From Haliotis rubra (Eukaryota): a stretch of DNA of 64,000 nt. Made by a program: the position numbers and the translations under genes. Positions 1 to 64,000 of the stretch are shown piece by piece; the stretch's first letter is position 1, and every line of letters starts with the position of its first letter. The DNA is taken from positions 1,984,001-2,048,000 of the forward strand of contig NW_025767401.1 of NCBI RefSeq assembly GCF_003918875.1, given 5' to 3'. The notes under the pieces were generated by a model that was given only the letters and a program-made list of their open reading frames with translations, was not told the origin of the DNA and did no database searches.

Positions 1-66
1 TTTTTATAGTCAAATAATCAAGAAATCCAGTCATGTTTGATAGCTGTGAGTTTGATAACATGATAT

Positions 67-413
67 CGGTGGCGGTGTGTGGTCCTGTGCGTGGAGCTCG
101 GATCACAGAACAGTTAGAGTTCAGCTATGTTGGGCATGGAGAGTCCTTGGATGGGTGACCTGATGTTTGGCAGCTAGACTCCTGAGAGTTTCTAGGACTT
201 TAGTCCTGACCCACGAAGAAGCACATGTGACACATGAGGTCTCACCTTAGGCAAGGGAGTTTGCAGAAAATGGGTACATGGTGGGATGACTATTAACCTT
301 CTAGCGCCTTCAGCTTGGTTTATCCGAGGTAATAATAATCAGATTGTGGTGCTCTGAGCATGCGTCTCCGTGGTGCGGAGTTGAGCACATTACAAATGCC
401 CTGATTGTTATTA
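67..413 (+). mobile_element. Degenerate SINE with a 5S-rRNA-like segment and (TAT)n-like tail
   Basis: 118-160 AGTTCAGCTATGTTGGGCATGGAGAGTCCTTGGATGGGTGACC resembles the 5S internal promoter region (AAGCTAAGCAGGGTCGGGCCTGGTTAGTACTTGGATGGGAGACC). The element ends in ...ACAAATGCCCTGATTGTTATTAT. Boundaries approximate. Confidence 0.45.
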
Positions 414-3289
414 TATTTCTTACCAAGAAGGCATAACAAGGTTTTCAAGAGAGTTTCATACACACATAAAGATTGTTCTGAATACATCATCATTAATGCA
501 GTTAGTTATAATTGAGGCTTATTTAGTACAGACTATTGGATCTACTGGTGTTTTACAAGAGCAAACAGATGAAAATACCTCTCCCAGTATTTCACAGAAT
601 GTAAATTGTTCTAACACTCGATACAAAGATTGGTTTCTTTCCAAACTGTGCAGTGATTTCAAATGAGATCACTACTTTTTTCAAGGTACTTAATTACAAA
701 ATGCCAGCTAAATATAGGCCTTAATGTCTTCCATTAGTGTGGAATCTTTTTTTTAAATTGCGAATTACAAACATACTGGGATACTGTTCCAAGGAGTGAT
801 GTTAGTGCTTCTTTACCCCTCTGGTCAAGATTTGAGAGTTGACTACCAGTGTTGTAGCCCAGGAGTACTGATGTCAGGTGTTAGGCAACTGATAAACAGC
901 TATTTATACCAGCTAAGTGAGTGGTATTGCTAAAACTTTTTGTTGACACCTGGTGTCATCAATGATTTCCAGAGTCAGTTCTCACAATTTTCTCCCTAAT
1001 TTGCCTATAATGCCCAATGGAATATTGTTTGGCAGATAACTGAGTGTGATTATTCTCTGGTACTTAAGTTTCATATTTAGTCCTACCTGCTCCTGTAAAA
1101 TAATTGAAGTCATGACACTATGGCAGTTTACTTTGGTACACCTTTGGACCTTGAAAGTTCACTCTTCAGGAATGGAAAGTGGCACCATGAGTAAGTTCGT
1201 GTCCCAAAGGCTAATGTATAATCTTTTGGAGGGACCTTCTGGTGTTATCACTATTTGGGTTATTGAGTGTTTCAGGTTCAGGTATATCCCTCATAATCAG
1301 TGCAAACTTCCACTAACATGTTGTATCCTCCTTTGTATATGACATGCATAGCACAAGCTGACAGAAATATGATGGCATCAGTGATGAAGTGGTTCAGATA
1401 CTGACGGAACCACCGACTCTCTTCCATCATAAAACAGTAATATAGGGCTGTAACAAACTAGCCAAGGCAGTAACGTTAACCTTAAACAATCAATTCACAC
1501 ATACTGACTTAAAACAAGTATCATCCTCTGTGAAAAATGCATCTAAAACTAATAACAAATTGAAAAATAAATTACACGATAAAATGTAGTTCATCAGATA
1601 GTAGAAATGGAAAAGGCCACTGTGATAGTGTTTATTCCCCATCTGGACTCCTCAATGTGGAAAGGTTGCTGTCAGTTTAACATGATCGGGAGCAGTTGGT
1701 GAAGGAGAAACAATTTCTCTTGTCTTGAAGTGATTTCTTTTCAATTGGGTTAACATCCTGGAGTTCAGACGTGGAGGCTAACAGACAGGATGTTTTGTTC
1801 TGTGACAGGAAGTGTGAGAGATCGTGGGAAATATGGACCACATATACAGATACAATATACACTTCAAAAATCGAAACACAACAAACACCAGGCCAATATT
1901 GGGTATTATATTATGGGAGTTCACTGAAAATTTGAAATATTTTTCAAAAGACTTTCTTGTTACCGTAACAAATCACTTCCAGAAAATGTTTTCATACCAT
2001 GACAACTGAGTGATTTGAATATACAAGCTTTTCTCATTTTAAGATGGAATTAGAACATAACACATTGGAAACAGAGTTAATCTCACCATTAATCTCATTA
2101 CAATGTCTGTATCCTGTGATGGGTCACAGATTAAGTTGACTTCAGAACATTTTCACCTGAGTGTGTAAAGTTATGTTTATGGAAAAGAAAAGCAATATAA
2201 ATCTTGAAACTATTTCCATAAAAGAACACGAGTGAAGGTGTAATTGACTAGCATGCATGCTACATGAATGTTACTGCTGTATATCAACACCAGCCTGTGT
2301 GTAATACCTGCCATGTGTAAGTGGTTGACATACAACATAATTGTGTCGCATAGCAAACACTAACACTCATTGTTTATTTGAAGAATGGAAACCTATCTCA
2401 ATGTTTGGACTGAGAACACTTGCATGTTCTCAGTGCATTGCAACTTGAGCTGTCATACAGCAAAGACCACTTACTCTTAAATTACCTCTTGTTGAAACTC
2501 CCAATGGAGGGTGTTGTCATTTCCAAGACATCCCTTTATGAAGTGTGTAGGGTTGGGTTTATAATTATCACTTTGCTAACAGTATTACAACACAGATAAT
2601 ATTTACTAATGGTCCTTGTTTCTCTATGTAGCATAAGGCTTGTATTGACATGGTAAGACTGGCGTGGTGCGATAAAGTATTTGCAGATGCATAAATAAAT
2701 GATAAGCTAGCTGAGATGAATTAGTGGTCTGAGGCAGGGAGGAGTTTCCAAACTGAGAGCCTTTGATTCAGAACCCGATGGCTTATTCTGGAGAGGAAAG
2801 ACTTAATCATGCTGTGAGATCACTCGTGAAGAGATGAAGGAGGGGGCTGGCATCTACTTAAGATCATTTAACTGTTCTGTGTCAGCTTCAGTTAACTATT
2901 GTGTTAACAGGTTACACTACTTGCATCATCAGGTATCTTCAGTCAGCATCCAAGTAACCCAGATAATGTGTCTGGATTATGTATCTGTAAATCTGATTTA
3001 TAGAGCAACCTGTGCAAGACTAAAGGCAGTCATGATATATTTTCACTTTCACTGCCTAATAAGCCATACATCATTTTTGTTTAGATAAATTATTTTTCTC
3101 TCTTCCTGGTCTGTAATCTTGAGGACACGTTTGAAATGGTTTGCCCCTAAAAATAGAATTGATAAGAATAGCCTCTGAGTGAATTTCCTAGGCTCTGATC
3201 CTCACTTGAGGTTGATATACAGGTCTTAGGGACAAGTGTGGTACTTCTTGGAAGACTGGAATTTTTCAAATCCACAGTTACTAGTATTT

Positions 3290-3533
3290 GTTTATGTTTT
3301 ATTTGCTGTTTAATGCTGCCCTCAGCAATATCCAAGCTATATAGTGACAGCCTGTCAATAGTAAAGTCTGGACCAGACAATCCAGTGATCAATAACATGA
3401 GCATCGATCTACGGAATTGGGATAGAATGACATGTGTCAACCAAGACAGCGAGTGTGACCACTCGATCCTATTAGTTGCCTCTTATAAGAATGGGTTGCT
3501 GAAGACCAATTCTAACTTGGATCTTCATGGGTC
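3290..3533 (-). mobile_element. ~250-bp SINE-like repeat, family H (degenerate copy)
   Basis: Matches the many other copies in the window (GTCTGGACCAGACAATCCAGTGATCAA...GATCTTCAYGGGTC). Confidence 0.85.
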
Positions 3534-3779
3534 AGTGCTTATGTAACTAAATGGGAAAGTTGGTACTTGAGTATCTCAGACAAACATTTCAGCAGTGATT
3601 TTGAACTATATCGCCCCTCATTTCATTGCAATATTGACCAACTGATTTACTTCCATGACATTTCGTTACATATCGATCAGACTGACCACCACTGAGAACC
3701 TGTTTACTTGGTGTCATATATATTTTGAATATACATCCAAATACACTGTAATTACTGATTTTTATTTTGTGTTTTTCAG

Positions 3780-4575
3780 GTACGTGATGACCAATATCTT
3801 CCTAACATGCACCTGCTGGATCACGGTTGCTGTGACGATTGAGCGCTTCATATCACTTCGATTCATTGCCTTTCCACACCTTGCCTGTACAATATCTCGG
3901 GCAAAGATTGCCATTGCTGGTATTTTTGTGGTTTCTGTGCTCTTCCACATCACAAAGTTCTTTGAGTATGTCCCCAACCCTGACCACCACAAAGGACCAA
4001 CACTGCTCCTGACTGAACTATCCAAGAGCAAGTCCTATGACAGATACGTGCACATCAGCAACATCACACTGACTGCCATCATCCCTGAGTTTCTCCTCGT
4101 GATCGTCAACAGCTTCCTCATCTACTTCCTGATGACCCATCACCGCCGTATGAAGCGTCACCGCACTGGTGTCCACTCCAGTGTTGACATGACCCACATC
4201 ACTATCATTGTCATCACGATGGTCCTCGTCTTCATCGTGTGTCACTCCTTCGGTCTGTTCCTTGCACTGGCCATTGCTGTCCATGGTCGCAGGCATGTGT
4301 TCATGAACCCTCTGTATCGAAGCTTTAAGCACATAAACACCCTTCTTGTCACAACCAATTCAAGCGTCAATTTTCTACTCTATTCAACAATCAGCAAAAA
4401 ATTCCGTACTACCTTTCTGGCTATTTTTTTAGGAAAGCTCCACGACAAGAACCTGTCGTGGAGCATGCAGAATTCCAACTCGAATTTCTCAAGTAAAACT
4501 AATGCCACTGCTTATATCTCTCAAATATCCACCGACAGCTCAAACGGTAAAGTTGGTGAACACTCTGAGGTGTAG
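3780..4575 (+). CDS. Last coding exon (TM3-TM7 and C-tail) of a rhodopsin-class peptide GPCR, FMRFamide/sex-peptide receptor-like; upstream exon(s) not seen in window
   Basis: Polypyrimidine tract and AG acceptor at 3778-3779. The protein shows WITVAVTIERF (TM3, DRY equivalent), TISRAKIAI before TM4, KFFEY, IIP in TM5, VFIVCH in TM6, NSSVNFLLY in TM7 and SKKFR helix 8. Stop at 4575. Confidence 0.9.
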
Positions 4576-7173
4576 ATGACTGGACCTCAGTTCCACAAAG
4601 AGATTGCAGTGCTAAGGTGATCATAACCGTTAAACTGTAACATAGACCAAGACAGGCATAGTGCTAAGATGGCTCAGTGGAATGAGGCTCTGAGGCATAA
4701 ACACTAGAGATCCCATATGTAAAGCCTGTATTTTCTAGGTGGAAATGTTCTGATCACTGAAGACCGATTGTCTCAGGCCTCTTTAGTGTAAACACACCAG
4801 AAATCAGACCTGAAGTGTTAATGAACTTTAAGGTGTAAAAGCCCTGAACCTTTCAGAAGCAAATGCCATCAATCAATCCCAAACACCATCAATATATACT
4901 ACTCAACATTTCCAAGGACCAAAATAATCATCTTTGGTCAAAGGTGTGGTCCCTGGCAAACACTGAGTAGTATTGTGACTAATGGTAAGGTTGTAGAAGT
5001 CACACCGATATTGACCTTCCATGTTCTCTATCAGGTCAACAAGGGCATGAGGTAGTACAGTTCCAAACCAGGAATAATATGTGGAATGTATGTCATTTCT
5101 TTTGTGGTGTCCTGGGTCAGTGTTGAGCTTGTTGTTTGATAGACCTGAAGCTTGTAGTGAGGATGTAAATACAGCGAGAAAGGATGTGAAGAGTTGTAGA
5201 GTGTGTAGGTTCAGAAGTCGAGTAGATACCATTATCATATAGCATAACAAGCAGCACATCTATATCATTACATCATTTCATATCTCACTCTTTGCATGAT
5301 AAGTGAAAAAGACTTGATTGGTCTGTGACTAGTTGCCCTATGATACAACATACAAGTCTTCTGCTCAAGGCAACAATGATAGGGCAATGGAAAGACGAAA
5401 CCAGTGCATTCTGACCAATCCTCAAACTAGATGTTCCAGGGAAAAGGAACATTAGCCATGCTGACAAGGCAACAATCACTGATTTCTTGGGATTTCTGGA
5501 GATGGGCCCCTGTGAAACTGTTACATTGAATATGTAATACTCCTGTGAGTAACTCACAAATATCGACATGAATGTGTGGAGCCCGGACTCCAAAACTTGT
5601 ATTATCACAACATCCTTGTGAGAGTAAAGGCTGAATGACTGACCGGTGACACTTTAACACATCATACTGGACTCAGCCACTGACCTTTGGTCTTGATATT
5701 AACCTCTTTATTCTGTCCTATGTCTTCATATAACCTGAATGTTTGTACCCATATTTATCTACATGTAGTCATGCTAGTATTGGTTTGTGAATGTTAAATG
5801 CTGCGATATATTGCAATATTGCTGATGCAGCACAATGTGTTACACTGTTTGTGACTATAACATGTTTTCAACTGTCCCTGATAGATATTGAAATCACACA
5901 TGGGAGTTACGTATATAGCACTACCTATATACTATTTTAGACGATAGCCTTTCTCGCCTCATTCTATAATGTTTATATACATCTACATTTTAAAAAGAAA
6001 TACCTTTACACAGACTTCTGTTGGAAACTAACAGAGCAAATGAAATTCAGTTACAATGCCATCAACCCTCTAAGCTTAAATTAGGTCTGTCAGCCTGATC
6101 AACTAGGAAATCAGCATTCTGTTTTCCTTAAGAACCCATTACAGTAATGTCCCCCAGATGTATTGAAGCCAAGTAGTGCTGAGTGATAGATTCCAGTGGA
6201 AAGTGACAAGTGTGGTAGGTTGATGCTGCTGCTGCACACAATGGACCTGGGTCATGGTGACATGTCGTGTTGACAGAGGCAATGATGCTTGCCAAGGAAT
6301 CCCAAACACTTGTTGATTTCTTTCCCCATGAAATACATCTTGGAGAAACAACAAAGCATTGAAACCTAATCCTTCTCTGTGGGAAAAACATAAGAGCAGG
6401 CAAGCCAAATCTGTACATACATGAACGAGAGTTTCACTTTTTCTTGCATCTCTAAGTGCTATTTCCCCCTGCCTATAGCAGAGACATGACTGAAAGATTT
6501 TAAACATAAAGGGACTTCTATATTTTGCTGACAAAGAACTAAATTGTCAATGAAAGCAGCATTTCATATCCTGCTACATCTTCTTCAGTGTCTTCCTTCT
6601 AAAGTGTCTTGATCATGTATCCATCCATTGTTTCCCAAAATCTGATACTTTGACCAATCCAATGGTTCACACAGAGGGAATGCTTGAATGTTTACATACA
6701 GTCTTCAACTTTTACCAAAATCCAAAGCCGAATTCTAGCAGAATTATTATGATCTAGTAAGCTAATAATTGCCAATAGTATTGTGCTAAAATCCTGTGGA
6801 ATTATGCCAAAATGTTGTGTTCTGACAAATTATACTCCAAAGTTTGGCACAGACTGTAAATACATATGCCACTATGTGAGTCCACAACATTAAAGTGTGT
6901 TTATGTTTAATGTTGTCAGTTAAAGATGATACTGTATAAGAATTTTATTCATAGGCCAGGACTTGAAAACCTGTGAATGTGTTTATCCACAGACTGAGTT
7001 GACAAAGCCTGCTTCCTGTACCTTGTCTGGTGCCTTGCTGGTTGGATAGTGCCTATTGTATCTTTTAGCCTGAGCAACCTGTTTCCTGTATGCTATGCAA
7101 CTGGTTGGCGTAATCATTTATCACTGTACATTGTTCTTGCAGTAAATAATCTGTAGTTGATCCTATTCATAGC

Positions 7174-7179
7174 AATAAA
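7174..7179 (+). terminator. Candidate polyadenylation signal for the GPCR (would imply a ~2.6 kb 3' UTR)
   Basis: AATAAA at the end of a stretch with no recognisable repeats downstream of the GPCR stop. Inference only. Confidence 0.3.
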
Positions 7180-7490
7180 ATATTTTACATCAAATTCCTG
7201 TCTCCTTCCTTCATAGTTAGTATACACAGGGTTCCATATACATCCTTCAGCTATTGAGTGATGACTCACAAGTCATAATTTACATAGGGTATTGTTGGTT
7301 TTCTATAGGTATTCAATATATTTTACTCCTTGGGTCTTGTCCTTTGGGTATTTTAAACCAGTGAGTCAACCTGTTTTAAAATAATTCTGAGTAATAAACT
7401 TACGGGCAAGAGAAACGATACCAAGTTGAAATCACTGATATTACAAAATGACACACCACCACTGTGAAAAAGGAAAGTGAATTTCAATAA

Positions 7491-7622
7491 CAGGGCCCGT
7501 TTCACAAAGCTCTCGTAACGCTACGACTATCATAAGTCAATGTTACAGTATAGGAGGTATGAATACTACGAGAAAAGTTACGAGATCTTAGGCTTACGAG
7601 AGCTTTGTGAAACGGGGCCCTG
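7491..7622. mobile_element. Palindromic MITE, PIF/Harbinger-like
   Basis: Terminal inverted repeats CAGGGCCCGTTTCACAAAGCTCTCGTAA / TTACGAGAGCTTTGTGAAACGGGGCCCTG. Confidence 0.85.
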
Positions 7623-7998
7623 GTGTATAGGCAACATGCACATGGATCTTGCCCATACACCTGCTATTAAAATTCACTTTCCTGTTTCACAATGGTGGTT
7701 TGTCGTTTTGGAATAATAGTGAAAGTGTGTCACATCAGCTCAAAAGGATCACAGCAATGAAGTTAGTGAGACATGTCTTGAGTGCATTATTGACAGTAAA
7801 CACAGATCAGCATCATGCCATCCAGAATGACCTGAAGCTAGATGTTTTGTAGTCAACAGTTTATAGCATGTACTTGGATCTCAGCAGGTGATAAGTGAGA
7901 CATCTCTAAGATCTATTCTTCCAACTGCCTCTACATGACAGTATCATATTTTAATGCTGTGCCTATTTACAAAATGTAATTGTTCAGTGTTGCAATAA

Positions 7999-8251
7999 GG
8001 CCAGACCAATTTTATTTCTCGCTTTATGGATCCCCCAGTCGTATTTTTTCAAGAATAAGAAAAAATTTAAAATTGTTGGGGATTGTTCTTTGCCCCATAT
8101 ACACTTCATAAATTGCCAGAAGCAAAATACTTTTAATATTTAGAAGGAATATTACTTTAACTGGTGATTTTATTTTTATTTTTTTCCCCTCCTACCTTTA
8201 GGTATTCTGAGGACAAAAATCTGTTAGACAAGAAATAAAATTGGTCTGGCC
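7999..8251. mobile_element. MITE, PIF/Harbinger-like
   Basis: TIR GGCCAGACCAATTTTATTTCT / AGAAATAAAATTGGTCTGGCC, flanked by TAA on both sides (3-bp TSD). Confidence 0.85.
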
Positions 8252-9409
8252 TAACCAAGGTTTATAACTTCTGTGGGTAGCTTTGACTTACCTTGCTACA
8301 AAATACTAAATCTGATTGCATAACACTAGAAGAACGAACCTAAGCTAACTGATTGTGTAAGTTAATGCAAACTGGCTGATGCACAAATATCTTGCCACAC
8401 TGAACAAAGAGAATTTCACACAAAAACAACAAAACAAGTGTGATGGTTGATTTCAAGGTGGGCATTTTGTGACGCATTGTAGTTTTCATATCTTCAATCT
8501 ACCGTTCACAAATGCGAGGCTGTTCAACATTAAAACCATCCTTGACACTTATATTGCTGAAATGTAGCAATGCAAGCCAAATTGTGTTAGAGCACTAGCT
8601 TTGATGAGCATCTCTTAACACTGGCACCCTGTGGAGACTGGAAACAAGATACTGGCTCATGGCCAAACCACTGCCCAGTTTTGTCATCTGATTGCATATT
8701 TCCCTAGGTTTGATGGGAACTAACTAAATTAGAAATACCTCTCTCAATACAACATGCATCATTAGAACATCTTATTCTCCCCCCTCCCCCCCTTCCTTTA
8801 TAGTTGCTTTCACAGAAATGTTGCTGTTTACCACCATGCGGTTCTTCTCTCATGTCATTCTTTTCAACTTTAAAGGCTTATTTGAGTTTGTGAGATTGAA
8901 ATTACTGGCCATCACTGAGTTTGCTTAATTGAATCAGGATATGTCATTAACAAGGGATGTTACAAGACAATTGGGTTCCTATGAGAAGTACATGGCTGCT
9001 TTGTGACAGATATCAATATTCCATGATATATTTCCCTGTCTTGCATCAATTTCACATGGCATGTGCACATGATATCAGAACTCAGATTCAAAGATTACAT
9101 AACTCAAATATTCAAAGATATCTGTTTCATTTCTAACTTTTTATTTTAAATTATTCAGAGTGGTTTTATGTCGTCATCAGCCATATCATTAAAGGGGACC
9201 CCAAGGGTCTTCACACACTGTACCTATGTTAGGATCCAACTGGGGGCCTCAACGAGATAAGGATACATCATTACCACTTTGAAAAAATACTTCTTAAAGG
9301 ATAAAACACACTCCTAGTAGCTCCTATGGCAACAGTTCTATAAGTGCATGAGTAAAAGCATGAGTAGACTTGAACTGTAGTGGCTCAGGCACTGTATGAT
9401 CACTGAGCA

Positions 9410-10462
9410 CCAGAAAAGTCCTCGGTCAAAAAGTCCTTGGTAAATAAGTACCGGTAAAAATGTCCTTGGTAAAATAGTCCATTTGTAGGAAAAAACTAAT
9501 TTAGTTATTTGTTTGACAAGATTGACAGTCTAAGTAAACTTAGGCTCAGGATAGCAGTGTAACGAATAATACTGAGCCTAAGTTTACTTAGACTGACAAG
9601 ATTGACATCAAATATTTAAAATTCTAAGATGCCTATCGGTTAGAACAATCGAAAAAAAATACATTATCAGACAATAAAGGTATAGTTTTTTTGATGACAT
9701 AACAATTGAATGACGTTATCCCATCACTGCGCCATTCTAGTGTGCCCCCTCGTAATCGAACCATTTTACATTACGTCACAATGTAAGCAACGTCACGATG
9801 CATGTCAGTTGTCATCGCCTCGTACAGTCTCCTACAGTAAACTACTGCGTTGCATCCTGTTTCTTGGTTTGCAGTTGCTTCACTCACCTAACATCACTGG
9901 TGGAAACATTACGTTTATGTTTTCTGACGTTTAAAATGTCTCAATTCGACTCACAAGTTTTCAGCGACACGGTAACGTTCGCAATGTTTACATTCCCACA
10001 ATGCAATCGTGGAATGTCGCTTGGCTATTCAGCTAGTCCTCGTGCTTTAACTATAATAGTTCAGGGCGAAAGTTTGTTTTATTATACTATACATGGTGGT
10101 AGAGCGAACTGTATTTCTAAAATAACCATTAAGAAATCACATATGATGACAGATAAAATTTTTGAATTGATGTTTGATCTTTTAAACGACATGCATCTAA
10201 AAAAATTATTATGTGATGCATTATGTAACTTATAACTTATAATGTTAACTGTAGTCATTACATATGATTTGTATATAAATATGATCACGTCATAAGACCT
10301 ATAACTTGGTTGTATGTGTGACAATGAAAAACTAAAAACTAAAAACAAACATTGTTTTTCTATACATTTCTTGTTAGAAAATGAAAAGGGGACTTTTAAT
10401 CTGGAGGAAAATGGGGACTTTTTTACTGGTACTTTATTACCGAGGATTTTTTTACAGACCCC
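9410..10462. mobile_element. Non-autonomous DNA transposon with inverted subterminal repeat arrays
   Basis: Left end has repeated AAAAGTCC/AAGTACC motifs; right end has the reverse complement GGGACTTTT/GGTACTTT motifs. Interior is CpG-richer than the flanks. Confidence 0.6.
9526..9595. mobile_element. 70-bp minimal Mutator-like MITE nested in another element
   Basis: 24-bp TIR CAGTCTAAGTAAACTTAGGCTCAG and perfect 10-bp TSD ACAAGATTGA (9516-9525, 9596-9605). Same ends as the element at 24352-24982. Confidence 0.85.
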
Positions 10463-11015
10463 CCCCACAATTTGCCAAACATCAATGACAGCCATCAGTA
10501 CCAACAGCAGCCACGCTGACCAGTAACTGTTGTCATCAATTAAACACTCAGCGTCTCATTAGTATGCTGTGTAGTCAGGAAGTGATAAGTTTTGTGACCT
10601 ATCTTGCACTGAGTGATACTAGGTCTTTAACATGGGAATGGCAGGGGTGCACTAATCACTGACATCACACTCAAACATAGATCAAACACGTACAATACCA
10701 AACATGCACATATGAAAGTTAGTCTGTCGTACAGACCCTGAAGGAAATATATCCAAGAAAGCCCACACAAGTCTAGAAAATTTGGCAAGTCTAGATTTCC
10801 TCAGCTTCAGGAATGAAGAAAGTCTCAGGGCTCCTTTTCATTATATTTTATATTCTTTTACTATGAATTTTTCTCAGTAAAATATGTTCATTTCAGAGAC
10901 TAGTTGTTAGTCTAATATGAAAGTCACAAGGATATGGTGCTTTGTGGAATGAGACATCTTCAATATGACTTGTTTGCACTTCCAGTTATGTTAGTTTCCC
11001 TACACCAAACATGGG

Positions 11016-11222
11016 GAATGAGGACTATTTTTATGGATATACAACTTCTTTATTCTATAGGCGACGTTTCGACATAGATTCTAATGTTGTTGTCAAGCAA
11101 GTGGTGACATTAGACATTAGAATCTATGTCGAAACGTCGCCTATATAGAAAAAGAAGTTGTATATCCATAAAAATAGTCCTCATTCTTCATCTCTCCATT
11201 TTCTAGAATGCCAATCAAAGAA
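11016..11222. mobile_element. Penelope-like element remnant (inverted pseudo-LTR foldback)
   Basis: ~70-bp arms form a near-perfect palindrome containing GACGTTTCG/CGAAACGTC, flanked by the 12-bp direct repeat ACCAAACATGGG (11004-11015, 11223-11234). Confidence 0.65.
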
Positions 11223-11425
11223 ACCAAACATGGGATTGTGGGCCTGCTATACCTCACATGAACACACTGGGACATTGATAACACACTGGAGCTGATCCAT
11301 CAACCATCACTAAAATAGCAAGTAAAATCATATCTATATATCAAAATCAGTGAACAAAATTTGTAAATTCAGGTTCATAAGCCACTCATGATGTGTTGCT
11401 TGTGAAGGTACGTTGCTGGTCCTAC

Positions 11426-11587
11426 CTTCAGATTGGCCTCCGAGACCTTGGTTGCCTTCAGCTCTGCCCGAGTAGTGTCCAGCTCATACTTGAGTTTAGT
11501 GGCTGCCTCCTTCAAGTTGGTGATGTGGGTAGTAGCTGACCCCAGGCCGTGCTCACTGTCATTCACCAGCCCCTCTAGTCTCTTCAC
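11426..11587 (-). CDS. FAM184A: FAM184A/B-like coiled-coil protein, coding exon 7 (gene continues beyond left edge)
   Basis: AG/GT bounded, 162 nt, phase 0/0: VKRLEGLVNDSEHGLGSATTHITNLKEAATKLKYELDTTRAELKATKVSEANLK. Confidence 0.85.
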
Positions 11588-13317
11588 CTGCACAAAACAA
11601 CATGCATCATCATCTCACAACCAGTTGACACACTCTTAACACAGGTCAGTTTCTCATAGGTCTATCATACAGCAAGTGACTTAGAGTATGAACGGCTTTA
11701 CACTGCATTATTAGAATACTACAGTGATATGGCAATGGTCAGCTGAAACGTTCACATTGTACTCAAGAGGACGGGGGAAATTGAACCTGGATCTTTAGTA
11801 CAATGAAGAAATGTTTTAACCACTAGGTTATGGTCATGAGAACAAATCACTGTTGATTTGCCTTTTGATGTTTACACTGCACTGAGGTTTATTCCAGTTA
11901 AAGGACACGAGCCTGTAAATAATTGTGTCTCGACCAGACAATCCAATGATTGGAATTATGAGAAATGAACCACAGCTTCTGGGTATACAATCAGCTAAGT
12001 CACCAAATCAGACCACATGATTCATAAAGTCATCTTAAATGACAATTAGAGCTTACAGGGGACTAATTACAGGCAGGAATTCCTGTGGGTTCAAGTCTCT
12101 GAGAGTGTGAAAGAGGTTAATATATGAATACACAATGCCTTATCACAGTTCAGTGCCTCTGTGAAGCCAAGGAGCAAGGTATGACTGGCAAACAAAGTAT
12201 CATGACTGGGATGACACAGGGAACTCATAATCAAATAAGGTACACAACTCTCCACATCACATTGTACTGTATTTAACCATCATGATTTACAATAATTAAT
12301 ATTGAATGTTGATGATATTTTTCTTAACATTCACACAAAACAAATGTGGATTTCTGATGATCACTTAATGATTTTGTAATGTGCTGAGATAAAGTCATGA
12401 CAAAGGTTTTTGAAAAAATGATAGAGTTATGAGACAGAAATGATAGCTTGCATAACAATACTAGAGACAGAAGACTGCACAGACTGTCAGTCAACTGTGT
12501 AAACAAACTGATGCAGCAAGTTCTGCACTAATATAACTGACACACAGAAACCTGTGATACTGCCCGAATAAGAAATCTTTGGAGGAAGTGAACAGCAAAC
12601 TCATTTTCCCTTTTGATCTCACAACGTTTCACTACCAAAATTTGATAAGGAATTAAAGTGTTCAGCCAGGTTCAGCCTTGATGTAAACATGGGCTATTTT
12701 CAGACTGGGGCCCCTTGAATCTATTTACAGACGCAATAAATTCAGAGATATCTTCTCAATAGATGCTAGATGGTCTGATTAAACCGCTAAAACAGATTTC
12801 AAACATCTGCACGGTGATTCCGTGACCATTAACAGGAATCATTATAGAATGCACATCTTTGAAGCAGGGCAATGGCCACATTACAAGGATTGCTGCCATT
12901 TACAATTACAATCAAACAAGCATCAAGAACCTAAATTCAACTAACTACCAGCAAAGCTTCCTCTCTTTCACTTTTTCCTACCTGGTATTAAGAATATTTC
13001 CTTGATTGTTTTAGTGCTGATATTCCTGCCACTGATGATCTACCATGCCACAACCAATTTAGCTTATTTCTTTCAGGGATATGGGATCAAGTCTTTGCAT
13101 GTCACGCTGAAGACCTGGTTCAATTCCTCACATGGGCACAAAATGTGAAGCCCATTTCTGTGTTACCTGCTGTGATATTGATGGAATATTGCTAAAATCA
13201 GCATAAATCCATACTCACTCATGTGTTTAAAAGCAACAAAGGTTTCAGTTATCCTCCTTGATCTTTCAGCATTTGTACTTGTAAGAAAGTCGGCTCCAAT
13301 TTACTTCATGTATTAAA

Positions 13318-13675
13318 GACCACCTCCGTGGTGTAGTGGTTAGAGCGTCCGCCCGGAGAGCGGAAGGTCGCAGGTTCGATCCCTGACCGCGTCATACCAA
13401 AAGACGTTAAAATATGGTACTTGTTGGTCCCTGCCTGGTGCCCGACATTAATGGGTACAACAAGGACTGGTCGGCTCAGAGTCAGTATAATGTGTCTGAG
13501 TGGGGTATTCATGCTTCACTGCGGCATGGTATCTCAGTGGGCTAGCACTATAAAACCAGCTTAAGTCTGGGCTAGTACAAGCAGCCGCACATACACATAC
13601 ACACCCATGCACGTCGTCATATCAGCGAAATATTCTCAAGCACGACGTAAAACCCAATTTCACCTCACCTCACCT
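13318..13675 (+). mobile_element. tRNA-derived SINE, family M (Meta-domain-like core), copy 1 of tandem pair
   Basis: Pol III A box GTGGTGTAGTGG and B box GGTTCGATCCC, core GTCATACCAAAAGACGTTAAAATATGGTAC, (CACCT)n tail, TSD CATGTATTAAA. Confidence 0.9.
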
Positions 13676-13686
13676 CATGTATTAAA

Positions 13687-14039
13687 GACCGCCTCCGTGG
13701 TGTAGTGGTTACAGCGTCCGCCCGGAGAGCGGAAGGTCGCAGGTTTGATCCCCGACCGCGTCATACCAAAAGACGTTAAAATATGGTACTTGTTGGTCCC
13801 TGCCTGGTGCTCGGCATTAATGGGTACAACAAGGACTGGTCAGCTCGGAGTCAGTAGAATGTTTTTGAGTGGGGTATTCATGCTTCACTGCGGCATGGTA
13901 TCTCAGTGGGCTTGCATTATAAAACCAGCTTCTGTCTGGGCTAGTACAAGCAGCCGCACATTCACATACACATGCATGCATGTCGTCATATGAGCGAAAT
14001 ATTCTCAATCACGACGTTAAACCCAATTTCACCTCACCT
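13687..14039 (+). mobile_element. tRNA-derived SINE, family M, copy 2 of tandem pair
   Basis: Highly similar to 13318-13675 and flanked by the same CATGTATTAAA repeat. Confidence 0.9.
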
Positions 14040-14395
14040 CATGTATTAAAATTCAGATAGTAATGTTTTCTACTCATTTTAACAGGGAAAACATTTTCAT
14101 TGCCAGAGTTTCCAAGAGGAAGCTTTGGTCTATGGTAAACACTTCTTTAAATTTTAATAGGCCACATTTTTCACCATTGATGAAACCTATTGACTTGACA
14201 GACACGTTTGTTTGTGTTTTCATTAACAATCTAGTGTTTGAGATTAACTGTTCAAGCACAAATGTCCTGTTATATCCAGCTGAAATCTTTGTTTTGATGC
14301 TTGCCGATGTGTGGTGTGGCACAACTATCTTTTAAATAGGTATCATACATGATACGGAATGAAAATATATTTATCTGAAATTAACTATGATTCAC

Positions 14396-15002
14396 TTGAT
14401 TCACTTGAAGACTTGAAATGGTTGCAATATAGAATTATCCACAATATCCTCCCAACAAAACAACTACTTTATAAAATGGGATACACATCCTCACCAATAT
14501 GTCCATTTTGTGAACAAGAAAGAGAAACTATCCACCATATGTTATGGGAATGTGAATTTGTTTTTAAATTATGGAAAGAAATAGAATCATGGTTGAACTC
14601 GGTACAGTTACAACTGGAACTTACAAATAAAATCGTTATATTGGGAATGAAAGGAAAAAACAATAATCCGATTAATGAAATCATTTCAGTTGTCAAACAT
14701 TATATCTACAGATGCAGCATAAATGGTTTCAAAGCAAAGTTAGAATATTTAAAAAATGAAATTGTCCGTCACTATGATATGTCAAGATATGTTTACTTAT
14801 CTGCGGGAACTGAACAATTGTTTTTTCAACATTGGTCAACATTACATCTATTACTTGGAAGATAATCCAGCCAATTATACTTTTTCAGCCAACTGTCCAT
14901 TTTCATACATGTATTCATATACCATTGTATTATTATGAAACTTATCTATACATGTTTGCCTGTACATAAAATATTGAAAATAAAAAAAACAAAAAACAAA
15001 CA
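14396..15002 (+). mobile_element. 5'-truncated L1/Tx1-type LINE (zf-RVT C-terminus, 3' UTR, A-rich tail)
   Basis: ORF with LQYRIIHNILPT...CPFC...ETIHHMLWEC zinc knuckle, A-rich tail 14977-15002, TSD AACTATGATTCAC (14383-14395, 15003-15015). Confidence 0.9.
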
Positions 15003-16094
15003 AACTATGATTCACCTGAAATAATTTTCAAGTACAATCCAAGTATTTTAGAGCTACACAAGATAATCCCTGCTTCCCTAGTTTATATGCTGTATCTCTC
15101 AGTAGTTTATAGTTGGGCACCACTAATCTAGCTGGGATTAGTTAAAGAGAAGACTAACTCTCCAGTGCTAAAATTTCCTCTCTCACGAGTCAAGGGGATA
15201 AAACAACATTTATGAAATGGAAGAGAAATCTTTTGTGGAACTCTCCTGTGTTTGAACTAAAACAAAGGGAAGAGTGCAACTCTTAGATGAAAGGGATTGT
15301 AAATGTCATAACAACTGATGTCGGTTCGGAAAGTTGGGAAGAGGTCAACCGCCAAATGTCCCTTGGCAAATAGCTCCCTAGGAAAGACCGATAATGGACG
15401 CTAAGACACAAAAGGGCAGATGTGCCAAAAATATAAAAAATCCAAGCAGTCTTATTCAGCTTATGAAAAGAGTCATCAAGAACATTTTGGTTAATTCTAT
15501 TTTATTTTGATACAATATATTGCAAATTCACACAAACCAAGAACCCTTCTGCAGAAATCAACCAGGGCAGTAATCAGTGTTATCTCCCCTTGAACCCTCA
15601 CTCCTTGTCATTAAGTTGTAGTAAATCACAGCTGAAGCCCAACAGCCCCCAACAATTTTTGCTATGCGCTGATATTTCTGGTTCTGCTAGTTCTAGTTGT
15701 TTGAAGGGATCAGTGGTCAAATGATGTAAAACCACACCCAGGTCCTACACAGGTCAACACGGCACTTTTGATCTTTAAGATGAAAGCCCTTAAGCTCCAA
15801 TGTTATCTCGTGAGCAGTACCAATCTGCTTTGAAATGATGCAGTGAATGAGTTGATGGCAGCTACATATACAGCAACTGTACATACATACAACAAACAAG
15901 CATTGTCACTAAGGTGACATAATCCCCCACCACAAATTATCAAATCAAACTTATAAAGTAATGAAAGTTTAAGATGAAGTTAAATGTCAACAAAAACATT
16001 ATCTTGCTCTTTAGTTGTCCAAACACACACATATTTTCAAGACTGACTTTGACCTTGACATGAATGTCATAGTGTATGAAATATGCAAAACTAG

Positions 16095-18100
16095 TACTAA
16101 AGAAAGTGCTTATTGAAAAACATTCAAGGGAGGTCTTGAAAGTCTATGAAGAAAATCCAGCGAACCGTTCTTAAAATATCTTGCTGACAATTCAGGTTAA
16201 CATTCTAAAATCTTCATAGTGTCTTCGTGACCCTACAAATTATGTGAAGGTCACCAAAATTGACTGGGCCCTGCACCTTCCCTGGATGAAGCTTGGTGTC
16301 AAATATGAAGAAACTCCAGTGAATGGTTCTTGAGGTATCTTGCTGACAAGCATAACATGTAGTTTAATATGGTGAAATCTTCATAGTGTCTCTGTGACCT
16401 TGAAAATTAAGTGAAGGTCACCAAAATCGACTGGGCCCTGCGCCTTCCCTGGATGAAGCTTGGTGTCAAATATGAAGAAACTCCAGTGAATGGTTCTTGA
16501 GGTATCTCGCTGACAAGCATAACATGTAGTTTAATATGGTGAAATCTTCAAAGTGTCTCTGTGACCTTGAAAATTAAGTGAAGGTCACCAAAATCGACTG
16601 GGCCCTGCACCTTCCCTGGATGAAGCTTGGTGTCAAATATGAAGAAACTCCAGTGAATGGTTCTTGAGGTATCTCGCTGACAAGCATAACATGTAGTTTA
16701 ATATGGTGAAATCTTCAAAGTGTCTCTGTGACCTTGAAAATTAAGTGAAGGTCACCAAAATCGACTGGGCCCTGCGCCTTCCCTGGATGAAGCTAGGTGT
16801 CAAATATGAAGAAACTCTAGTGAATGGTTCTTGAGGTATCTCGCTGACAAGCATAACATGTAGTTTAATATTGTGAAAACTTCAAAGTGTCTCTGTGACC
16901 TTGAAAATTAAGTGAAGGTCACCAAAATCGACTGGGCCCTGCGCCTTCCCTGGATGAAGCTTGGTGTCAAATATGAAGAAACTCCAGTGAATGGTTCTTG
17001 AGGTATCTTGCTGACAAGCATAACATGTAGTTTAATATGGTGAAATCTTCAAAGTGTCTCTGTGACCTTGAAAATTAAGTGAAGGTCACCAAAATCGACT
17101 GGGCCCTGCCCCTTCCCTAGATGAAGCCTTGAAGAAACTCCAGTGAATGGTTCTGGATGAAAGCATTGGTGTCAAATCTTCATGTCTCCATGACCTTGAA
17201 AATTAAGAAGGTCACTACAGCCTTCCCTAGATGAAGCTTGGTTCTTGAAGAAACTCCAGTGAATGGTTCTTGAGGTATCTCTGACAAGCATAACATGTAG
17301 TTTAATATGGTGAAATCTTCAAAGTGTCTCTGTGACCTTGAAAATTAAGTGAAGGTCACCAAAATCGACTGGGCCCTGCGCCTTCCCTGGATGAAGCTTG
17401 GTGTCAAATATGAAGAAACTCCAGTGAATGGTTCTTGAGGTATCTCGCTGACAAGCATAACATGTAGTTTAATGTGGTGAAATCTTCAAAGTGTCTCTGT
17501 GACCTTGAAAATTAAGTGAAGGTCACCAAAATCGACTGGGCCCTGCGCCTTCCCTGGATGAAGCTTGGTGTCAAATATGAAGAAACTCCAGTGAATGGTT
17601 CTTGAGGTATCTCGCTGACAAGCATAACATGTAGTTTAATATTGTGAAATCTTCAAAGTGTCTCTGTGACCTTGAAAATTAAGTGAAGGTCACCAAAATC
17701 GACTGGGCCCTGTGCCTTCCCTGGATGAAGCTTGGTGTCAAATATGAAGAAACTCCAGTGAATGGTTCTTGAGGTATCTCGCTGACAAGCATAACATGTA
17801 GTTTAATATTGTGAAATCTTCAAAGTGTCTCTGTGACCTTGAAAATTAAGTGAAGGTCACCAAAATCGACTGGGCCCTGCGCCTTCCCGAGATAAAGCTT
17901 GGTACTGAATATGAAGAAAATCAGCTCTTGAGAACGGCTCTTGAGATAGCTTAACATGCAGGTAAAACGTGAAAGTCCCCTTGTGACCTTGAAATGAAGG
18001 TCAAGGTCACCAAACCTGACTTGGACCTTTCTTATAGTGTGATGAACCTAGGTACCAAATATGAAAAGAATCTAGTGAACGGTTCTTAAGATATTCCAAT
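16095..18100 (+). repeat. 167-bp tandem satellite array (~11-12 units), probably the core of a satellite-carrying non-autonomous element starting near 15895
   Basis: GACTGGGCCCTG recurs at 16262, 16429, 16596, 16763, 16930, 17097, 17367, 17534, 17701, 17868. Each unit has the internal inverted repeat GTGACCTT...AAGGTCAC. Edge units are diverged. Confidence 0.95.
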
Positions 18101-20030
18101 TCATACGTAACGTACCATATTTGGTCTGGTTAAATCCATTTTGGGCTGGTAACATTTTGAAGTTACCAGCCCTGATGTCTGGCTGGGTTTTTGGCTTATT
18201 TCATACACTGTTTGTAGCCACCACTGGATTCACTCTTTTACAACAGGCTCTAAATGAATCCCATGTAGAGTCATAAAGGGCTCATGTTTAAGAATGAGTA
18301 TGGTTTTAAGCCGCTTTTAGCGATGCACCAGCAACGTCATGGTGTGTGACACAAGAAAGCCTGTTGTGAAGAATAGAAACGCAGAGCAAAGACTTTAAAC
18401 ACTAGGCTACCCCTCATGCCTTCCATTTTGGAAGAATATCCCTCAGATCATAAATGTTGCAGGTAGATCAAGCACTTATGCTTGTGCTTGTGCCTGATTT
18501 TGTGTAGATTGATCAAGTTCAAAAGTTCAAATCTGGCAGCTGAGAACCAAAGACAACTGGGCCAATGTGAAAACCCACAGTCAGCTATACAGACCAGCTG
18601 CAGATTGCGTCTTACTGAGCATGCTGTGGGAATCTTGGTCACAGTGCTGGAGTTAGCGAGTGAATGAGTTAAAATTTAAAGTCACATCGGCAATATTTCC
18701 GCCATATCGTGACTAAAACACGTTTCACAGTGCGGGAAGTGGTGTAACCTGATCCAAAGTTAATGGATCTGAGACTGATGACACAAATACTAGAAGCAGG
18801 TGAATGGATCTTGTAACAACATCACCACCACCAACTACCTTTGACACTCATACATTTACTGACTTCATCAGTATATGACCAATGACAAAAACACACTGAG
18901 TGAAGCATCACTAAAATACTCCTGCCAGAAACTTAAGTTAGTGTGTGACTCCACATCAGGCAGGGCTGTAACAACACACATTATACATTGTTTATAAATA
19001 AGATATAAACAACCAGAGGTAAAGTTGTAATGATACAAGATTTATGACAGACACTAAAGTCTGTCACCACCATCAAACAGTTATGCAGTCAAAAGTAGCT
19101 AAGAAGTTTGAAGCTTAAAACAAATTTAGGTATTAATGCATGTGGTAACATTAACGGAAAGGATTACCAAAATGCATCATAATATCAAAATGTATTGTGA
19201 CGGATATCAAAAGATACAAAAATCAGCCAAGAAAATGAGCATTGACATTCAACTTGATAGAATAATAGTTCAAGGGGAAGTAACTCTGACAGGCAAACTT
19301 CTCAAGAAGAGAGGCAAGTTTTGGTTTCTGTTAAGGGATTCCATAAGAGAGGGAATTAGTGATACCTTGCATCAGGATGACATATAATTTACATTCCTAA
19401 CTTTACAGAAAGAAAAAGTCTTTGACATGATGGAATACTCACAAACAGTATCCTCATAGCACTAAAGTTGTGGTATAATCTGCCAACCTTTCAACTGAAT
19501 ATATTATCAAAATGGTTCATACAATATTACGTGAAAGATATGGTGCACTCATGAGGATTAACTTGTAGTTTCTGAGGAAACATTTGTTGAACTGTAGTAT
19601 GAGTGCTTCAGTACTGACATGTTGAAATTGATTGAAATTTGTTTGGAAAAGATTGCCATGAACATTTTTGGAGTTTAATCAGTGGAGAATGAGGAATAAA
19701 CTGTTAAAGTAAAGGTACAAAGTGATGAGTTCAGGTAAACACAGATGCTAGTTTACATCCAAACAACCCTTTTAAGCTTTATGACATGTTTAAAATGTAT
19801 CAAGAAAATTTGACAAGTGTCCACTGGTGACAATTTGCTAGGTACAACAGTTTACAGGGAACATTTACATTGTTATACAATTTTCCTATTTTCGATGAAT
19901 TAATCTTTTTGGTCATGTAAGGTCTGAAAGGACATTATTCAAGACACCTACGATGAGTGAGGGTTTAGATGAACACTACCTAGCTACCTACTATCTCCAA
20001 GACTTCCGCAGATACTGATAAGTGACTCAC

Positions 20031-20153
20031 CTCGTTCTCTGTAATCTGCAGTTTGCTGACCAACTCTGCCCTGACCCTCTCAAACTCCAGCATGACAGCA
20101 GCTTTGTCTGTAGTCAGCTGCTTCACATCCTCGTCATACTTGCACTGGTACTC
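20031..20153 (-). CDS. FAM184A: FAM184A/B-like, coding exon 6
   Basis: AG/GT bounded, 123 nt, phase 0/0: EYQCKYDEDVKQLTTDKAAVMLEFERVRAELVSKLQITENE. Confidence 0.88.
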
Positions 20154-20534
20154 CTGGAGAGAGAAGGGAGGGGTCACACACACATACACAGTGTCCACAA
20201 CATGAAAGTATCCTGTACACATGCATCCACCTGCTCCAGTATTACACCAACATTACCCAGTTGTCAAACATATCATAACAAACAGAGATCAGTAGATGTG
20301 GAAACCAAACTAAAATAGAAGCTGACATGAGCAAAATCTTCAATAGAGCATTAAACAAGATCAAGTGGTTCTTGAGAAGAACTGTTCATACTGGATGATG
20401 ACAAATTGAAGAGAACCATGACCAATGACGTATACATTTTCACAAGTTTCATGGCTGCAGTGGTTTCTGAGGAGACACCCTATTTAAGACATAACTACTT
20501 TGGAGGCCATATCACAAGATCATAACCTAAATTA

Positions 20535-21180
20535 TTACCCACATGGTCAACGTATGGGTAGTTGCATACTAATCTCGAATGTCACACGAGTGTCGTATCG
20601 CGTTGGCCTGTGTCATAAACTGACTTGACCTGAGATTTGATTGGATAACCGATGACCTCTCAGTTAGGTCACGTTGTGACGGAACTACTTGTTCATTAAT
20701 AACAAACGCGTGAATTCATTCATTCTACAACTTAGATGCATTCTGGGAATGTAAACATTGCGAACGTTGCTGTGTCGCTGTTTAATTGTGACTCGAACTG
20801 AGACATTATATCCATTGAAAAATATAAATGCAATGTTTCCACCAGTGATGTTAGCCGAGTGAAGTAGTTGCAGACCAGAATGGCGTAGTGTTGTCAATAC
20901 AGTGTGACGTCATGCAAAAGTGTACTACAGAACAAAATTCTTCCATAACCTCTTTATGAAACCGCATAACAATAACAGAAATACGATATTTTGTCAATTT
21001 AATGCATGTAAGACGTGGGTAATAAATAAAATACCACACTCGGTCTCATTACATACTAATTATACGAAACTTGTGACCTTCTTATGGTTTCTGACCTCGC
21101 TTTCGCTCGGTCAGACACCATAGGAAGGACACTCGTTTCGTATAATTTGTATGTAATGAGACCGAGTGTAGTATTCTCTA
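20535..21180. mobile_element. Non-autonomous element with long terminal hairpin (Crypton-like)
   Basis: 21031-21175 is a long imperfect palindrome centred on CTCGCTTTCGCTCGG and ending GTATTCTCTA. Interior 20740-20880 is homologous in inverse orientation to 9865-10010. Confidence 0.55.
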
Positions 21181-21414
21181 TATATGTGAAAAAATCTTTA
21201 AAATGTGAAAGGTCAAAACTTGGCAAGATGATCCTAATGACTATCGATTCCCTTCATTGACAAATTCCATGTCAGGGATGTTAGGGGCTTAGTGTACAAC
21301 CACTGAGCTTCTGAATTTGGACTTTCTATTTTTTCATTGATCATGTTCTTTCTAACATCAGTCTCATCACATGAAACAGATCTCATGGCAACACCTGACA
21401 TGTTGTCCACCCAC

Positions 21415-21621
21415 CTGTTTAGTCTGTTCCAGGACCTCCACAGCAGCTGTCTTTTGTTGGTCCATCTGTTCCTGGTGTTCTCTTTTGAGAGTACTGATGG
21501 CAGCGTCGTGTGCTGCCGTCAGCTGCTTCTCCTTGTGCTGGTACTTCTCCTGCAGACTCTGGATCTCACGCTCCAGTCTCTGCTGCAGGGTCTGCTTCTC
21601 TATAGACAAGTCTTCCAGGGA
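21415..21621 (-). CDS. FAM184A: FAM184A/B-like, coding exon 5
   Basis: AG/GT bounded, 207 nt, phase 0/0: SLEDLSIEKQTLQQRLEREIQSLQEKYQ...EVLEQTKQ coiled coil. Confidence 0.9.
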
Positions 21622-22423
21622 CTGCAAGACACCAGTAACATTTGGGTAGTGCTCCAGTGGATTTGGCGTCTAACTGCACAGTTAGACATATTACAGCTTT
21701 ATCATCGTGGTCTCTAGTCAGGGCCAGTGAGAACTAGTGGTCGACAGCATGAGCAACGATTCATGAATACCACATTGGGATGAAGGCCAAACATTTGTTG
21801 GCACCGGATACTAGGGACTCATATGTCAGCAGCGCTGATTTAATAAACACACTTAAACAATTATGTATACACCCATCAAGCACTGGGCCAAGTCGCACAG
21901 CCTGGTACTCAATGCAAATTAGTTGCCTCTAACACTACCACTGGGTGATGGAGACCTATTGTAACTCAGGTCTCAACAAGGATTTCCACTACCAGGTAAT
22001 GCAATTAAGAATCATAGACCAGTAGTCAAAAACTGCAAAAATACCACACTTTACACCCCCTTTCATCTGCAATTGTGGACAGGCTATAATGGATTGATCT
22101 GACCTCTAAGTTTGCGAATTTAATGCTAAATTTACATGTCAGTCACAACATAAACAATTCATTTTGAAAACTAAAATTCCATCCTACATCAAGGAAAAAG
22201 TATTTTTAGTCAAATGACTGTCTTATCAGTGATAAAAAATAATTTCAGTCAAAATTATTCATCCAACATGTTTCATTGTGAAGGCAACTGCAGCAAACAG
22301 TTACTAAGGGAGATAACTCTGCTAACACTACTGCAATCATTCTACAATCTGCCTCCAATAAGATTACACATTTCTCATTAGAGAATGCCCTGTTGCATCA
22401 ATCACCATTTTTTGGCCCCCTAC

Positions 22424-22605
22424 CTGTTCTAAAGACTTCAGCTGTGACTGCTGTTCTTCTGAAAGGTTCTGTTTTTGACTTTCTAAGTTCTTCCTCTCTG
22501 ACTCCAACCATGCCAGTTTGTCTTTCAACTTGGAAACTTGTGACCTGAGCTCGTCTATTGTACTACTCTTCTGAAGGATGGTGGCTTCCAGCTCCCCGAT
22601 CAGCG
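22424..22605 (-). CDS. FAM184A: FAM184A/B-like, coding exon 4 (not in ORF track)
   Basis: AG/GT bounded, 182 nt, phase 1/0: (T)LIGELEATILQKSSTIDELRSQVSKLKDKLAWLESERKNLESQKQNLSEEQQSQLKSLEQ. Confidence 0.88.
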
Positions 22606-23217
22606 CTGCAAGGACAGAATGTCACTATTAATCATTCCACCACCTGTGCACATTATTTCCATGCACACTTTTTTGAAAGACGTACATACCTACCTGTGAG
22701 AAAAAAAGGGTACCAGAACTAAATCCTGTTATCACTACTATCAGTAGATATACAGACATACAGCATTATCATGGATGATTAGGAGATACATTTAGTACTT
22801 GGAAAGAAATTTTCTTCACGTTGGCTCAGGGTATCAGTTATTGGTGTCACGACTTGACATTAATGCAGCTAAATACAAGATTAAAAGTTCTAATATTTCC
22901 ATTTAATACTCAACATATCTATATCTGATATTTGTGATGAATTAAAGTTATGTCTCAGATCTAAATTTTACCATGTATACAGTCTATTCCATGTGGATCA
23001 AGTCATCAAGTGATATAACCAAAGGGGCATAACTCTTGCAGTCTTAACAGTAGAGAGTAGGAATGTTTTTGAAAATTGAATAGGGCTAGTACCATAAAAT
23101 AATATCAGCTCTTTGAGTAAGAAGGGAGTTTGAGAAAAAGATCAACATGCATGCTAATTTTGTGTGTATCCCTACTGTGACATGAACATGTCTGTCTTGT
23201 ATGACTGATTCACTTAC

Positions 23218-23338
23218 TTGACTTCCTCAGCATCTCGGCAGCCTGTTCCGTACATCGTTCTGTCATTGCGGATAGATCTGTCTCAACATCCCGTAGCCTT
23301 GTGGACAACCTCTCCACCTCAGCCTGTTGTTCTGACAA
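23218..23338 (-). CDS. FAM184A: FAM184A/B-like, coding exon 3 (not in ORF track)
   Basis: AG/GTAAGT bounded, 121 nt, phase 0/1: LSEQQAEVERLSTRLRDVETDLSAMTERCTEQAAEMLRKS. Phase matches exon 4. Confidence 0.88.
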
Positions 23339-23659
23339 CTGAGAGACAAGGCTTATAGTTATCAAACAGAGTGTTGTTCATCTGTCACGGACACAAGATT
23401 TCATAACTTCAAGATCATTTCAACATGTTCGATGGATTTAATCTCATGGTTTCCTAAATCATTTCATTGCTTCCAAAAATATCTATTCATCTGGCATATC
23501 AAAGTAATCTGTTTGCTCCACGAAAAGATGATATGTCAAATGATCTAATGATCATTTAGTTTGTCAACTTATTTTGTAATTCATGATTAACAGATCTATG
23601 GTAGTAGAAGTGTAAAAATTACATTATGGAACGGAACCCTAATTGTACAGTTATCAGTA

Positions 23660-24340
23660 CCTGTGTATGTTCAATTTTTGAGGGGAGTAGCCTGTGTGTA
23701 TCTAAATGTTTTGTTGCCCATGTATATATTAGATGTTTATTCATCTAATGTTGCTAGAATGTATTTACTTGTTTTTCAACACATTACTTTTGTACAACTA
23801 CTTGTTTGTAAAACACTGCGCATGTATATTTACCCATTTTATAAAATGTACAATGTTTAAGATATATTTACTCATTTTTTAAGGTAAATGTATATGTTTG
23901 CTTGTCTGTGTAACAAATGCTGCCTATGTGCATATTTTCCTTTTTAGCATGTGTACTTTAATTGTTAAACATACATACCTCTGTCTATTTACCTATGTGT
24001 TTCACTAACATTACCCATGAACATACAACCTGTTTCTTCAAAGCAAGTTACAACTGTATATTTACTTGTTTCTTCAGTGCATGTTTACATGTTGTTACCC
24101 ATGTGTATTTGTCAGTTAATCCAACCAATAATGACATTGTTGCTGTTGAACATATACTTATTTCATTTACAAATGTTTCTCATATTGGACATATTGCCTG
24201 TTTCATCATGTTTCATCATCAAAGCAGGTTACCAGTATATATGAACTGTTTCTTCAAAGCATGTTACCATGTAATAATACCCGTTTCTTCACAGCAAGTT
24301 ATCAGTTCATATTACCTGTTTCCAACATTGTTACTGAATA
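23660..24340. repeat. Highly decayed minisatellite / low-complexity tract
   Basis: Recurring TATTTACTTGTTTCTTCA...CATGTTACC-like motifs at roughly 30-35 bp spacing. Confidence 0.55.
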
Positions 24341-24351
24341 CCTTTCCTAGC

Positions 24352-24982
24352 CAGTCTAAGTAAACTTAGGCTCAGTATTATTCGTTGCACTGCTATACCA
24401 AGTCTAACAAACCCTAGTAGAAGGTTGCGTCAGCTAACCTTTTGGATTAACCAATCAGAACACAGCCTACCAAATCGCGTAAGTTAACATTCACACATAC
24501 TGTGTGAACCTTTATCTAAAAAACTCGAATGATTCTGAATGCTATTTTCCGCCCGATCGCTTCCGAGTGATACACATGGAGGACGCCATTATTTGCAACA
24601 ATGAGTAAACAGTCGCTGAAAATAGCGTTTTTGTCAATAGTCCAGGATGTCATCTTGCGGAAATATAAGCTAATAGTAACCATGTCATTAGAAACCCATA
24701 AGCGTATATACTGCAGGTCCAATATTTGTGTTTTATACGGATTTTGTTTGTTGAGATCAGTGTCAGCGACTGGGGAAGAGAAAATCCAAAAACATTTTGT
24801 AAGTCCCGCCGAACCTTAACAAGTAGCCGTTGTCTGATTGGTTAAATTTGTTCGACAGTCTTGCGTTTGATTGGACGGTCATAGGTCACTCATAGGTTAG
24901 ATGACGCGACCTTCTACTAGGGTTTGTTACATTCAGTATAGCTGTGTGACGAATAATACTGAGTCTAAGTTTACTTAAACTG
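24352..24982. mobile_element. Mutator-like non-autonomous DNA transposon with long TIRs
   Basis: TIR CAGTCTAAGTAAACTTAGGCTCAGTATTATTCGT..., extending ~90 bp imperfectly. Imperfect 10-bp TSD CTTTCCTAGC / CTTTCTCAGC. Confidence 0.85.
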
Positions 24983-25262
24983 CTTTCTCAGCCCTGCTAT
25001 GACCAAGGAACACATATACAGATATATTAATATTTTCACTAAAAGCTTAGGCAAGTCAAGTTGAAACTTAACCACTTTTCTTGATTCCACTGCAGAGGAG
25101 GAATGGTTCTTTTGTAAACACAAATAACAATTGTTTCGACAAAAAGGCTTTCGTAGACTAAGGATCAGTCTATACATATATGTGTTTTTCAAAACTAATC
25201 AAGTTATTACACCATGAATATTAACATGTTTGTTCAACTAGTATTTCATAAATCATGTGTAC

Positions 25263-26135
25263 CTGTTTGTTCACGTCATGTGAAGTGCTGTCTTTGTCCC
25301 TGAGACTATTCTGTAACTGTAGAAGTTCATGTTTGTGTTTCTCCACCAACTCCTCACTCTCCGAAAGTTGACTGATGAGCTGATCAATCTGTATCTTCAG
25401 CTCCTTCTCTAATGCTCCGAAATCCTTCACCATTTTCTCCTGTTCCTGCCGAAGCTTTGCCACATCCCCTTCCAGTGCAGCATTCTGAGATGCTTTCAAA
25501 GCTTCAAGCTCTTTCTCAAAAAAGGCTTGTGCTTTGGACATTTTCAGTTCATGGTCTTCCTCCAATTTGACTTTCTCATCCTGCAAAACATCTATTCTAT
25601 CCTTCAACTCCTGAATTTCCGTTTTGAACTTGTCCTCAACTTTTGTACACTCATTTAACCAGTCACTGTTTTGAGATCGTTGAAATGTTCGTAATTCATC
25701 TAACTCAAGTTCATGTTTCTGTCTAATTTCGTCCAAAGCTCTGGCTTTGTCAATGTCTACCTGCTGCATCCATTCCTCAAATTTAACAACCTTTTCTTCG
25801 AACTCTTGCTTAGCCTTCAACACTTCCTGCGAAAGGTCTAATATTCTTTTGGAATGTTCTGTCTTCAGCTCACATTCTCTCTCTTCTGCACGCTTCTTAA
25901 ACCTCTCAAACTCATCCAAGGCGGAACTTTTGTACTTCTCTTGTTCTGCCAGGGATGATTCGAGTGTCTGTATTTTCTTCCGATGATCAGCATCGGCATT
26001 GATTTTGTTTTTGTAGAGTTCCACTTTTTCTTTGGTTTCTGACAGCAGCTGTTGCAACTCAGACTCATGCTGCTCCTTGATGCTCTGAAGGACCGCTTCG
26101 TGTTCATCGTTCTTGGTGTTGAGAGCATAGATGAC
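25263..26135 (-). CDS. FAM184A: FAM184A/B-like, coding exon 2 (FAM184 N-terminal domain)
   Basis: 873 nt, AG/GT bounded, phase 0/0. Begins VIYALNTKNDEHE, the diagnostic FAM184 motif continuing from MSKKIAQLTK. Long E/K/Q/L coiled coil. Confidence 0.95.
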
Positions 26136-29052
26136 CTGGCAAGACACAGACATCATTTACACAGGGCATCAACACTTGATTTAAGAAACTAAGGACTTTG
26201 AGATACATGTAGTAACTTTTATCAAAGTTAAGCAGACAGACAGACAAATTTTTCCACAAATATGATGGACAACATTAGAACATTTGCAGCACAAGCCCAC
26301 CATCAGAGAGTAAATGTTGTTTCAATATTGAACGAATAATATTGTAGCTACAACATGGACAGAGAAACCCTGTCAGTCTGATCGAGTAAATTTTGGAGAT
26401 CCCACCTTTAAAACGATTACCCCAGGGAATTTGTTTACAAAGTACGTTACTATGCAGCTACAGTAGCCAGGAATGAACAATCTGTCAGTTCATTAATCTG
26501 GACAATTTGGGTGGGACATTGCTACTGTCAGGATTGAGAGGGTTCCACTGTATTTCACAGTGGTTGGGAAACAATCAAGTCTCCGCAGGGCTAATGAAAA
26601 GCAACAGTCCAAGACAAGGCTGCTATTGCTCTAAGTGAAATAGACCATCCCTTTACCATTAGGCAGATGGCAACACTGTGAAAACTAACTAGAAGACTAG
26701 ACAAAATAGAGATTAATTTTTAAGATCTATCAGCAAATGCAAACATGATTGCTTACTCAGAAATGTTAACAATATAATTTTATATTAAATTATTTTCTTT
26801 AATATTTCATACCTTTCATGATATATAATAATTGTCAAACCATACAAAAACCAAAAACATAAAAACACAACTTAACAGCTACTCTGTAACTCTTCAGCAT
26901 TCACCATATACATATTATCATGTCCTTTTCAAGCCCTAATGGCTGACAACTCTTCATCCTTACATAAAACCTGCTCCTGCTGTGACCCACATCGTGATCC
27001 CACCCATCATCTGTGCATTCATCATCCAGTAATGATGGTGGGCCATGTTTTATATACTTCATCCCCGTGGCCCACAAACCAGATAAAGCCCAGCCCTTAT
27101 CTCTCACAACAACCAAACTCCCTGTTCAAAGCACAGATCTTGTACCAGGCTATTTATACACAGTAAAGGTGCTGATTGTACTACTGGAAAAGAGATTTAT
27201 AAACATTCACTTGTTCGCCAGTTTCAGTTGGACGCCTTTTGACATTTCTCTTTATGCCAGGTCAGACTAGCCTCCCTGGTGTTGTTGGCTCTCAAAGATC
27301 ACATGTTGAATTGTGATACTGACAAGCAATTTACCAGTAAGCCAGGGAGAATACCAGTGCTATTTAAAGCAATGTACGACTGACATACTGCAATGCACAT
27401 CACATACATACTGGCGCTGTGGTCTGCATGAACAGATCGCATGTTTTTTGGCATGTAACCGTTCCATGAGAGCAGCTATCATGAATGACTAAACATGGGT
27501 CATTATCATATTAAAAGGCTTACTCATCTAATTTTACCAAATACATGTGTGACAATAATTGGGTGGAACCTAATACATGTGGGAAACGTTGGAACTTCAA
27601 ACAAATACTAGTATAAATCATAGCATTAAATAAAGGTCATTTCATCTTCTGGAACATTGAAAACAAGTTCTACTTTGTTCTGAAGAATTACCCTTTGATC
27701 ACAATGGCTAAGTAAAATGGTTTAATTACAAGCACCAAGACAGATTTAAGACAGGTTCAAATTTTGAGCTTAACGGATATATTTTTACTAAACCATACAC
27801 ATATAACTATATTTCTGGGACTAAATGTTAGTCGTAGTGTTCTCTTCTAAATGTAATAATGACAAGTACAGTTTTCATGTTGAGAAAAAGCCGAAATTGA
27901 TGCAGGTCATAGATATTTACATCACTGCAGTGAGTGAGTGAGTTTAGTTTTACACTGCACTCAGCAATATGGCAGTGGTCTGTAAATAGAAGAGTCTGGA
28001 CGAGACCATCCAGTGATCAACAGCATGAGCATTGATCTATGCAATATCTAGCCCAGCAACAATCATTATCTGCAGGAATATTTGTTTATATACTACATCA
28101 TGTATAGGACCAGGCAACATTACTGCTTGTATGGTTGATCCCTGGATTTTCTGGTCCAGACTCGATTATTTACAGACCGCCGCCATATAGCTGGAATATT
28201 GCTGAGTGTGGCATAAAACTAAACTCACTCACTGCTTGTATGCTTCTTTGTAATAAATATCATATACTGAGTATATATAATACATACACTATGCTCACCA
28301 AAACCTTGTATAATACTATGTTTATACTAGGCATATAATCTCTGGAAAACATACAGGACTAATAATATCCATATATCCAATCTAAACAAGAAGGGCATCT
28401 AGAGCAACCAGCTACCAAGTGCCAAGCTTCAACACAAATGCCACCTAGCCCCTTTCCCTCCCAGATGTCAAACACAAGGTGACTTTGATGAACATATAGC
28501 TCTTGTATCATTTGCCGGAGAAGTCAGTGATAGATTCCAACAGCTAAAACAGCTGGTGGAGTACACCTCTATTCTCTGGTCTTCTGTGTATGATCCTACA
28601 CACCAGCGAGACCAGCGTTCTGTAGTCTGCTGGCACACATATTCTTGAATTACACCAGACAGCTTCACCCTCAATGCTGGGACTACTTTTTCTCTTCACA
28701 GCCATGCTGAGAAAACATTAAAGCCTCTAAAAAACCTGCAGTATTAATACTAATATCAGGCTGCTAAATTAATTTTTTATTATAAAAATTAGGTCTTCAG
28801 GCTCAGATATGCATGTCAGCAGCTGGGGGAAAGAAACTAATTTATAAGGATTAGACTAATATGATCTTACCTCACATGTCCTTTGCTATATTGAAGTCAG
28901 CTGTTTAAAGTTTGTGTTGCCGGTGGTGGCCAACACATTTAACTTTATTGCTTTAATTAATCACATTAATCTGATGGACTGTGTGAGTGACAACATCCAG
29001 GGAAGTCAGTGTTTTGAGGCACAAGTATCAAGCATTGTTTCCAACTGTATAA

Positions 29053-29265
29053 ACCCGTGAAGATCCCCATGCTTGTCGTAAGAGGCGACTAGCAGCATTG
29101 GGGGGTCAGGCTCGCTGACTTGGTTGACACATGTCATCGTATCCCAATTGTGTAGATCGATGCTCATGATGTTGATCACTGGATTGTCTTGTCCTGACTC
29201 GATTATTTACAGACCGATGCCATTATAGCTGTAAAACTGCTGAGTACGGCATTAAACCAACCAAC
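29053..29265 (+). mobile_element. SINE-like repeat, family H
   Basis: ACCCGTGAAGATCC...GCTTGTCGTAAGAGGCGACTA...GACTCGATTATTTACAGACCG. Confidence 0.85.
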
Positions 29266-29580
29266 CCATCTATATAACCAGTAATTATGAATATGATCCA
29301 TATCACAAATTGGATTATGAATACAAATATTGTGTAACAAATACAATAACATATCAGCGGTTGATATGCTATTTATTATACTCAGTGAACCAAAAACAAA
29401 ATAGACTATTTGACACATGTTGACCATGTGGACAGTGTTAATTTATCAGGACAATGACCAGTAGCCACATTATGGTCAAATCAAATATATATGATTGTTG
29501 ACTGTTATACTGCCTGGCTTGGATATATTCCATCTTGCATACCTCACTTTGATAATTAATGCCCACACTCAAGTAAAAAC

Positions 29581-29752
29581 GGGGCGGTCCAGGGGTAGCC
29601 TTGTGGTTAAAGCGTTGGCTCGTCACGCCGAAGACCCGGGTTCGAATCCCCACATGGGTACAATGTGTGAAGCCCATTTCTGGTGTCCCCCGCCGTGATG
29701 TTGCTGGAATATTGCTAAAAAGCGCTGCGTAAAAACAAACTCAGTCAGTCAG
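29581..29752 (+). mobile_element. Short tRNA-derived SINE, family T
   Basis: A box GGTAGCCTTGTGG, B box GGTTCGAATCCC, body CACATGGGTACAATGTGTGAAGCCCATTTCTGGTGTCCCC, flanking repeat ACTCAAGTAAAAAC. Confidence 0.9.
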
Positions 29753-31849
29753 ACTCAAGTAAAAACACAAAAAAGTAGAATGAATATTTGATTGTGGTGA
29801 TCGTGAATAACAAACTGAATTCATTAATGTGAGTGAAATGTAACAGCCTTAGTGATGACTGCATTTGGAAAATCAAAACTAAATACAAAGAAACCTTCAG
29901 TGATCATGCTTATACCTAGACATCTCTCTAAAGTAGATTACCCTCACAAGCCAACACCTGCACACATCAGGACTAGATTATCTCAAATGTGAGCATCAAG
30001 TCACTAGTTCTGTGTATACAAAACTGTTTGTTTTACAACAAATGTGAAAATACCAATGACATAAAAAGCCAGCAGCTCAATCATTATGTTTGCCTAATGC
30101 CTCATAGATTACCTGCAATGCCATGAACTATCATATCATCTTCAGTCAATCAACAAGGTAGTGCTATAACTTAAAAAGTCAAAAGGTAACACTAGTATGG
30201 TGTGCTTCCAAAAAAACATACAATACATGATACAAAGCAGTGGAACAGGCATGAATTTTATGTGAAGTAATAAACCATATTTCTCAGTGATCACATAAAG
30301 GTGAGTATTACTACTTTTCCAGCACATTAACACTGGGTAATACAGGGTAACTTGTCCCTCTACCAACAAGTACAAGAACTCAAGAAGTGATATAGTATCA
30401 GAGCTTCATTATGGTAGACACATCATTCATATTGCCTCAGGAAGTCAATGAGACAATGGAAGAAGACAGCAGTGTCGATGAATGATACTTGTATGGGAAC
30501 AGATTGCTTATAATAACCTAGGACACTACAACCTGATCCTCACTCTGCTGGGCATGCTTCCAAATTCCTCTCAGTAACCTAAACTATTGTGAAAACATGG
30601 CTGTCATAAAACATACTGTTTATCTGAAACTGTACTAATCAGCAGACATGGTAGAGGGAAATCTCAACATTCCTGTCCAACATGTTGAAGCTGAGAACCT
30701 ACTGTAGTTAACCAGATTTGTTCCCCGCTTCTTCCACACCTTGTGTGTACCCAATGTAAATATTCAGCAAATATCTAATACATATAAATTGTGCAAAGCA
30801 AGATACTGGTTCCCATTAACCAACACTTCAAGCTTTAAGAGTTGACTTGGATGGATGGGTTCAGTGATAGCAGTGTACATTGCTCATTACATTGACCACT
30901 GGTTTTTCTGGTCAAGACTTGATATCTACACCCCCTTGATACAGCTGGAATACTGCTGACCATAAGATTAAATAACATTTATTCACTTCTTCTATTTATT
31001 TCTTGTTTGTCTTAAAAATACGTACCATGTGCTTACTGAAGTCCTATATATAGTTTTAAAACAATATAATCCTGTACTAAAGTTACCAAAGTCATTTCGT
31101 TATCATGGTAATAGATGAACAAAAGTTACAACTTCAGTACCGTGTGGCAAAAATCACAAAATATATTTGTTCAAGTGTCCTGCAACACGTGAAGCTGTTA
31201 CCCATGCATGACACCTGAGATTGCATTAGAAACCAAGTTCAGTGTGATTGTTCCTATATAAAAACAAAGACACTTCATCCCATAACACCTTTACCTTCAA
31301 TACAAATAAATTCTAAAATCTTATTTCCCTTATCATTTTTGAGAAAGGAATGACCTAAAAATATTTTGTATGCATCCTATTTTAACAAATCCTGTTTGCA
31401 CCAGCAACACTTGTCATGTTAAGTCAAAAGAATATCTAGTTTCTTTTGACAATGTAACACAGATAATTTTGGTATTCTTCCAAAACCTCAACACAGTGGG
31501 TGGCATAAAACAACAACTATTTTGTGAAAAGGCAGATACATTTTCTAAACAAATCCCTCCATGTTTATCTTGCTGAAGTCACCCTCTCTCAACAAACCAT
31601 GGAAAAGCATGAAGAATCCCCATGTGACTTGGTGTCTACAATGGAAATGACTGCAAGGCATTACTGTTTGATAGCAGTGGGATGAGAGAACCTGACAGCA
31701 ATGGTTCTGGCTGATATCCATGCCATGGTTTTGTCAAGAACCTGGCCATGGTTCCCTGTCTTCAGGCAGTAAATCATGGCCAGATTTTTCTTGGTTTACA
31801 GATATATATGTATATACACATGGACCTTTTGGGTACCATACACTTAACA

Positions 31850-32652
31850 AATACACTGAAATGTGGGTCCTCCTTCCTTGATAACAGCTCAAAGATGGCA
31901 AATTATTGGCATGCGGAATGCTTGCATGTCATTGAGGGCAATTGTAAGAGATATTGGTTGTCATCCATTGAATCTCATCTTGAATGGTATGAAAACACCT
32001 GCAGACTAATAAGGAATGTCAGTGTCAACCAATAGTGACAACTCCTTCAGAAAATACAGCTCTTCTCAGAATCAGAAGACTTTATAAAACAGAACTCTCC
32101 GAAATCACCTAAAATTGGCTAAGTATAGGGCCAGAAGACCTATCAACGTCTGTTGTTATCCCCAGAAGACAAAGCAGCATGACTAGTTTGGTGTCATTCT
32201 TGATGTCACTGGAATATGATGTCATGGGAAAGGATCCACTGGTAGCATGAAAGTCGACGTTTTTCTTTCATGACCGATGGCTGAGCTTGTGTTTGGTGCC
32301 ACAAAAGCATCATATATCTTGGGACAAGTACCATTTGGCAGGAGTTTATCGATGGTTTGAGGGTGCCTCTTACATGACTGTAAAATTGACTTGTGACATT
32401 CAGACAGATTGAACACAATGTGAGTCAGGCGGTAGCAGCTATACATTGGTCTGCCTGGAGTCCACACCTCAATCAGCATGTTTGGACATTATGGGTTGCA
32501 AAATACACCAAAGAGATCCTCCAGTACAAATATTGGATGCATTGGAACAAGCCCTCCATAAAAAATGGAACGCAATTCAACCCCTGTTACAGTCAATGAG
32601 GATGAGTTTCAGGGATGTTATTGCAGTTGGCAGACATTACACCAGATATTGA
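31850..32652 (+). pseudogene. Decayed Tc1/mariner transposase
   Basis: Frameshifted WSAWSPHLNQHVW (WPARSPDLNPIEHVW-like) and the C-terminal ALEQALHKKWNAI...SMRMSFRDVIAVGRHYTRY* typical of Tc1 transposases. Left boundary approximate. Confidence 0.75.
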
Positions 32653-34474
32653 CATTGTGATCGGTTATTGATACTTTTGTGATTTCTTGATGATTGTATG
32701 CCAGAATCTTGAAAAGGACCACACCGGTTAACATCAAATGTCCATAGTTATCAGCACTACAAAATTAATATTTGGCCATGTTTGTTTCTATGAATAAACT
32801 ATGTGAATACATATAATAATAATAGTCAATTTATATTGTGCATTTATCCATGCACATTGCATGCTCAAAGTGCTGACATACTACCCCTGGTCAATGCATA
32901 CAAGACACTCCATATAAGATTACTTTTTGTTATTCAAAATCTTATTTACGATACTGCCATTTGACTTGGTGGACGTGCAGTTATCAAATTCACATTTGAG
33001 TTGGTCAGCATTAGTTTAGATTCAGATGAAGATTATTTTGCATTCCCCTAAACATTTGTTTTAGTTACTGCATTTGTAACCAAATTTAGCTAAATTGTAT
33101 TGCTTCAGTAGATTAGTTAAAGAGGCAGCAAGTGCCAAAACCTAGGAGGACCACAGCTTTTCTCCAAAATTCTAAACTGTGTGAGTGAGGATTGTTTCAT
33201 GCAGTTAGGCTACAGCAGCCAGTGACCAACATTAATTTCTATTCAGAAATAAACAGTGGCTGATAGCAAGAGCAGCTATCAAAGATCACAAGGAACCGCT
33301 ACAACAAATCAGCCAAGGGAACATTGTAACCAATCGATTTTGGTTGATTTTTGTCATATGCATATGTAAACAATAGTAAAGAGGCTATGGCAATTTCAAT
33401 AGTTCACTTGAATATCAAACGGTCAGTTATAACTTCATATTTTGAGATAAAAAAGCAGGATCGCTGATCAGAAAGCCAAAGGAAGTTCAGTGTTAATACA
33501 TGATGGCTTCATTCGTTGCTGCAGATTCCATGTCTGCCTGTCTACATCTTCACACTGATACTGCCCCAGACATCATGCAGATGCACCGAAACACCAAAAT
33601 ACCAAGTATTACGACTCCCTTGACTGGGACATGTGTTGGAATCAGCAGGTTTATAGCGTGGAGTTCCCCATCTGCATCCAGTAGAGGCCAAGCTTCTGTA
33701 CAAGGCTGACGCAAGCCAGCCTCTTAGAGAACACCAGTTTCATTTGCCTTTTCTTCACAACGAATAAGTGAGAACTGCCATAACAGTGCAAAATATTTGT
33801 GTACATGATTTACAGCTACTGGCTGTTATTTTTCGCAGTTATTCCCAGAAATTAAACAATAATAATTCCACTTTCACAACATATCTTTAAATATAATTAA
33901 GCAGTGGCAGCTGTCAATACATATTTTTTCTTATTACTGGTAATCCCTTTTCAGACACTTAACCAAGATTTCAAACATATGTCTCCAAACTAAACAAATT
34001 CTTAGTATTTATATCAAATGGAATGTATTCTCCGTACTTATATTACAAAGAAAACCGAATATTAAAAAAAAAAAATGTCCATGTAAGCATGGTGAGATTT
34101 GGAAATACTGAGCCTGTTTTTTTAGAAGCAATTTGCACAGTAATGGAATCTGACTTCAAGCATGACCTGGTGCAGATATCGTTATCTTCTGTCAGCAGAG
34201 TAAATGACTTGATTTCCTCCCTACCCATCGCCCCTGGTAATTTACACACAGGAGTATGATGTTACAGCTCACAGGCACACCTTACCATATCTGTCTGCAT
34301 CTCTAATAACACCAGCAGTTCATCTAACTACTGGGAATCCTCATTTCGGATTTTTAAAGTTTGTGTTGAGGAATACTTCTGACTTGTTTCAGGGCACATA
34401 GTTCAAGGTTGTATTCTAAAAAGCGAGCGAGTGAGTAAATGAATCATGACACAGTTATCAAGTGTTCACAATAT

Positions 34475-34722
34475 GTGAGTGAGTGAGTTTAGTTTTATGC
34501 TGCACTCAGCAATATTCCAGCTATATGGCAGCAGTCTGTAAATAATTGAGTCTGGACCAGACAATCCTATGATCAACAGCATGAGCATTGATCTGCGCAA
34601 TTGGGAACCGATGACATGTGTCAATCAAGTCAGCGAGCCTGACCACCCGATCCCGTTAGTTGCCTCTTACGACAAGCATGGGTTACTGAAGATCAATATT
34701 CTAACCCGGACCTTCACGGGTC
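34475..34722 (-). mobile_element. SINE-like repeat, family H (intact copy)
   Basis: (GAGT)n tail, full body, TSD CACAATATGTG. Confidence 0.9.
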
Positions 34723-35262
34723 GTCCACAATATGTGTTAAGACATATACTGTAATACATACAGCCAGTCCACAATCTGTCAATGTCATGAACCCCTTAAA
34801 TATTTAACTCGACCCATAAATGACTGATATTATGAGCAATGTCCCACAACTTTGGGGTACATTAGCACAGAATCATCAGTGCATGACCACACAATCCTTT
34901 ACAATTTACGCTTTAAGATTAATGGTTACCTATTCTAACCAACAATAAAAACAAGTAAGCTGTCACTGATACAGATGCCTGTTAATGATTGCTGTAAACA
35001 ATTTTCTTGCATTTACTTTACACACGTTTTTTCCTGACTTACAGAATATGATGTACCTCATATAACAATGTACCATGTACTTCGTATAGTGCAATTAACA
35101 ATCACAGAAACATGGTCAATTCCTGTTGTAGTAATTTAGAATACAAGCCGAAGTTCAGATTCTAAATGAGTCCAACAAATATTGACACTTTTAACGCATG
35201 ACTGTCATCATGCTTCAATCTCCAGGGATAGTTCAGCCACTAGTCAGCCTCAAGACTTACAT

Positions 35263-35685
35263 CAGTGTATGAAATATGGCCTGTCCGACCACCCAAGACG
35301 GGAAACATGTTCCATACATTGAGTAAATTCACCATATCTTCAAATTTATTTATCAAATTGAGCATTACATTTACACTTGACATTAGTTGACAATTACTGT
35401 TTGAACATTGAACTATTGTATTGCAAGCTCAAACTAGCATTGAAAATATTATCACCAAAACAGTGACACCTATCGATGCGTGGAGATCTGTAAACTCGGA
35501 GTCGAATTTCTTTGAAAATGACTGTTGTGAATAGACTGTTTGTCAGTAGATATACTTTTCAGGCTCATTAAATTATTCATTGTAACTAAAAATTGAGTTA
35601 TTTTCTTTGGATTGTCTGGTCGGGTTAAATTTTGAAGTCACCAGCCTTTGTGTCTGGCTGAGTTTTTGGCTTATTTCATACACTG
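35263..35685. mobile_element. MITE with CAGTGTATGAAATA termini
   Basis: 14-bp TIR and flanking direct repeat CTTACAT on both sides. The right end also occurs at ~18120-18210. Confidence 0.8.
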
Positions 35686-36794
35686 CTTACATGCTTTTTG
35701 TAAGTCTTTAGAGACTTTATTCAAAGAAGAACCTGGTTATGTTACATAAACCACTAGTTAACTCCTGCTGTCTATCCATGGTTTCCTAAGTCACACCTGA
35801 AAACATTACATCACATACATATGTTACAAGAAGTACATTCCACCCATGCCACAGCAATATGTTCCACATATCAACCTGGTTATCAGTGATGTTCTTGGTT
35901 CTGTGCCATCAATAAGGATGAGACACTGTGTCATGGCACACTTAGCTACAGGCAATACGCCACTGCTACTATCACAGTCCAAACTGGAGTAGATCCGTAC
36001 CCGGATCTTCGTGCATGAATCATACATTTCATGTCATACTTGCCAAAATAAATAGGGATAAACAAATGCTCCAACACTACTTTCTGCCAATTCTGAGCTA
36101 TACTTTTGGCTAAACTATTGGTACTGAACTATTGGCTAATGTCACAGACTGTATCAGTGTCACCAGGCTTCATTGGGAACCAGAGACTTTAGAAGGTGCA
36201 GGCCTTCATTAATGAAAACTGCAGTTCATCATGACAAAAAATATTAACACGTAAATTTACTGCAGGCCATAAAAAACAATATATATATGAAGCTATGTCC
36301 CTGACATGAGATGTACCTGGTAAGGGCCTCCAGGTGCTCATTTCAAAGACAGGACAGAAAACATATCATGGAGTATACACTTGTAAATTTAGTATTTAGA
36401 ATATTTAATTCTAACCTTCAATTTCATTGCATTAATTCCTTCTTCTCCAACAGACAGATCTACATGTTCTACTCTGGTAAGAAATACAGTCAAAATTCAA
36501 AGTGTCATTGTTGACAATAACCTGAAATCACCATCCATGATAAGCTAAAGGCCATATGCAACCACATTACACCAGTGAAAATCTTTGACAAGTGACTCAT
36601 GCCATACATGTACAATCCTTGACCCACCCAAAAATAATAGGAGGCAATTGTGGAGAGACCAGGGTGGACTGGATTATAAACAGATCCAGGTAAACCCCTG
36701 TTACATCACTAGATACACATTGTCATTGGCAACCTATTCATTTACTGGTTTCATATATTAATATCTACTGAAACATGTTTTCTTTCAAAATCTG

Positions 36795-36961
36795 ACTGAC
36801 TGACTGAGTTTGGTTTTACGCCGCTTTTAGCAATATTCCAGCAACATCACGACGGGGGACACCAGAAATGGGCTTCACAAATTGTACCCATGTGGGGATT
36901 CAAACCCGGGTATTCGGCGTGACGAGTCAACGCTTTAACCATTAGGCTACCCCACCGCCCC
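36795..36961 (-). mobile_element. Short tRNA-derived SINE, family T
   Basis: Reverse complement of the 29581 family; TSD CTTTCAAAATCTGA. Confidence 0.9.
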
Positions 36962-37684
36962 TTTCAAAATCTGAAAAAGCTTCTTGTCCAACTGCATGAA
37001 CACCTGGACTGTGTTCCCAAAGAAAAACATGAGTGGGTTTGTGAAGTTTCTTATTTATGTCATGGTGAGAAATCTTACACATGGATCACAGTAGTCTATA
37101 AATAATCATGTGTATGTCACTTAAAATAGTGGTTGATAGAATGAGCAGTAATCCCAACTGCTGAGGCACAATGACCCACAATGAACTGAGGGAAAGAAAC
37201 CTTTCAAATTTCCCACTAGACCACAGGACCAGTGAGTGGACAATAATTAGTGGTCCTGTCTGTACTGAATCACTGGTCCAAAATAACATTCGTAGATTTA
37301 CTTAACTATCAATACAAAATTCACTAGCCACTAGGGAGTAGGACCACTGCAAACTTATCATTTAGTGGTCCTGATGAATGTTTACTAGCCAGGGACCACA
37401 GGCTATCGATACAGGAACTATAGGAACTATAGTAGTATAGGGGCATATCCTATGTATCGATAGCCTGTGCCAGGGGCCACAGGACCAGCATAAATTTCGT
37501 ACACTGTTAGCCCGATTGCACTTTGTGTGTGATGAAAGTAGTGACAATCAAGATGTCCAACACAACAACAATCAATGGTCGTTAACTGTGATACTGTCCA
37601 TCTGTTGTCTTGATCTGAACCATCGTCCTAATCTGGTATCAATAGCCTGCTTAAAAATATTACAGCATATAATACAATGGTAAG

Positions 37685-37943
37685 TTGATTGATAGATTGT
37701 TGTTTAACGCCACACTCAGCAATATTCCAGCTATATGGCTGAGGTCTGTAAATAATCGAGTCTGGACCAGATAATCCAGTGATCAACAGCATGAGCATCG
37801 ATCTACGCAACTGGGATACAATGACATGAGTCAACCAAGTCAGTGAGTCTGACCACCTGATCCCGCTAGTTGCCTCTTAGTCTTAGTAGTTACGACAAGC
37901 ACGGGCTGTTGAAGATCAATTCTAACCCAGATCTTCACAGGTC
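37685..37943 (-). mobile_element. SINE-like repeat, family H
   Basis: Same body as 34475-34722. Confidence 0.88.
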
Positions 37944-38813
37944 TAACAGTTAGATAGTACACAGATATGGAGTTGTCACTGATTGTCATTGTTGTAATAT
38001 ATTAACAATAGAATTCTGGTTTCTCTTATTCCTTTCATGGTTTTTCACAGCTGACGAGATACAGAAAGTGTATGCTTAGATTGCTTAAAACCTCACTTAC
38101 TGTAAGTCATAAAAAATGCAATACCAGTTTTTAATTACAGAATTGACTCATCTCTCAAATCTGTACTGATATGATAAATTCTGCCCATTACTAAGAATAT
38201 AATGAATTTGTCATATACAGTGTCTAAAATAGCTGCCTGGTATCCCATGACTGGTAACATTTCTGTTGCAGAGGTAAACTTATTCCTACCTGCTGAGCCC
38301 TCTGGTAGAACATTTGAACATCACTTCTTATAGTATTTATTTTGACAGTGAGTGAAGATTTACAGTATAAAAATAATATTTGCTAAACTGGTGAAAGTTA
38401 TTATGGGGATAGGATACTCTTGCATATATATACAAATGCAGGCCTACAACTTTCTGGAAGACGGGCTAATTATATTTACAAGTCACCAGAGCACCTGGCT
38501 TGCCGCAAGTAAGGATTATTTCAGACATGAATCACATGTTGCAATATGTGCTGCTGTAATACAAGGGATGCCATGTGCAAAGACGACTTGCATTATGCTG
38601 GTAACAGTGTCTCAGTCTGTGAGACAGACTAGGCTGTTCTTGGGCCAATAGAGCTCAGTGCTATGAGTATGACTGCTGTAAGTGGACGATACACAACGTG
38701 ATCTTAGCACTTTGAGTGCTGTACGTGTGTGCCTTTAAAGTTTGGGATGTAGCACTATAACAGCTTTGTGGAACCTGACATTCAGAGCTTCATTTGCAGC
38801 AGCTTGTGGTTCA

Positions 38814-38980
38814 CATTGGCGGATCCAGAGGGGGGGTTCAGGGGGTTTGAACCCCCCCCTTTTGAAAATGACTTAAGACCGCATTAAAGATTTTTTTTGC
38901 GTTGGCGGAGCCAATGGGGGGGTTCAGGGGGTTCGAAACTCCTAAACCCCCGCCTTTCAAAATTCCTGGATCCGCCCATG
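38814..38980. mobile_element. GC-rich MITE
   Basis: TIR CATTGGCGGATCCAG / CTGGATCCGCCCATG with internal GGGGGTTCAGGGGGTT...AACCCCC repeats. Confidence 0.8.
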
Positions 38981-39837
38981 GTTGATATATTTGAAACTAC
39001 AAGCCCAAACACAGCATTTAATTTTTGGACATATTTTCATGAATATATTTTAGTAACAATATCAAACGATTATTACCTGAGCATACAACACCGAACAGAT
39101 CGTTACTTTCGGCTAAATTCACAGACAAGATAACAGACAAAGTAGTGTTTGGTATTGGTTATAATGCTACTTGTTTCAGTCATTTCAGATCAGCATGATT
39201 ATAATGGATGCCTATCTTTAATGTCTTTTAATTCTAACTGGACAACAAAGGTTCAATGATATTCATCATAAAATACATTGGATAACTGGAGAAGGTTAAG
39301 AGAATGATAGTAAGCACCTGATTCTTCAAGATACATCAAGATTGTATGATGTACACATACTTTGGGAAATAAAAATACATAAAAAAATAATAATCTAGCT
39401 TATGGAGAGTGTTCAAGGTTTTGTGAAACAAAATACCCCAAATTTACTAATTACCATGATTATATTCTGTATGCATAACTGTTTTTTATAAAACAAAAAA
39501 ATAAAGAATATAATGATAATAAATATATAGTCCAAAAACGTTTTTCACAAGTTGTTACGTGGTTCAATTTCTTCATTATTTATTCTTTCGTGATACCATT
39601 CCTCATCATGGTTCATGTAGAGAGTATTATTTGCATGTAAACAACGAAACAAAATTATGTGTCTGGTACAATTTAATACACACGAGTTGGGAAACATACG
39701 ATCACTTGTCATGACACGATATTTTACATCTCTGAAACGAGCTCGCACTGTGACTGTCAAACCAAAACAAGATATATAAACACGTCTAGTCGAGGATTTC
39801 AATGTCCGATTCTCACTCGAGATATAAACATACAAAC

Positions 39838-39978
39838 CTTTGTGAGCTGAGCGATCTTCTTTGACATTTTAAGGTGCATGTCTTGTGTAACTTCCATGTC
39901 TTTCTGGGGATTTTGTGGCAACGTTCCATATTTTCCATTTTGGTAGTAGTTGAAAGACATTTTGGCACTGGTCGCCAT
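39838..39978 (-). CDS. FAM184A: FAM184A/B-like, coding exon 1 (start codon; not in ORF track in this frame)
   Basis: AAGATGGCG start; encodes MATSAKMSFNYYQNGKYGTLPQNPQKDMEVTQDMHLKMSKKIAQLTK, then GT donor at phase 0. HLKMSKKIAQLTK is the FAM184 signature. Confidence 0.95.
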
Positions 39979-40135
39979 CTTGGTCCTTGCACCTCCCTTT
40001 CAATGTTAATCCGCGAAATTCTAAAGTTCTAAACAGCCAGTCTTCACGATGGAACAATTAACACCTAAATAGTATGACTAACACCCAAATCCTTCGGACA
40101 ACACATCATTATTCATTTGGATGAAGATGTGAAGC

Positions 40136-40226
40136 TTGTTTGTTGTTTGTTTGTAGTTATCCAACACGGTGTTACTCAAGCGCGTAACACTCCGCGAGAG
40201 TTAGTTTACTGGTTGCCATGTGCACA
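40136..40226 (-). promoter_or_regulatory. Putative FAM184 promoter with RFX X-box half-site and forkhead-like TGTTTGT motifs
   Basis: GTTGCCATG at 40212-40220 and TTGTTTGTTGTTTGTTTG at ~40136-40153, in a CpG-richer region ~160-240 bp upstream of the ATG. Confidence 0.35.
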
Positions 40227-40480
40227 CCGATAGAGGGCACTCTCCTCTGTTATCGCATAGCAGACGACGCGTTCTGATTTGCGGTCGATAGTGGCAAATG
40301 CAAGTTATATATTTCAGCTAACAGCCATGATACCGTGTCAGGTACAGTGATAAAACCATAACAATGATAACAAATTGCATGATTTATTGTTGTTATGACA
40401 GCAGAAACCACCCACAAACGTTTTGGACAACAAAGCATAAATATACACTACAGCGTCTTGATGCCCCCACAGACAGCATC

Positions 40481-40657
40481 CGGGGCGGTGGGGTAGCCTG
40501 GTGGTTAAAGCGTTCGCTCGTCACCCCGAAGACCCGGGATTCGAATCCCCACATGGGCACAATGTGTGAAGCCCATTTCTGGTGTCCCCCCGCCGTGATA
40601 TTGCTGGAATATTGCTAAAAGCGGCGTAAAACCATACTCACTCACTCACTCACTCAC
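40481..40657 (+). mobile_element. Short tRNA-derived SINE, family T (intact)
   Basis: A/B boxes, (ACTC)n tail, TSD CACAGACAGCATCC. Confidence 0.92.
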
Positions 40658-41628
40658 AGACAGCATCCGGCGTTTTAAGGAAGCGATGGTTTTTACTTGA
40701 AGCACAGACGCCTTCAGACAGGATACTGGTACAAATGCCAACACAGGCAGGTTTCCTTTTAGAATAATATGTTTATGTTATTATTTTGTCCAGCTTTGAT
40801 ATTTTGTTTTTAGTTTAGCATAATATATCTATGTTCACAAAGTGAACGATCGGGGACAAGTTCTCACAACTTATATATCCGCTCACCAAGAATAGTTACA
40901 ATATCAAATTACATGTACACCACAAGCAACTATTACACATGTATAAACTGGCACAATAAAAGGAACTATCAAAAAAGCAAAAGGTATATATACAATGTAA
41001 GAAAGCGGAGTTGCAGTTTAAAAGTTAGTCAGATCTGCAACACCATTTACCATGAAGATCGAAACTTACTCTAACAGTCGTATGACTTATATACCTATGC
41101 AGTATATTATGTTTTCTAATACCACATGAAATGTACAGTGGAGCTGAGGGATTGGATGTTTTCATGCTCCATTTGAAGTTTGGTAGAACAATTTCTGAAG
41201 ATAAATCGTTCCACAATGAGATCGTTGGACGGTTCTCTTGAATTAGGGAGAGTTCAGGCACCCAGTTGTCAGGCAGTGAAAATGATGAATGATTCAGACA
41301 CTTTTGCTGCATTTGATCAGTCCTATCATTCAGCTATCCAAGGAGTAGTGGTGTCGTCCAGTGGTTAAAGTGTTCGCTCCTCACACGGAAGACTCGGGTT
41401 CAATTTTCCACACCACGAAGTCCATTTCTGGTGTCCCCGCCGGATATTGTTGGAATATTGCGTAAAACAATACTCACACTCAAGTAACCACCCTGAGGTG
41501 ATCCATTGTGCATTTAACAGACAACAGAACAGCGTGCAGTAACAACGTGGGTATATAATTCAGTGACATTCTGCAAGACAGGCATACATTGTGGCATTTT
41601 GTTAACTTTACATGTCTCTTTGGAAGAT

Positions 41629-41856
41629 AGTGAGTGAGTTTAGTTTTACGCCGCACTCAGCGATATTCCAGCCATATAATCGAGTCTGGACCAGACAATC
41701 CACTGATTACTAGCATGAGCATCGATGTGCGCAATTGGGAACCGATGACATGTGTCAACCAAGTCAGCGAGCCTGACCACCCGATCCCGTTAGTCGCCTC
41801 TTATGACTAGCATTGGTTACTGAAGATCAATATTCTAACCCGGACTTTCACGGGTC
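41629..41856 (-). mobile_element. SINE-like repeat, family H
   Basis: Body matches other copies; TSD CTTTGGAAGATA. Confidence 0.9.
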
Positions 41857-42144
41857 CTTTGGAAGATAACACTTGAAGTTTTTCCTTTGGTGGGAGAGTG
41901 GGTCAGTGAGTTTAGTTTTACGCCTTTGTTTTAGCAATATACCAGCAATATTCCACAAAAGGGAACATTGTATCCATGTGGGGAATGGAACACCTATATT
42001 TCTGAAGAAACATGACTTTGGAATTGCCGGAGTGTCATATAGTTTACTATTTGTTTGTTCGTGGTAGACATGTTCTCAATACTGACAGGGACCGTGCCAA
42101 TTCCACCCCATGTCTAGACCTTGAAATCAAAGCCATATGTGAAA

Positions 42145-42528
42145 TGTGAGGTGAGGTGAGGCGAGGTGAAGTGCCATGCGGTGAGGTTCGGTGAGGTGCG
42201 TTGCTGTGCGGTGCGGCGGTGCGGTGCGGTGAGATGAGAAATCTTTAGGATGTAGATTATTGCACTTACACAGTGACGTGAATTCTGTGTGTATGTGATT
42301 GTACTAGTCCCAACAAATGCTGGTTTTATAGTGCTTACCTATACGGAGACCGCAGTTTACCCCCCAAAGACTATACTGACTGAGAGCCGACCGTTCCATG
42401 TTCTCTCCCATAAATAGGTAAGAACACGTCTCATCTTGTCACGTGTTTGGGTACGACGCGGCATTGGTCGAACTCCGATCTTCCGCTCTTCGGCAAACTA
42501 TCTACCCACTGGGCCACAGAGGCCGTTG
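42145..42528 (-). mobile_element. Degenerate family M SINE with expanded (GGTGA/GGTGC)n tail
   Basis: Diverged reverse-complement match to 13318-13675. Confidence 0.7.
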
Positions 42529-43059
42529 TGAAGTGTGAATACAGATATTGAAAGGACAGAAAATAGTAATGCTAAATTCTTAAACCCGTGAACACCTCCT
42601 GTATGAATATACCCTCATTAGAAGCCAACAAGCAAACAAACCCTTTTTTTCATAACGTCATAAATGTTCGAAGACAAATACGCTGTATTTCTATTGACTG
42701 GAGTCAGACTTGCAAGGACTGAATAGATTGGCCCGTCATAAAAAAATAGACTGATTATTTCTCTTATATTACTCTATGTTCTCTTCTCATTTGTTATGAA
42801 AGATTTGCTTGAAAATAGTACTTGTATGTATCAATCAATGCATGGTAAGTTTGTTTTAGCGGATATTCAAAGGACAACAGACAGGTATACATATTTTATG
42901 AGAGGTGTTAAAGATTTTATGTGCGCTTTAGGAAACCTATGCTAGGGAGGGAAGCGCCATCAAAATCCTGGGCGAAAAGTATACAAACAGATCGACATGA
43001 CTCTTGTTTAAGCACACCCTACAGCACTGCCATGGGAGTAAATGTTAGGCGTGACTATT

Positions 43060-43477
43060 GAGGGGGAAACAACCATTGCGATAGCGATAGGCTATTGCAC
43101 CCAACTATTGCAATAGTTTTTTTTCGATTTGAATTGTCTCATTTGAAGTCATTTCCCAAATGAATACATGTATATAGTTTATCTGAAATACATACAAGTT
43201 GAAGTAGTTTCAGTATCCTTTAATAACTGACAAGAAACGTGAAACCCAGATCAAGTAAACAGTTAAAACATAAACTCAATCAAGCTGCAAGTCAGCACCC
43301 AAACAGTCTGGTACTTCCTGTATTTTGCACTGCGCATTTATCAACGTAAGTCAATTACTAAACTATTGATAGTCACACATACTATCGATGCAGCGATAGT
43401 TTTTCGTTTCTACCATTGGATAATTGCTATCGGAGACTCAACAATTGCAATCCATCGATGCATCGTTACAGCCCTAG
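43060..43477. mobile_element. hAT-like MITE with (ACTATCGAT)-type subterminal repeats
   Basis: Right end ATCGATGCATCGTTACAGCCCTAG; both ends are rich in CTATTG/CGATAG motifs. Confidence 0.55.
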
Positions 43478-44099
43478 TAAATATAGTAAGAGTAACGCTA
43501 AATCTATGAAACACATTGTATCCATGGATGTGGGGAATCGAACCGGGGCCTTCGGTGGGACGAGCAAACGCTTAAATCACTAGGCTACCCGCTATTTTGA
43601 ACTTAAATAAATACACCACACCAATAACGAATTTGAACATTTGGATTAACTCAACCTCTTTACAAAAGAAAACTTTTTGATATGTATGAAAAGACGGGCA
43701 ACTGTATCATACATTATGCTGAACCTGAGGAGAAGGTAGACTTGCTACATGTAGGACTGCCAGGGGGTGCGCCGTTTGTCCGGTCGTCTGAAGTGTCGCA
43801 GTTGCTGTCCGAAACCTATGATCTGGGGTTCGAATTCCGGTTCGATCTGATTATGTTTCTCACCGAGTAACGTGCTTGTGGTTGTATCACCTAACGAACA
43901 CTTCAGGCTTTCCGTTATTTAACTGGAATACTGTTTAAAACTGCGTAAAAACTCAATCACTGTACTGTCCGAGAAACGTGTGGCCCAATTGTAGACTGCT
44001 TCTTGGTCCTTCACGTAGAGCTTCTTCTCTCCGTGTCGCCAGCGCCGATTGACCGGAAACCAGTCTATGTCCGGCTGCTAACTGGTCTTACTAAACCCC

Positions 44100-44268
44100 G
44101 GGGCCGGTGAGGTAGCCCAGTGGTTAACGCGTTGAATAACCTCTAAACTAAGCTGATGACCCGGGTTCGATTCCCCACATGGGTACAATGTGTGAAGCCC
44201 ATTTCTGGTGTCCGTGATATTGCTGGGATATTGCTAAAAGCAGTGCAAATACCCACTCACTGACTCAC
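44100..44268 (+). mobile_element. Short tRNA-derived SINE, family T
   Basis: GGTAGCCCAGTGG, GGTTCGATTCCCCACATGGGTACAATGTGTGAAGCCC, (ACTC) tail. Confidence 0.85.
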
Positions 44269-45413
44269 TTGCACACCGCAGTCTGCTTTGCAGAGTTGCT
44301 TTTCTTAGCCGCTCAAGGATCTTCAAGATGTTGGTTAGATTCCAGATTCGAACCTAGGTGTGTCTGCACCATAACAATGTTGATGGGAGACATCCATGCC
44401 CTGTGTCACTGTAGGCTTTCAGCTGGCGTTGTGCTGCCACTTGTTAAATGCTGTGTACCTAAATTACCGCCAGAAGTGCTCAGGACCCATCTACCAACTG
44501 ACTGCTACTAACGTTACATCCATGGCAACGGCAGTGCAGCAGCAGCTTGTCGGATGAAATGTCAAACAATGAAAAAAAAACCCGGAGTGCTAAACAAGAA
44601 GATATATACATCTGGGTTTAAACATGTGATTTAAATTTCAAATTCATTAATGTACAAATATCTTCAGAGCGATTACAATACTGAACATAACAGAAATGCC
44701 ATTATAATAATAATTAGGCAGAATGTACTTTATGGTCTTTTCAAGATTAAAAAACATATAAATACACTCACAGATCCCAAGTGCCTCTATAAGGAAGGAC
44801 CGAAGGATGGTCCCCACATAATGTACCCATTATACCCAAGTTGTGAATGGCTTGTGACGACCACCTGGGAATGTTCAATGTCCAACATACAGTAGTTCCA
44901 GGAACCGGTGTCACGTGGTATGACATGAATTGCTGCGATCCTTTCACTTCACTATTGTACTGGATATGCGAGCTGGATCATGCCTTGGGTGTTATAGAGT
45001 CAGTTCATATTTATATAGTACGAGAAGGTTCACTCCTTGACTTATCATGAATTCAAAGTGTCATGCCCCGTATAGTTATTATTTGAAAGGGAAAAAACAC
45101 CCAAAGTGTCACAGGTAACGGATTTCACTGGGATGTGCTAGGGGAAACTGTGGAAATGGAGGTGTCCATCAATGTTGTGACAATCAAACAAACAAACAAG
45201 CAAACAAGCAAACAAATGAATAAATAATGTTTCAATTCCTTAGTAGGTTGTTCACCGGCCTCCCCGTGACATCAGTAGTCAACCTCACCTTGAAAATGAT
45301 AGAAATGCAGCTGTTTTTATGTTTTATTTTTCTACATATTATCTGTCAACCACAAGCAAATGGGCTTTGCTATGTTCCAGCCTCGCGATCCCCATTTTGA
45401 TTGACTTTTTATC

Positions 45414-45546
45414 NNNNNNNNNNNNNNNNNNNNNNNNNNNNNNNNNNNNNNNNNNNNNNNNNNNNNNNNNNNNNNNNNNNNNNNNNNNNNNNNNNNNNNN
45501 NNNNNNNNNNNNNNNNNNNNNNNNNNNNNNNNNNNNNNNNNNNNNN
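45414..45546. other. Assembly gap (N run) followed by A/C low-complexity sequence
   Basis: Run of N. Confidence 1.
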
Positions 45547-47344
45547 AAATAAAAATAAAATAAACCCCACAAAAAACAAAAACCCCCAAAACAAACAAAC
45601 CCAAACAAACAGGAAACAAAACAAAAAAACAAACAAACAAACAAAAACCCACAAAAAAACCACAAACACAAAACGCACTTCCACATATTAAACATGTCCA
45701 TAAAGACAATATGTTAATGGTAAACTTATTAAACTCACAAAACTCTCTGGTTATACGTGTAGTTGCAACATTGTTAAAGCATATATTTATTGCTAGATAA
45801 TTACTTTGTGCTCACGTGACATTATAAATACATGATATATTAACTGTAAAATGGGCCATAAGGCCGTATATTACCGACTTAAGTGTCTGTCTGTCTGTCT
45901 GCCTGTCTGGAACTCATCCAATACTATACTGAACATGTTTTATATGATATTTTCAGGGCATACCATTATCCAGTAGGTACCAAATGGTTTTTCACTTTCT
46001 GCACCTTCGTATGTTACTTTTTGTTTCTAATTATATTGGGTAAATATATCATGTATGAATGCTGTGGTCCGATTCAAAAGGATTTCCACAAGTAGGATCT
46101 TTTTCCCCTTCGTTAATTTTTCACACGACAGAAAACCAACCTAGAGTTATTCTGCTAGATGTGTATCATATAGAAAATATTGCAAGTCGTACATATTAAC
46201 GGTGTAGAGGTATAGTGGAAGTTACAGAACTAATCTCAGTCAATCTGAATCCGCCATCCGTGTAAAGTATGATAACATGAAGTGTCAGTATAATGAGGCG
46301 AAAGGACTGGCCGTACTCGCGGGTCAGTTTGGGACTCGGGCCACTCTCCGCAGATTCCGAGGGTCCCCTAGTCGTGAGCGAACAACTGCACCACCCACAA
46401 TGAGTTTAGCCTGAGGCAGGAATCGGCTTTGTTTTATTCATTACAAATGCCCGCATGTATTGATTTCTTTACGCCGATTCTGTTAAAACTTCGGATAATA
46501 CTTAATATATAGAACATATAATGTTCATGAACATATTCAGAAGTATACAAGTACTTGCTAATTGTGAAGGAAGGAACCATGCTTGTGGCATCCATTGATT
46601 TGCTATATCAGTTATCAACAAGTTCAGTTTGCAGGCTGGGTTGGCCCAGTTGTCTGAGGCGTTGTAGTCTACAGGGCATGCCAGAACGGCCCAGAACACA
46701 TGATTGTGGATTCAAATCCCAGTTCGCCCCCATTATGTTTCAAACTTTGTCAGCAGCATACCCTTCGTGGTGGTTTCACAAAAGCGGTAATCATTTGAGA
46801 CCTGCATCACTTCGGGCTTCCTCCCTCATTTAGCAGACCCGCTGTGATATAACTGGAATGCCGTAAAACGATGCGTTGAAACCAGCTTAATAATTCCTTC
46901 AGTCAATTACAGTTGAATTGTTAGAGTTATGCGTTATATTTAAACTTCAGTGGTGACAACCCTCATGCATTAGTGTCAGTGTTTGTGATAGTGGTAATCC
47001 TGTTTAAAATAACGGTAATATGTTAACTTTCTGTCGTTTCATTATGTCATTATCCAATTCCAGCGTCAGCCCCAGATTTCTCAGGATCTTACACTAGGAA
47101 CGCCACCGTAAGGTCCCTCCGAGAAGGAATACCTTCCTTGTGTAACTCGACAGACAAATGACACAATACCTTGCATAGAATACCCGAATACCAATACAAG
47201 CTACACATGATCTACCAGCTATATGGCCGTACCAGTCTATGACTTTTGTTTGGTTGACCAATCTAACGGCTTGGTATAGAATGCCCGGCCATTAAGTGAC
47301 TGGCAGAGAGAGTCTATACTTTATTGTATGACATACCAGGACAC

Positions 47345-47456
47345 AGGGAAATCTAGTAGCTATATCTATATCAGGCTGATATCAGGACTTCACAGAGTTT
47401 GGGCTGAAAGTTCCAGTCGTATTTTTGGATAGAGTTTCCCCACAGACTACTATAAG
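47345..47456 (+). promoter_or_regulatory. Putative promoter of cytokine-like gene A: TATA-like box with kB-like motifs
   Basis: TATAAG 47451-47456, ~80 bp before the ATG. AGAGTTTCCCC 47431-47441, TGAAAGTTCC 47405-47414 and AGGGAAATCT 47345-47354 resemble NF-kB/Rel sites. Confidence 0.4.
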
Positions 47457-47534
47457 AACAGCCACAAGAAGCAGGTAAGACATACGATCTGAGACATTGA
47501 TACGTCTGAAATATTTCATACTTCTAGCTATAAC

Positions 47535-47541
47535 ATGAAAG
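47535..47541 (+). CDS. Secreted helical cytokine-like gene A, coding exon 1 (M-K + 1 nt)
   Basis: AACATGAAAG|GTAAAG. The phase-1 donor joins exon 2 in frame to give the signal peptide MKGLLFLAVVYINLHQGLC. Paralog B has the same 7-nt exon. Confidence 0.7.
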
Positions 47542-47836
47542 GTAAAGCGTTACAGGAAATGTTTGATCGTTTGTCATGTCATACAGTAGTCAATCATGTT
47601 TGTTTTCACAGTTTGACTTATCTGATAACCTAAAGGTTATGCAACTTCTTATGTATTTTTTTAACGTATTATTTATATAAGTTTATTTGAAGTACAAACA
47701 AATTGGTGTTAGATGAATCTTGTATATTTTGTGTGCTATAAATTGGGAACAATTATCATGTAGACATGCCTACTGTGGATTCTTGTCCCCAGTGCGTATA
47801 CAAAACATGTCTATAGTGTTCCTATTAATGTGTTAG

Positions 47837-48053
47837 ACCTGTGAAGATCCGGTTTAGAATTGGGCTTGACTAACGAGATCGGGCGGTCAGGCTCGCTGAC
47901 TTTGTTGACACATGTCACCGTATCCCAACTGCGTAGAACGATGCTCATGCTGTAGATCACTCGATTATCTGCAGACCGCCACCATACAGCTGGAATATTG
48001 CTGAGTGCGGCGTTAAACAACAAACAATAACTAATCAATCAATCAATCAATCA
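47837..48053 (+). mobile_element. SINE-like repeat, family H, in intron 1 of gene A
   Basis: Body match, (AATC)n tail, TSD ATTAATGTGTTA. Confidence 0.88.
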
Positions 48054-48082
48054 ATTAATGTGTTAAGTCTTCCCTGTACCAG

Positions 48083-48306
48083 GGCTATTGTTCCTTGCTG
48101 TGGTGTACATCAACCTACACCAGGGACTCTGCAGGACCCTGTCCATCACGTCTGACCACTGTCAACCATGTGGTGCTCCATCTACGGATGGGAGAAGAAC
48201 TCACCTTCACAACCGTTCCCCTGGTGACATCTGCACCATCGCCAATGAATTCACCATCAAAATTGGCATCCTTAGGCGGACTGTCAGAAACCAACTGGAT
48301 ACACTT
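48083..48306 (+). CDS. Secreted helical cytokine-like gene A, coding exon 2 (signal peptide, SDxCQPC, predicted helix A)
   Basis: CCAG acceptor, GTGAGT donor, phase 1/0: LLFLAVVYINLHQGLCRTLSITSDHCQPC...CTIANEFTIKIGILRRTVRNQLDTL. Homologous to 56781-57016. Confidence 0.85.
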
Positions 48307-48637
48307 GTGAGTTTAATCGGATTATTTTCCTTGAATTTCGTTGATTCGTTGATCAGTCCTAAGTAACGTTTATATGCTGACACATTAAGTGTCATTTGAT
48401 AACACATGTATGCACTATGACTGATTAAATTAAGCATACAACGTCTTGTTTATTGCACAGAGCGACATTTCGATGTAGATTCTTAAACCGCTATCAATTG
48501 TCATTTTTGACCAACCAAGTTCTAGAATGCCGATTAAACAGTATAATTGATTCATGAAGAAAATGCTGGACATACGAAATAAATGTTGGGAAAAGAAAAA
48601 TATGGTGTTTGAAATGTTGAAATTGTTTCCTCGGCAG

Positions 48638-48736
48638 GTCAATGGTTTGTTTGATGGAGATGCCGATTACTTGGAGTGGCGTTACCAACAGAGACGACAT
48701 TTCCTACAGTGTGCTCCATCAAGTGATACATCAAGG
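48638..48736 (+). CDS. Secreted helical cytokine-like gene A, coding exon 3 (predicted AB loop)
   Basis: GCAG acceptor, GTAAGG donor, 99 nt, phase 0/0: VNGLFDGDADYLEWRYQQRRHFLQCAPSSDTSR. The [FY]D[GN]D motif is shared with B and C. Confidence 0.8.
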
Positions 48737-48849
48737 GTAAGGGTTCTATGTGGTCATGGTTACATATAACAAACAAGTACACACAATTGTCTTCGTAGTT
48801 GCTTGATAACCTTGGTAAGAATAATTGTACATCTGATAGTTGCACCTTA

Positions 48850-49415
48850 CTATTTAGGTATGGTTTGGTTTTATTTGGTTAACGCAGACAGTTGGCAATG
48901 TAAATATGTTTATTAGACAGCTGCGTATGCTGGCTATTGATATGTTTAAGCAGGAATGGCATTCAACTATGATTGGAAGTTCTATTTAAGTCGTTAACGT
49001 TGCTTGAGCCAGAATCTTATTTAGCAAACTTACGCTACAGAAATGTTTGCAATGTCTCTATACGTTTTAGATAAGGCCTTGATGATTTAGTGATTAACCG
49101 TGGGCGATATTTTTCTATTGAAAAGACCCAAAGACTATGTCCATTATGTAACAATATTGAATATGAATTCCATTTTATGTTTATTTGTCCTGTATATGAA
49201 AATCCAAGAAATAATTGTCTAACGCAATTGCCTTTATCTCATATCAATGTCTTACCTGAAAAGAACCTTCAAAACAACACAAAGTAGCCCTATTTATTTA
49301 CAATGCATTTTTGTTGAGAACAGAATTGGTTAGTTGATCATATATGCCATTGCTAATGTATATATCTTTTGTATATGGACCTATGACATTTCATGTAATA
49401 AAGAATTGATTGATT
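48850..49415 (+). mobile_element. Decayed LINE 3' fragment in intron 3 of gene A
   Basis: INRGRYFSIEKTQRLCPLCNNIEYEFHFMFICPVY is a LINE C-terminal CCHC-type knuckle; ends AATAAAGAATTGATTGATTG. Confidence 0.75.
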
Positions 49416-49452
49416 GCTACAAGTAGATCAGTGAATTTGTTTCTCGTTTCAG

Positions 49453-49779
49453 ATGTCAGCAATGGCGTCACTCTATGATCGACTTGTTGGCCTTCATATC
49501 TATGTCAACTTCACTGAAGGGTACCGCCGGTCTTGTTCTGTGACTGTTGAGGGGATCGCTCACCAAGTGTCCCTGGCGGTTTGTGACCTGCATCACATGA
49601 TGAGAGTGACGTCCCAGACGCAGGGTCATGAAGACGTGTGTCGCAAACAATGCGGTCTGGCCATCGGTGGGTGTGTGTCGTTCCAGAGACACGCCTTCAA
49701 TGCCTTGCGGTATGCATCGGATGTACTGGAATCCATATTCCAGGAGGCTGGACTTTTGAAACAGGATTGGGGGTGCTAG
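49453..49779 (+). CDS. Secreted helical cytokine-like gene A, last coding exon (predicted helices B-D)
   Basis: TTTCAG acceptor, phase 0: MASLYDRLVGLHIYVNFTE...C...AVCDLHHMM...DVCRK...GCVSFQRHAFNALRYASDVLESIF. Aligns by eye to the last exons of B and C. Confidence 0.85.
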   Translation: MSAMASLYDRLVGLHIYVNFTEGYRRSCSVTVEGIAHQVSLAVCDLHHMMRVTSQTQGHEDVCRKQCGLAIGGCVSFQRHAFNALRYASDVLESIFQEAGLLKQDWGC

Positions 49780-50405
49780 AAGCAAGGTTGGAGTGGTTGA
49801 AGCAGGATCGGGGGTTCTTGAAGCAGGATTAGGGTGCTAAAAGCAGGATTGGGGGTTTTAGAAGTAGGATTGGGGTGCTAGAAGCAATACTGTGGGCGCA
49901 AGAAGCAGGATTGGGGGGTGGTGGTGCTAGAAGCGGCATTGGGGGAGCTGGAAGCAATATTGTGGGCGCAAGAAGCAGGATTCGGGGCGCTAAAAGCACG
50001 ATTGGGGTGCTAGAAGCAGGGTCGGGGTGCTAGAAGCAATACTTTGGGCGCAAGAAGCAGGGTCGGGGTGCTAGAAGCAAGAGTGGGGATGCTAGTAGCA
50101 GGATTTGGGGGTTAGAAGCAATATTGGGAGTGCTTGAAGCAGGATTGGGGTGCTATTAGCAATATTGGGGATGCTAGAAGCAGTATTTGGGTGTTAGAAG
50201 CAATATTGGGGGTGCTTGAAGCAGGATTGGGGGGTGCTATTAGCAATATTTGGGTGCTAAAAGCAATACGGGGGTGTTCGAAGCAGGATTGGGGGTGCTA
50301 TTAGCAATATTGGGGTGCTAGAAGCAATACTGGGGTGCCCGAAGCAGGATTTGGGTGTTAGAGGCAATATCGGGGGTTCTAGAACTAGGATTGGAGTGCT
50401 AGAAA
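49758..50405 (+). repeat. 20-21 bp minisatellite (~30 units), consensus GAAGCAGGATTGGGGTGCTA
   Basis: Direct tandem repetition; the first unit overlaps the last codons and stop of gene A. Confidence 0.95.
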
Positions 50406-51206
50406 CATATTTTCTGTAACATTATTGGTGCTTATTTCGTTATTCACTGAAACAGGTCAATGGTTAGTAGGAGTCAATGCAACATTTTATGAGTGTGCAA
50501 TACCTTGGTTTAATAATTCTCATATTATCTCATATTATCACTGACTACATATTTTAAGATTTGATTTGACATTTGTAATTTGTCATCCCATTAGTTGTGG
50601 GTTATTTAATACATTCCGGCAATAAACCTTAAACATCCCATTGTTGCCAGCCACATACCACAAGAATTCAAGAACAACAGAAAAGGCTATACACTGTTCT
50701 GATTGTCCTACTTTCATGTGGATAAAGTATTTTGTACATTAGATAATTTATTGTTGATGTATTAACTAAGTTATTTAGAAGAAAATGTTCATATACGTGT
50801 ATTATGAATTTATTTACATGTTTACTTAGCTATGAAGGTCATAGTATGCTACAGATATTCATACATATTTCAGCTCAAACATTGTTTACATTAATATCGT
50901 ACTTTAAATGCAATGCCTCTTGATGTGTTTAAGTTTGTTGCCATTTAAGAGGGCCGTTTTAAAATATCCGTTCCGTTGCTGATTGTTGATTTGTACATAT
51001 GATTGTATGTATTTATTGATATTTTTGTACATTGTTTTTGCTTAAAGGATGTTACAGTTTTGCTGAAAGTACGTTTAAAATGTGAATAATTTTGCTATTA
51101 AATGTGACAAAAATATCCGTTGTCTTGATGTTTATAATTCATTTTATAGAACGAGTGTTGTATAATCCAGCGTTCCGTTTAAAAGGAACAACTGGAACTG
51201 GCTATT

Positions 51207-51420
51207 CTTCAGTAACCCATGCTTGTCATAAGAGGCCACTAACGGGATCGGGTGGTCAGGCTCGCTGACCTGGTCGACACATGCCATCGCATCCCAAATG
51301 TGTAGATCCATGCTCATGCTGTTGATCACTGGATTGTCTGGTCCAGACTTGATTATTTACAGACCGCCGCCATACAGCTGGACTATTGCTGAGTATGGCG
51401 TAAAACCAAACTCGCTCACT
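51207..51420 (+). mobile_element. SINE-like repeat, family H
   Basis: Body match. Its 3' flank is shared with the copy at 58297-58551. Confidence 0.88.
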
Positions 51421-53193
51421 AATTGAAAAAAGTATTCGTTTGATAAACTCTTATCGAAACGATAGCGTAGATGGACGCTCATGCTGTTGATCTCTGGATT
51501 GTCTGGTCTAGACTTGATTATTTACTGATCGCCGTCATATAACAAACTAAAACTCGTCTCGAAATGTGAACACATACCATATGTCTTCAAACACATGCAA
51601 AAGGCAAAAAGTTCAAGAATTTTTAGGAGGGAATAGGATAACATTTCATCCTCATATTGTTATCTGCATGTGAAGAAAAAGAAATAAAACTTTAGAGAAA
51701 CGGTCATGATGAAATTGTAACTATCAACATTCAAACCATGTACGTACAGCGGGAGTATTATCACGTTTGTGATATTACATACCTGTGTGTAACATTGCAT
51801 GAATGGCAACTGCGTCATGTGGAGTAACGAAGCAGCATTTCCCGGAAATCGTCCTTTCCCTGCTAAGGTGCCATTGTGCTTGGATCAACAAAAGCAGTGT
51901 TACACAATTCACAACAGTGAATGCAGCGACTATAACGGCTGTGTTACTCACTTCGACTGTGGTTCTAGCAAGACAAGTTCTTTGTCAGTGAATGAATATG
52001 ACGAACCTCTACACACCGAATGTCAAGGTTATGACGCTTGTATCTATATTTGGTCTACAACGTAGTAAATATCTAGACCATGGCCTAGTTTGTATAGTGG
52101 TGTATGTGACATCTCAGCATGCTCATTTTGAAATGCTGAGAAGATGCCATCAATGTTAGTATATGAATATTGTGGATACAACGGAAGGTAAAGCCCCGAG
52201 AACTGTATTAGTATAATGTAAAGTGTGTGTTCAATTTGCAATGAAATGCTCTGAAACATTGCTCTTAACGATCTGTAAAACATTATGATTCAACATTCAC
52301 CCATTAGGCGCACAGGATTCGAACCCGGGTGTTCGGCGTGACGAACCAACGCTTTAACCACTAGGCTACCCCACCGCCCCCTGAGTTATATTGATAACAA
52401 GACATATATTCATATAACTGAAATCACACAATAGCTATCATACACTATTGCACAGATATCTAGATTGGGTCGGCAGTGATTCATTGGGTCGCTAAGAGTG
52501 GGGGACATGCAACTGAATGCTCGTGAACTACGATCACACATCTAATATTATATTCTCTCTCTACATATATGACATTTTAAACGTGCAATATGTTTGGAGG
52601 CCTTTAATAATAGTGATCACTGTATGTTTATCGATTTACACGTGGCGCTGTACTTCCTTTAAATATTATGTTTTATGTAATACATTTGACACATACGTTG
52701 TGTTACTTTCGAATGTATGGACTTACGAATGCTTCTAATGGCGCTTTTAACGTTCAACACCATTATACCATAATTGCGTGAGTACATCTTTACATAATTA
52801 TTTTCATAATGTATTTCTGTCAGGCTGTGATGATTTGAAGTATGTGAAGGGGTGAGGAAGTCCAACGTCATACCGTTTGAACACTGGGACAAACCGATTC
52901 TTTATACAACCAGACAGCACTAGGACGTGTATGTAGACATGTAATGGCGTATTTGGATGTTTTACTGTGCAGTGTACATGTTGACTTCCATTAAAACCTT
53001 TTTAACGATGGTTTAATTATGTGTGAGAGTTTAAATAGTTATTGTGCAATTATGCTGTGAGGTTCAACAAAATATATCGTTTGAACACTCACAATGCGTG
53101 TGTTGTGTATTTGTCATGTGATGATTTGAAGCTAGTGAAGGGTTAAGGTGGGCCACAAAATGTACCGCTTGAACAAACCGTGTCAAATAAATA

Positions 53194-53378
53194 NNNNNNN
53201 NNNNNNNNNNNNNNNNNNNNNNNNNNNNNNNNNNNNNNNNNNNNNNNNNNNNNNNNNNNNNNNNNNNNNNNNNNNNNNNNNNNNNNNNNNNNNNNNNNNN
53301 NNNNNNNNNNNNNNNNNNNNNNNNNNNNNNNNNNNNNNNNNNNNNNNNNNNNNNNNNNNNNNNNNNNNNNNNNNNNNN
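53194..53378. other. Assembly gap (N run)
   Basis: Run of N. Confidence 1.
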
Positions 53379-54444
53379 CATTGCAGGATATAATGTAAAG
53401 TTCGTTGGAAATTCACTATGATATTGCCATTCACCATCATTTTGATAATTAGTTGTAACATGTTTATATTAATTTTGCGAAAACAAACATATGCTAATGA
53501 ATAAATTGTGGTGTCAAATTAAGGTGATTTTGAATCCTTAATGAGACCAATTGTTCACAGAAAGGATACCGTAATTTTCCGGCATGTCACAAACACACGG
53601 AAAGGCGACTCAAATGTTCACCTGAACAACCAGTGATTTTAGAATTAGTGCGTATGTTCATAGAAATAAAAGCTGTTATGTTTGAGCTGTTGTCCTCCGG
53701 CACAATTCAGCGTATCTATACTAAATGCCACTGTTATTTTTAAATTCAGGTGATAAATAATGTATTGCATTTTCTCTGAAATTATTGATATCGCGTTGAA
53801 ATGCAACCTGTCCGTGTTCATTTTAAACGCATCAGTTTATAAATTGCTGTAAATCTAGGAGATTGCATATGAAACTTAGGTGCTCTTCTAATTTTACCTT
53901 TATGTCCGAACTGTCAGTTTTCGGAATAATAAAATTGACAAATCTCAAGAGCCATGAAGTGAATGTAAAGCACGGGCATGCTTCATACTTCAAGTTTTCA
54001 CATTTCAGCACTGTTTTTGTCTGCGATATTTGGCATCATCGTTACATCCCAACGACAACGACAGGTTGTTTCATACTTAAGAAAAACTACATAAACACGA
54101 GCGTTGTTTTGGCAGTCAATAATTTTAATTCATAAAAAAACGAGAAAAATACATTCGACATTTCACTTTTCAACGATAATGAAAAGATTGATTATACATT
54201 TGAAAGAATATGAAAGATTAATAGTTTCACTGCTGCACGCATACAGTGTAATACAGCCCATTTGGACACTGAGGAATGTAACGTTCGTTGAAGACTGTTG
54301 ATAACCAACAAGGGAATACAACATGAGAAATACATATGATTGACATGAAACTTGGTACATGACATGGCACAGTGGAGAGATTATTGGGCAACGTAGTGTA
54401 CGCATTAGACACATATATGTGTTTCCGTGTTTTTTTGTTTAACG

Positions 54445-54683
54445 GACCCGTGAAGGTCCGGGTTAGAATTGATCTTCAGTAACCCATGCTTGTCGTAAGG
54501 GGCGACAAACGGTAAAGGGTGGTCAAGCTCGCTGAAGTGGTTGACAAATGTCATCGTATCCCAGTTGCGCAGTGCTCATGCTGCTGATCACTGGATTGTC
54601 TGGTCCACACTAGATTATTTACAGAACGCCGCCATATAGCTGGAATATTGCTGAGTGCGACGTAAAACTAAACTCACTCACTC
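54445..54683 (+). mobile_element. SINE-like repeat, family H
   Basis: Full body, (ACTC) tail, TSD TTGTTTAACG. Confidence 0.9.
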
Positions 54684-54804
54684 TTGTTTAACGTGGCACT
54701 CAGCAATATTACAACTGTTTGCCTGCATATAAATACCTTAAGTGACAATTAGAAGTTGGTAAACAAAGAACTTTTATGGACTGACATCTTCTCTATTGCA
54801 ATAG

Positions 54805-54867
54805 GTGGGTGAGGTGAAGTTGGGTTTTACGTCGTGCTTGAGAATATTTCGCTCATATGACAACGTG
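54805..54867 (-). mobile_element. 5'-truncated family M SINE (3' 63 bp only)
   Basis: Matches the SINE 3' end (13610-13675); 13-bp TSD TCTATTGCAATAG (54792-54804, 54868-54880). Confidence 0.85.
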
Positions 54868-55034
54868 TCTATTGCAATAGATACGACGTTTCGGTGTAGA
54901 TGCTAACACCGTTATAGACATAATTGTAAAAGGTAAATCAACTAAGGCAAGAAATAAATAGTATCATTGTAAATATGACTTTCCTGAGATTCAGTTGTCG
55001 TCGCATGAAGTGAGATCATGCCCTTGTGCTTCTG

Positions 55035-55322
55035 TTATGAACAGTTACGTCTCCTCAACTCTCCTAGGATCTCGTGAAATGTGTGCGCTGCCGTTATAAG
55101 AACACGTCTGGCAAAGATCTGGAAGGATGGACATCCAGGAGGGATATGTCCCTCTTTTATACATATGTCTCTGAAGTGTGCAGTGTGTGGCATCATGCCA
55201 AATACGTGGCACAGCGGAATATGGTCGGCGATGTTGTTGATGTTCACATCGCATCCACCTCTCATCTCAATGAGTTTCAGGTTCAGATGAAGGAATGAAA
55301 GCTTGTTGTAAATAATTTCCAT
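55035..55322 (-). CDS. Secreted helical cytokine-like gene B, last coding exon (predicted helices B-D)
   Basis: ACAG acceptor, phase 0: MEIIYNKLSFLHLNLKLIE...C...IPLCHVFGMM...DIC...GCPSFQIFARRVLITAAHTFHEILGEL. Clearly paralogous to 63217-63531. Confidence 0.88.
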   Translation of the reverse strand: MEIIYNKLSFLHLNLKLIEMRGGCDVNINNIADHIPLCHVFGMMPHTAHFRDICIKEGHIPPGCPSFQIFARRVLITAAHTFHEILGELRRRNCS

Positions 55323-55753
55323 CTGTGGCGAGAAAGTGATGAAATGTTTTTAGAGAATGTAAATTATTTAACCTTTAAAACCAGTATTACATTAGCTGTA
55401 TTATCAACGTTCTGTAAAACGCTAGATTCAATACCCTATAGGAACGACGGAAAATATCTTTCTAAATGAAAACGACACTGTGGTTATTTATGAATATTGT
55501 ATAGTTATGCATTATTTTCCCCTATTCAACAACATCTATTCCAATTTTAACGTAAACGTGTTGTAAATTCTGTAAAAACTCAGATTCAATACCCTACAGT
55601 AGAGTCAGAAACGGTTTCATTCTGTAGCATGAAAATCATACTATTATTATTTATGAATAAAGTATAGATTACGTATTATTTCTTTTTCATATGCTGCAAC
55701 ATAAATCCAACGTTAACGTAAATTATTTTATGTTTGATGCATATATGGCTTAC

Positions 55754-55825
55754 CCATGAAAGATTTGTTGGAGTTTCAATATGGAGACGGTCAGTGCCGA
55801 AGTCATCGTTGTCAAACACCATTTG
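55754..55825 (-). CDS. Secreted helical cytokine-like gene B, coding exon 3 (predicted AB loop; not in ORF track)
   Basis: TTTTCCTAG acceptor, GTAAGC donor, 72 nt, phase 0/0: QMVFDNDDFGTDRLHIETPTNLSW. Paralogous to gene C exon 63653-63727. Confidence 0.85.
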
Positions 55826-55972
55826 CTAGGAAAAGATTAAAACAAAAAGATTCATAAACATACGGCGATGTGAACTGGTATAATATTTCCGTTTAACATT
55901 ACTCCGCCTATAGCGACATGCATGTAGGTGCCCGTGTCCGTCTGTGACTGCTTGTACTGGTCATTATCTAAT

Positions 55973-56085
55973 CTGGGCCTAGATTTTCGAAGTTCTCTTA
56001 GCGCTAAGATAGTCGTAAGTTAATGTTAATGTATGGCACTTACAACTATCCTAGCGCTAAGAGGGCTTCCAAAATCTAGGCCCCG
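55973..56085. mobile_element. Palindromic MITE, PIF/Harbinger-like, in intron 2 of gene B
   Basis: GGGCCTAGATTTTCGAAG...CTTCCAAAATCTAGGCCC; almost wholly palindromic. Confidence 0.8.
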
Positions 56086-56562
56086 GTTTATAGAGCTAAC
56101 CCACTGTGATACCAGGTCCCAGTTTATACTGATTCCTTGTCAACCAGTTCTTGTTAATGTACTTCCGGTTGACTACTAGGGTGACAGCAGGTATCATCCT
56201 TTAACGTGAGTTGGTATAACGCGATCGGCTCTCGAACTACCTAGATACTCTATCTACTAGATGCGGTTGGAGGAATGTGGAGGCACTAAAGTACTAGTTT
56301 TCTAATTCAGACAAAGGAAAATAAATATTTGTTTTGAAAAAACGCATTGATGATCTGAATTACATTGTTTCATTGAAAACGTGGTTAATCTGTAATGATG
56401 AAATTTCCTTATGATACCAACCTTTGATTCTCTAATTGAATGTGGGTTCACGAAATACCGACAGACCTGCTATTATTTTTCGTGCCAGTAGACCTAATGA
56501 TTAACATATACACTAAGTATTGGCCTTATTGCAAGATGCATGTCCTATGCACTTGTCTCTTT

Positions 56563-56690
56563 GCATATAAAATATTAATAAATATAAATAAAATATAAAT
56601 ATAATATAAATACAATATAGATATAATATAAATACAATATAGATATAATATAAATACAATATAAATATAATATAAATATAATATGATATA
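56563..56690. repeat. AT-rich simple repeat
   Basis: (ATATAATATAAATACAATATAG)-like repeats. Confidence 0.9.
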
Positions 56691-56780
56691 AAGAAAAGTA
56701 CAATCAATGCACTTTATCGTACTTGCTCCAGCACCACCTACTGATGGCAAGTCGTCCATGGACGTGTCAGCTAAACATAC

Positions 56781-57016
56781 CAGGTGCTGCCTTGATCGAT
56801 TCACGATTCTGTGAAGCCGTCGTATCTGGGCGATGAGTTCATGGCGGTCGTGGCAGTCGAGCGTTAGGTCTTCCTCAGACAGGTTGACGAGTTGACTGAC
56901 CGGCTGTAGGACACGGCCCGAACCTGTGCATGGTTGACATGTGTCAGACAGGTAACGGTTGACCACACACAAGCCATCTTGACTGACCAGGCACAGACAC
57001 AGGGCCATAGCGAACA
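56781..57016 (-). CDS. Secreted helical cytokine-like gene B, coding exon 2 (signal peptide, SDxCQPC, predicted helix A)
   Basis: TTCCAG acceptor, GTATGT donor, phase 1/0: FAMALCLCLVSQDGLCVVNRYLSDTCQPC...CHDRHELIAQIRRLHRIVNRSRQHL. Confidence 0.88.
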
Positions 57017-57253
57017 CTGGAAGATAGTGTATAGAGAAAGGTGTTTATAATCTGTATAAATAGCCTTACAAAGTAACTTAGCGCTGTCGTAAGTCTATGT
57101 TGAGGTCAAGAATTACGATCATCAGAGCAAAAAGATCACTTTGTACAACTCGCTGTTGTGGAATAATACATCATGTAAGAAGACTTGTACACATATGTGT
57201 TAGAAGAAAATCCGTTACGTACATAAACAAATAAATGAAATAAAATGGCCTAC

Positions 57254-57260
57254 ATTTCAT
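57254..57260 (-). CDS. Secreted helical cytokine-like gene B, coding exon 1 (M-K + 1 nt)
   Basis: GTCATGAAAT|GTAGGC on the minus strand, phase 1, giving MKLFAMALCLCLVSQDGLC. Mirrors gene A exon 1. Confidence 0.7.
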
Positions 57261-57331
57261 GACTGTAAAGTGAAATGATCTCTGGTACAGTGATTCAAAA
57301 TTAGTTATGCACTTACCAAAACAACTCTTGC

Positions 57332-57404
57332 TTTATAAGCACTTTGGACCTGAAACCTGGAAATTACTGAAACTTGAAGTCTCATAGCAAAAGTTTTGCA
57401 CAAT
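57332..57404 (-). promoter_or_regulatory. Putative promoter of gene B: TATAAA with kB-like and C/EBP-like motifs
   Basis: TATAAA on the minus strand at 57332-57337, ~75 bp before the ATG; GGAAATTACT 57359-57368; TTGCACAAT 57396-57404. Confidence 0.4.
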
Positions 57405-58296
57405 TTACATTATTACTAATAAGATGCGATCCTACTGGTCAGTTGATTCAAGATCTGGTTTATCCATCAACAACTATCAATTTCTTGAACCAGACAGAGT
57501 GCATTTAAATATAATATTTATTATACCCACAGTTGCATATAACCGGTGACCCATTAATGACATGGTTCAATGTTTCACAAGTAGGGTCCCATTAACAGTA
57601 TGGAAATTTATATATTCAAAGTTCACAATTCACAATAAAATTGGCAAATCACTGTAATCTCCATCGGTTGCAGCATGCACTGGCTGTGTGGGAACGATCG
57701 TCAATTCCTGATTCAGTGTTATCGTTGGTTTTAGATTTTATTACAAAGAAGAGGATTAGAAACCAATAGTTCTATTTTTATTATAATCTTTGGTATTGAA
57801 ATGAATATTTGAATGTTATCAACAAACCTGATAAAGCCTTATAATATGTTATTTCGTTTGCTACAAAGTCAGTAATCGCATGAAAACGATTTCTGTGGTC
57901 CCAGCTAACATATTGGTGCTTTCGTTTATTTTTCGTACAATTACTGAGTAAGGTCAGGGCAGATTTGTGGTTGCAATGACCGCTTTATCAAACCCCCACA
58001 TTGGTACAGTGTGTGAAGCCCATTTCTAGAGTCCCGAGCGGTGGTATTGTTGGAATAATGCTTAAAAATTTAACAGTCCACAACCACACAAACTTACATG
58101 CGCGCACACAAACAGAACATATATAACGATATTGTCATATTACTGGTTGTAAACTGTACGGAAGTGTGTGTTGCCTTGTTGGAAAGCTCATTAAATGGGG
58201 TTAGGTAAAGGAATTATTTCTGATATTTTTATCATTTACGGAATATTAAGATTTAGCAATAACTACAATTCGGATGCCACGTTAATTAAAAAAAAC

Positions 58297-58551
58297 ACCG
58301 TGAAGATCCGGGTTAGAATTGATCTTCAGTAACCCACGCTTGTCGTAAGAGGCGACTACTGGGATCGGGTGGTCATGCTCGCTGACTTGGTTGACACACG
58401 TCATCGTATCCCAATTGCGTAGATCCATGCTCAAGCTGTTGATCACTGGATTGTCGGGTCAAGACTTGATTATTTACAGACCGCCGCCTAATAGCTGGAC
58501 TATTACTGAGTACGGCGTAAACAAATGATAAAACTAAACTCACTCACTCAC
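58297..58551 (+). mobile_element. SINE-like repeat, family H
   Basis: Full body and (ACTC)n tail. Confidence 0.9.
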
Positions 58552-58639
58552 TAATTGAAAAAATATCCGTTTGATAAACTCTTAGCGAAGATTTCGATTA
58601 AACGTACGACACATTCCTCTTAGATAATAAACATGGTAC

Positions 58640-59515
58640 TTCAGAGTGACGTCATGTTTAATAAATTGTCTGAGAAGTTTGAAATACAGGCTGAACAGAA
58701 TATCACTTGAAACTATGTATAAATCATTTATGTTGCCTATCTTGGACTACTGTGATACCATCTGGGATTATTGTACCAAGGAGCAGGCTCATCTGATAGA
58801 GAAGCTACATCTAGATGCCCTTAGGACTATTTCAGGTGCAGTGAGAGGCACAAGTCACGATCAACTCTATGCTGAGACAGGATGTAGTTCCTTAGTGGAA
58901 AGGCGCCACTATCATAAATTATGTATGTTCTACAAAATGGTAAATAGGTTAACCCCACAATATCTCTCAATATGGGTACCACCAAATGTTTCTAATCAAA
59001 GCCACTATAATTTGCGAAACTCCGATAATCTCCAATGTAATGCAGGGCGTGTATCTTACTTAATAATTCTTTTCTCCTATCTACTGTTAAGGCATGGAAT
59101 TCGCTTGACATCAATATTAGAAATGTAGAGTCATTATCAAAATTTAAGAAATGTATATCCTGTGACATGACATTCTCCCCAACATTTAAAAATTATATAT
59201 CGTATGGTCCCAGGCGAGGTCAAATTCTTCCCTTTCGTTTGCGCCTGGGCTGCAGTGATCTCAACTCTCACTTGTTTGATAGATGTTTGTCAGACAGCCG
59301 AACCTGCTCCTGTGGAAACACTCGAGAGGATCCTCTCCATTATTTCCTTCAGTGTCCTCTATATGACAGGTTTAGATGTAATAAATACTTCCTTCAAACT
59401 AATATAAATTTACATGCTATTCTAAGCGGCGATGAATCTTTGTCTCAGTATGAAAACGAATTGATAATAAAATCGGTTTATAATTTCTTAAGTGACACCA
59501 ACCGGCACGAATGCG
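58640..59515 (+). mobile_element. 5'-truncated, frameshifted CR1/L2-type LINE (post-RT region and C-terminus)
   Basis: MYKSFMLPILDYCDTIW...ERRHYHKLCMFYKMVNRLTPQYL...YNLR and RLRLGCSDLNSHL...CSCG...EDPLHYFLQCPLY. Confidence 0.9.
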
Positions 59516-60005
59516 ACCAATTACATCAAACATATATTTCTCTTAAATCAGGCCATTTATTTGACATATATTTGGAGGCCCTAATGTGTATACTTGTAAA
59601 TATTTATTCGTTGTTACAAAATTATACATGTACTCTTTGAAGAAATGATTCCTTCAGTGACTTCTCTGGTAAAAGCCTAATTATATACAAGGAAAGTGGA
59701 AAGTTGTTATGTATAATCTAGAAGAAATAATTCTGTAACGGTTTGAGATCAAGTGACACATGCCTGAGTGCCGAAATTCTTAGCAATTTCTCTAAAGCAT
59801 TATCCAGAGACCTTTTTCATTTTAGCCGTATGAACTTGAAAACAGAAAAGGTATTGGTGGTAGGTGTTGAAAGAATGGCCAAATAGAACTCGAACTTATG
59901 AAACTATGGCACACAATCACCACTGTCATCCTCTTATATGAAGGATATGAAGAGCACATGCTATGAAACCCTTGTTAATATCTCAGTGTCGTTGTAATTG
60001 ATGTA

Positions 60006-60855
60006 CACTAAACGCCAAAAGAAACCCTTCTACCTTAATGAATTACTTAAAAAACTATCAAAGATATGTTAGAAGGCATTAGTTAACAAGAAAGCTTAAC
60101 AACACACTTTTATGCAAAAACATTCTCAAATGCATTCATATTTCGGTGAAATGCATGTTTTTGCAGAAGAGTTAAATTGTCCTATTTCCGCCCATGCCAA
60201 AATAAACTAATAACAGTGATTTAGATGTCCAAAAGAAAGGTTGAAATAAAATTCTGCTTTGGAACAAAGATAAACCATTTAAAGTCACCATTTTTAACTA
60301 TTAAAACAAGAAACAACCGTTGTAGAGTGTGTAAAATTGTAAAATAATAATTCCTATGATTTTAGTCTTTTAAAACTTTTTCTGATGATTTGCATTAGTG
60401 AAAACAAGTAAAACGTGTCTTTGATATTGTGAAAAAAATGTTTATTAACATCTACAATGATCTACAATGATCTTGCAAAGTAGCATTTTTCCATTTTCTG
60501 TTTACACATAGCAATATCAATCGCCAAAACGCAGCAATATTCAAGCAGTATTTGCATCCATTTCACATGTAGAATGATTCTATAGGGTATGAAGAGGGCC
60601 TAGAAAAGATGATATGATGGAAAATTGCAAGTAGTACGAGAAATATTACAGCTGAAGAGAGAGAAAGAGCCATTGGGATGGTGCAGATGGGGTCGACATA
60701 CAATGCTGCTGGCAACGCCCTCGGATGCCACCGTATCAAGGTTATAAGACTTATTCAGGACTTCAGACATACTGGGGTCACCCTAGACAGACCAGTTACA
60801 GATAGGTACCTCCTTCATTAAGGAAAGAGGGTAACCTTTCTTTTGGCGTTTAGTG
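60006..60855 (+). mobile_element. Internally deleted Tc1/mariner DNA transposon
   Basis: TIR CACTAAACGCCAAAAGAAA / TTTCTTTTGGCGTTTAGTG with TA TSD. 60637-60793 encodes the Tc1 HTH remnant RNITAEERERAIGMVQMGSTYNAAGNALGCHRIKVIRLIQDFRHTGVTLDRP. Confidence 0.9.
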
Positions 60856-61084
60856 TACATGTAGATATTGTTGTCATCCATCTTGGCAAGTAGGTGAATT
60901 GTAGAATTAAAAGCGACTAAACCATTTCCATATTCACAAGAAATGCAATTCCATTGTACGATTCCAATCATATGACTACATGGCTTTTGAATCACCTTTA
61001 AACAGTGTTTGTTTGTTCCATGTCTTCCAGCAGTGGTGTGTAAACATTCGAAGCAGTCCAGTGGAATACGATGACATGTGTTAA

Positions 61085-61272
61085 CAGTCCAGTGGAACCA
61101 CACGACGATGACATGTGTTAACATCAACCAACCCCTCAGTCAGAGATGACATATGTTAACCAAGTGACCACCCGATCCCGTTAGTCGCGATGACATTTAC
61201 AAGTCAAGACACCACACGACCCCGTTAGGCATGGGTTGCTGAAACCCAATTATAACCCGGATGTTCACGGGC
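61085..61272 (-). mobile_element. Rearranged family H repeat
   Basis: Repeated GATGACATGTGTTAAC and CACCCGATCCCGTTAGTCGC...GATGTTCACGGG segments. Confidence 0.65.
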
Positions 61273-62169
61273 CCCCACCAAACAGGGATACTACCAGATG
61301 TCCCCTGAAACAGTGAGCGTATCCTGCCCCACCAATGGGACAGTCGCACGCGATTTCTTACAAATCGATAGTTCACCACCGCCCCAGGGGACTATACGAT
61401 AGTCAACTAAAGGATGGTATCGGTCATCATTATGATCATTGTTATTGTTATCCTCCACATGTCTTCAATTATTCTTTTGAAAGCTTTACTGAGGCCAAGA
61501 ATGTGATAAACTTCAACACAAACGTCTGAGCAAGAGCCGCATGACGTTATTTGACGTCTGTGTAGAAAGTGCATGTTCGATTTTACTTCAAAAGGTGTGA
61601 AATGTAATCTTCAAAGGATGGACCTACTGAAATCCTGCTCGGTAAAAAGACAAGGTTGACGATTGGAAAGCAGAAGTCCCACTTGTCATACAGACTTATG
61701 GATATTTCACTTTCCTAACAGATCGATCTATGAAACAGACGAGACGATCTCACTTGTGTCCTTTATTTCTACCTCAGATGGATTACTCAGTAGAAGAGAA
61801 CGGGCTACTTGGTGGCTATTGAACGATGTAACTTGATTGATATACCCGAAGCTGACGTTAAACTGATTGGCCAAATCACCTTGTTTTGTCTTTGTCAATC
61901 CGAGCGAAAATTCCGATTCGTATGCTTAAAGAACCAGACCTGCAAGAAATGGAGCATTATGGGTGTCCATCGGGATGCCTACTTCTGGACTAAATGTTGT
62001 CAGTCTAAATTTGACACTGACGTCAACTCTGAGCATTTCACGTAGTTTTCAGTGTCACGTGACATCGAACCATAAACATCATGAATGAATAACATAACTT
62101 TGTCATCAGTTTTTGCAAGGAACATTCTTTTAATTCATAACGAGCAAGTAAAATGCACATTGTTTAAAT

Positions 62170-62512
62170 GAGGTGAGGTGAACTGGGGTTTAACGTCGTA
62201 CTTAAGATTATTTCACAGATATGATGACGTGCATACATGTGTATGTGTGGCTGCTTGTACTAGCCCAGACCTAAGCTGGTTTTATAGTGCAAGCTCACTG
62301 AGATACCATGCTGGAGCTAAGCATGAATACCCCACTCACACATTATACTGACTCCGAGCTGATTAAGCCATGTTATACCCATTAATGCCGAGCGCCAGGC
62401 AGGGACCAACAAGTACCATATTTTGACGTCTTTTGGTATGACGCGACCGGGATCGAACCCGCGACCTTCCGCTCTCCGGGCGGACGCTCTGACCACTACA
62501 GCACGGAGGCGG
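62170..62512 (-). mobile_element. tRNA-derived SINE, family M
   Basis: Reverse-complement match to 13318-13675, including A/B boxes and (CACCT)n tail. Confidence 0.92.
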
Positions 62513-63216
62513 TTTGTTTTAATAAGAACTGTTTGATCATCAATATAAATAATAATCTGTCAACACCATTGAATTAATTAATAATAGAATCATGGCAACA
62601 CAAAAAAACATCATCACGGAATCCTCAAGAAAGTGTTCATGCTAAACATAAATTGCACCTCAATGGAAATTGGCATTTAAAATATGCTTATATGTTGGCT
62701 TGATACATCATGATTATCCCTGACAACATACACTCCATATTCTCACACGCAATATTGTATGGTTGACAGTGACAAACAACACTCACACACTCACTCACAA
62801 TCATTAACAAACAAGCTCAACCATTATCAATGGTATACAGTTAATGATACGGCCAATAAATAGATATACAAAACAACAGCGCATGCATTGACCCAAAATA
62901 TTAATATTGGGTAATACACTTCAAATGTACAAATACACTAGTAAATTGATTTGCCATGTAGGCATAGCAATGGGTCATGGCACCATCGAATAGAGCTGTA
63001 GCTTGTCAGAATAGATCTTCAGTTCACTACCTTGTGAAATCTATGCACACTAGCTGCAACACTACAATCACGGATAAGTCAGATCTGTCAGACAATTCCA
63101 ACTGAATTTACTTTCTTTTCTGTAATAAAGACAACATTCTGTAAATGAGGAATTCTTGAAGCTTGAGGTGAATATCTGACATAGTGGAACTTAGCACAGA
63201 AACGGTATTTCCTTAT

Positions 63217-63531
63217 TCAATAACAATGACGTATTGTGTATCTCGTCAATTCACCTAGGATCTCGTTAAATGTATGCACTGCAGTTGTAAGGACGCGGTA
63301 TGCAAATAACTGAAAGGATGGACAAATTCCTGAAACGTGTCCATCTTTTCTGCATATGTCATTGAAACGTTCCGTCTGAGACGACCGGGCCATCATGTAG
63401 TGCATGTGACACAGGGGAATACACTGGGCTGTGTTGGCCGTATTCACTGAACATGCATATTTCCTTGGATGAGTCTCGATGAGTTTCAGGTGAAGGTGAA
63501 GGAAAGACAGTTGGTTGTAAATTCTTTCCAT
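63217..63531 (-). CDS. Secreted helical cytokine-like gene C, last coding exon (predicted helices B-D)
   Basis: TTTCAG acceptor, phase 0: MERIYNQLSFLHLHLKLIE...ICPSFQLFAYRVLTTAVHTFNEILGEL. Paralog of gene B. Confidence 0.88.
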   Translation of the reverse strand: MERIYNQLSFLHLHLKLIETHPRKYACSVNTANTAQCIPLCHMHYMMARSSQTERFNDICRKDGHVSGICPSFQLFAYRVLTTAVHTFNEILGELTRYTIRHCY

Positions 63532-63652
63532 CTGAAATAAGAAAATGATAATTAGAAACGGACAATATAGGACCATGTCTATTACAGGCTACACCGTTTA
63601 GTTAATCAGTTGCGTGTCTGCAGGAGCACACCTGTTAATGGATTTGACTTAC

Positions 63653-63727
63653 CCATGAAAGTCCTACAGGAGTGTCGATGTTTAGTAGGTCTACAGCAAT
63701 GCCATCCCCATCATATACATTAATGAT
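63653..63727 (-). CDS. Secreted helical cytokine-like gene C, penultimate coding exon (predicted AB loop); 5' exons beyond right edge
   Basis: TTCTCAG acceptor, GTAAGT donor, 75 nt, phase 0/0: IINVYDGDGIAVDLLNIDTPVGLSW. Confidence 0.85.
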
Positions 63728-64000
63728 CTGAGAATGAAGAATATACATACAAGAACATTCAATTAGTAAATTAATGAATCTTGATGCAATATCATTATAA
63801 ATAGCGAAACAAGTGGAATATTAGTTAACCCATCTACAAACTGTATTATGATGAAGCACTAATACAACATTTATAAATAAAGCTATAACGTGTTTGGGTT
63901 CAAATGAGAATGATGAATGATTAAATATTTCGAAATAGGGATAAGTGAACAAAACATAAATAAGACACATGGTCCTGAAACCCCTGACCCAACAGGATCT

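Follow-up and report, generated by a model that had tools for sequence, protein, structure and literature searches.

Three tandem genes and their surroundings

The window analysed here is a stretch of 64,000 nucleotides from Haliotis rubra (GCF_003918875.1 NW_025767401.1:1984001-2048000). In silico splicing reveals three tandem paralogous four-exon genes, A on the plus strand and B and C on the minus strand, with open frames encoding proteins of 218, 200 and 202 aa, respectively. All junctions in the three genes are canonical GT-AG, the intron phases are 1-0-0 in each, and the coding part of exon 1 consists of ATGAAAN only (ATGAAAG in A and C, ATGAAAT in B). The features of the locus, in window coordinates, are as follows.

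47235..47534, plus strand: promoter and 5' region of gene A; CCAAT box, TATA-type box TATAAG (47451-47456), two kappaB-like motifs
47535..47541, plus strand: gene A exon 1, ATGAAAG, which codes for Met-Lys and supplies the first base of the Gly codon ahead of a phase 1 intron
48083..48306, plus strand: gene A exon 2, encoding the remaining signal peptide, an N-terminal segment with SDHCQPC, and predicted helix A
48638..48736, plus strand: gene A exon 3, forming the AB connection; it carries FDGD, and one short helix is predicted
49453..49779, plus strand: gene A exon 4, which includes the stop and encodes predicted helices B, C and D (CVSFQ opening helix D) and the C-terminal Cys
49758..50404, plus strand: minisatellite, period about 20/41, about 31 units
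53194..53378, no strand: assembly gap (N) in the intergenic DNA where A and B converge with their 3' ends
55035..55322, minus strand: gene B exon 4, which includes the stop and encodes predicted helices B to D and CPSFQ
55754..55825, minus strand: gene B exon 3, forming the AB connection and carrying FDND
56781..57016, minus strand: gene B exon 2, with the remaining signal peptide, SDTCQPC and predicted helix A
57254..57260, minus strand: gene B exon 1, ATGAAAT, followed by a phase 1 intron
63217..63531, minus strand: gene C exon 4, which includes the stop and encodes predicted helices B to D and CPSFQ
63653..63727, minus strand: gene C exon 3, carrying YDGD
window-equivalent 64645-64856 and 65119-65125, minus strand: gene C exons 2 and 1, just past the window end

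Every exon named in an earlier note on this DNA was found in its place and gives an open four-exon frame on splicing, and the joins which that note had modelled for gene A recur in RefSeq proteins from three other Haliotis species: XP_048249759.1 (H. rufescens), XP_071089192.1 (H. cracherodii) and one H. asinina protein. In the H. rufescens and H. asinina models, the gene starts with the same short exon 1. The assembly gap is flanked by the stops of gene A (49779) and gene B (55035) and lies clear of every exon and reading frame of the three genes. The first unit of the minisatellite codes for the last residues of gene A (KQDWGC and the stop). Upstream of exon 1, a TATAAG/TATAAA box lies at a distance of 80-95 nt in A, B and C, and the 5' region of gene A contains two motifs, GGGAAATCT and GAGTTTCCCC, which by motif likeness may be kappaB sites. 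In a three-species alignment of the gene A promoter, mean column identity is 84%, and the CCAAT, TATAAG and kappaB-like blocks are invariant.

The proposed paralogy of the three genes is borne out by BLASTP matches between A and B (E 8e-10 for the last exon, 1e-4 for exon 2), by 54% identity between B and C, and by a genome-wide profile search with the family, which returns exactly three copies: A, B and C. The motifs described earlier—SDxCQPC, [FY]D[GN]D and CxSFQ—are present, and the H. asinina B orthologue has SDNT in place of [FY]D[GN]D. Similarly, the last-exon cysteines do align among the three genes, but they number five rather than four once the C-terminal Cys is included. In all, each mature protein has eight conserved cysteines, expected to form four disulfides, and additional cysteines were mostly gained in pairs. 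Each protein also has an N-terminal signal peptide as judged by rule—in A, B and C the chain opens with MK, runs on into 10-14 residues of hydrophobic sequence and has small residues at -3/-1—and falls within a size of about 160-220 aa. On these sequence features each is a secreted protein of about 180 mature residues. It is probably N-glycosylated, and N-glycosylation sequons are kept across the family.

An abalone family under purifying selection

The three genes are conserved in Haliotis under purifying selection. H. asinina keeps the order A(+), B(-), C(-) beside FAM184, and its B and C genes, which are unannotated, have intact four-exon frames with conserved splice sites. Retained in H. 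rufescens are gene A, its neighbour FAM184 and a single last exon of B/C type, and a broken copy of an A-type exon 2 lies nearby. Across family orthologues dN/dS is 0.19-0.40, with dN significantly below dS (Fisher p 2e-5 to 2.6e-14, p <= 3e-5 throughout); the upper dN/dS value belongs to gene B, which is 68% identical between two abalone species. These data make it very improbable that the open frames are non-functional, whether as decaying duplicates or as chance ORFs. While B and C have no RefSeq gene call in H. asinina and H. rufescens, and the broken exon 2 copy would fit decay, this view is countered by the intact frames and splice sites here and in H. asinina, by the constraint on dN, by the retention of the cysteines and promoter, and by the RefSeq models of gene A, which exist for three species, one of them having two isoforms.

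The second feature of this family is its isolation at the sequence level. A strong profile match to an unrelated known family, which the earlier note had said would speak against its reading, is absent, since neither the exons nor the full-length orthologues match anything in Pfam at E <= 10. Conversely, Pfam IL6 and LIF_OSM run against the whole genome do not match the exons of A, B and C, and a family profile run against PDB sequences finds no cytokine. Because there is no significant profile match, the proteins are not to be filed in the IL-6/G-CSF/IL-11, LIF/OSM, CNTF or GH/PRL sequence families (PF00489, PF01291 and relatives). Relatives outside Haliotis were not found by any sequence method used, and HMMER found no oyster protein among 1.84 billion representatives.

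Predicted fold and its nearest known structures

The proteins are helical in character, and a more specific assignment comes from an AF2 model of a gene A orthologue. The model, computed from an input alignment of what are in effect about seven related proteins, is all-helical with four long helices (helices at mature residues 30-62, 67-81, 94-117, 126-143 and 168-196), and has a long AB, a short BC and a long CD connection, i.e., the predicted layout of an up-up-down-down bundle, at a pLDDT of 52 and a pTM of 0.48. When this model was searched against the PDB with Foldseek, the best ~50 matches were almost all long-chain cytokines, with target-normalised TM-scores of at most 0.69 and E-values of 0.04-0.8. 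In an exhaustive search of 48,161 PDB chains with VIA-align, ranks 1-18 were all helical cytokines, with 149-166 residues aligned sequentially. The top match was IL-11 (149 residues, 3.5 A), with a Z of 14.0, a score to be read with the tool's own caution that helical models can reach Z ~13-14 from common arrangement alone; it was followed by IL-27p28 (13.4), CLCF1 (13.0), CNTF (12.6) and IL-6 (11.7), the first non-cytokine having a Z of 8.1. A language-model feature search of the ESM Atlas points in the same direction. Its best cluster (0.94, with 212/256 features in common) is mostly molluscan and has Pfam IL6 on 11% of its members, the next clusters are LIF, G-CSF-like, Hormone_1, IL-12a, IL-6-like and IL-11, and the ten best named matches all belong to one clan. 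The structure search and the language-model search are not fully independent, because both involve neural networks trained on known proteins. Folding and then searching, as the earlier note had suggested, has returned the kind of match that it foresaw, long-chain helical cytokines with CNTF and IL-6 among them, albeit from a model with low pLDDT.

The four-helix cytokine layout that had been proposed from the sequence is thus supported by the AF2 connections, Foldseek, VIA-align and the ESM Atlas features, but not in every part. The hydrophobic pattern of helices A and D has an amphipathic period of 100 degrees (p=0.01 and p=0.0005, respectively), and the invariant CxSFQ lies at the predicted start of helix D, where its Phe might correspond to the site-III aromatic (FxxK or Trp) of gp130/LIFR ligands. 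The IL-6-like pattern of helix B and the LIF VLCRL-like end of helix C that the earlier note proposed would be further putative parallels. The period of helix C is weak (105 degrees, p=0.12), and in the proposed helix B the hydrophobic residues recur with a beta-like period of 155 degrees. When the last exon of B was folded alone, helices appeared at exon residues 2-21 and 65-93 (pLDDT 60-77), while helix C was not recovered and residues 21-64, a segment with an internal proline in genes B and C, had a pLDDT < 50. We therefore considered the alternative that low-confidence modelling has produced a spurious cytokine topology, and that these are secreted, disulfide-rich, partly helical proteins with another or a new fold. 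This is doubtful, though it deserves some weight given the low AF2 scores, the unmodelled middle of the B last exon, the beta-like helix B segment, an ESM Atlas shape search in which no match exceeded TM 0.38, and the missing profile link to any cytokine family. Against it, two different methods (VIA-align and ESM Atlas features) agree on the same superfamily, the list of structural matches is unusually clean (18/18 cytokines, aligned in sequential order over 149-166 residues), and the fold is in keeping with the loop lengths, the protein size, secretion and the strong amphipathicity of helices A and D. On balance, A, B and C are likely to have a long-chain class I cytokine fold, as far as these models can tell.

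Comparison with known systems highlights important similarities and differences. The IL-6/gp130 family (IL-11, IL-27p28, CLCF1, CNTF, IL-6, OSM and LIF) resembles the abalone family in being secreted and about 180-200 residues long; its members are the best structural matches of the predicted model (Z 14.0-10.5) and also the nearest language-model clusters. Gene structure may offer a further parallel, in that a single intron interrupts the signal-peptide region and the remaining ones the mature domain. The IL-6 gene, however, has one signal-peptide intron and three domain introns (PMC13081863), compared with three introns in total in the abalone genes, where helices B to D are on one exon. There is no detectable sequence or profile similarity to this family and, to our knowledge, none of its known members has an eight-cysteine pattern like that of the abalone proteins, with their N-terminal CQPC. 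Phase 1 introns in signal peptides are common among secreted proteins generally. The abalone proteins would also share their fold class with G-CSF, growth hormone, prolactin, placental lactogen, leptin, EPO and TPO: G-CSF gives a Foldseek target-normalised TM-score of 0.66-0.69 against the abalone model, and VIA-align gives Z values of 11.8 (placental lactogen), 11.3 (GH) and 9.7 (leptin). In the exhaustive search, this group scores slightly lower than the gp130 family, and it differs in comprising vertebrate-only families, with no sequence similarity to the abalone proteins.

Two invertebrate systems are relevant. Upd proteins are about twice as long as the abalone proteins, and no sequence relation between the two was found. 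The Drosophila Unpaired proteins (Upd1-3, ligands of Domeless) are the only established invertebrate ligands of class I cytokine receptors, and they are sequence orphans outside their own lineage (PMC13203501), a status that the abalone family shares. Clusters of uncharacterised secreted arthropod proteins are among the nearest language-model neighbours. In oyster, CgIFNLP is a secreted protein with a claimed helical-cytokine-like 3D structure and a receptor coupled to JAK/STAT-related genes, and has been described as class II, interferon-like (PMC9756803). In contrast, the abalone model prefers class I long-chain cytokines, with interferons reaching a Z of only 9.3-8.3.

Candidate ligands for a molluscan pathway

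If this fold is correct, what might the proteins do? IL6R-like receptors, JAK and STAT have been reported in Mollusca, and an IL-6-like ligand has not (PMC13203501). The predicted likeness in shape to the IL-6 family makes the abalone proteins candidates for these missing JAK/STAT ligands. In the reading that we favour, A, B and C would be secreted long-chain up-up-down-down four-helix bundles, nearest in shape to the IL-6/gp130 family, and would act as extracellular signalling ligands. They might dock onto the cytokine-binding module of a gp130/Domeless-like class I receptor, and this binding could in turn activate JAK/STAT. Receptor binding, JAK/STAT signalling and any immune role are steps that we only infer, and we give the reading as a whole a probability of roughly one half. 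As for the pathway in this genome, STAT exons were found, and the sole exon match to IL6Ra-bind is weak (26.3 bits, E 0.01), with no recognisable FN3/WSXWS neighbours within 30 kb. A genome search with the Jak1_Phl domain gave no match, a result that carries no information here, since genes are matched one exon at a time.

A different possibility is that the bundle is cytokine-like and the proteins are not JAK/STAT ligands, forming instead a lineage-specific secreted helical family with another role, such as gamete-interaction or reproductive proteins, pheromones, neurotrophic or hormone-like factors acting via another receptor class, or antimicrobial or binding proteins. Sperm lysin and sp18 come to mind: these secreted helical bundles are specific to abalone, evolve fast and are products of paralogous genes, and the new family shares with them its restriction to abalone, fast evolution, secretion and paralogy. 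Its detection in Haliotis only, the rapid divergence of gene B, the fact that fast evolution also fits reproductive proteins (abalone lysin/sp18 being the classic case), and the isolated, weak receptor match are all compatible with such a role. However, all secreted proteins within the top 18 structural matches are ligands of class I or II cytokine receptors. Moreover, even though the PDB holds lysin and sp18 structures, neither is among the 50 best matches, nor is there a match to the Pfam Egg_lysin profile, so that the proteins do not appear to be lysin-type helical bundles. Finally, lysin is typically under positive selection, whereas dN/dS in the new family is clearly below 1, and the family is set apart by its eight conserved cysteines. 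We consider another role unlikely, and return to cytokine-fold ligands signalling via a gp130/Domeless-like receptor to JAK/STAT as our preferred reading. If it is true, these three abalone genes may encode ligands so far missing from the JAK/STAT pathway of molluscs.

Gene structure of the cluster

Reading and splicing the DNA yields three complete genes, the third of which extends past the end of the window, and every peptide piece given in the earlier note was found at its stated place.

Features of the window (nucleotide positions counted from its start)
3655-4575, plus strand: intronless open frame of a rhodopsin-type or Srw-like GPCR (E 1e-8)
14359-14865, plus strand: open frame of a retroelement remnant with a zf-RVT domain (E 9e-11)
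25221-26156, minus strand: large exon of FAM184 (Pfam E 5e-55)
47535-47541, 48083-48306, 48638-48736 and 49453-49779, plus strand: gene A exons, 218 aa, spliced in silico
47811-48038, 51144-51329, 54405-54554 and 58282-58446, all minus strand: interspersed repeat copies with similar translations (…SEPDHPIPLVASYDKHGLLK…)
49758-50404: ~650-bp minisatellite with about 31 units (period about 20/41)
53194-53378: assembly gap separating the 3' ends of the convergent genes A and B
57260-57254, 57016-56781, 55825-55754 and 55322-55035, minus strand: gene B exons, 200 aa, spliced in silico
56568-56619: AT-rich repeat inside intron 2 of gene B
58646-59640, plus strand: two adjacent open frames of a retroelement remnant between B and C, without Pfam match
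63727-63653 and 63531-63217, minus strand: last two exons of gene C, 202 aa for the whole product, spliced in silico
65125-65119 and 64856-64645 (window-equivalent), minus strand: first two exons of gene C, outside the window in L009, the stretch just past its end

The introns are GT-AG throughout, with phases 1-0-0 in all three genes, the entire first coding exon is ATGAAAN in A, B and C alike, and each gene has a TATAAG or TATAAA box 80-95 nt 5' of the ATG. The shared first exon and phases are hard to explain by chance. A and B converge on the assembly gap with their 3' ends, so no reading frame depends on it.

The 300 bp upstream of gene A (window 47235-47534) are 84% identical across three abalone species, with invariant CCAAT and TATA boxes. 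Three abalone species also keep two invariant kappaB-like motifs of this promoter (GGGAAATCT and GAGTTTCCCC) and, between its CCAAT and TATA boxes, the palindrome TCAGGCTGATATCAGG. At the other end of the gene, the minisatellite begins within the final 22 nt of the coding sequence, so that its first unit supplies the codons for the C-terminal KQDWGC and the stop; the H. asinina locus (L014) has a degenerate array after the gene A stop, and the H. rufescens locus (L013) has the first unit only. The interspersed repeat with the SEPDHPIPLVASYDKHGLLK translation, which has one copy in gene A intron 1, the others being intergenic, and similar copies on C2086, another contig of the same genome, is probably a SINE-like element. 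The two adjacent frames that lie between B and C look like the C-terminal part of a non-LTR reverse transcriptase. Elsewhere in the genome, a 225-aa open frame (L016; G000:C2086:680680-681354, minus strand) in which x[FY]PRIGR occurs three times and which has a signal-like segment looks like a PRXamide neuropeptide precursor, of small cardioactive peptide or pyrokinin type.

A secreted protein family conserved in Haliotis

The paralogy proposed in the earlier note is borne out by BLASTP between A and B (E 8e-10 for the last exon, 1e-4 for exon 2) and by the 54% identity between B and C. Across the whole H. rubra genome, a last-exon profile matches A, B and C and no further copy. The closest proteins to the family come from other Haliotis species. 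Among 1.84 billion representatives searched exhaustively with HMMER, the single true relative is XP_048249759.1, an "uncharacterized protein" of H. rufescens whose cluster includes an H. cracherodii protein and a second isoform, and an H. asinina orthologue of gene A was also recovered. A homologous-protein search with the full family alignment returned only two clusters, both of gene A orthologues, and the same kind of search with exon 2 of B found none. The only other match to the family profile, P0002 (1534 aa; E 5.6e-6 over 16 stretches), was rejected as a relative: it is the translation of a ~45-residue tandem repeat and a low-complexity artefact. Mapped to their own genomic loci, the RefSeq orthologues show the same four-exon structure that had been modelled for gene A.

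The arrangement of the cluster is also shared between species. FAM184 is the upstream neighbour in H. rubra, H. rufescens and H. asinina, and in H. asinina gene A is followed downstream by an intact orthologue of B and the last exon of one of C, ordered and oriented as in H. rubra and both unannotated. In H. rufescens, one B/C-like last exon lies at the edge of the examined locus. The same locus has an extra copy of an A-type exon 2 (L013 16495-16671, plus strand), ~5 kb downstream of gene A, which is broken by in-frame stops and a frameshift; it is a pseudo-exon relic and suggests birth-and-death turnover in the cluster. Gene A has a dN/dS of 0.19-0.32, B one of 0.40 and C, over the part available, one of 0.27, with dN significantly below dS (Fisher p 2e-5, 2.6e-14 and 3.3e-5). 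The gene models are complete, there are orthologues in at least four Haliotis species, and A, B and C are conserved and fast-evolving coding genes.

The three products start with MK followed by a hydrophobic stretch, and the signal region ends in GLC in A and B and in VLG in C. The mature proteins have in common SDxCQPC near the N-terminus and eight aligned cysteines (C10, C13, C34, C119, C135, C154, C165 and C199 in the numbering of mature H. asinina A). Additional cysteines are C83 and C158 in A-type proteins and two further ones in the Californian A orthologues; with extra cysteines added by twos, they mostly appear in pairs, as disulfides would predict, gene C being the exception with nine in its mature part. 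Sequons are kept between species, for example NRS and NFT in A and NLS in B.

Predicted fold

Known sequence families offer no match to these proteins. No family was recognised in Pfam searches with exons or with full-length orthologues, the family profile had no cytokine match among all PDB sequences, and Pfam IL6 and LIF_OSM, run against the whole H. rubra genome, had no match to A, B or C exons. Judged by sequence profiles, A, B and C are not members of any known cytokine family.

We modelled the mature A orthologue of H. asinina, the closest full-length protein available (87% identity to A), from a shallow 16-row alignment to which the exon-encoded pieces of the three abalone genes were added. 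The resulting model is weak (mean pLDDT 52, helices about 58-68, pTM 0.48) and all-helical (residues 30-62, 67-81, 94-117, 126-143 and 168-196). Its AB connection spans 31 residues and holds a short helix; the BC loop has 8 residues and the CD loop 24. In the PDB, Foldseek found nothing below E 0.001; its best 50 rows are almost exclusively long-chain class I cytokines (target-normalised TM <=0.69), including IL-27p28, G-CSF, IL-11, prolactin, growth hormone, CNTF, EPO, LIF, IL-6 and IL-12p35. In an exhaustive VIA-align search of 48,161 chains, which is independent of Foldseek, ranks 1-18 are all helical cytokines.

VIA-align matches of the H. asinina A model (Z; a common helical arrangement alone can give helical models such values)
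IL-11: 14.0 (149 residues aligned, 3.5 A)
IL-27p28: 13.4
CLCF1: 13.0
CNTF: 12.6
Placental lactogen: 11.8
IL-6: 11.7
OSM: 11.4
GH: 11.3
Viral IL-6: 11.2
IL-12p35: 10.6
LIF: 10.5
Leptin: 9.7
IL-23p19: 9.3
Type I interferons: 9.3-8.3
First non-cytokine, a designed protein: 8.1

The cleanness of this list, together with 149-166 sequentially aligned residues, indicates that the model has the rare up-up-down-down connectivity. Queried with the H. rufescens protein, the language-model feature search of the ESM Atlas led to the same group: the best cluster (0.94, 212/256 features shared) is uncharacterised and mostly molluscan, with Pfam IL6 on 11% of its members, the next are LIF, G-CSF-like, GH/PRL, IL-12a, IL-6-like and IL-11, all ten of the best named matches belong to one clan, and the unnamed neighbours are arthropod secreted proteins. 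The fold is supported by two methods, both of them neural networks trained on known proteins.

Hydrophobicity averaged by column over six family members has a 100-degree period in helices A and D (p=0.01 and 0.0005), a weak one in helix C and a beta-like 155-degree peak in the helix B segment. When the last exon of B is folded alone, only its two ends (residues 2-21 and 65-93) form confident helices, and the presumed helix C, where B and C have a proline, is unmodelled. The ESM Atlas feature search with this exon alone gave no usable match, the ESM Atlas shape search nothing exceeding TM 0.38, and co-folding of the exon 2 and exon 4 pieces of B as split chains a score of 0.02 (ESMFold2, without alignments), which speaks neither for nor against the fold; Chou-Fasman propensities were uninformative. 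The long-chain cytokine fold proposed in the earlier note is partly supported: the layout of the model and its structural matches agree with it, and the low pLDDT, the beta-like helix B and the lack of a profile match speak against it. Our confidence in a long-chain helical cytokine architecture is moderate (about 0.7), and the most fitting description of A, B and C is a family restricted to Haliotis whose fold is predicted to be IL-6-like.

Candidate ligands of a molluscan pathway

The secreted proteins among the top 18 VIA-align matches are all ligands of class I or class II cytokine receptors, and if the fold is correct, a ligand would be the natural reading of the function of A, B and C. 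Where helix D is predicted to start, the invariant CxSFQ could be the equivalent of the site-III aromatic of gp130-family cytokines. Introns of phase 1 are common in signal peptides, and for this reason the likeness in introns to IL-6 genes is suggestive only. IL-6 genes have one signal-peptide intron and three domain introns, whereas the abalone genes have one and two (PMC13081863 for IL-6).

A 2026 survey reports IL6R-like receptors with Ig, IL6R and FN3 domains, JAK and STAT in Mollusca, and no IL-6-like ligands in invertebrates except insect Unpaired and a shrimp lectin, while suggesting that others must exist (PMC13203501). In oyster, a class II-like cytokine has been proposed, an interferon-like protein (PMC9756803), and lamprey IL-6 was found only through structure-guided discovery (PMC13081863). 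The H. rubra genome has STAT exons and one IL6Ra-bind exon, which is weak (26.3 bits) and isolated, with no clear FN3/WSXWS exons within 30 kb around it, and a gp130/Domeless-like receptor is for these reasons not established in this genome. A genome search with Lep_receptor_Ig gave no match, and neither did one with Jak1_Phl, which is uninformative since genes match exon by exon. That A, B and C act as JAK/STAT ligands may reasonably be inferred from the modelled fold, at overall odds that we put near even.

The most far-reaching possibility is that A, B and C are the first class I helical cytokines of lophotrochozoans, extremely diverged true relatives of the IL-6/gp130 ligands and endogenous ligands of the molluscan IL6R/Domeless-like receptor, a reading that we regard as rather unlikely. 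If true, the module of ligand, receptor, JAK and STAT would date to the bilaterian ancestor instead of having been assembled in vertebrates, and a real link to the vertebrate families would move the origin of helical cytokines back to that ancestor. Without this link, A, B and C remain an uncharacterised, conserved family of secreted abalone proteins. With this cluster there are concrete candidate ligands from a farmed gastropod, and the complete gene models and the Haliotis orthologues make the question of what activates molluscan JAK/STAT directly testable. The cluster is a worthwhile lead on that question.

Follow-up and report, generated by a model that had tools for sequence, protein, structure and literature searches.

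The window analysed here is a stretch of 64,000 nucleotides of the genome of the abalone Haliotis rubra (contig NW_025767401.1, positions 1,984,001 to 2,048,000 of the forward strand). It holds two genes, A and B, and the 3' part of a third, C, whose first two exons lie in the adjoining stretch. The coordinates are collected in Table 1. Genes A and B converge, and an assembly gap separates their 3' ends, at a distance of 3.4 kb from the stop codon of gene A and 1.66 kb from that of gene B. Since no exon or intron of any of the models spans this gap, frame or continuity across it is irrelevant to the finding.

Table 1. Features of genes A, B and C, numbered from the first letter of the window unless stated otherwise.
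Feature	Position	Strand	Description
Gene A TATAAG box	47451..47456	+	79 nt upstream of the start codon; followed by GGTAAG, resembling a 5' splice site
Gene A coding exon 1	47535..47541	+	7 nt, ATGAAAG; phase 1 end, within signal-peptide codon 3
Gene A exon 2	48083..48306	+	224 nt; remaining signal peptide, CxxC N-terminal segment, predicted helix A; phase 0 end
Gene A exon 3	48638..48736	+	99 nt; both ends phase 0; predicted AB loop, including a short helix
Gene A exon 4	49453..49779	+	108 codons and TAG; predicted helices B, C and D; invariant SFQ starts helix D
Assembly gap (N)	53194..53378	.	intergenic
Gene B exon 4	55035..55322	-	95 codons and TAA; predicted helices B-D
Gene B exon 3	55754..55825	-	72 nt; both ends phase 0; predicted AB loop
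Gene B exon 2	56781..57016	-	236 nt; signal peptide, CxxC segment, predicted helix A; phase 0 end
Gene B coding exon 1	57254..57260	-	7 nt, ATGAAAT; phase 1 end; donor gtaggc
Gene B TATAAA box	57332..57337	-	72 nt upstream of the start codon
Gene C exon 4	63217..63531	-	104 codons and TGA; predicted helices B-D
Gene C exon 3	63653..63727	-	75 nt; both ends phase 0; predicted AB loop
Gene C exon 2	1856-1645 of adjoining stretch 2047001-2057000 (L003)	-	212 nt; past the window end
Gene C exon 1	2125-2119 of adjoining stretch 2047001-2057000 (L003, G000:C2511)	-	ATGAAAG/gtaaac; past the window end

Gene structure and its conservation in Haliotis

Read directly, the first exon of gene A is followed by the donor gtaaag. 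Exon 2 is bordered by the acceptor ccag and the donor gtgagt, and exon 3 by gcag and gtaagg. The cumulative coding lengths of 7, 231 and 330 nt give intron phases 1, 0 and 0, and splicing yields an uninterrupted frame of 218 amino acids between the start and stop codons. Genes B and C have the same phases and open spliced frames of 200 and 202 amino acids.

An earlier sequence-only reading of the window had named seven splice junctions, all of which proved to be canonical GT-AG when read directly and tabulated by script. Its claim of a 7-nt first coding exon and phases 1-0-0 in genes A and B is borne out by the same table. The two phase-0 junctions that it gave for gene C stand, and the upstream exons of that gene again yield a 7-nt ATGAAAG ending in phase 1.

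The three paralogues are about 30-35% identical to each other. In all of them intron 2 falls exactly 25 residues past a conserved Cys, and exon 4 opens at one common aligned Met. The exon between these two points varies in length (33, 24 and 25 codons in A, B and C). Eight Cys are found in a conserved pattern across the family. The gene structure is also kept in the orthologues of two other Haliotis species, and the TATA box with a GGTAAG-like arrangement seen in gene A recurs in genes B and C as well as in the orthologues of H. rufescens and H. cracherodii. Splicing the H. rufescens locus at the homologous sites reproduces RefSeq XP_048249759.1 exactly, with the same four exons as gene A. In H. 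cracherodii the first exon is conserved as well (ATGAAAG/gtaaat). When gene A is compared with the H. rufescens orthologue, dN/dS is 0.19 overall, with values of 0.29 for exon 2, 0.09 for exon 3 and 0.17 for exon 4. The shared RefSeq exons and the overall dN/dS indicate that the genes are real and that purifying selection acts on them. The three tandem paralogues have inherited one four-exon plan from a single ancestral gene.

The 5' ends of the models could nevertheless be wrong, with translation starting at an upstream exon or at an internal ATG and the 7-nt phase-1 exon left unused. In the RefSeq model of H. cracherodii (P0003) the first coding exon is 31 nt long and lies about 960 nt upstream, but this exon meets the same acceptor in phase 1, and nothing in the window corresponds to it. 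H. rufescens RefSeq isoform X2 begins at an internal Met, whereas isoform X1 includes the 7-nt exon. Gene B has a weaker donor and a second in-frame ATG three codons into exon 2, while in exon 2 of genes A and C no in-frame ATG precedes the hydrophobic core. Finally, ATGAAA(G/T) followed by GTA is kept in A, B, C and both other species despite diverged non-coding surroundings. We regard a wrong 5' end as very improbable.

The hydrophobic N-termini (MK-LLFLAVVY.. in A, MK-FAMALCLCLV.. in B and MK-FILIVCLV.. in C) were judged by eye to be signal peptides. In each of the three proteins a signal peptide precedes a mature chain within the cytokine range of about 160-200 residues. The products are predicted to be secreted all-alpha proteins, rich in disulphides and about 170-190 residues long in their mature form.

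Predicted helices and intron positions

Two AlphaFold runs (pLDDT 45.6 and 45.4; pTM 0.39 and 0.35) agree, at low confidence, on the positions of the helices: A at 48-79/81, B at 111-130/131, C at 140-157/158 and D at 181/185-206. Short helices at 85-98/101 and 162/164-175/177 are also present in both. At a pLDDT of 45 the topology is unreadable from the models. The loops predicted at this pLDDT are long, short and long, with about 30 residues in AB, 9 in BC and 25 in CD. This predicted order of helices and loops fits that of the long-chain four-helix-bundle cytokines.

Intron 2 lies after residue 76, in the last turn of predicted helix A, and intron 3 lies after residue 108, two residues ahead of predicted helix B. 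The sequence-only reading had proposed that phase-0 introns surround the AB loop, one after helix A and one before helix B, and this matches the AlphaFold secondary structure at a pLDDT of 45. Under uniform placement, the chance that two phase-0 introns fall at exactly these helix ends is 0.0008-0.004. It increases to 0.01-0.03 when every pairing of helix boundaries is counted as a match. The probability P(0,0) of two phase-0 introns is about 0.21. Phase 1 is the most frequent intron phase in proteins with signal peptides (PMC1626468), and phase 0 is the commonest overall. Because the phases seen here are the commonest ones, they are weak evidence by themselves. Taken together, positions and phases are uncommon by chance, at about 0.001-0.03.

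The intron match may still be a coincidence. Genes A, B and C could encode secreted helical proteins, rich in Cys, of a family that is restricted to Haliotis and unrelated by ancestry to class I cytokines, with one chance resemblance tripled by tandem duplication. Its members could be lineage-specific hormones, pheromones, defence proteins or matrix proteins. This explanation gains from the commonness of the phases and from the higher of the two chance values, and it loses from where the introns actually stand: at just the two boundaries used in genes of the IL-6/G-CSF/GH type, with the signal-peptide intron at codon 3 and not close to the cleavage site. The long, short, long loop pattern counts against it too, as does an invariant aromatic residue, the Phe of SFQ, which is residue 185 of the H. 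rufescens protein and the first residue of predicted helix D. Cytokines of the gp130 family carry their site-3 aromatic anchor, the FXXK motif, at the N-terminus of this helix (PMC10022904). As a single-residue comparison the agreement is weak.

Searches for related families

Pfam yielded no family for the exons (E up to 10) or for the full-length orthologues (E up to 1), and a sequence-profile search of the PDB yielded no chain at E up to 10. Foldseek against the PDB, VIA-align against 48,161 chains and an Atlas shape search, all with query models of pLDDT 45, returned generic helical bundles only and no cytokine. Among 1.84 billion representative proteins, no member of the family was found outside Haliotis. 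A family confined to Haliotis, with three members in this genome and no tie to cytokines in Pfam, the PDB or the fold searches, speaks for unrelated ancestry. The absence of a sequence or profile match is also usual for very divergent cytokines and is compatible with membership.

A link to cytokines was provided by a single method, a search of protein-language-model features, and not by sequence, profile or fold. With the mature H. rufescens protein as query, the best ten rows were all clusters of long-chain class I cytokines. Their scores lie at 0.89-0.93, and they share 193-207 of 256 features with the query. They include IL6/GCSF (0.93), LIF_OSM (0.92), cardiotrophin/CNTF (0.92) and somatotropin-like (0.90) clusters, and also IL-12a, IL-11 and IL-27a. 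Ten such matches, each with more than 190 shared features, argue against a family unrelated to cytokines. In calibration, 4-10% of shuffled proteins reach a score of 0.9, and one third of those get ten matches from the same clan. The exon 4 fragment of gene C alone gave no usable match. The feature search is a lead only, which together with the empty result for gene C speaks for the Haliotis-restricted family. We judge that family to be a serious alternative whose probability falls somewhat short of even.

The genome contains a STAT gene. A search of the genome with Pfam IL6Ra-bind came back blank, as did its control, so that this blank carries no information.

Comparison with known cytokine genes

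Genes for IL-6, G-CSF and IL-11 consist of five exons with intron phases 1-0-0-0. IL-6 and G-CSF have two disulphides. Like these genes, the abalone genes begin with a very short coding exon and have a phase-1 intron within the signal peptide, followed by a phase-0 intron where predicted helix A ends. The proteins share secretion, a length of about 180-200 residues and an aromatic residue where helix D begins, and the top match of the feature search lies in this group. They differ in that the fourth intron, past helix C, is missing from the abalone genes, no sequence or profile similarity is detected, and the abalone fold is a predicted one. The eight conserved cysteines of the abalone proteins, including the N-terminal CxxC, also set them apart from IL-6 and G-CSF. 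The vertebrate gene plan, as known from the literature and from general knowledge, has a phase-1 intron early in the signal peptide and phase-0 introns where helix A ends, where helix B starts and after helix C. All three abalone genes and the H. rufescens orthologue have the first three of these introns, at the predicted helix ends, and lack the fourth.

The vertebrate genes for LIF, OSM, CNTF, CT-1 and CLCF1 are not known to have an intron before helix B, whereas the abalone genes have one. Likenesses to this group are the long-chain helical layout, which is predicted for the abalone proteins, and a Phe at the N-terminal end of helix D, where SFQ is invariant in abalone and gene A reads F-Q-R-H. 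The Lys of FXXK, however, is not conserved in the abalone proteins. LIF shares with them a Cys-bearing N-terminal extension before helix A. The LIF/OSM and CNTF clusters both scored 0.92 in the feature search, yet the abalone proteins have no Pfam LIF_OSM or CNTF match.

In genes of the GH/PRL/EPO type the first coding exon comprises about 10-28 nt and its intron is of phase 1, while phase-0 introns bracket the exon for the AB loop. The abalone genes resemble them in their short phase-1 first exon and bracketed AB-loop exon, and the somatotropin-like matches point the same way. They differ in lacking a Hormone_1 or EPO_TPO match in Pfam and the last intron, and in their Cys pattern.

The reading that we prefer, although we rate it no higher than evenly poised, takes the three genes to encode highly diverged class I helical cytokines of the IL-6/LIF/CNTF/GH kind and to have lost the last intron. 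The abalone plan would then be the ancestral IL-6/G-CSF/GH plan minus that intron. In the abalone genes a 7-nt first coding exon ends in phase 1 within the third signal-peptide codon, a second exon with the signal-peptide remainder, the CxxC segment and predicted helix A ends in phase 0, a symmetric (0,0) exon of variable length encodes the predicted AB loop, and a single last exon holds predicted helices B, C and D. The remark in the sequence-only reading that an intron before helix D is absent agrees with this, the last intron being missing and the three helices sharing an exon. Orthology of IL-6 has been argued from conserved intron phasing, with one signal-peptide intron and three domain introns, and bona fide members do lose single introns (bioRxiv 10.64898/2026.04.02.716188).

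The sequence-only reading had claimed that gene structure independently supports deep homology with class I helical cytokines. The structure is real and conserved, and it parallels the IL-6/G-CSF/GH/EPO plan. "Independently" is an overstatement, because A, B and C are tandem duplicates and so constitute one observation and not three, because their phases are the commonest ones, because the placement at helix ends comes from AlphaFold models of pLDDT 45, and because the vertebrate side is drawn from the literature and general knowledge. The exon plan supports, without proving, the presence of class I cytokines in molluscs.

If the preferred reading holds, the proteins would act as extracellular ligands of a receptor of the gp130/Domeless type and signal via JAK and STAT. 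We infer the receptor and the pathway, as well as the up-up-down-down topology and the homology with vertebrate cytokines. An IL6R-like receptor, JAK and STAT are present in molluscs, for which the ligand is not known (PMC13203501). It is possible, though less likely than not, that no class I long-chain helical cytokine has been recognised in a lophotrochozoan before these three, and that they are the missing ligands of the molluscan IL6R/gp130/Domeless-like receptor-JAK-STAT module. The gene structure in question is the phase-1 intron early in the signal peptide combined with phase-0 introns around the AB loop.

To our knowledge, Drosophila Unpaired (Upd1-3) are the only established protostome JAK-STAT cytokines. 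Like the abalone proteins they are secreted and helical, with sequence similarity to vertebrate cytokines that is undetectable. Unlike them they are larger, and the abalone proteins match no Pfam family, Upd included.

Two other families were considered and rejected. Class II cytokines (IFN/IL-10) are likewise secreted helical proteins of about 200 amino acids, and none is among the feature-search matches listed. Their intron phases are 0-0-0-0, a pattern for which a genome-wide screen in lamprey returned 132 genes, a count that weighs against the cytokine reading of A, B and C, and lamprey IFN paralogues have their last two exons fused (bioRxiv 10.64898/2026.05.30.728932). The first abalone intron is of phase 1, at codon 3, and not of phase 0.

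The other family is that of the abalone sperm proteins lysin and sp18, which are also Haliotis-restricted, secreted and helical. Lysin is under positive selection. The proteins described here have no Pfam Egg_lysin match, are rich in Cys and, at the overall dN/dS given above, are under purifying selection.

Exon plan of genes A, B and C

The three neighbouring paralogues A, B and C encode small secreted proteins that are predicted to be helical. The region was read on both strands and every junction was tabulated by script. Each of the seven junctions named in the sequence-only reading proved correct to the base in both the direct reading and the script. Every intron has GT at its 5' end and, at its 3' end, AG preceded by a pyrimidine tract, and cumulative coding lengths give the phases 1, 0 and 0 that had been proposed for A and B. 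For gene C only the two phase-0 junctions had been described; with its 5' exons found beyond the end of the window, in the stretch L003 (G000:C2511:2047001-2057000), it has the full 1-0-0 pattern as well. The spliced frames are open from ATG to stop (A, 218 aa; B, 200 aa; C, 202 aa). In all three genes intron 2 lies exactly 25 residues past a conserved Cys, and the first residue of exon 4 is a Met at one shared alignment position. Exon 3 has 33 (A), 24 (B) or 25 (C) codons and little sequence conservation.

Coding exons, upstream elements and predicted helices. Positions are those of the window, of L003, of the Haliotis rufescens locus L006, or residues of the H. rufescens orthologue of gene A (P0001); a slash within a sequence marks the exon/intron boundary.
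Feature	Position	Strand	Basis or remark
Gene A coding exons	47535-47541, 48083-48306, 48638-48736, 49453-49779	+	direct reading and script
Gene B coding exons	57260-57254, 57016-56781, 55825-55754, 55322-55035	-	direct reading and script
Gene C exon 1	L003 2125-2119	-	7 nt, ATGAAAG/gtaaac, 262 nt upstream of exon 2
Gene C exon 2	L003 1856-1645	-	212 nt; signal-peptide hydrophobic core first; donor .../gtaagc; ends in phase 0
Gene C last two exons (in window)	63727-63653, 63531-63217	-	direct reading and script
Assembly gap (N run)	53194-53378		intergenic, between stop codons of A (49779) and B (55035)
TATA box and 5'-splice-site-like stretch, gene A	47451-47481		
Same, gene B	57337-57310	-	
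Same, gene C	L003 2212-2185	-	
Same, H. rufescens	L006 9917-9946		
Predicted helix A	P0001 48-79/81		AlphaFold, two runs, pLDDT ~45
Predicted short helix	P0001 85-98/101		as above
Predicted helix B	P0001 111-130/131		as above
Predicted helix C	P0001 140-157/158		as above
Predicted short helix	P0001 162/164-175/177		as above
Predicted helix D	P0001 181/185-206		as above

No exon or intron of any gene model spans the N gap and, since A and B converge, the gap lies in 3' intergenic DNA. The idea that it upsets a gene model was therefore rejected; continuity and frame across it are irrelevant to the finding.

Orthologues and the start exon

A profile of exon 4, used in a full HMMER search of 1.84 billion representative proteins, found one true match (E = 1e-37). 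This is P0001, the RefSeq 'uncharacterized protein' XP_048249759.1 of H. rufescens, which clusters with an H. rufescens isoform X2 and one H. cracherodii protein. These orthologues identify the window as abalone DNA. The other match, P0002, was rejected as a spurious low-complexity protein, in which Pfam matches repeats or low-complexity sequence.

The H. rufescens locus L006 has the same ATGAAAG/gtaaat exon and the same three intron sites as gene A, and splicing it at the homologous sites gives a translation identical to XP_048249759.1. An independent annotation pipeline has thus reached the same exon plan. Between gene A and this orthologue, dS is 0.48, dN 0.092 and dN/dS 0.19 overall and under 0.3 for exons 2, 3 and 4 taken singly, so that these exons are coding and under purifying selection. 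A FAM184 homologue (large exon at window 25221-26156, minus strand; Pfam E = 5e-55) also flanks the gene A orthologue in H. rufescens and H. cracherodii, and local synteny is therefore conserved in all three species. The observed exon plan is confirmed, and extends to the full gene C and to two other species.

Wrong 5' gene models for A, B and C would be another explanation of the short start exon. Isoform X2 of H. rufescens has an internal Met as its start, and its transcript might lack the 7-nt exon. The H. cracherodii RefSeq model has another first coding exon, of 31 nt, about 960 nt upstream of the ATGAAAG exon (L007, the H. cracherodii locus, 10001-10031); the stretch that holds it is 97% identical in H. 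rufescens (L006 8747-9346) and has no match in the window. This alternative exon joins the acceptor used by the ATGAAAG exon, likewise in phase 1, and ATGAAAG/gtaaat is also conserved in H. cracherodii. An error in the 5' models is very unlikely.

A TATAAG or TATAAA box stands about 72-79 nt 5' of the ATG in A, B and C. In these genes and the orthologues a GGTAAG or GGTATG that resembles a good 5' splice site lies within 6-20 nt after the box, about 55-65 nt before the ATG.

Between A and B, H. rufescens (L006 16447-16630) and H. cracherodii (L007 17558-17875) carry an additional, degenerate copy of exon 2 of gene A; none was seen in the window's A-B spacer, which includes the N gap, and the copy may be absent or inside that gap. 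A minisatellite at window 49758-50404 repeats a 20-nt unit (also a 41-nt period), GAAGCAGGATTGGGGGTGCTA, about 31 times. It begins within the last codons and TAG stop of gene A, whose C-terminal tail is thus the first repeat unit. No such array follows the stop of the H. rufescens orthologue.

Intron positions and their weight

AlphaFold was run on P0001 with a shallow alignment, at full length and then minus the N-terminal 43 residues. Exon-2/exon-3 fragments of B and C were excluded from the alignment because MAFFT mis-placed them onto helix D. The models are poor (pLDDT 45.6 and 45.4; pTM 0.39 and 0.35), and their secondary structures agree closely. At this pLDDT of about 45, residue 76, the last before intron 2, is in the final turn of predicted helix A, and intron 3 follows residue 108, two residues ahead of predicted helix B. 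Exon 3 would therefore be the AB loop, and the proposal that the introns bracket this loop agrees with the predicted secondary structure. Loops of about 30, 9 and 25 residues would have the lengths that an up-up-down-down bundle needs, in models too poor to give topology. Searches by Foldseek against the PDB, by wide VIA-align and by Atlas shape gave generic helical bundles and nothing else, which with such low-confidence models neither supports nor refutes a cytokine fold.

The IL-6 and GH genes have the phases 1-0-0-0, with introns placed around the AB loop. The phases alone have little evidential value. Because A, B and C are tandem duplicates, their common exon plan is one observation. Phase 1 is the commonest phase in signal-peptide genes and phase 0 the commonest elsewhere (PMC1626468); if the phase-0 share is taken as about 0.46, an assumed generic value, two successive phase-0 introns have a probability of 0.21. 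In lamprey, screening the whole genome for a phase pattern gave 132 genes before other filters (bioRxiv 10.64898/2026.05.30.728932).

In the main rival explanation the genes would be a lineage-specific secreted helical family and the intron pattern a coincidence. Intron positions count for more than phases. Under uniform placement, the chance that one phase-0 intron falls within 3-8 residues of where helix A ends, and a second equally close to where helix B starts, is 0.0008-0.004, or 0.01-0.03 if any pair of helix boundaries counts as a match. The signal-peptide intron lies at codon 3, away from the cleavage site, and an intron so early resembles those of the IL-6, LIF, GH and EPO genes. The general excess of phase 1 lies near the cleavage site (PMC1626468). 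In IL-6 genes one intron lies in the signal peptide and three in the domain, with conserved phases, and true members can lose single introns (bioRxiv 10.64898/2026.04.02.716188). Coincidence in a lineage-specific family remains a serious prospect, at somewhat under an even chance.

Gene structure had been taken to support cytokine homology independently. It agrees with the feature search described below and with the layout of helices and loops, and counts as moderate evidence but not as independent proof.

Possible kinship with class I helical cytokines

The 1.38-Gb assembly contains A, B and C only, and a genome search of it found no further paralogues. Exon 4 of A is about 34% identical to those of B and C; for B against C the identity is about 60%. 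For protein searches the window exons were used singly, with P0001 as a stand-in for the full-length protein. No relatives outside Haliotis were found by the HMMER search with exon 4 or by a word-index protein search, which gave no candidate for gene C exon 4. Pfam has no family for any single exon translation or for the full-length Haliotis orthologues, and a sequence-profile search of the PDB matched no solved structure. The literature search found no described mollusc or abalone helical cytokine and no paper on this family, which is so far annotated only as 'uncharacterized'.

The divergence of helical cytokines is too rapid for sequence searches. Among the few characters that can outlast it is gene structure, which already serves for lamprey IL-6 and IFN (bioRxiv 10.64898/2026.04.02.716188, 10.64898/2026.05.30.728932).

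The mature H. rufescens protein was the query of a protein-language-model feature search among clusters that have a Pfam family. The best ten matches listed are all long-chain class I cytokine clusters, sharing 193-207 of 256 features with the query. Scores include IL6/GCSF 0.93, LIF_OSM 0.92, cardiotrophin/CNTF 0.92, IL-12a 0.91, IL-11 0.91 and 0.90, somatotropin 0.90, a LIF fragment 0.90 and IL-27a 0.89, to be read against a calibration in which 4-10% of shuffled proteins reach 0.9 and one third of those get ten same-clan matches. The link is a lead rather than proof. The same search (Atlas) with gene C exon 4 alone gave no usable match.

A, B and C share an invariant SFQ, whose Phe is the first residue of predicted helix D. 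The site-3 aromatic anchor of gp130-family cytokines is the F of FXXK in LIF, OSM, CNTF and CLCF1, and a W in IL-6, IL-11 and IL-27 p28 (PMC10022904). The abalone Phe would occupy the same place, which is a small fit.

Two other kinships were rejected. Against abalone lysin and sp18 stand the absence of a Pfam match in A, B and C, their many Cys residues and a dN/dS of 0.19. The class II cytokine gene plan is excluded by a first intron in phase 1.

The cytokine interpretation is thus partly supported, and there is about an even chance that the three genes encode class I helical cytokines that have diverged very far. If they do, their products would be secreted ligands of a gp130/Domeless-type receptor, engaged through helix faces A/C and A/D and the site-3 aromatic that opens helix D, and binding would signal through JAK and STAT. 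A STAT gene is present in this genome. A Pfam IL6Ra-bind search of the genome was blank, as were its controls, and is uninformative.

Outside vertebrates, the main accepted class I-type ligand is Drosophila Upd. IL6R-like receptors, JAK and STAT have been reported in molluscs with no ligand known, and a 2026 survey found IL-6-family ligands in vertebrates only (PMC13203501). True relatives would offer a candidate ligand for JAK-STAT signalling in invertebrates that can be tested directly, would trace the IL-6/GH exon plan back to the bilaterian ancestor, and would be of practical interest for abalone immunity and aquaculture. Otherwise, the genes would be an ordinary lineage-specific secreted family that shows how little intron phases alone prove.

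Several other features lie in the window. A tRNA-like stretch stands 3' of gene C, and a tail motif, ...aaaccc(c)a(g/a)(t/c)ttcacctcacc, is common to the downstream DNA of B and C (sites at about 62430-62505 and 54815-54850, both minus strand). ARAGORN called no tRNA at these sites; they look like SINE insertions. On the plus strand, an ORF with a zf-RVT domain (14359-14865) is probably a retroelement fragment, and an intron-free ORF of 306 aa (3655-4575) has rhodopsin-family/Srw GPCR domains.
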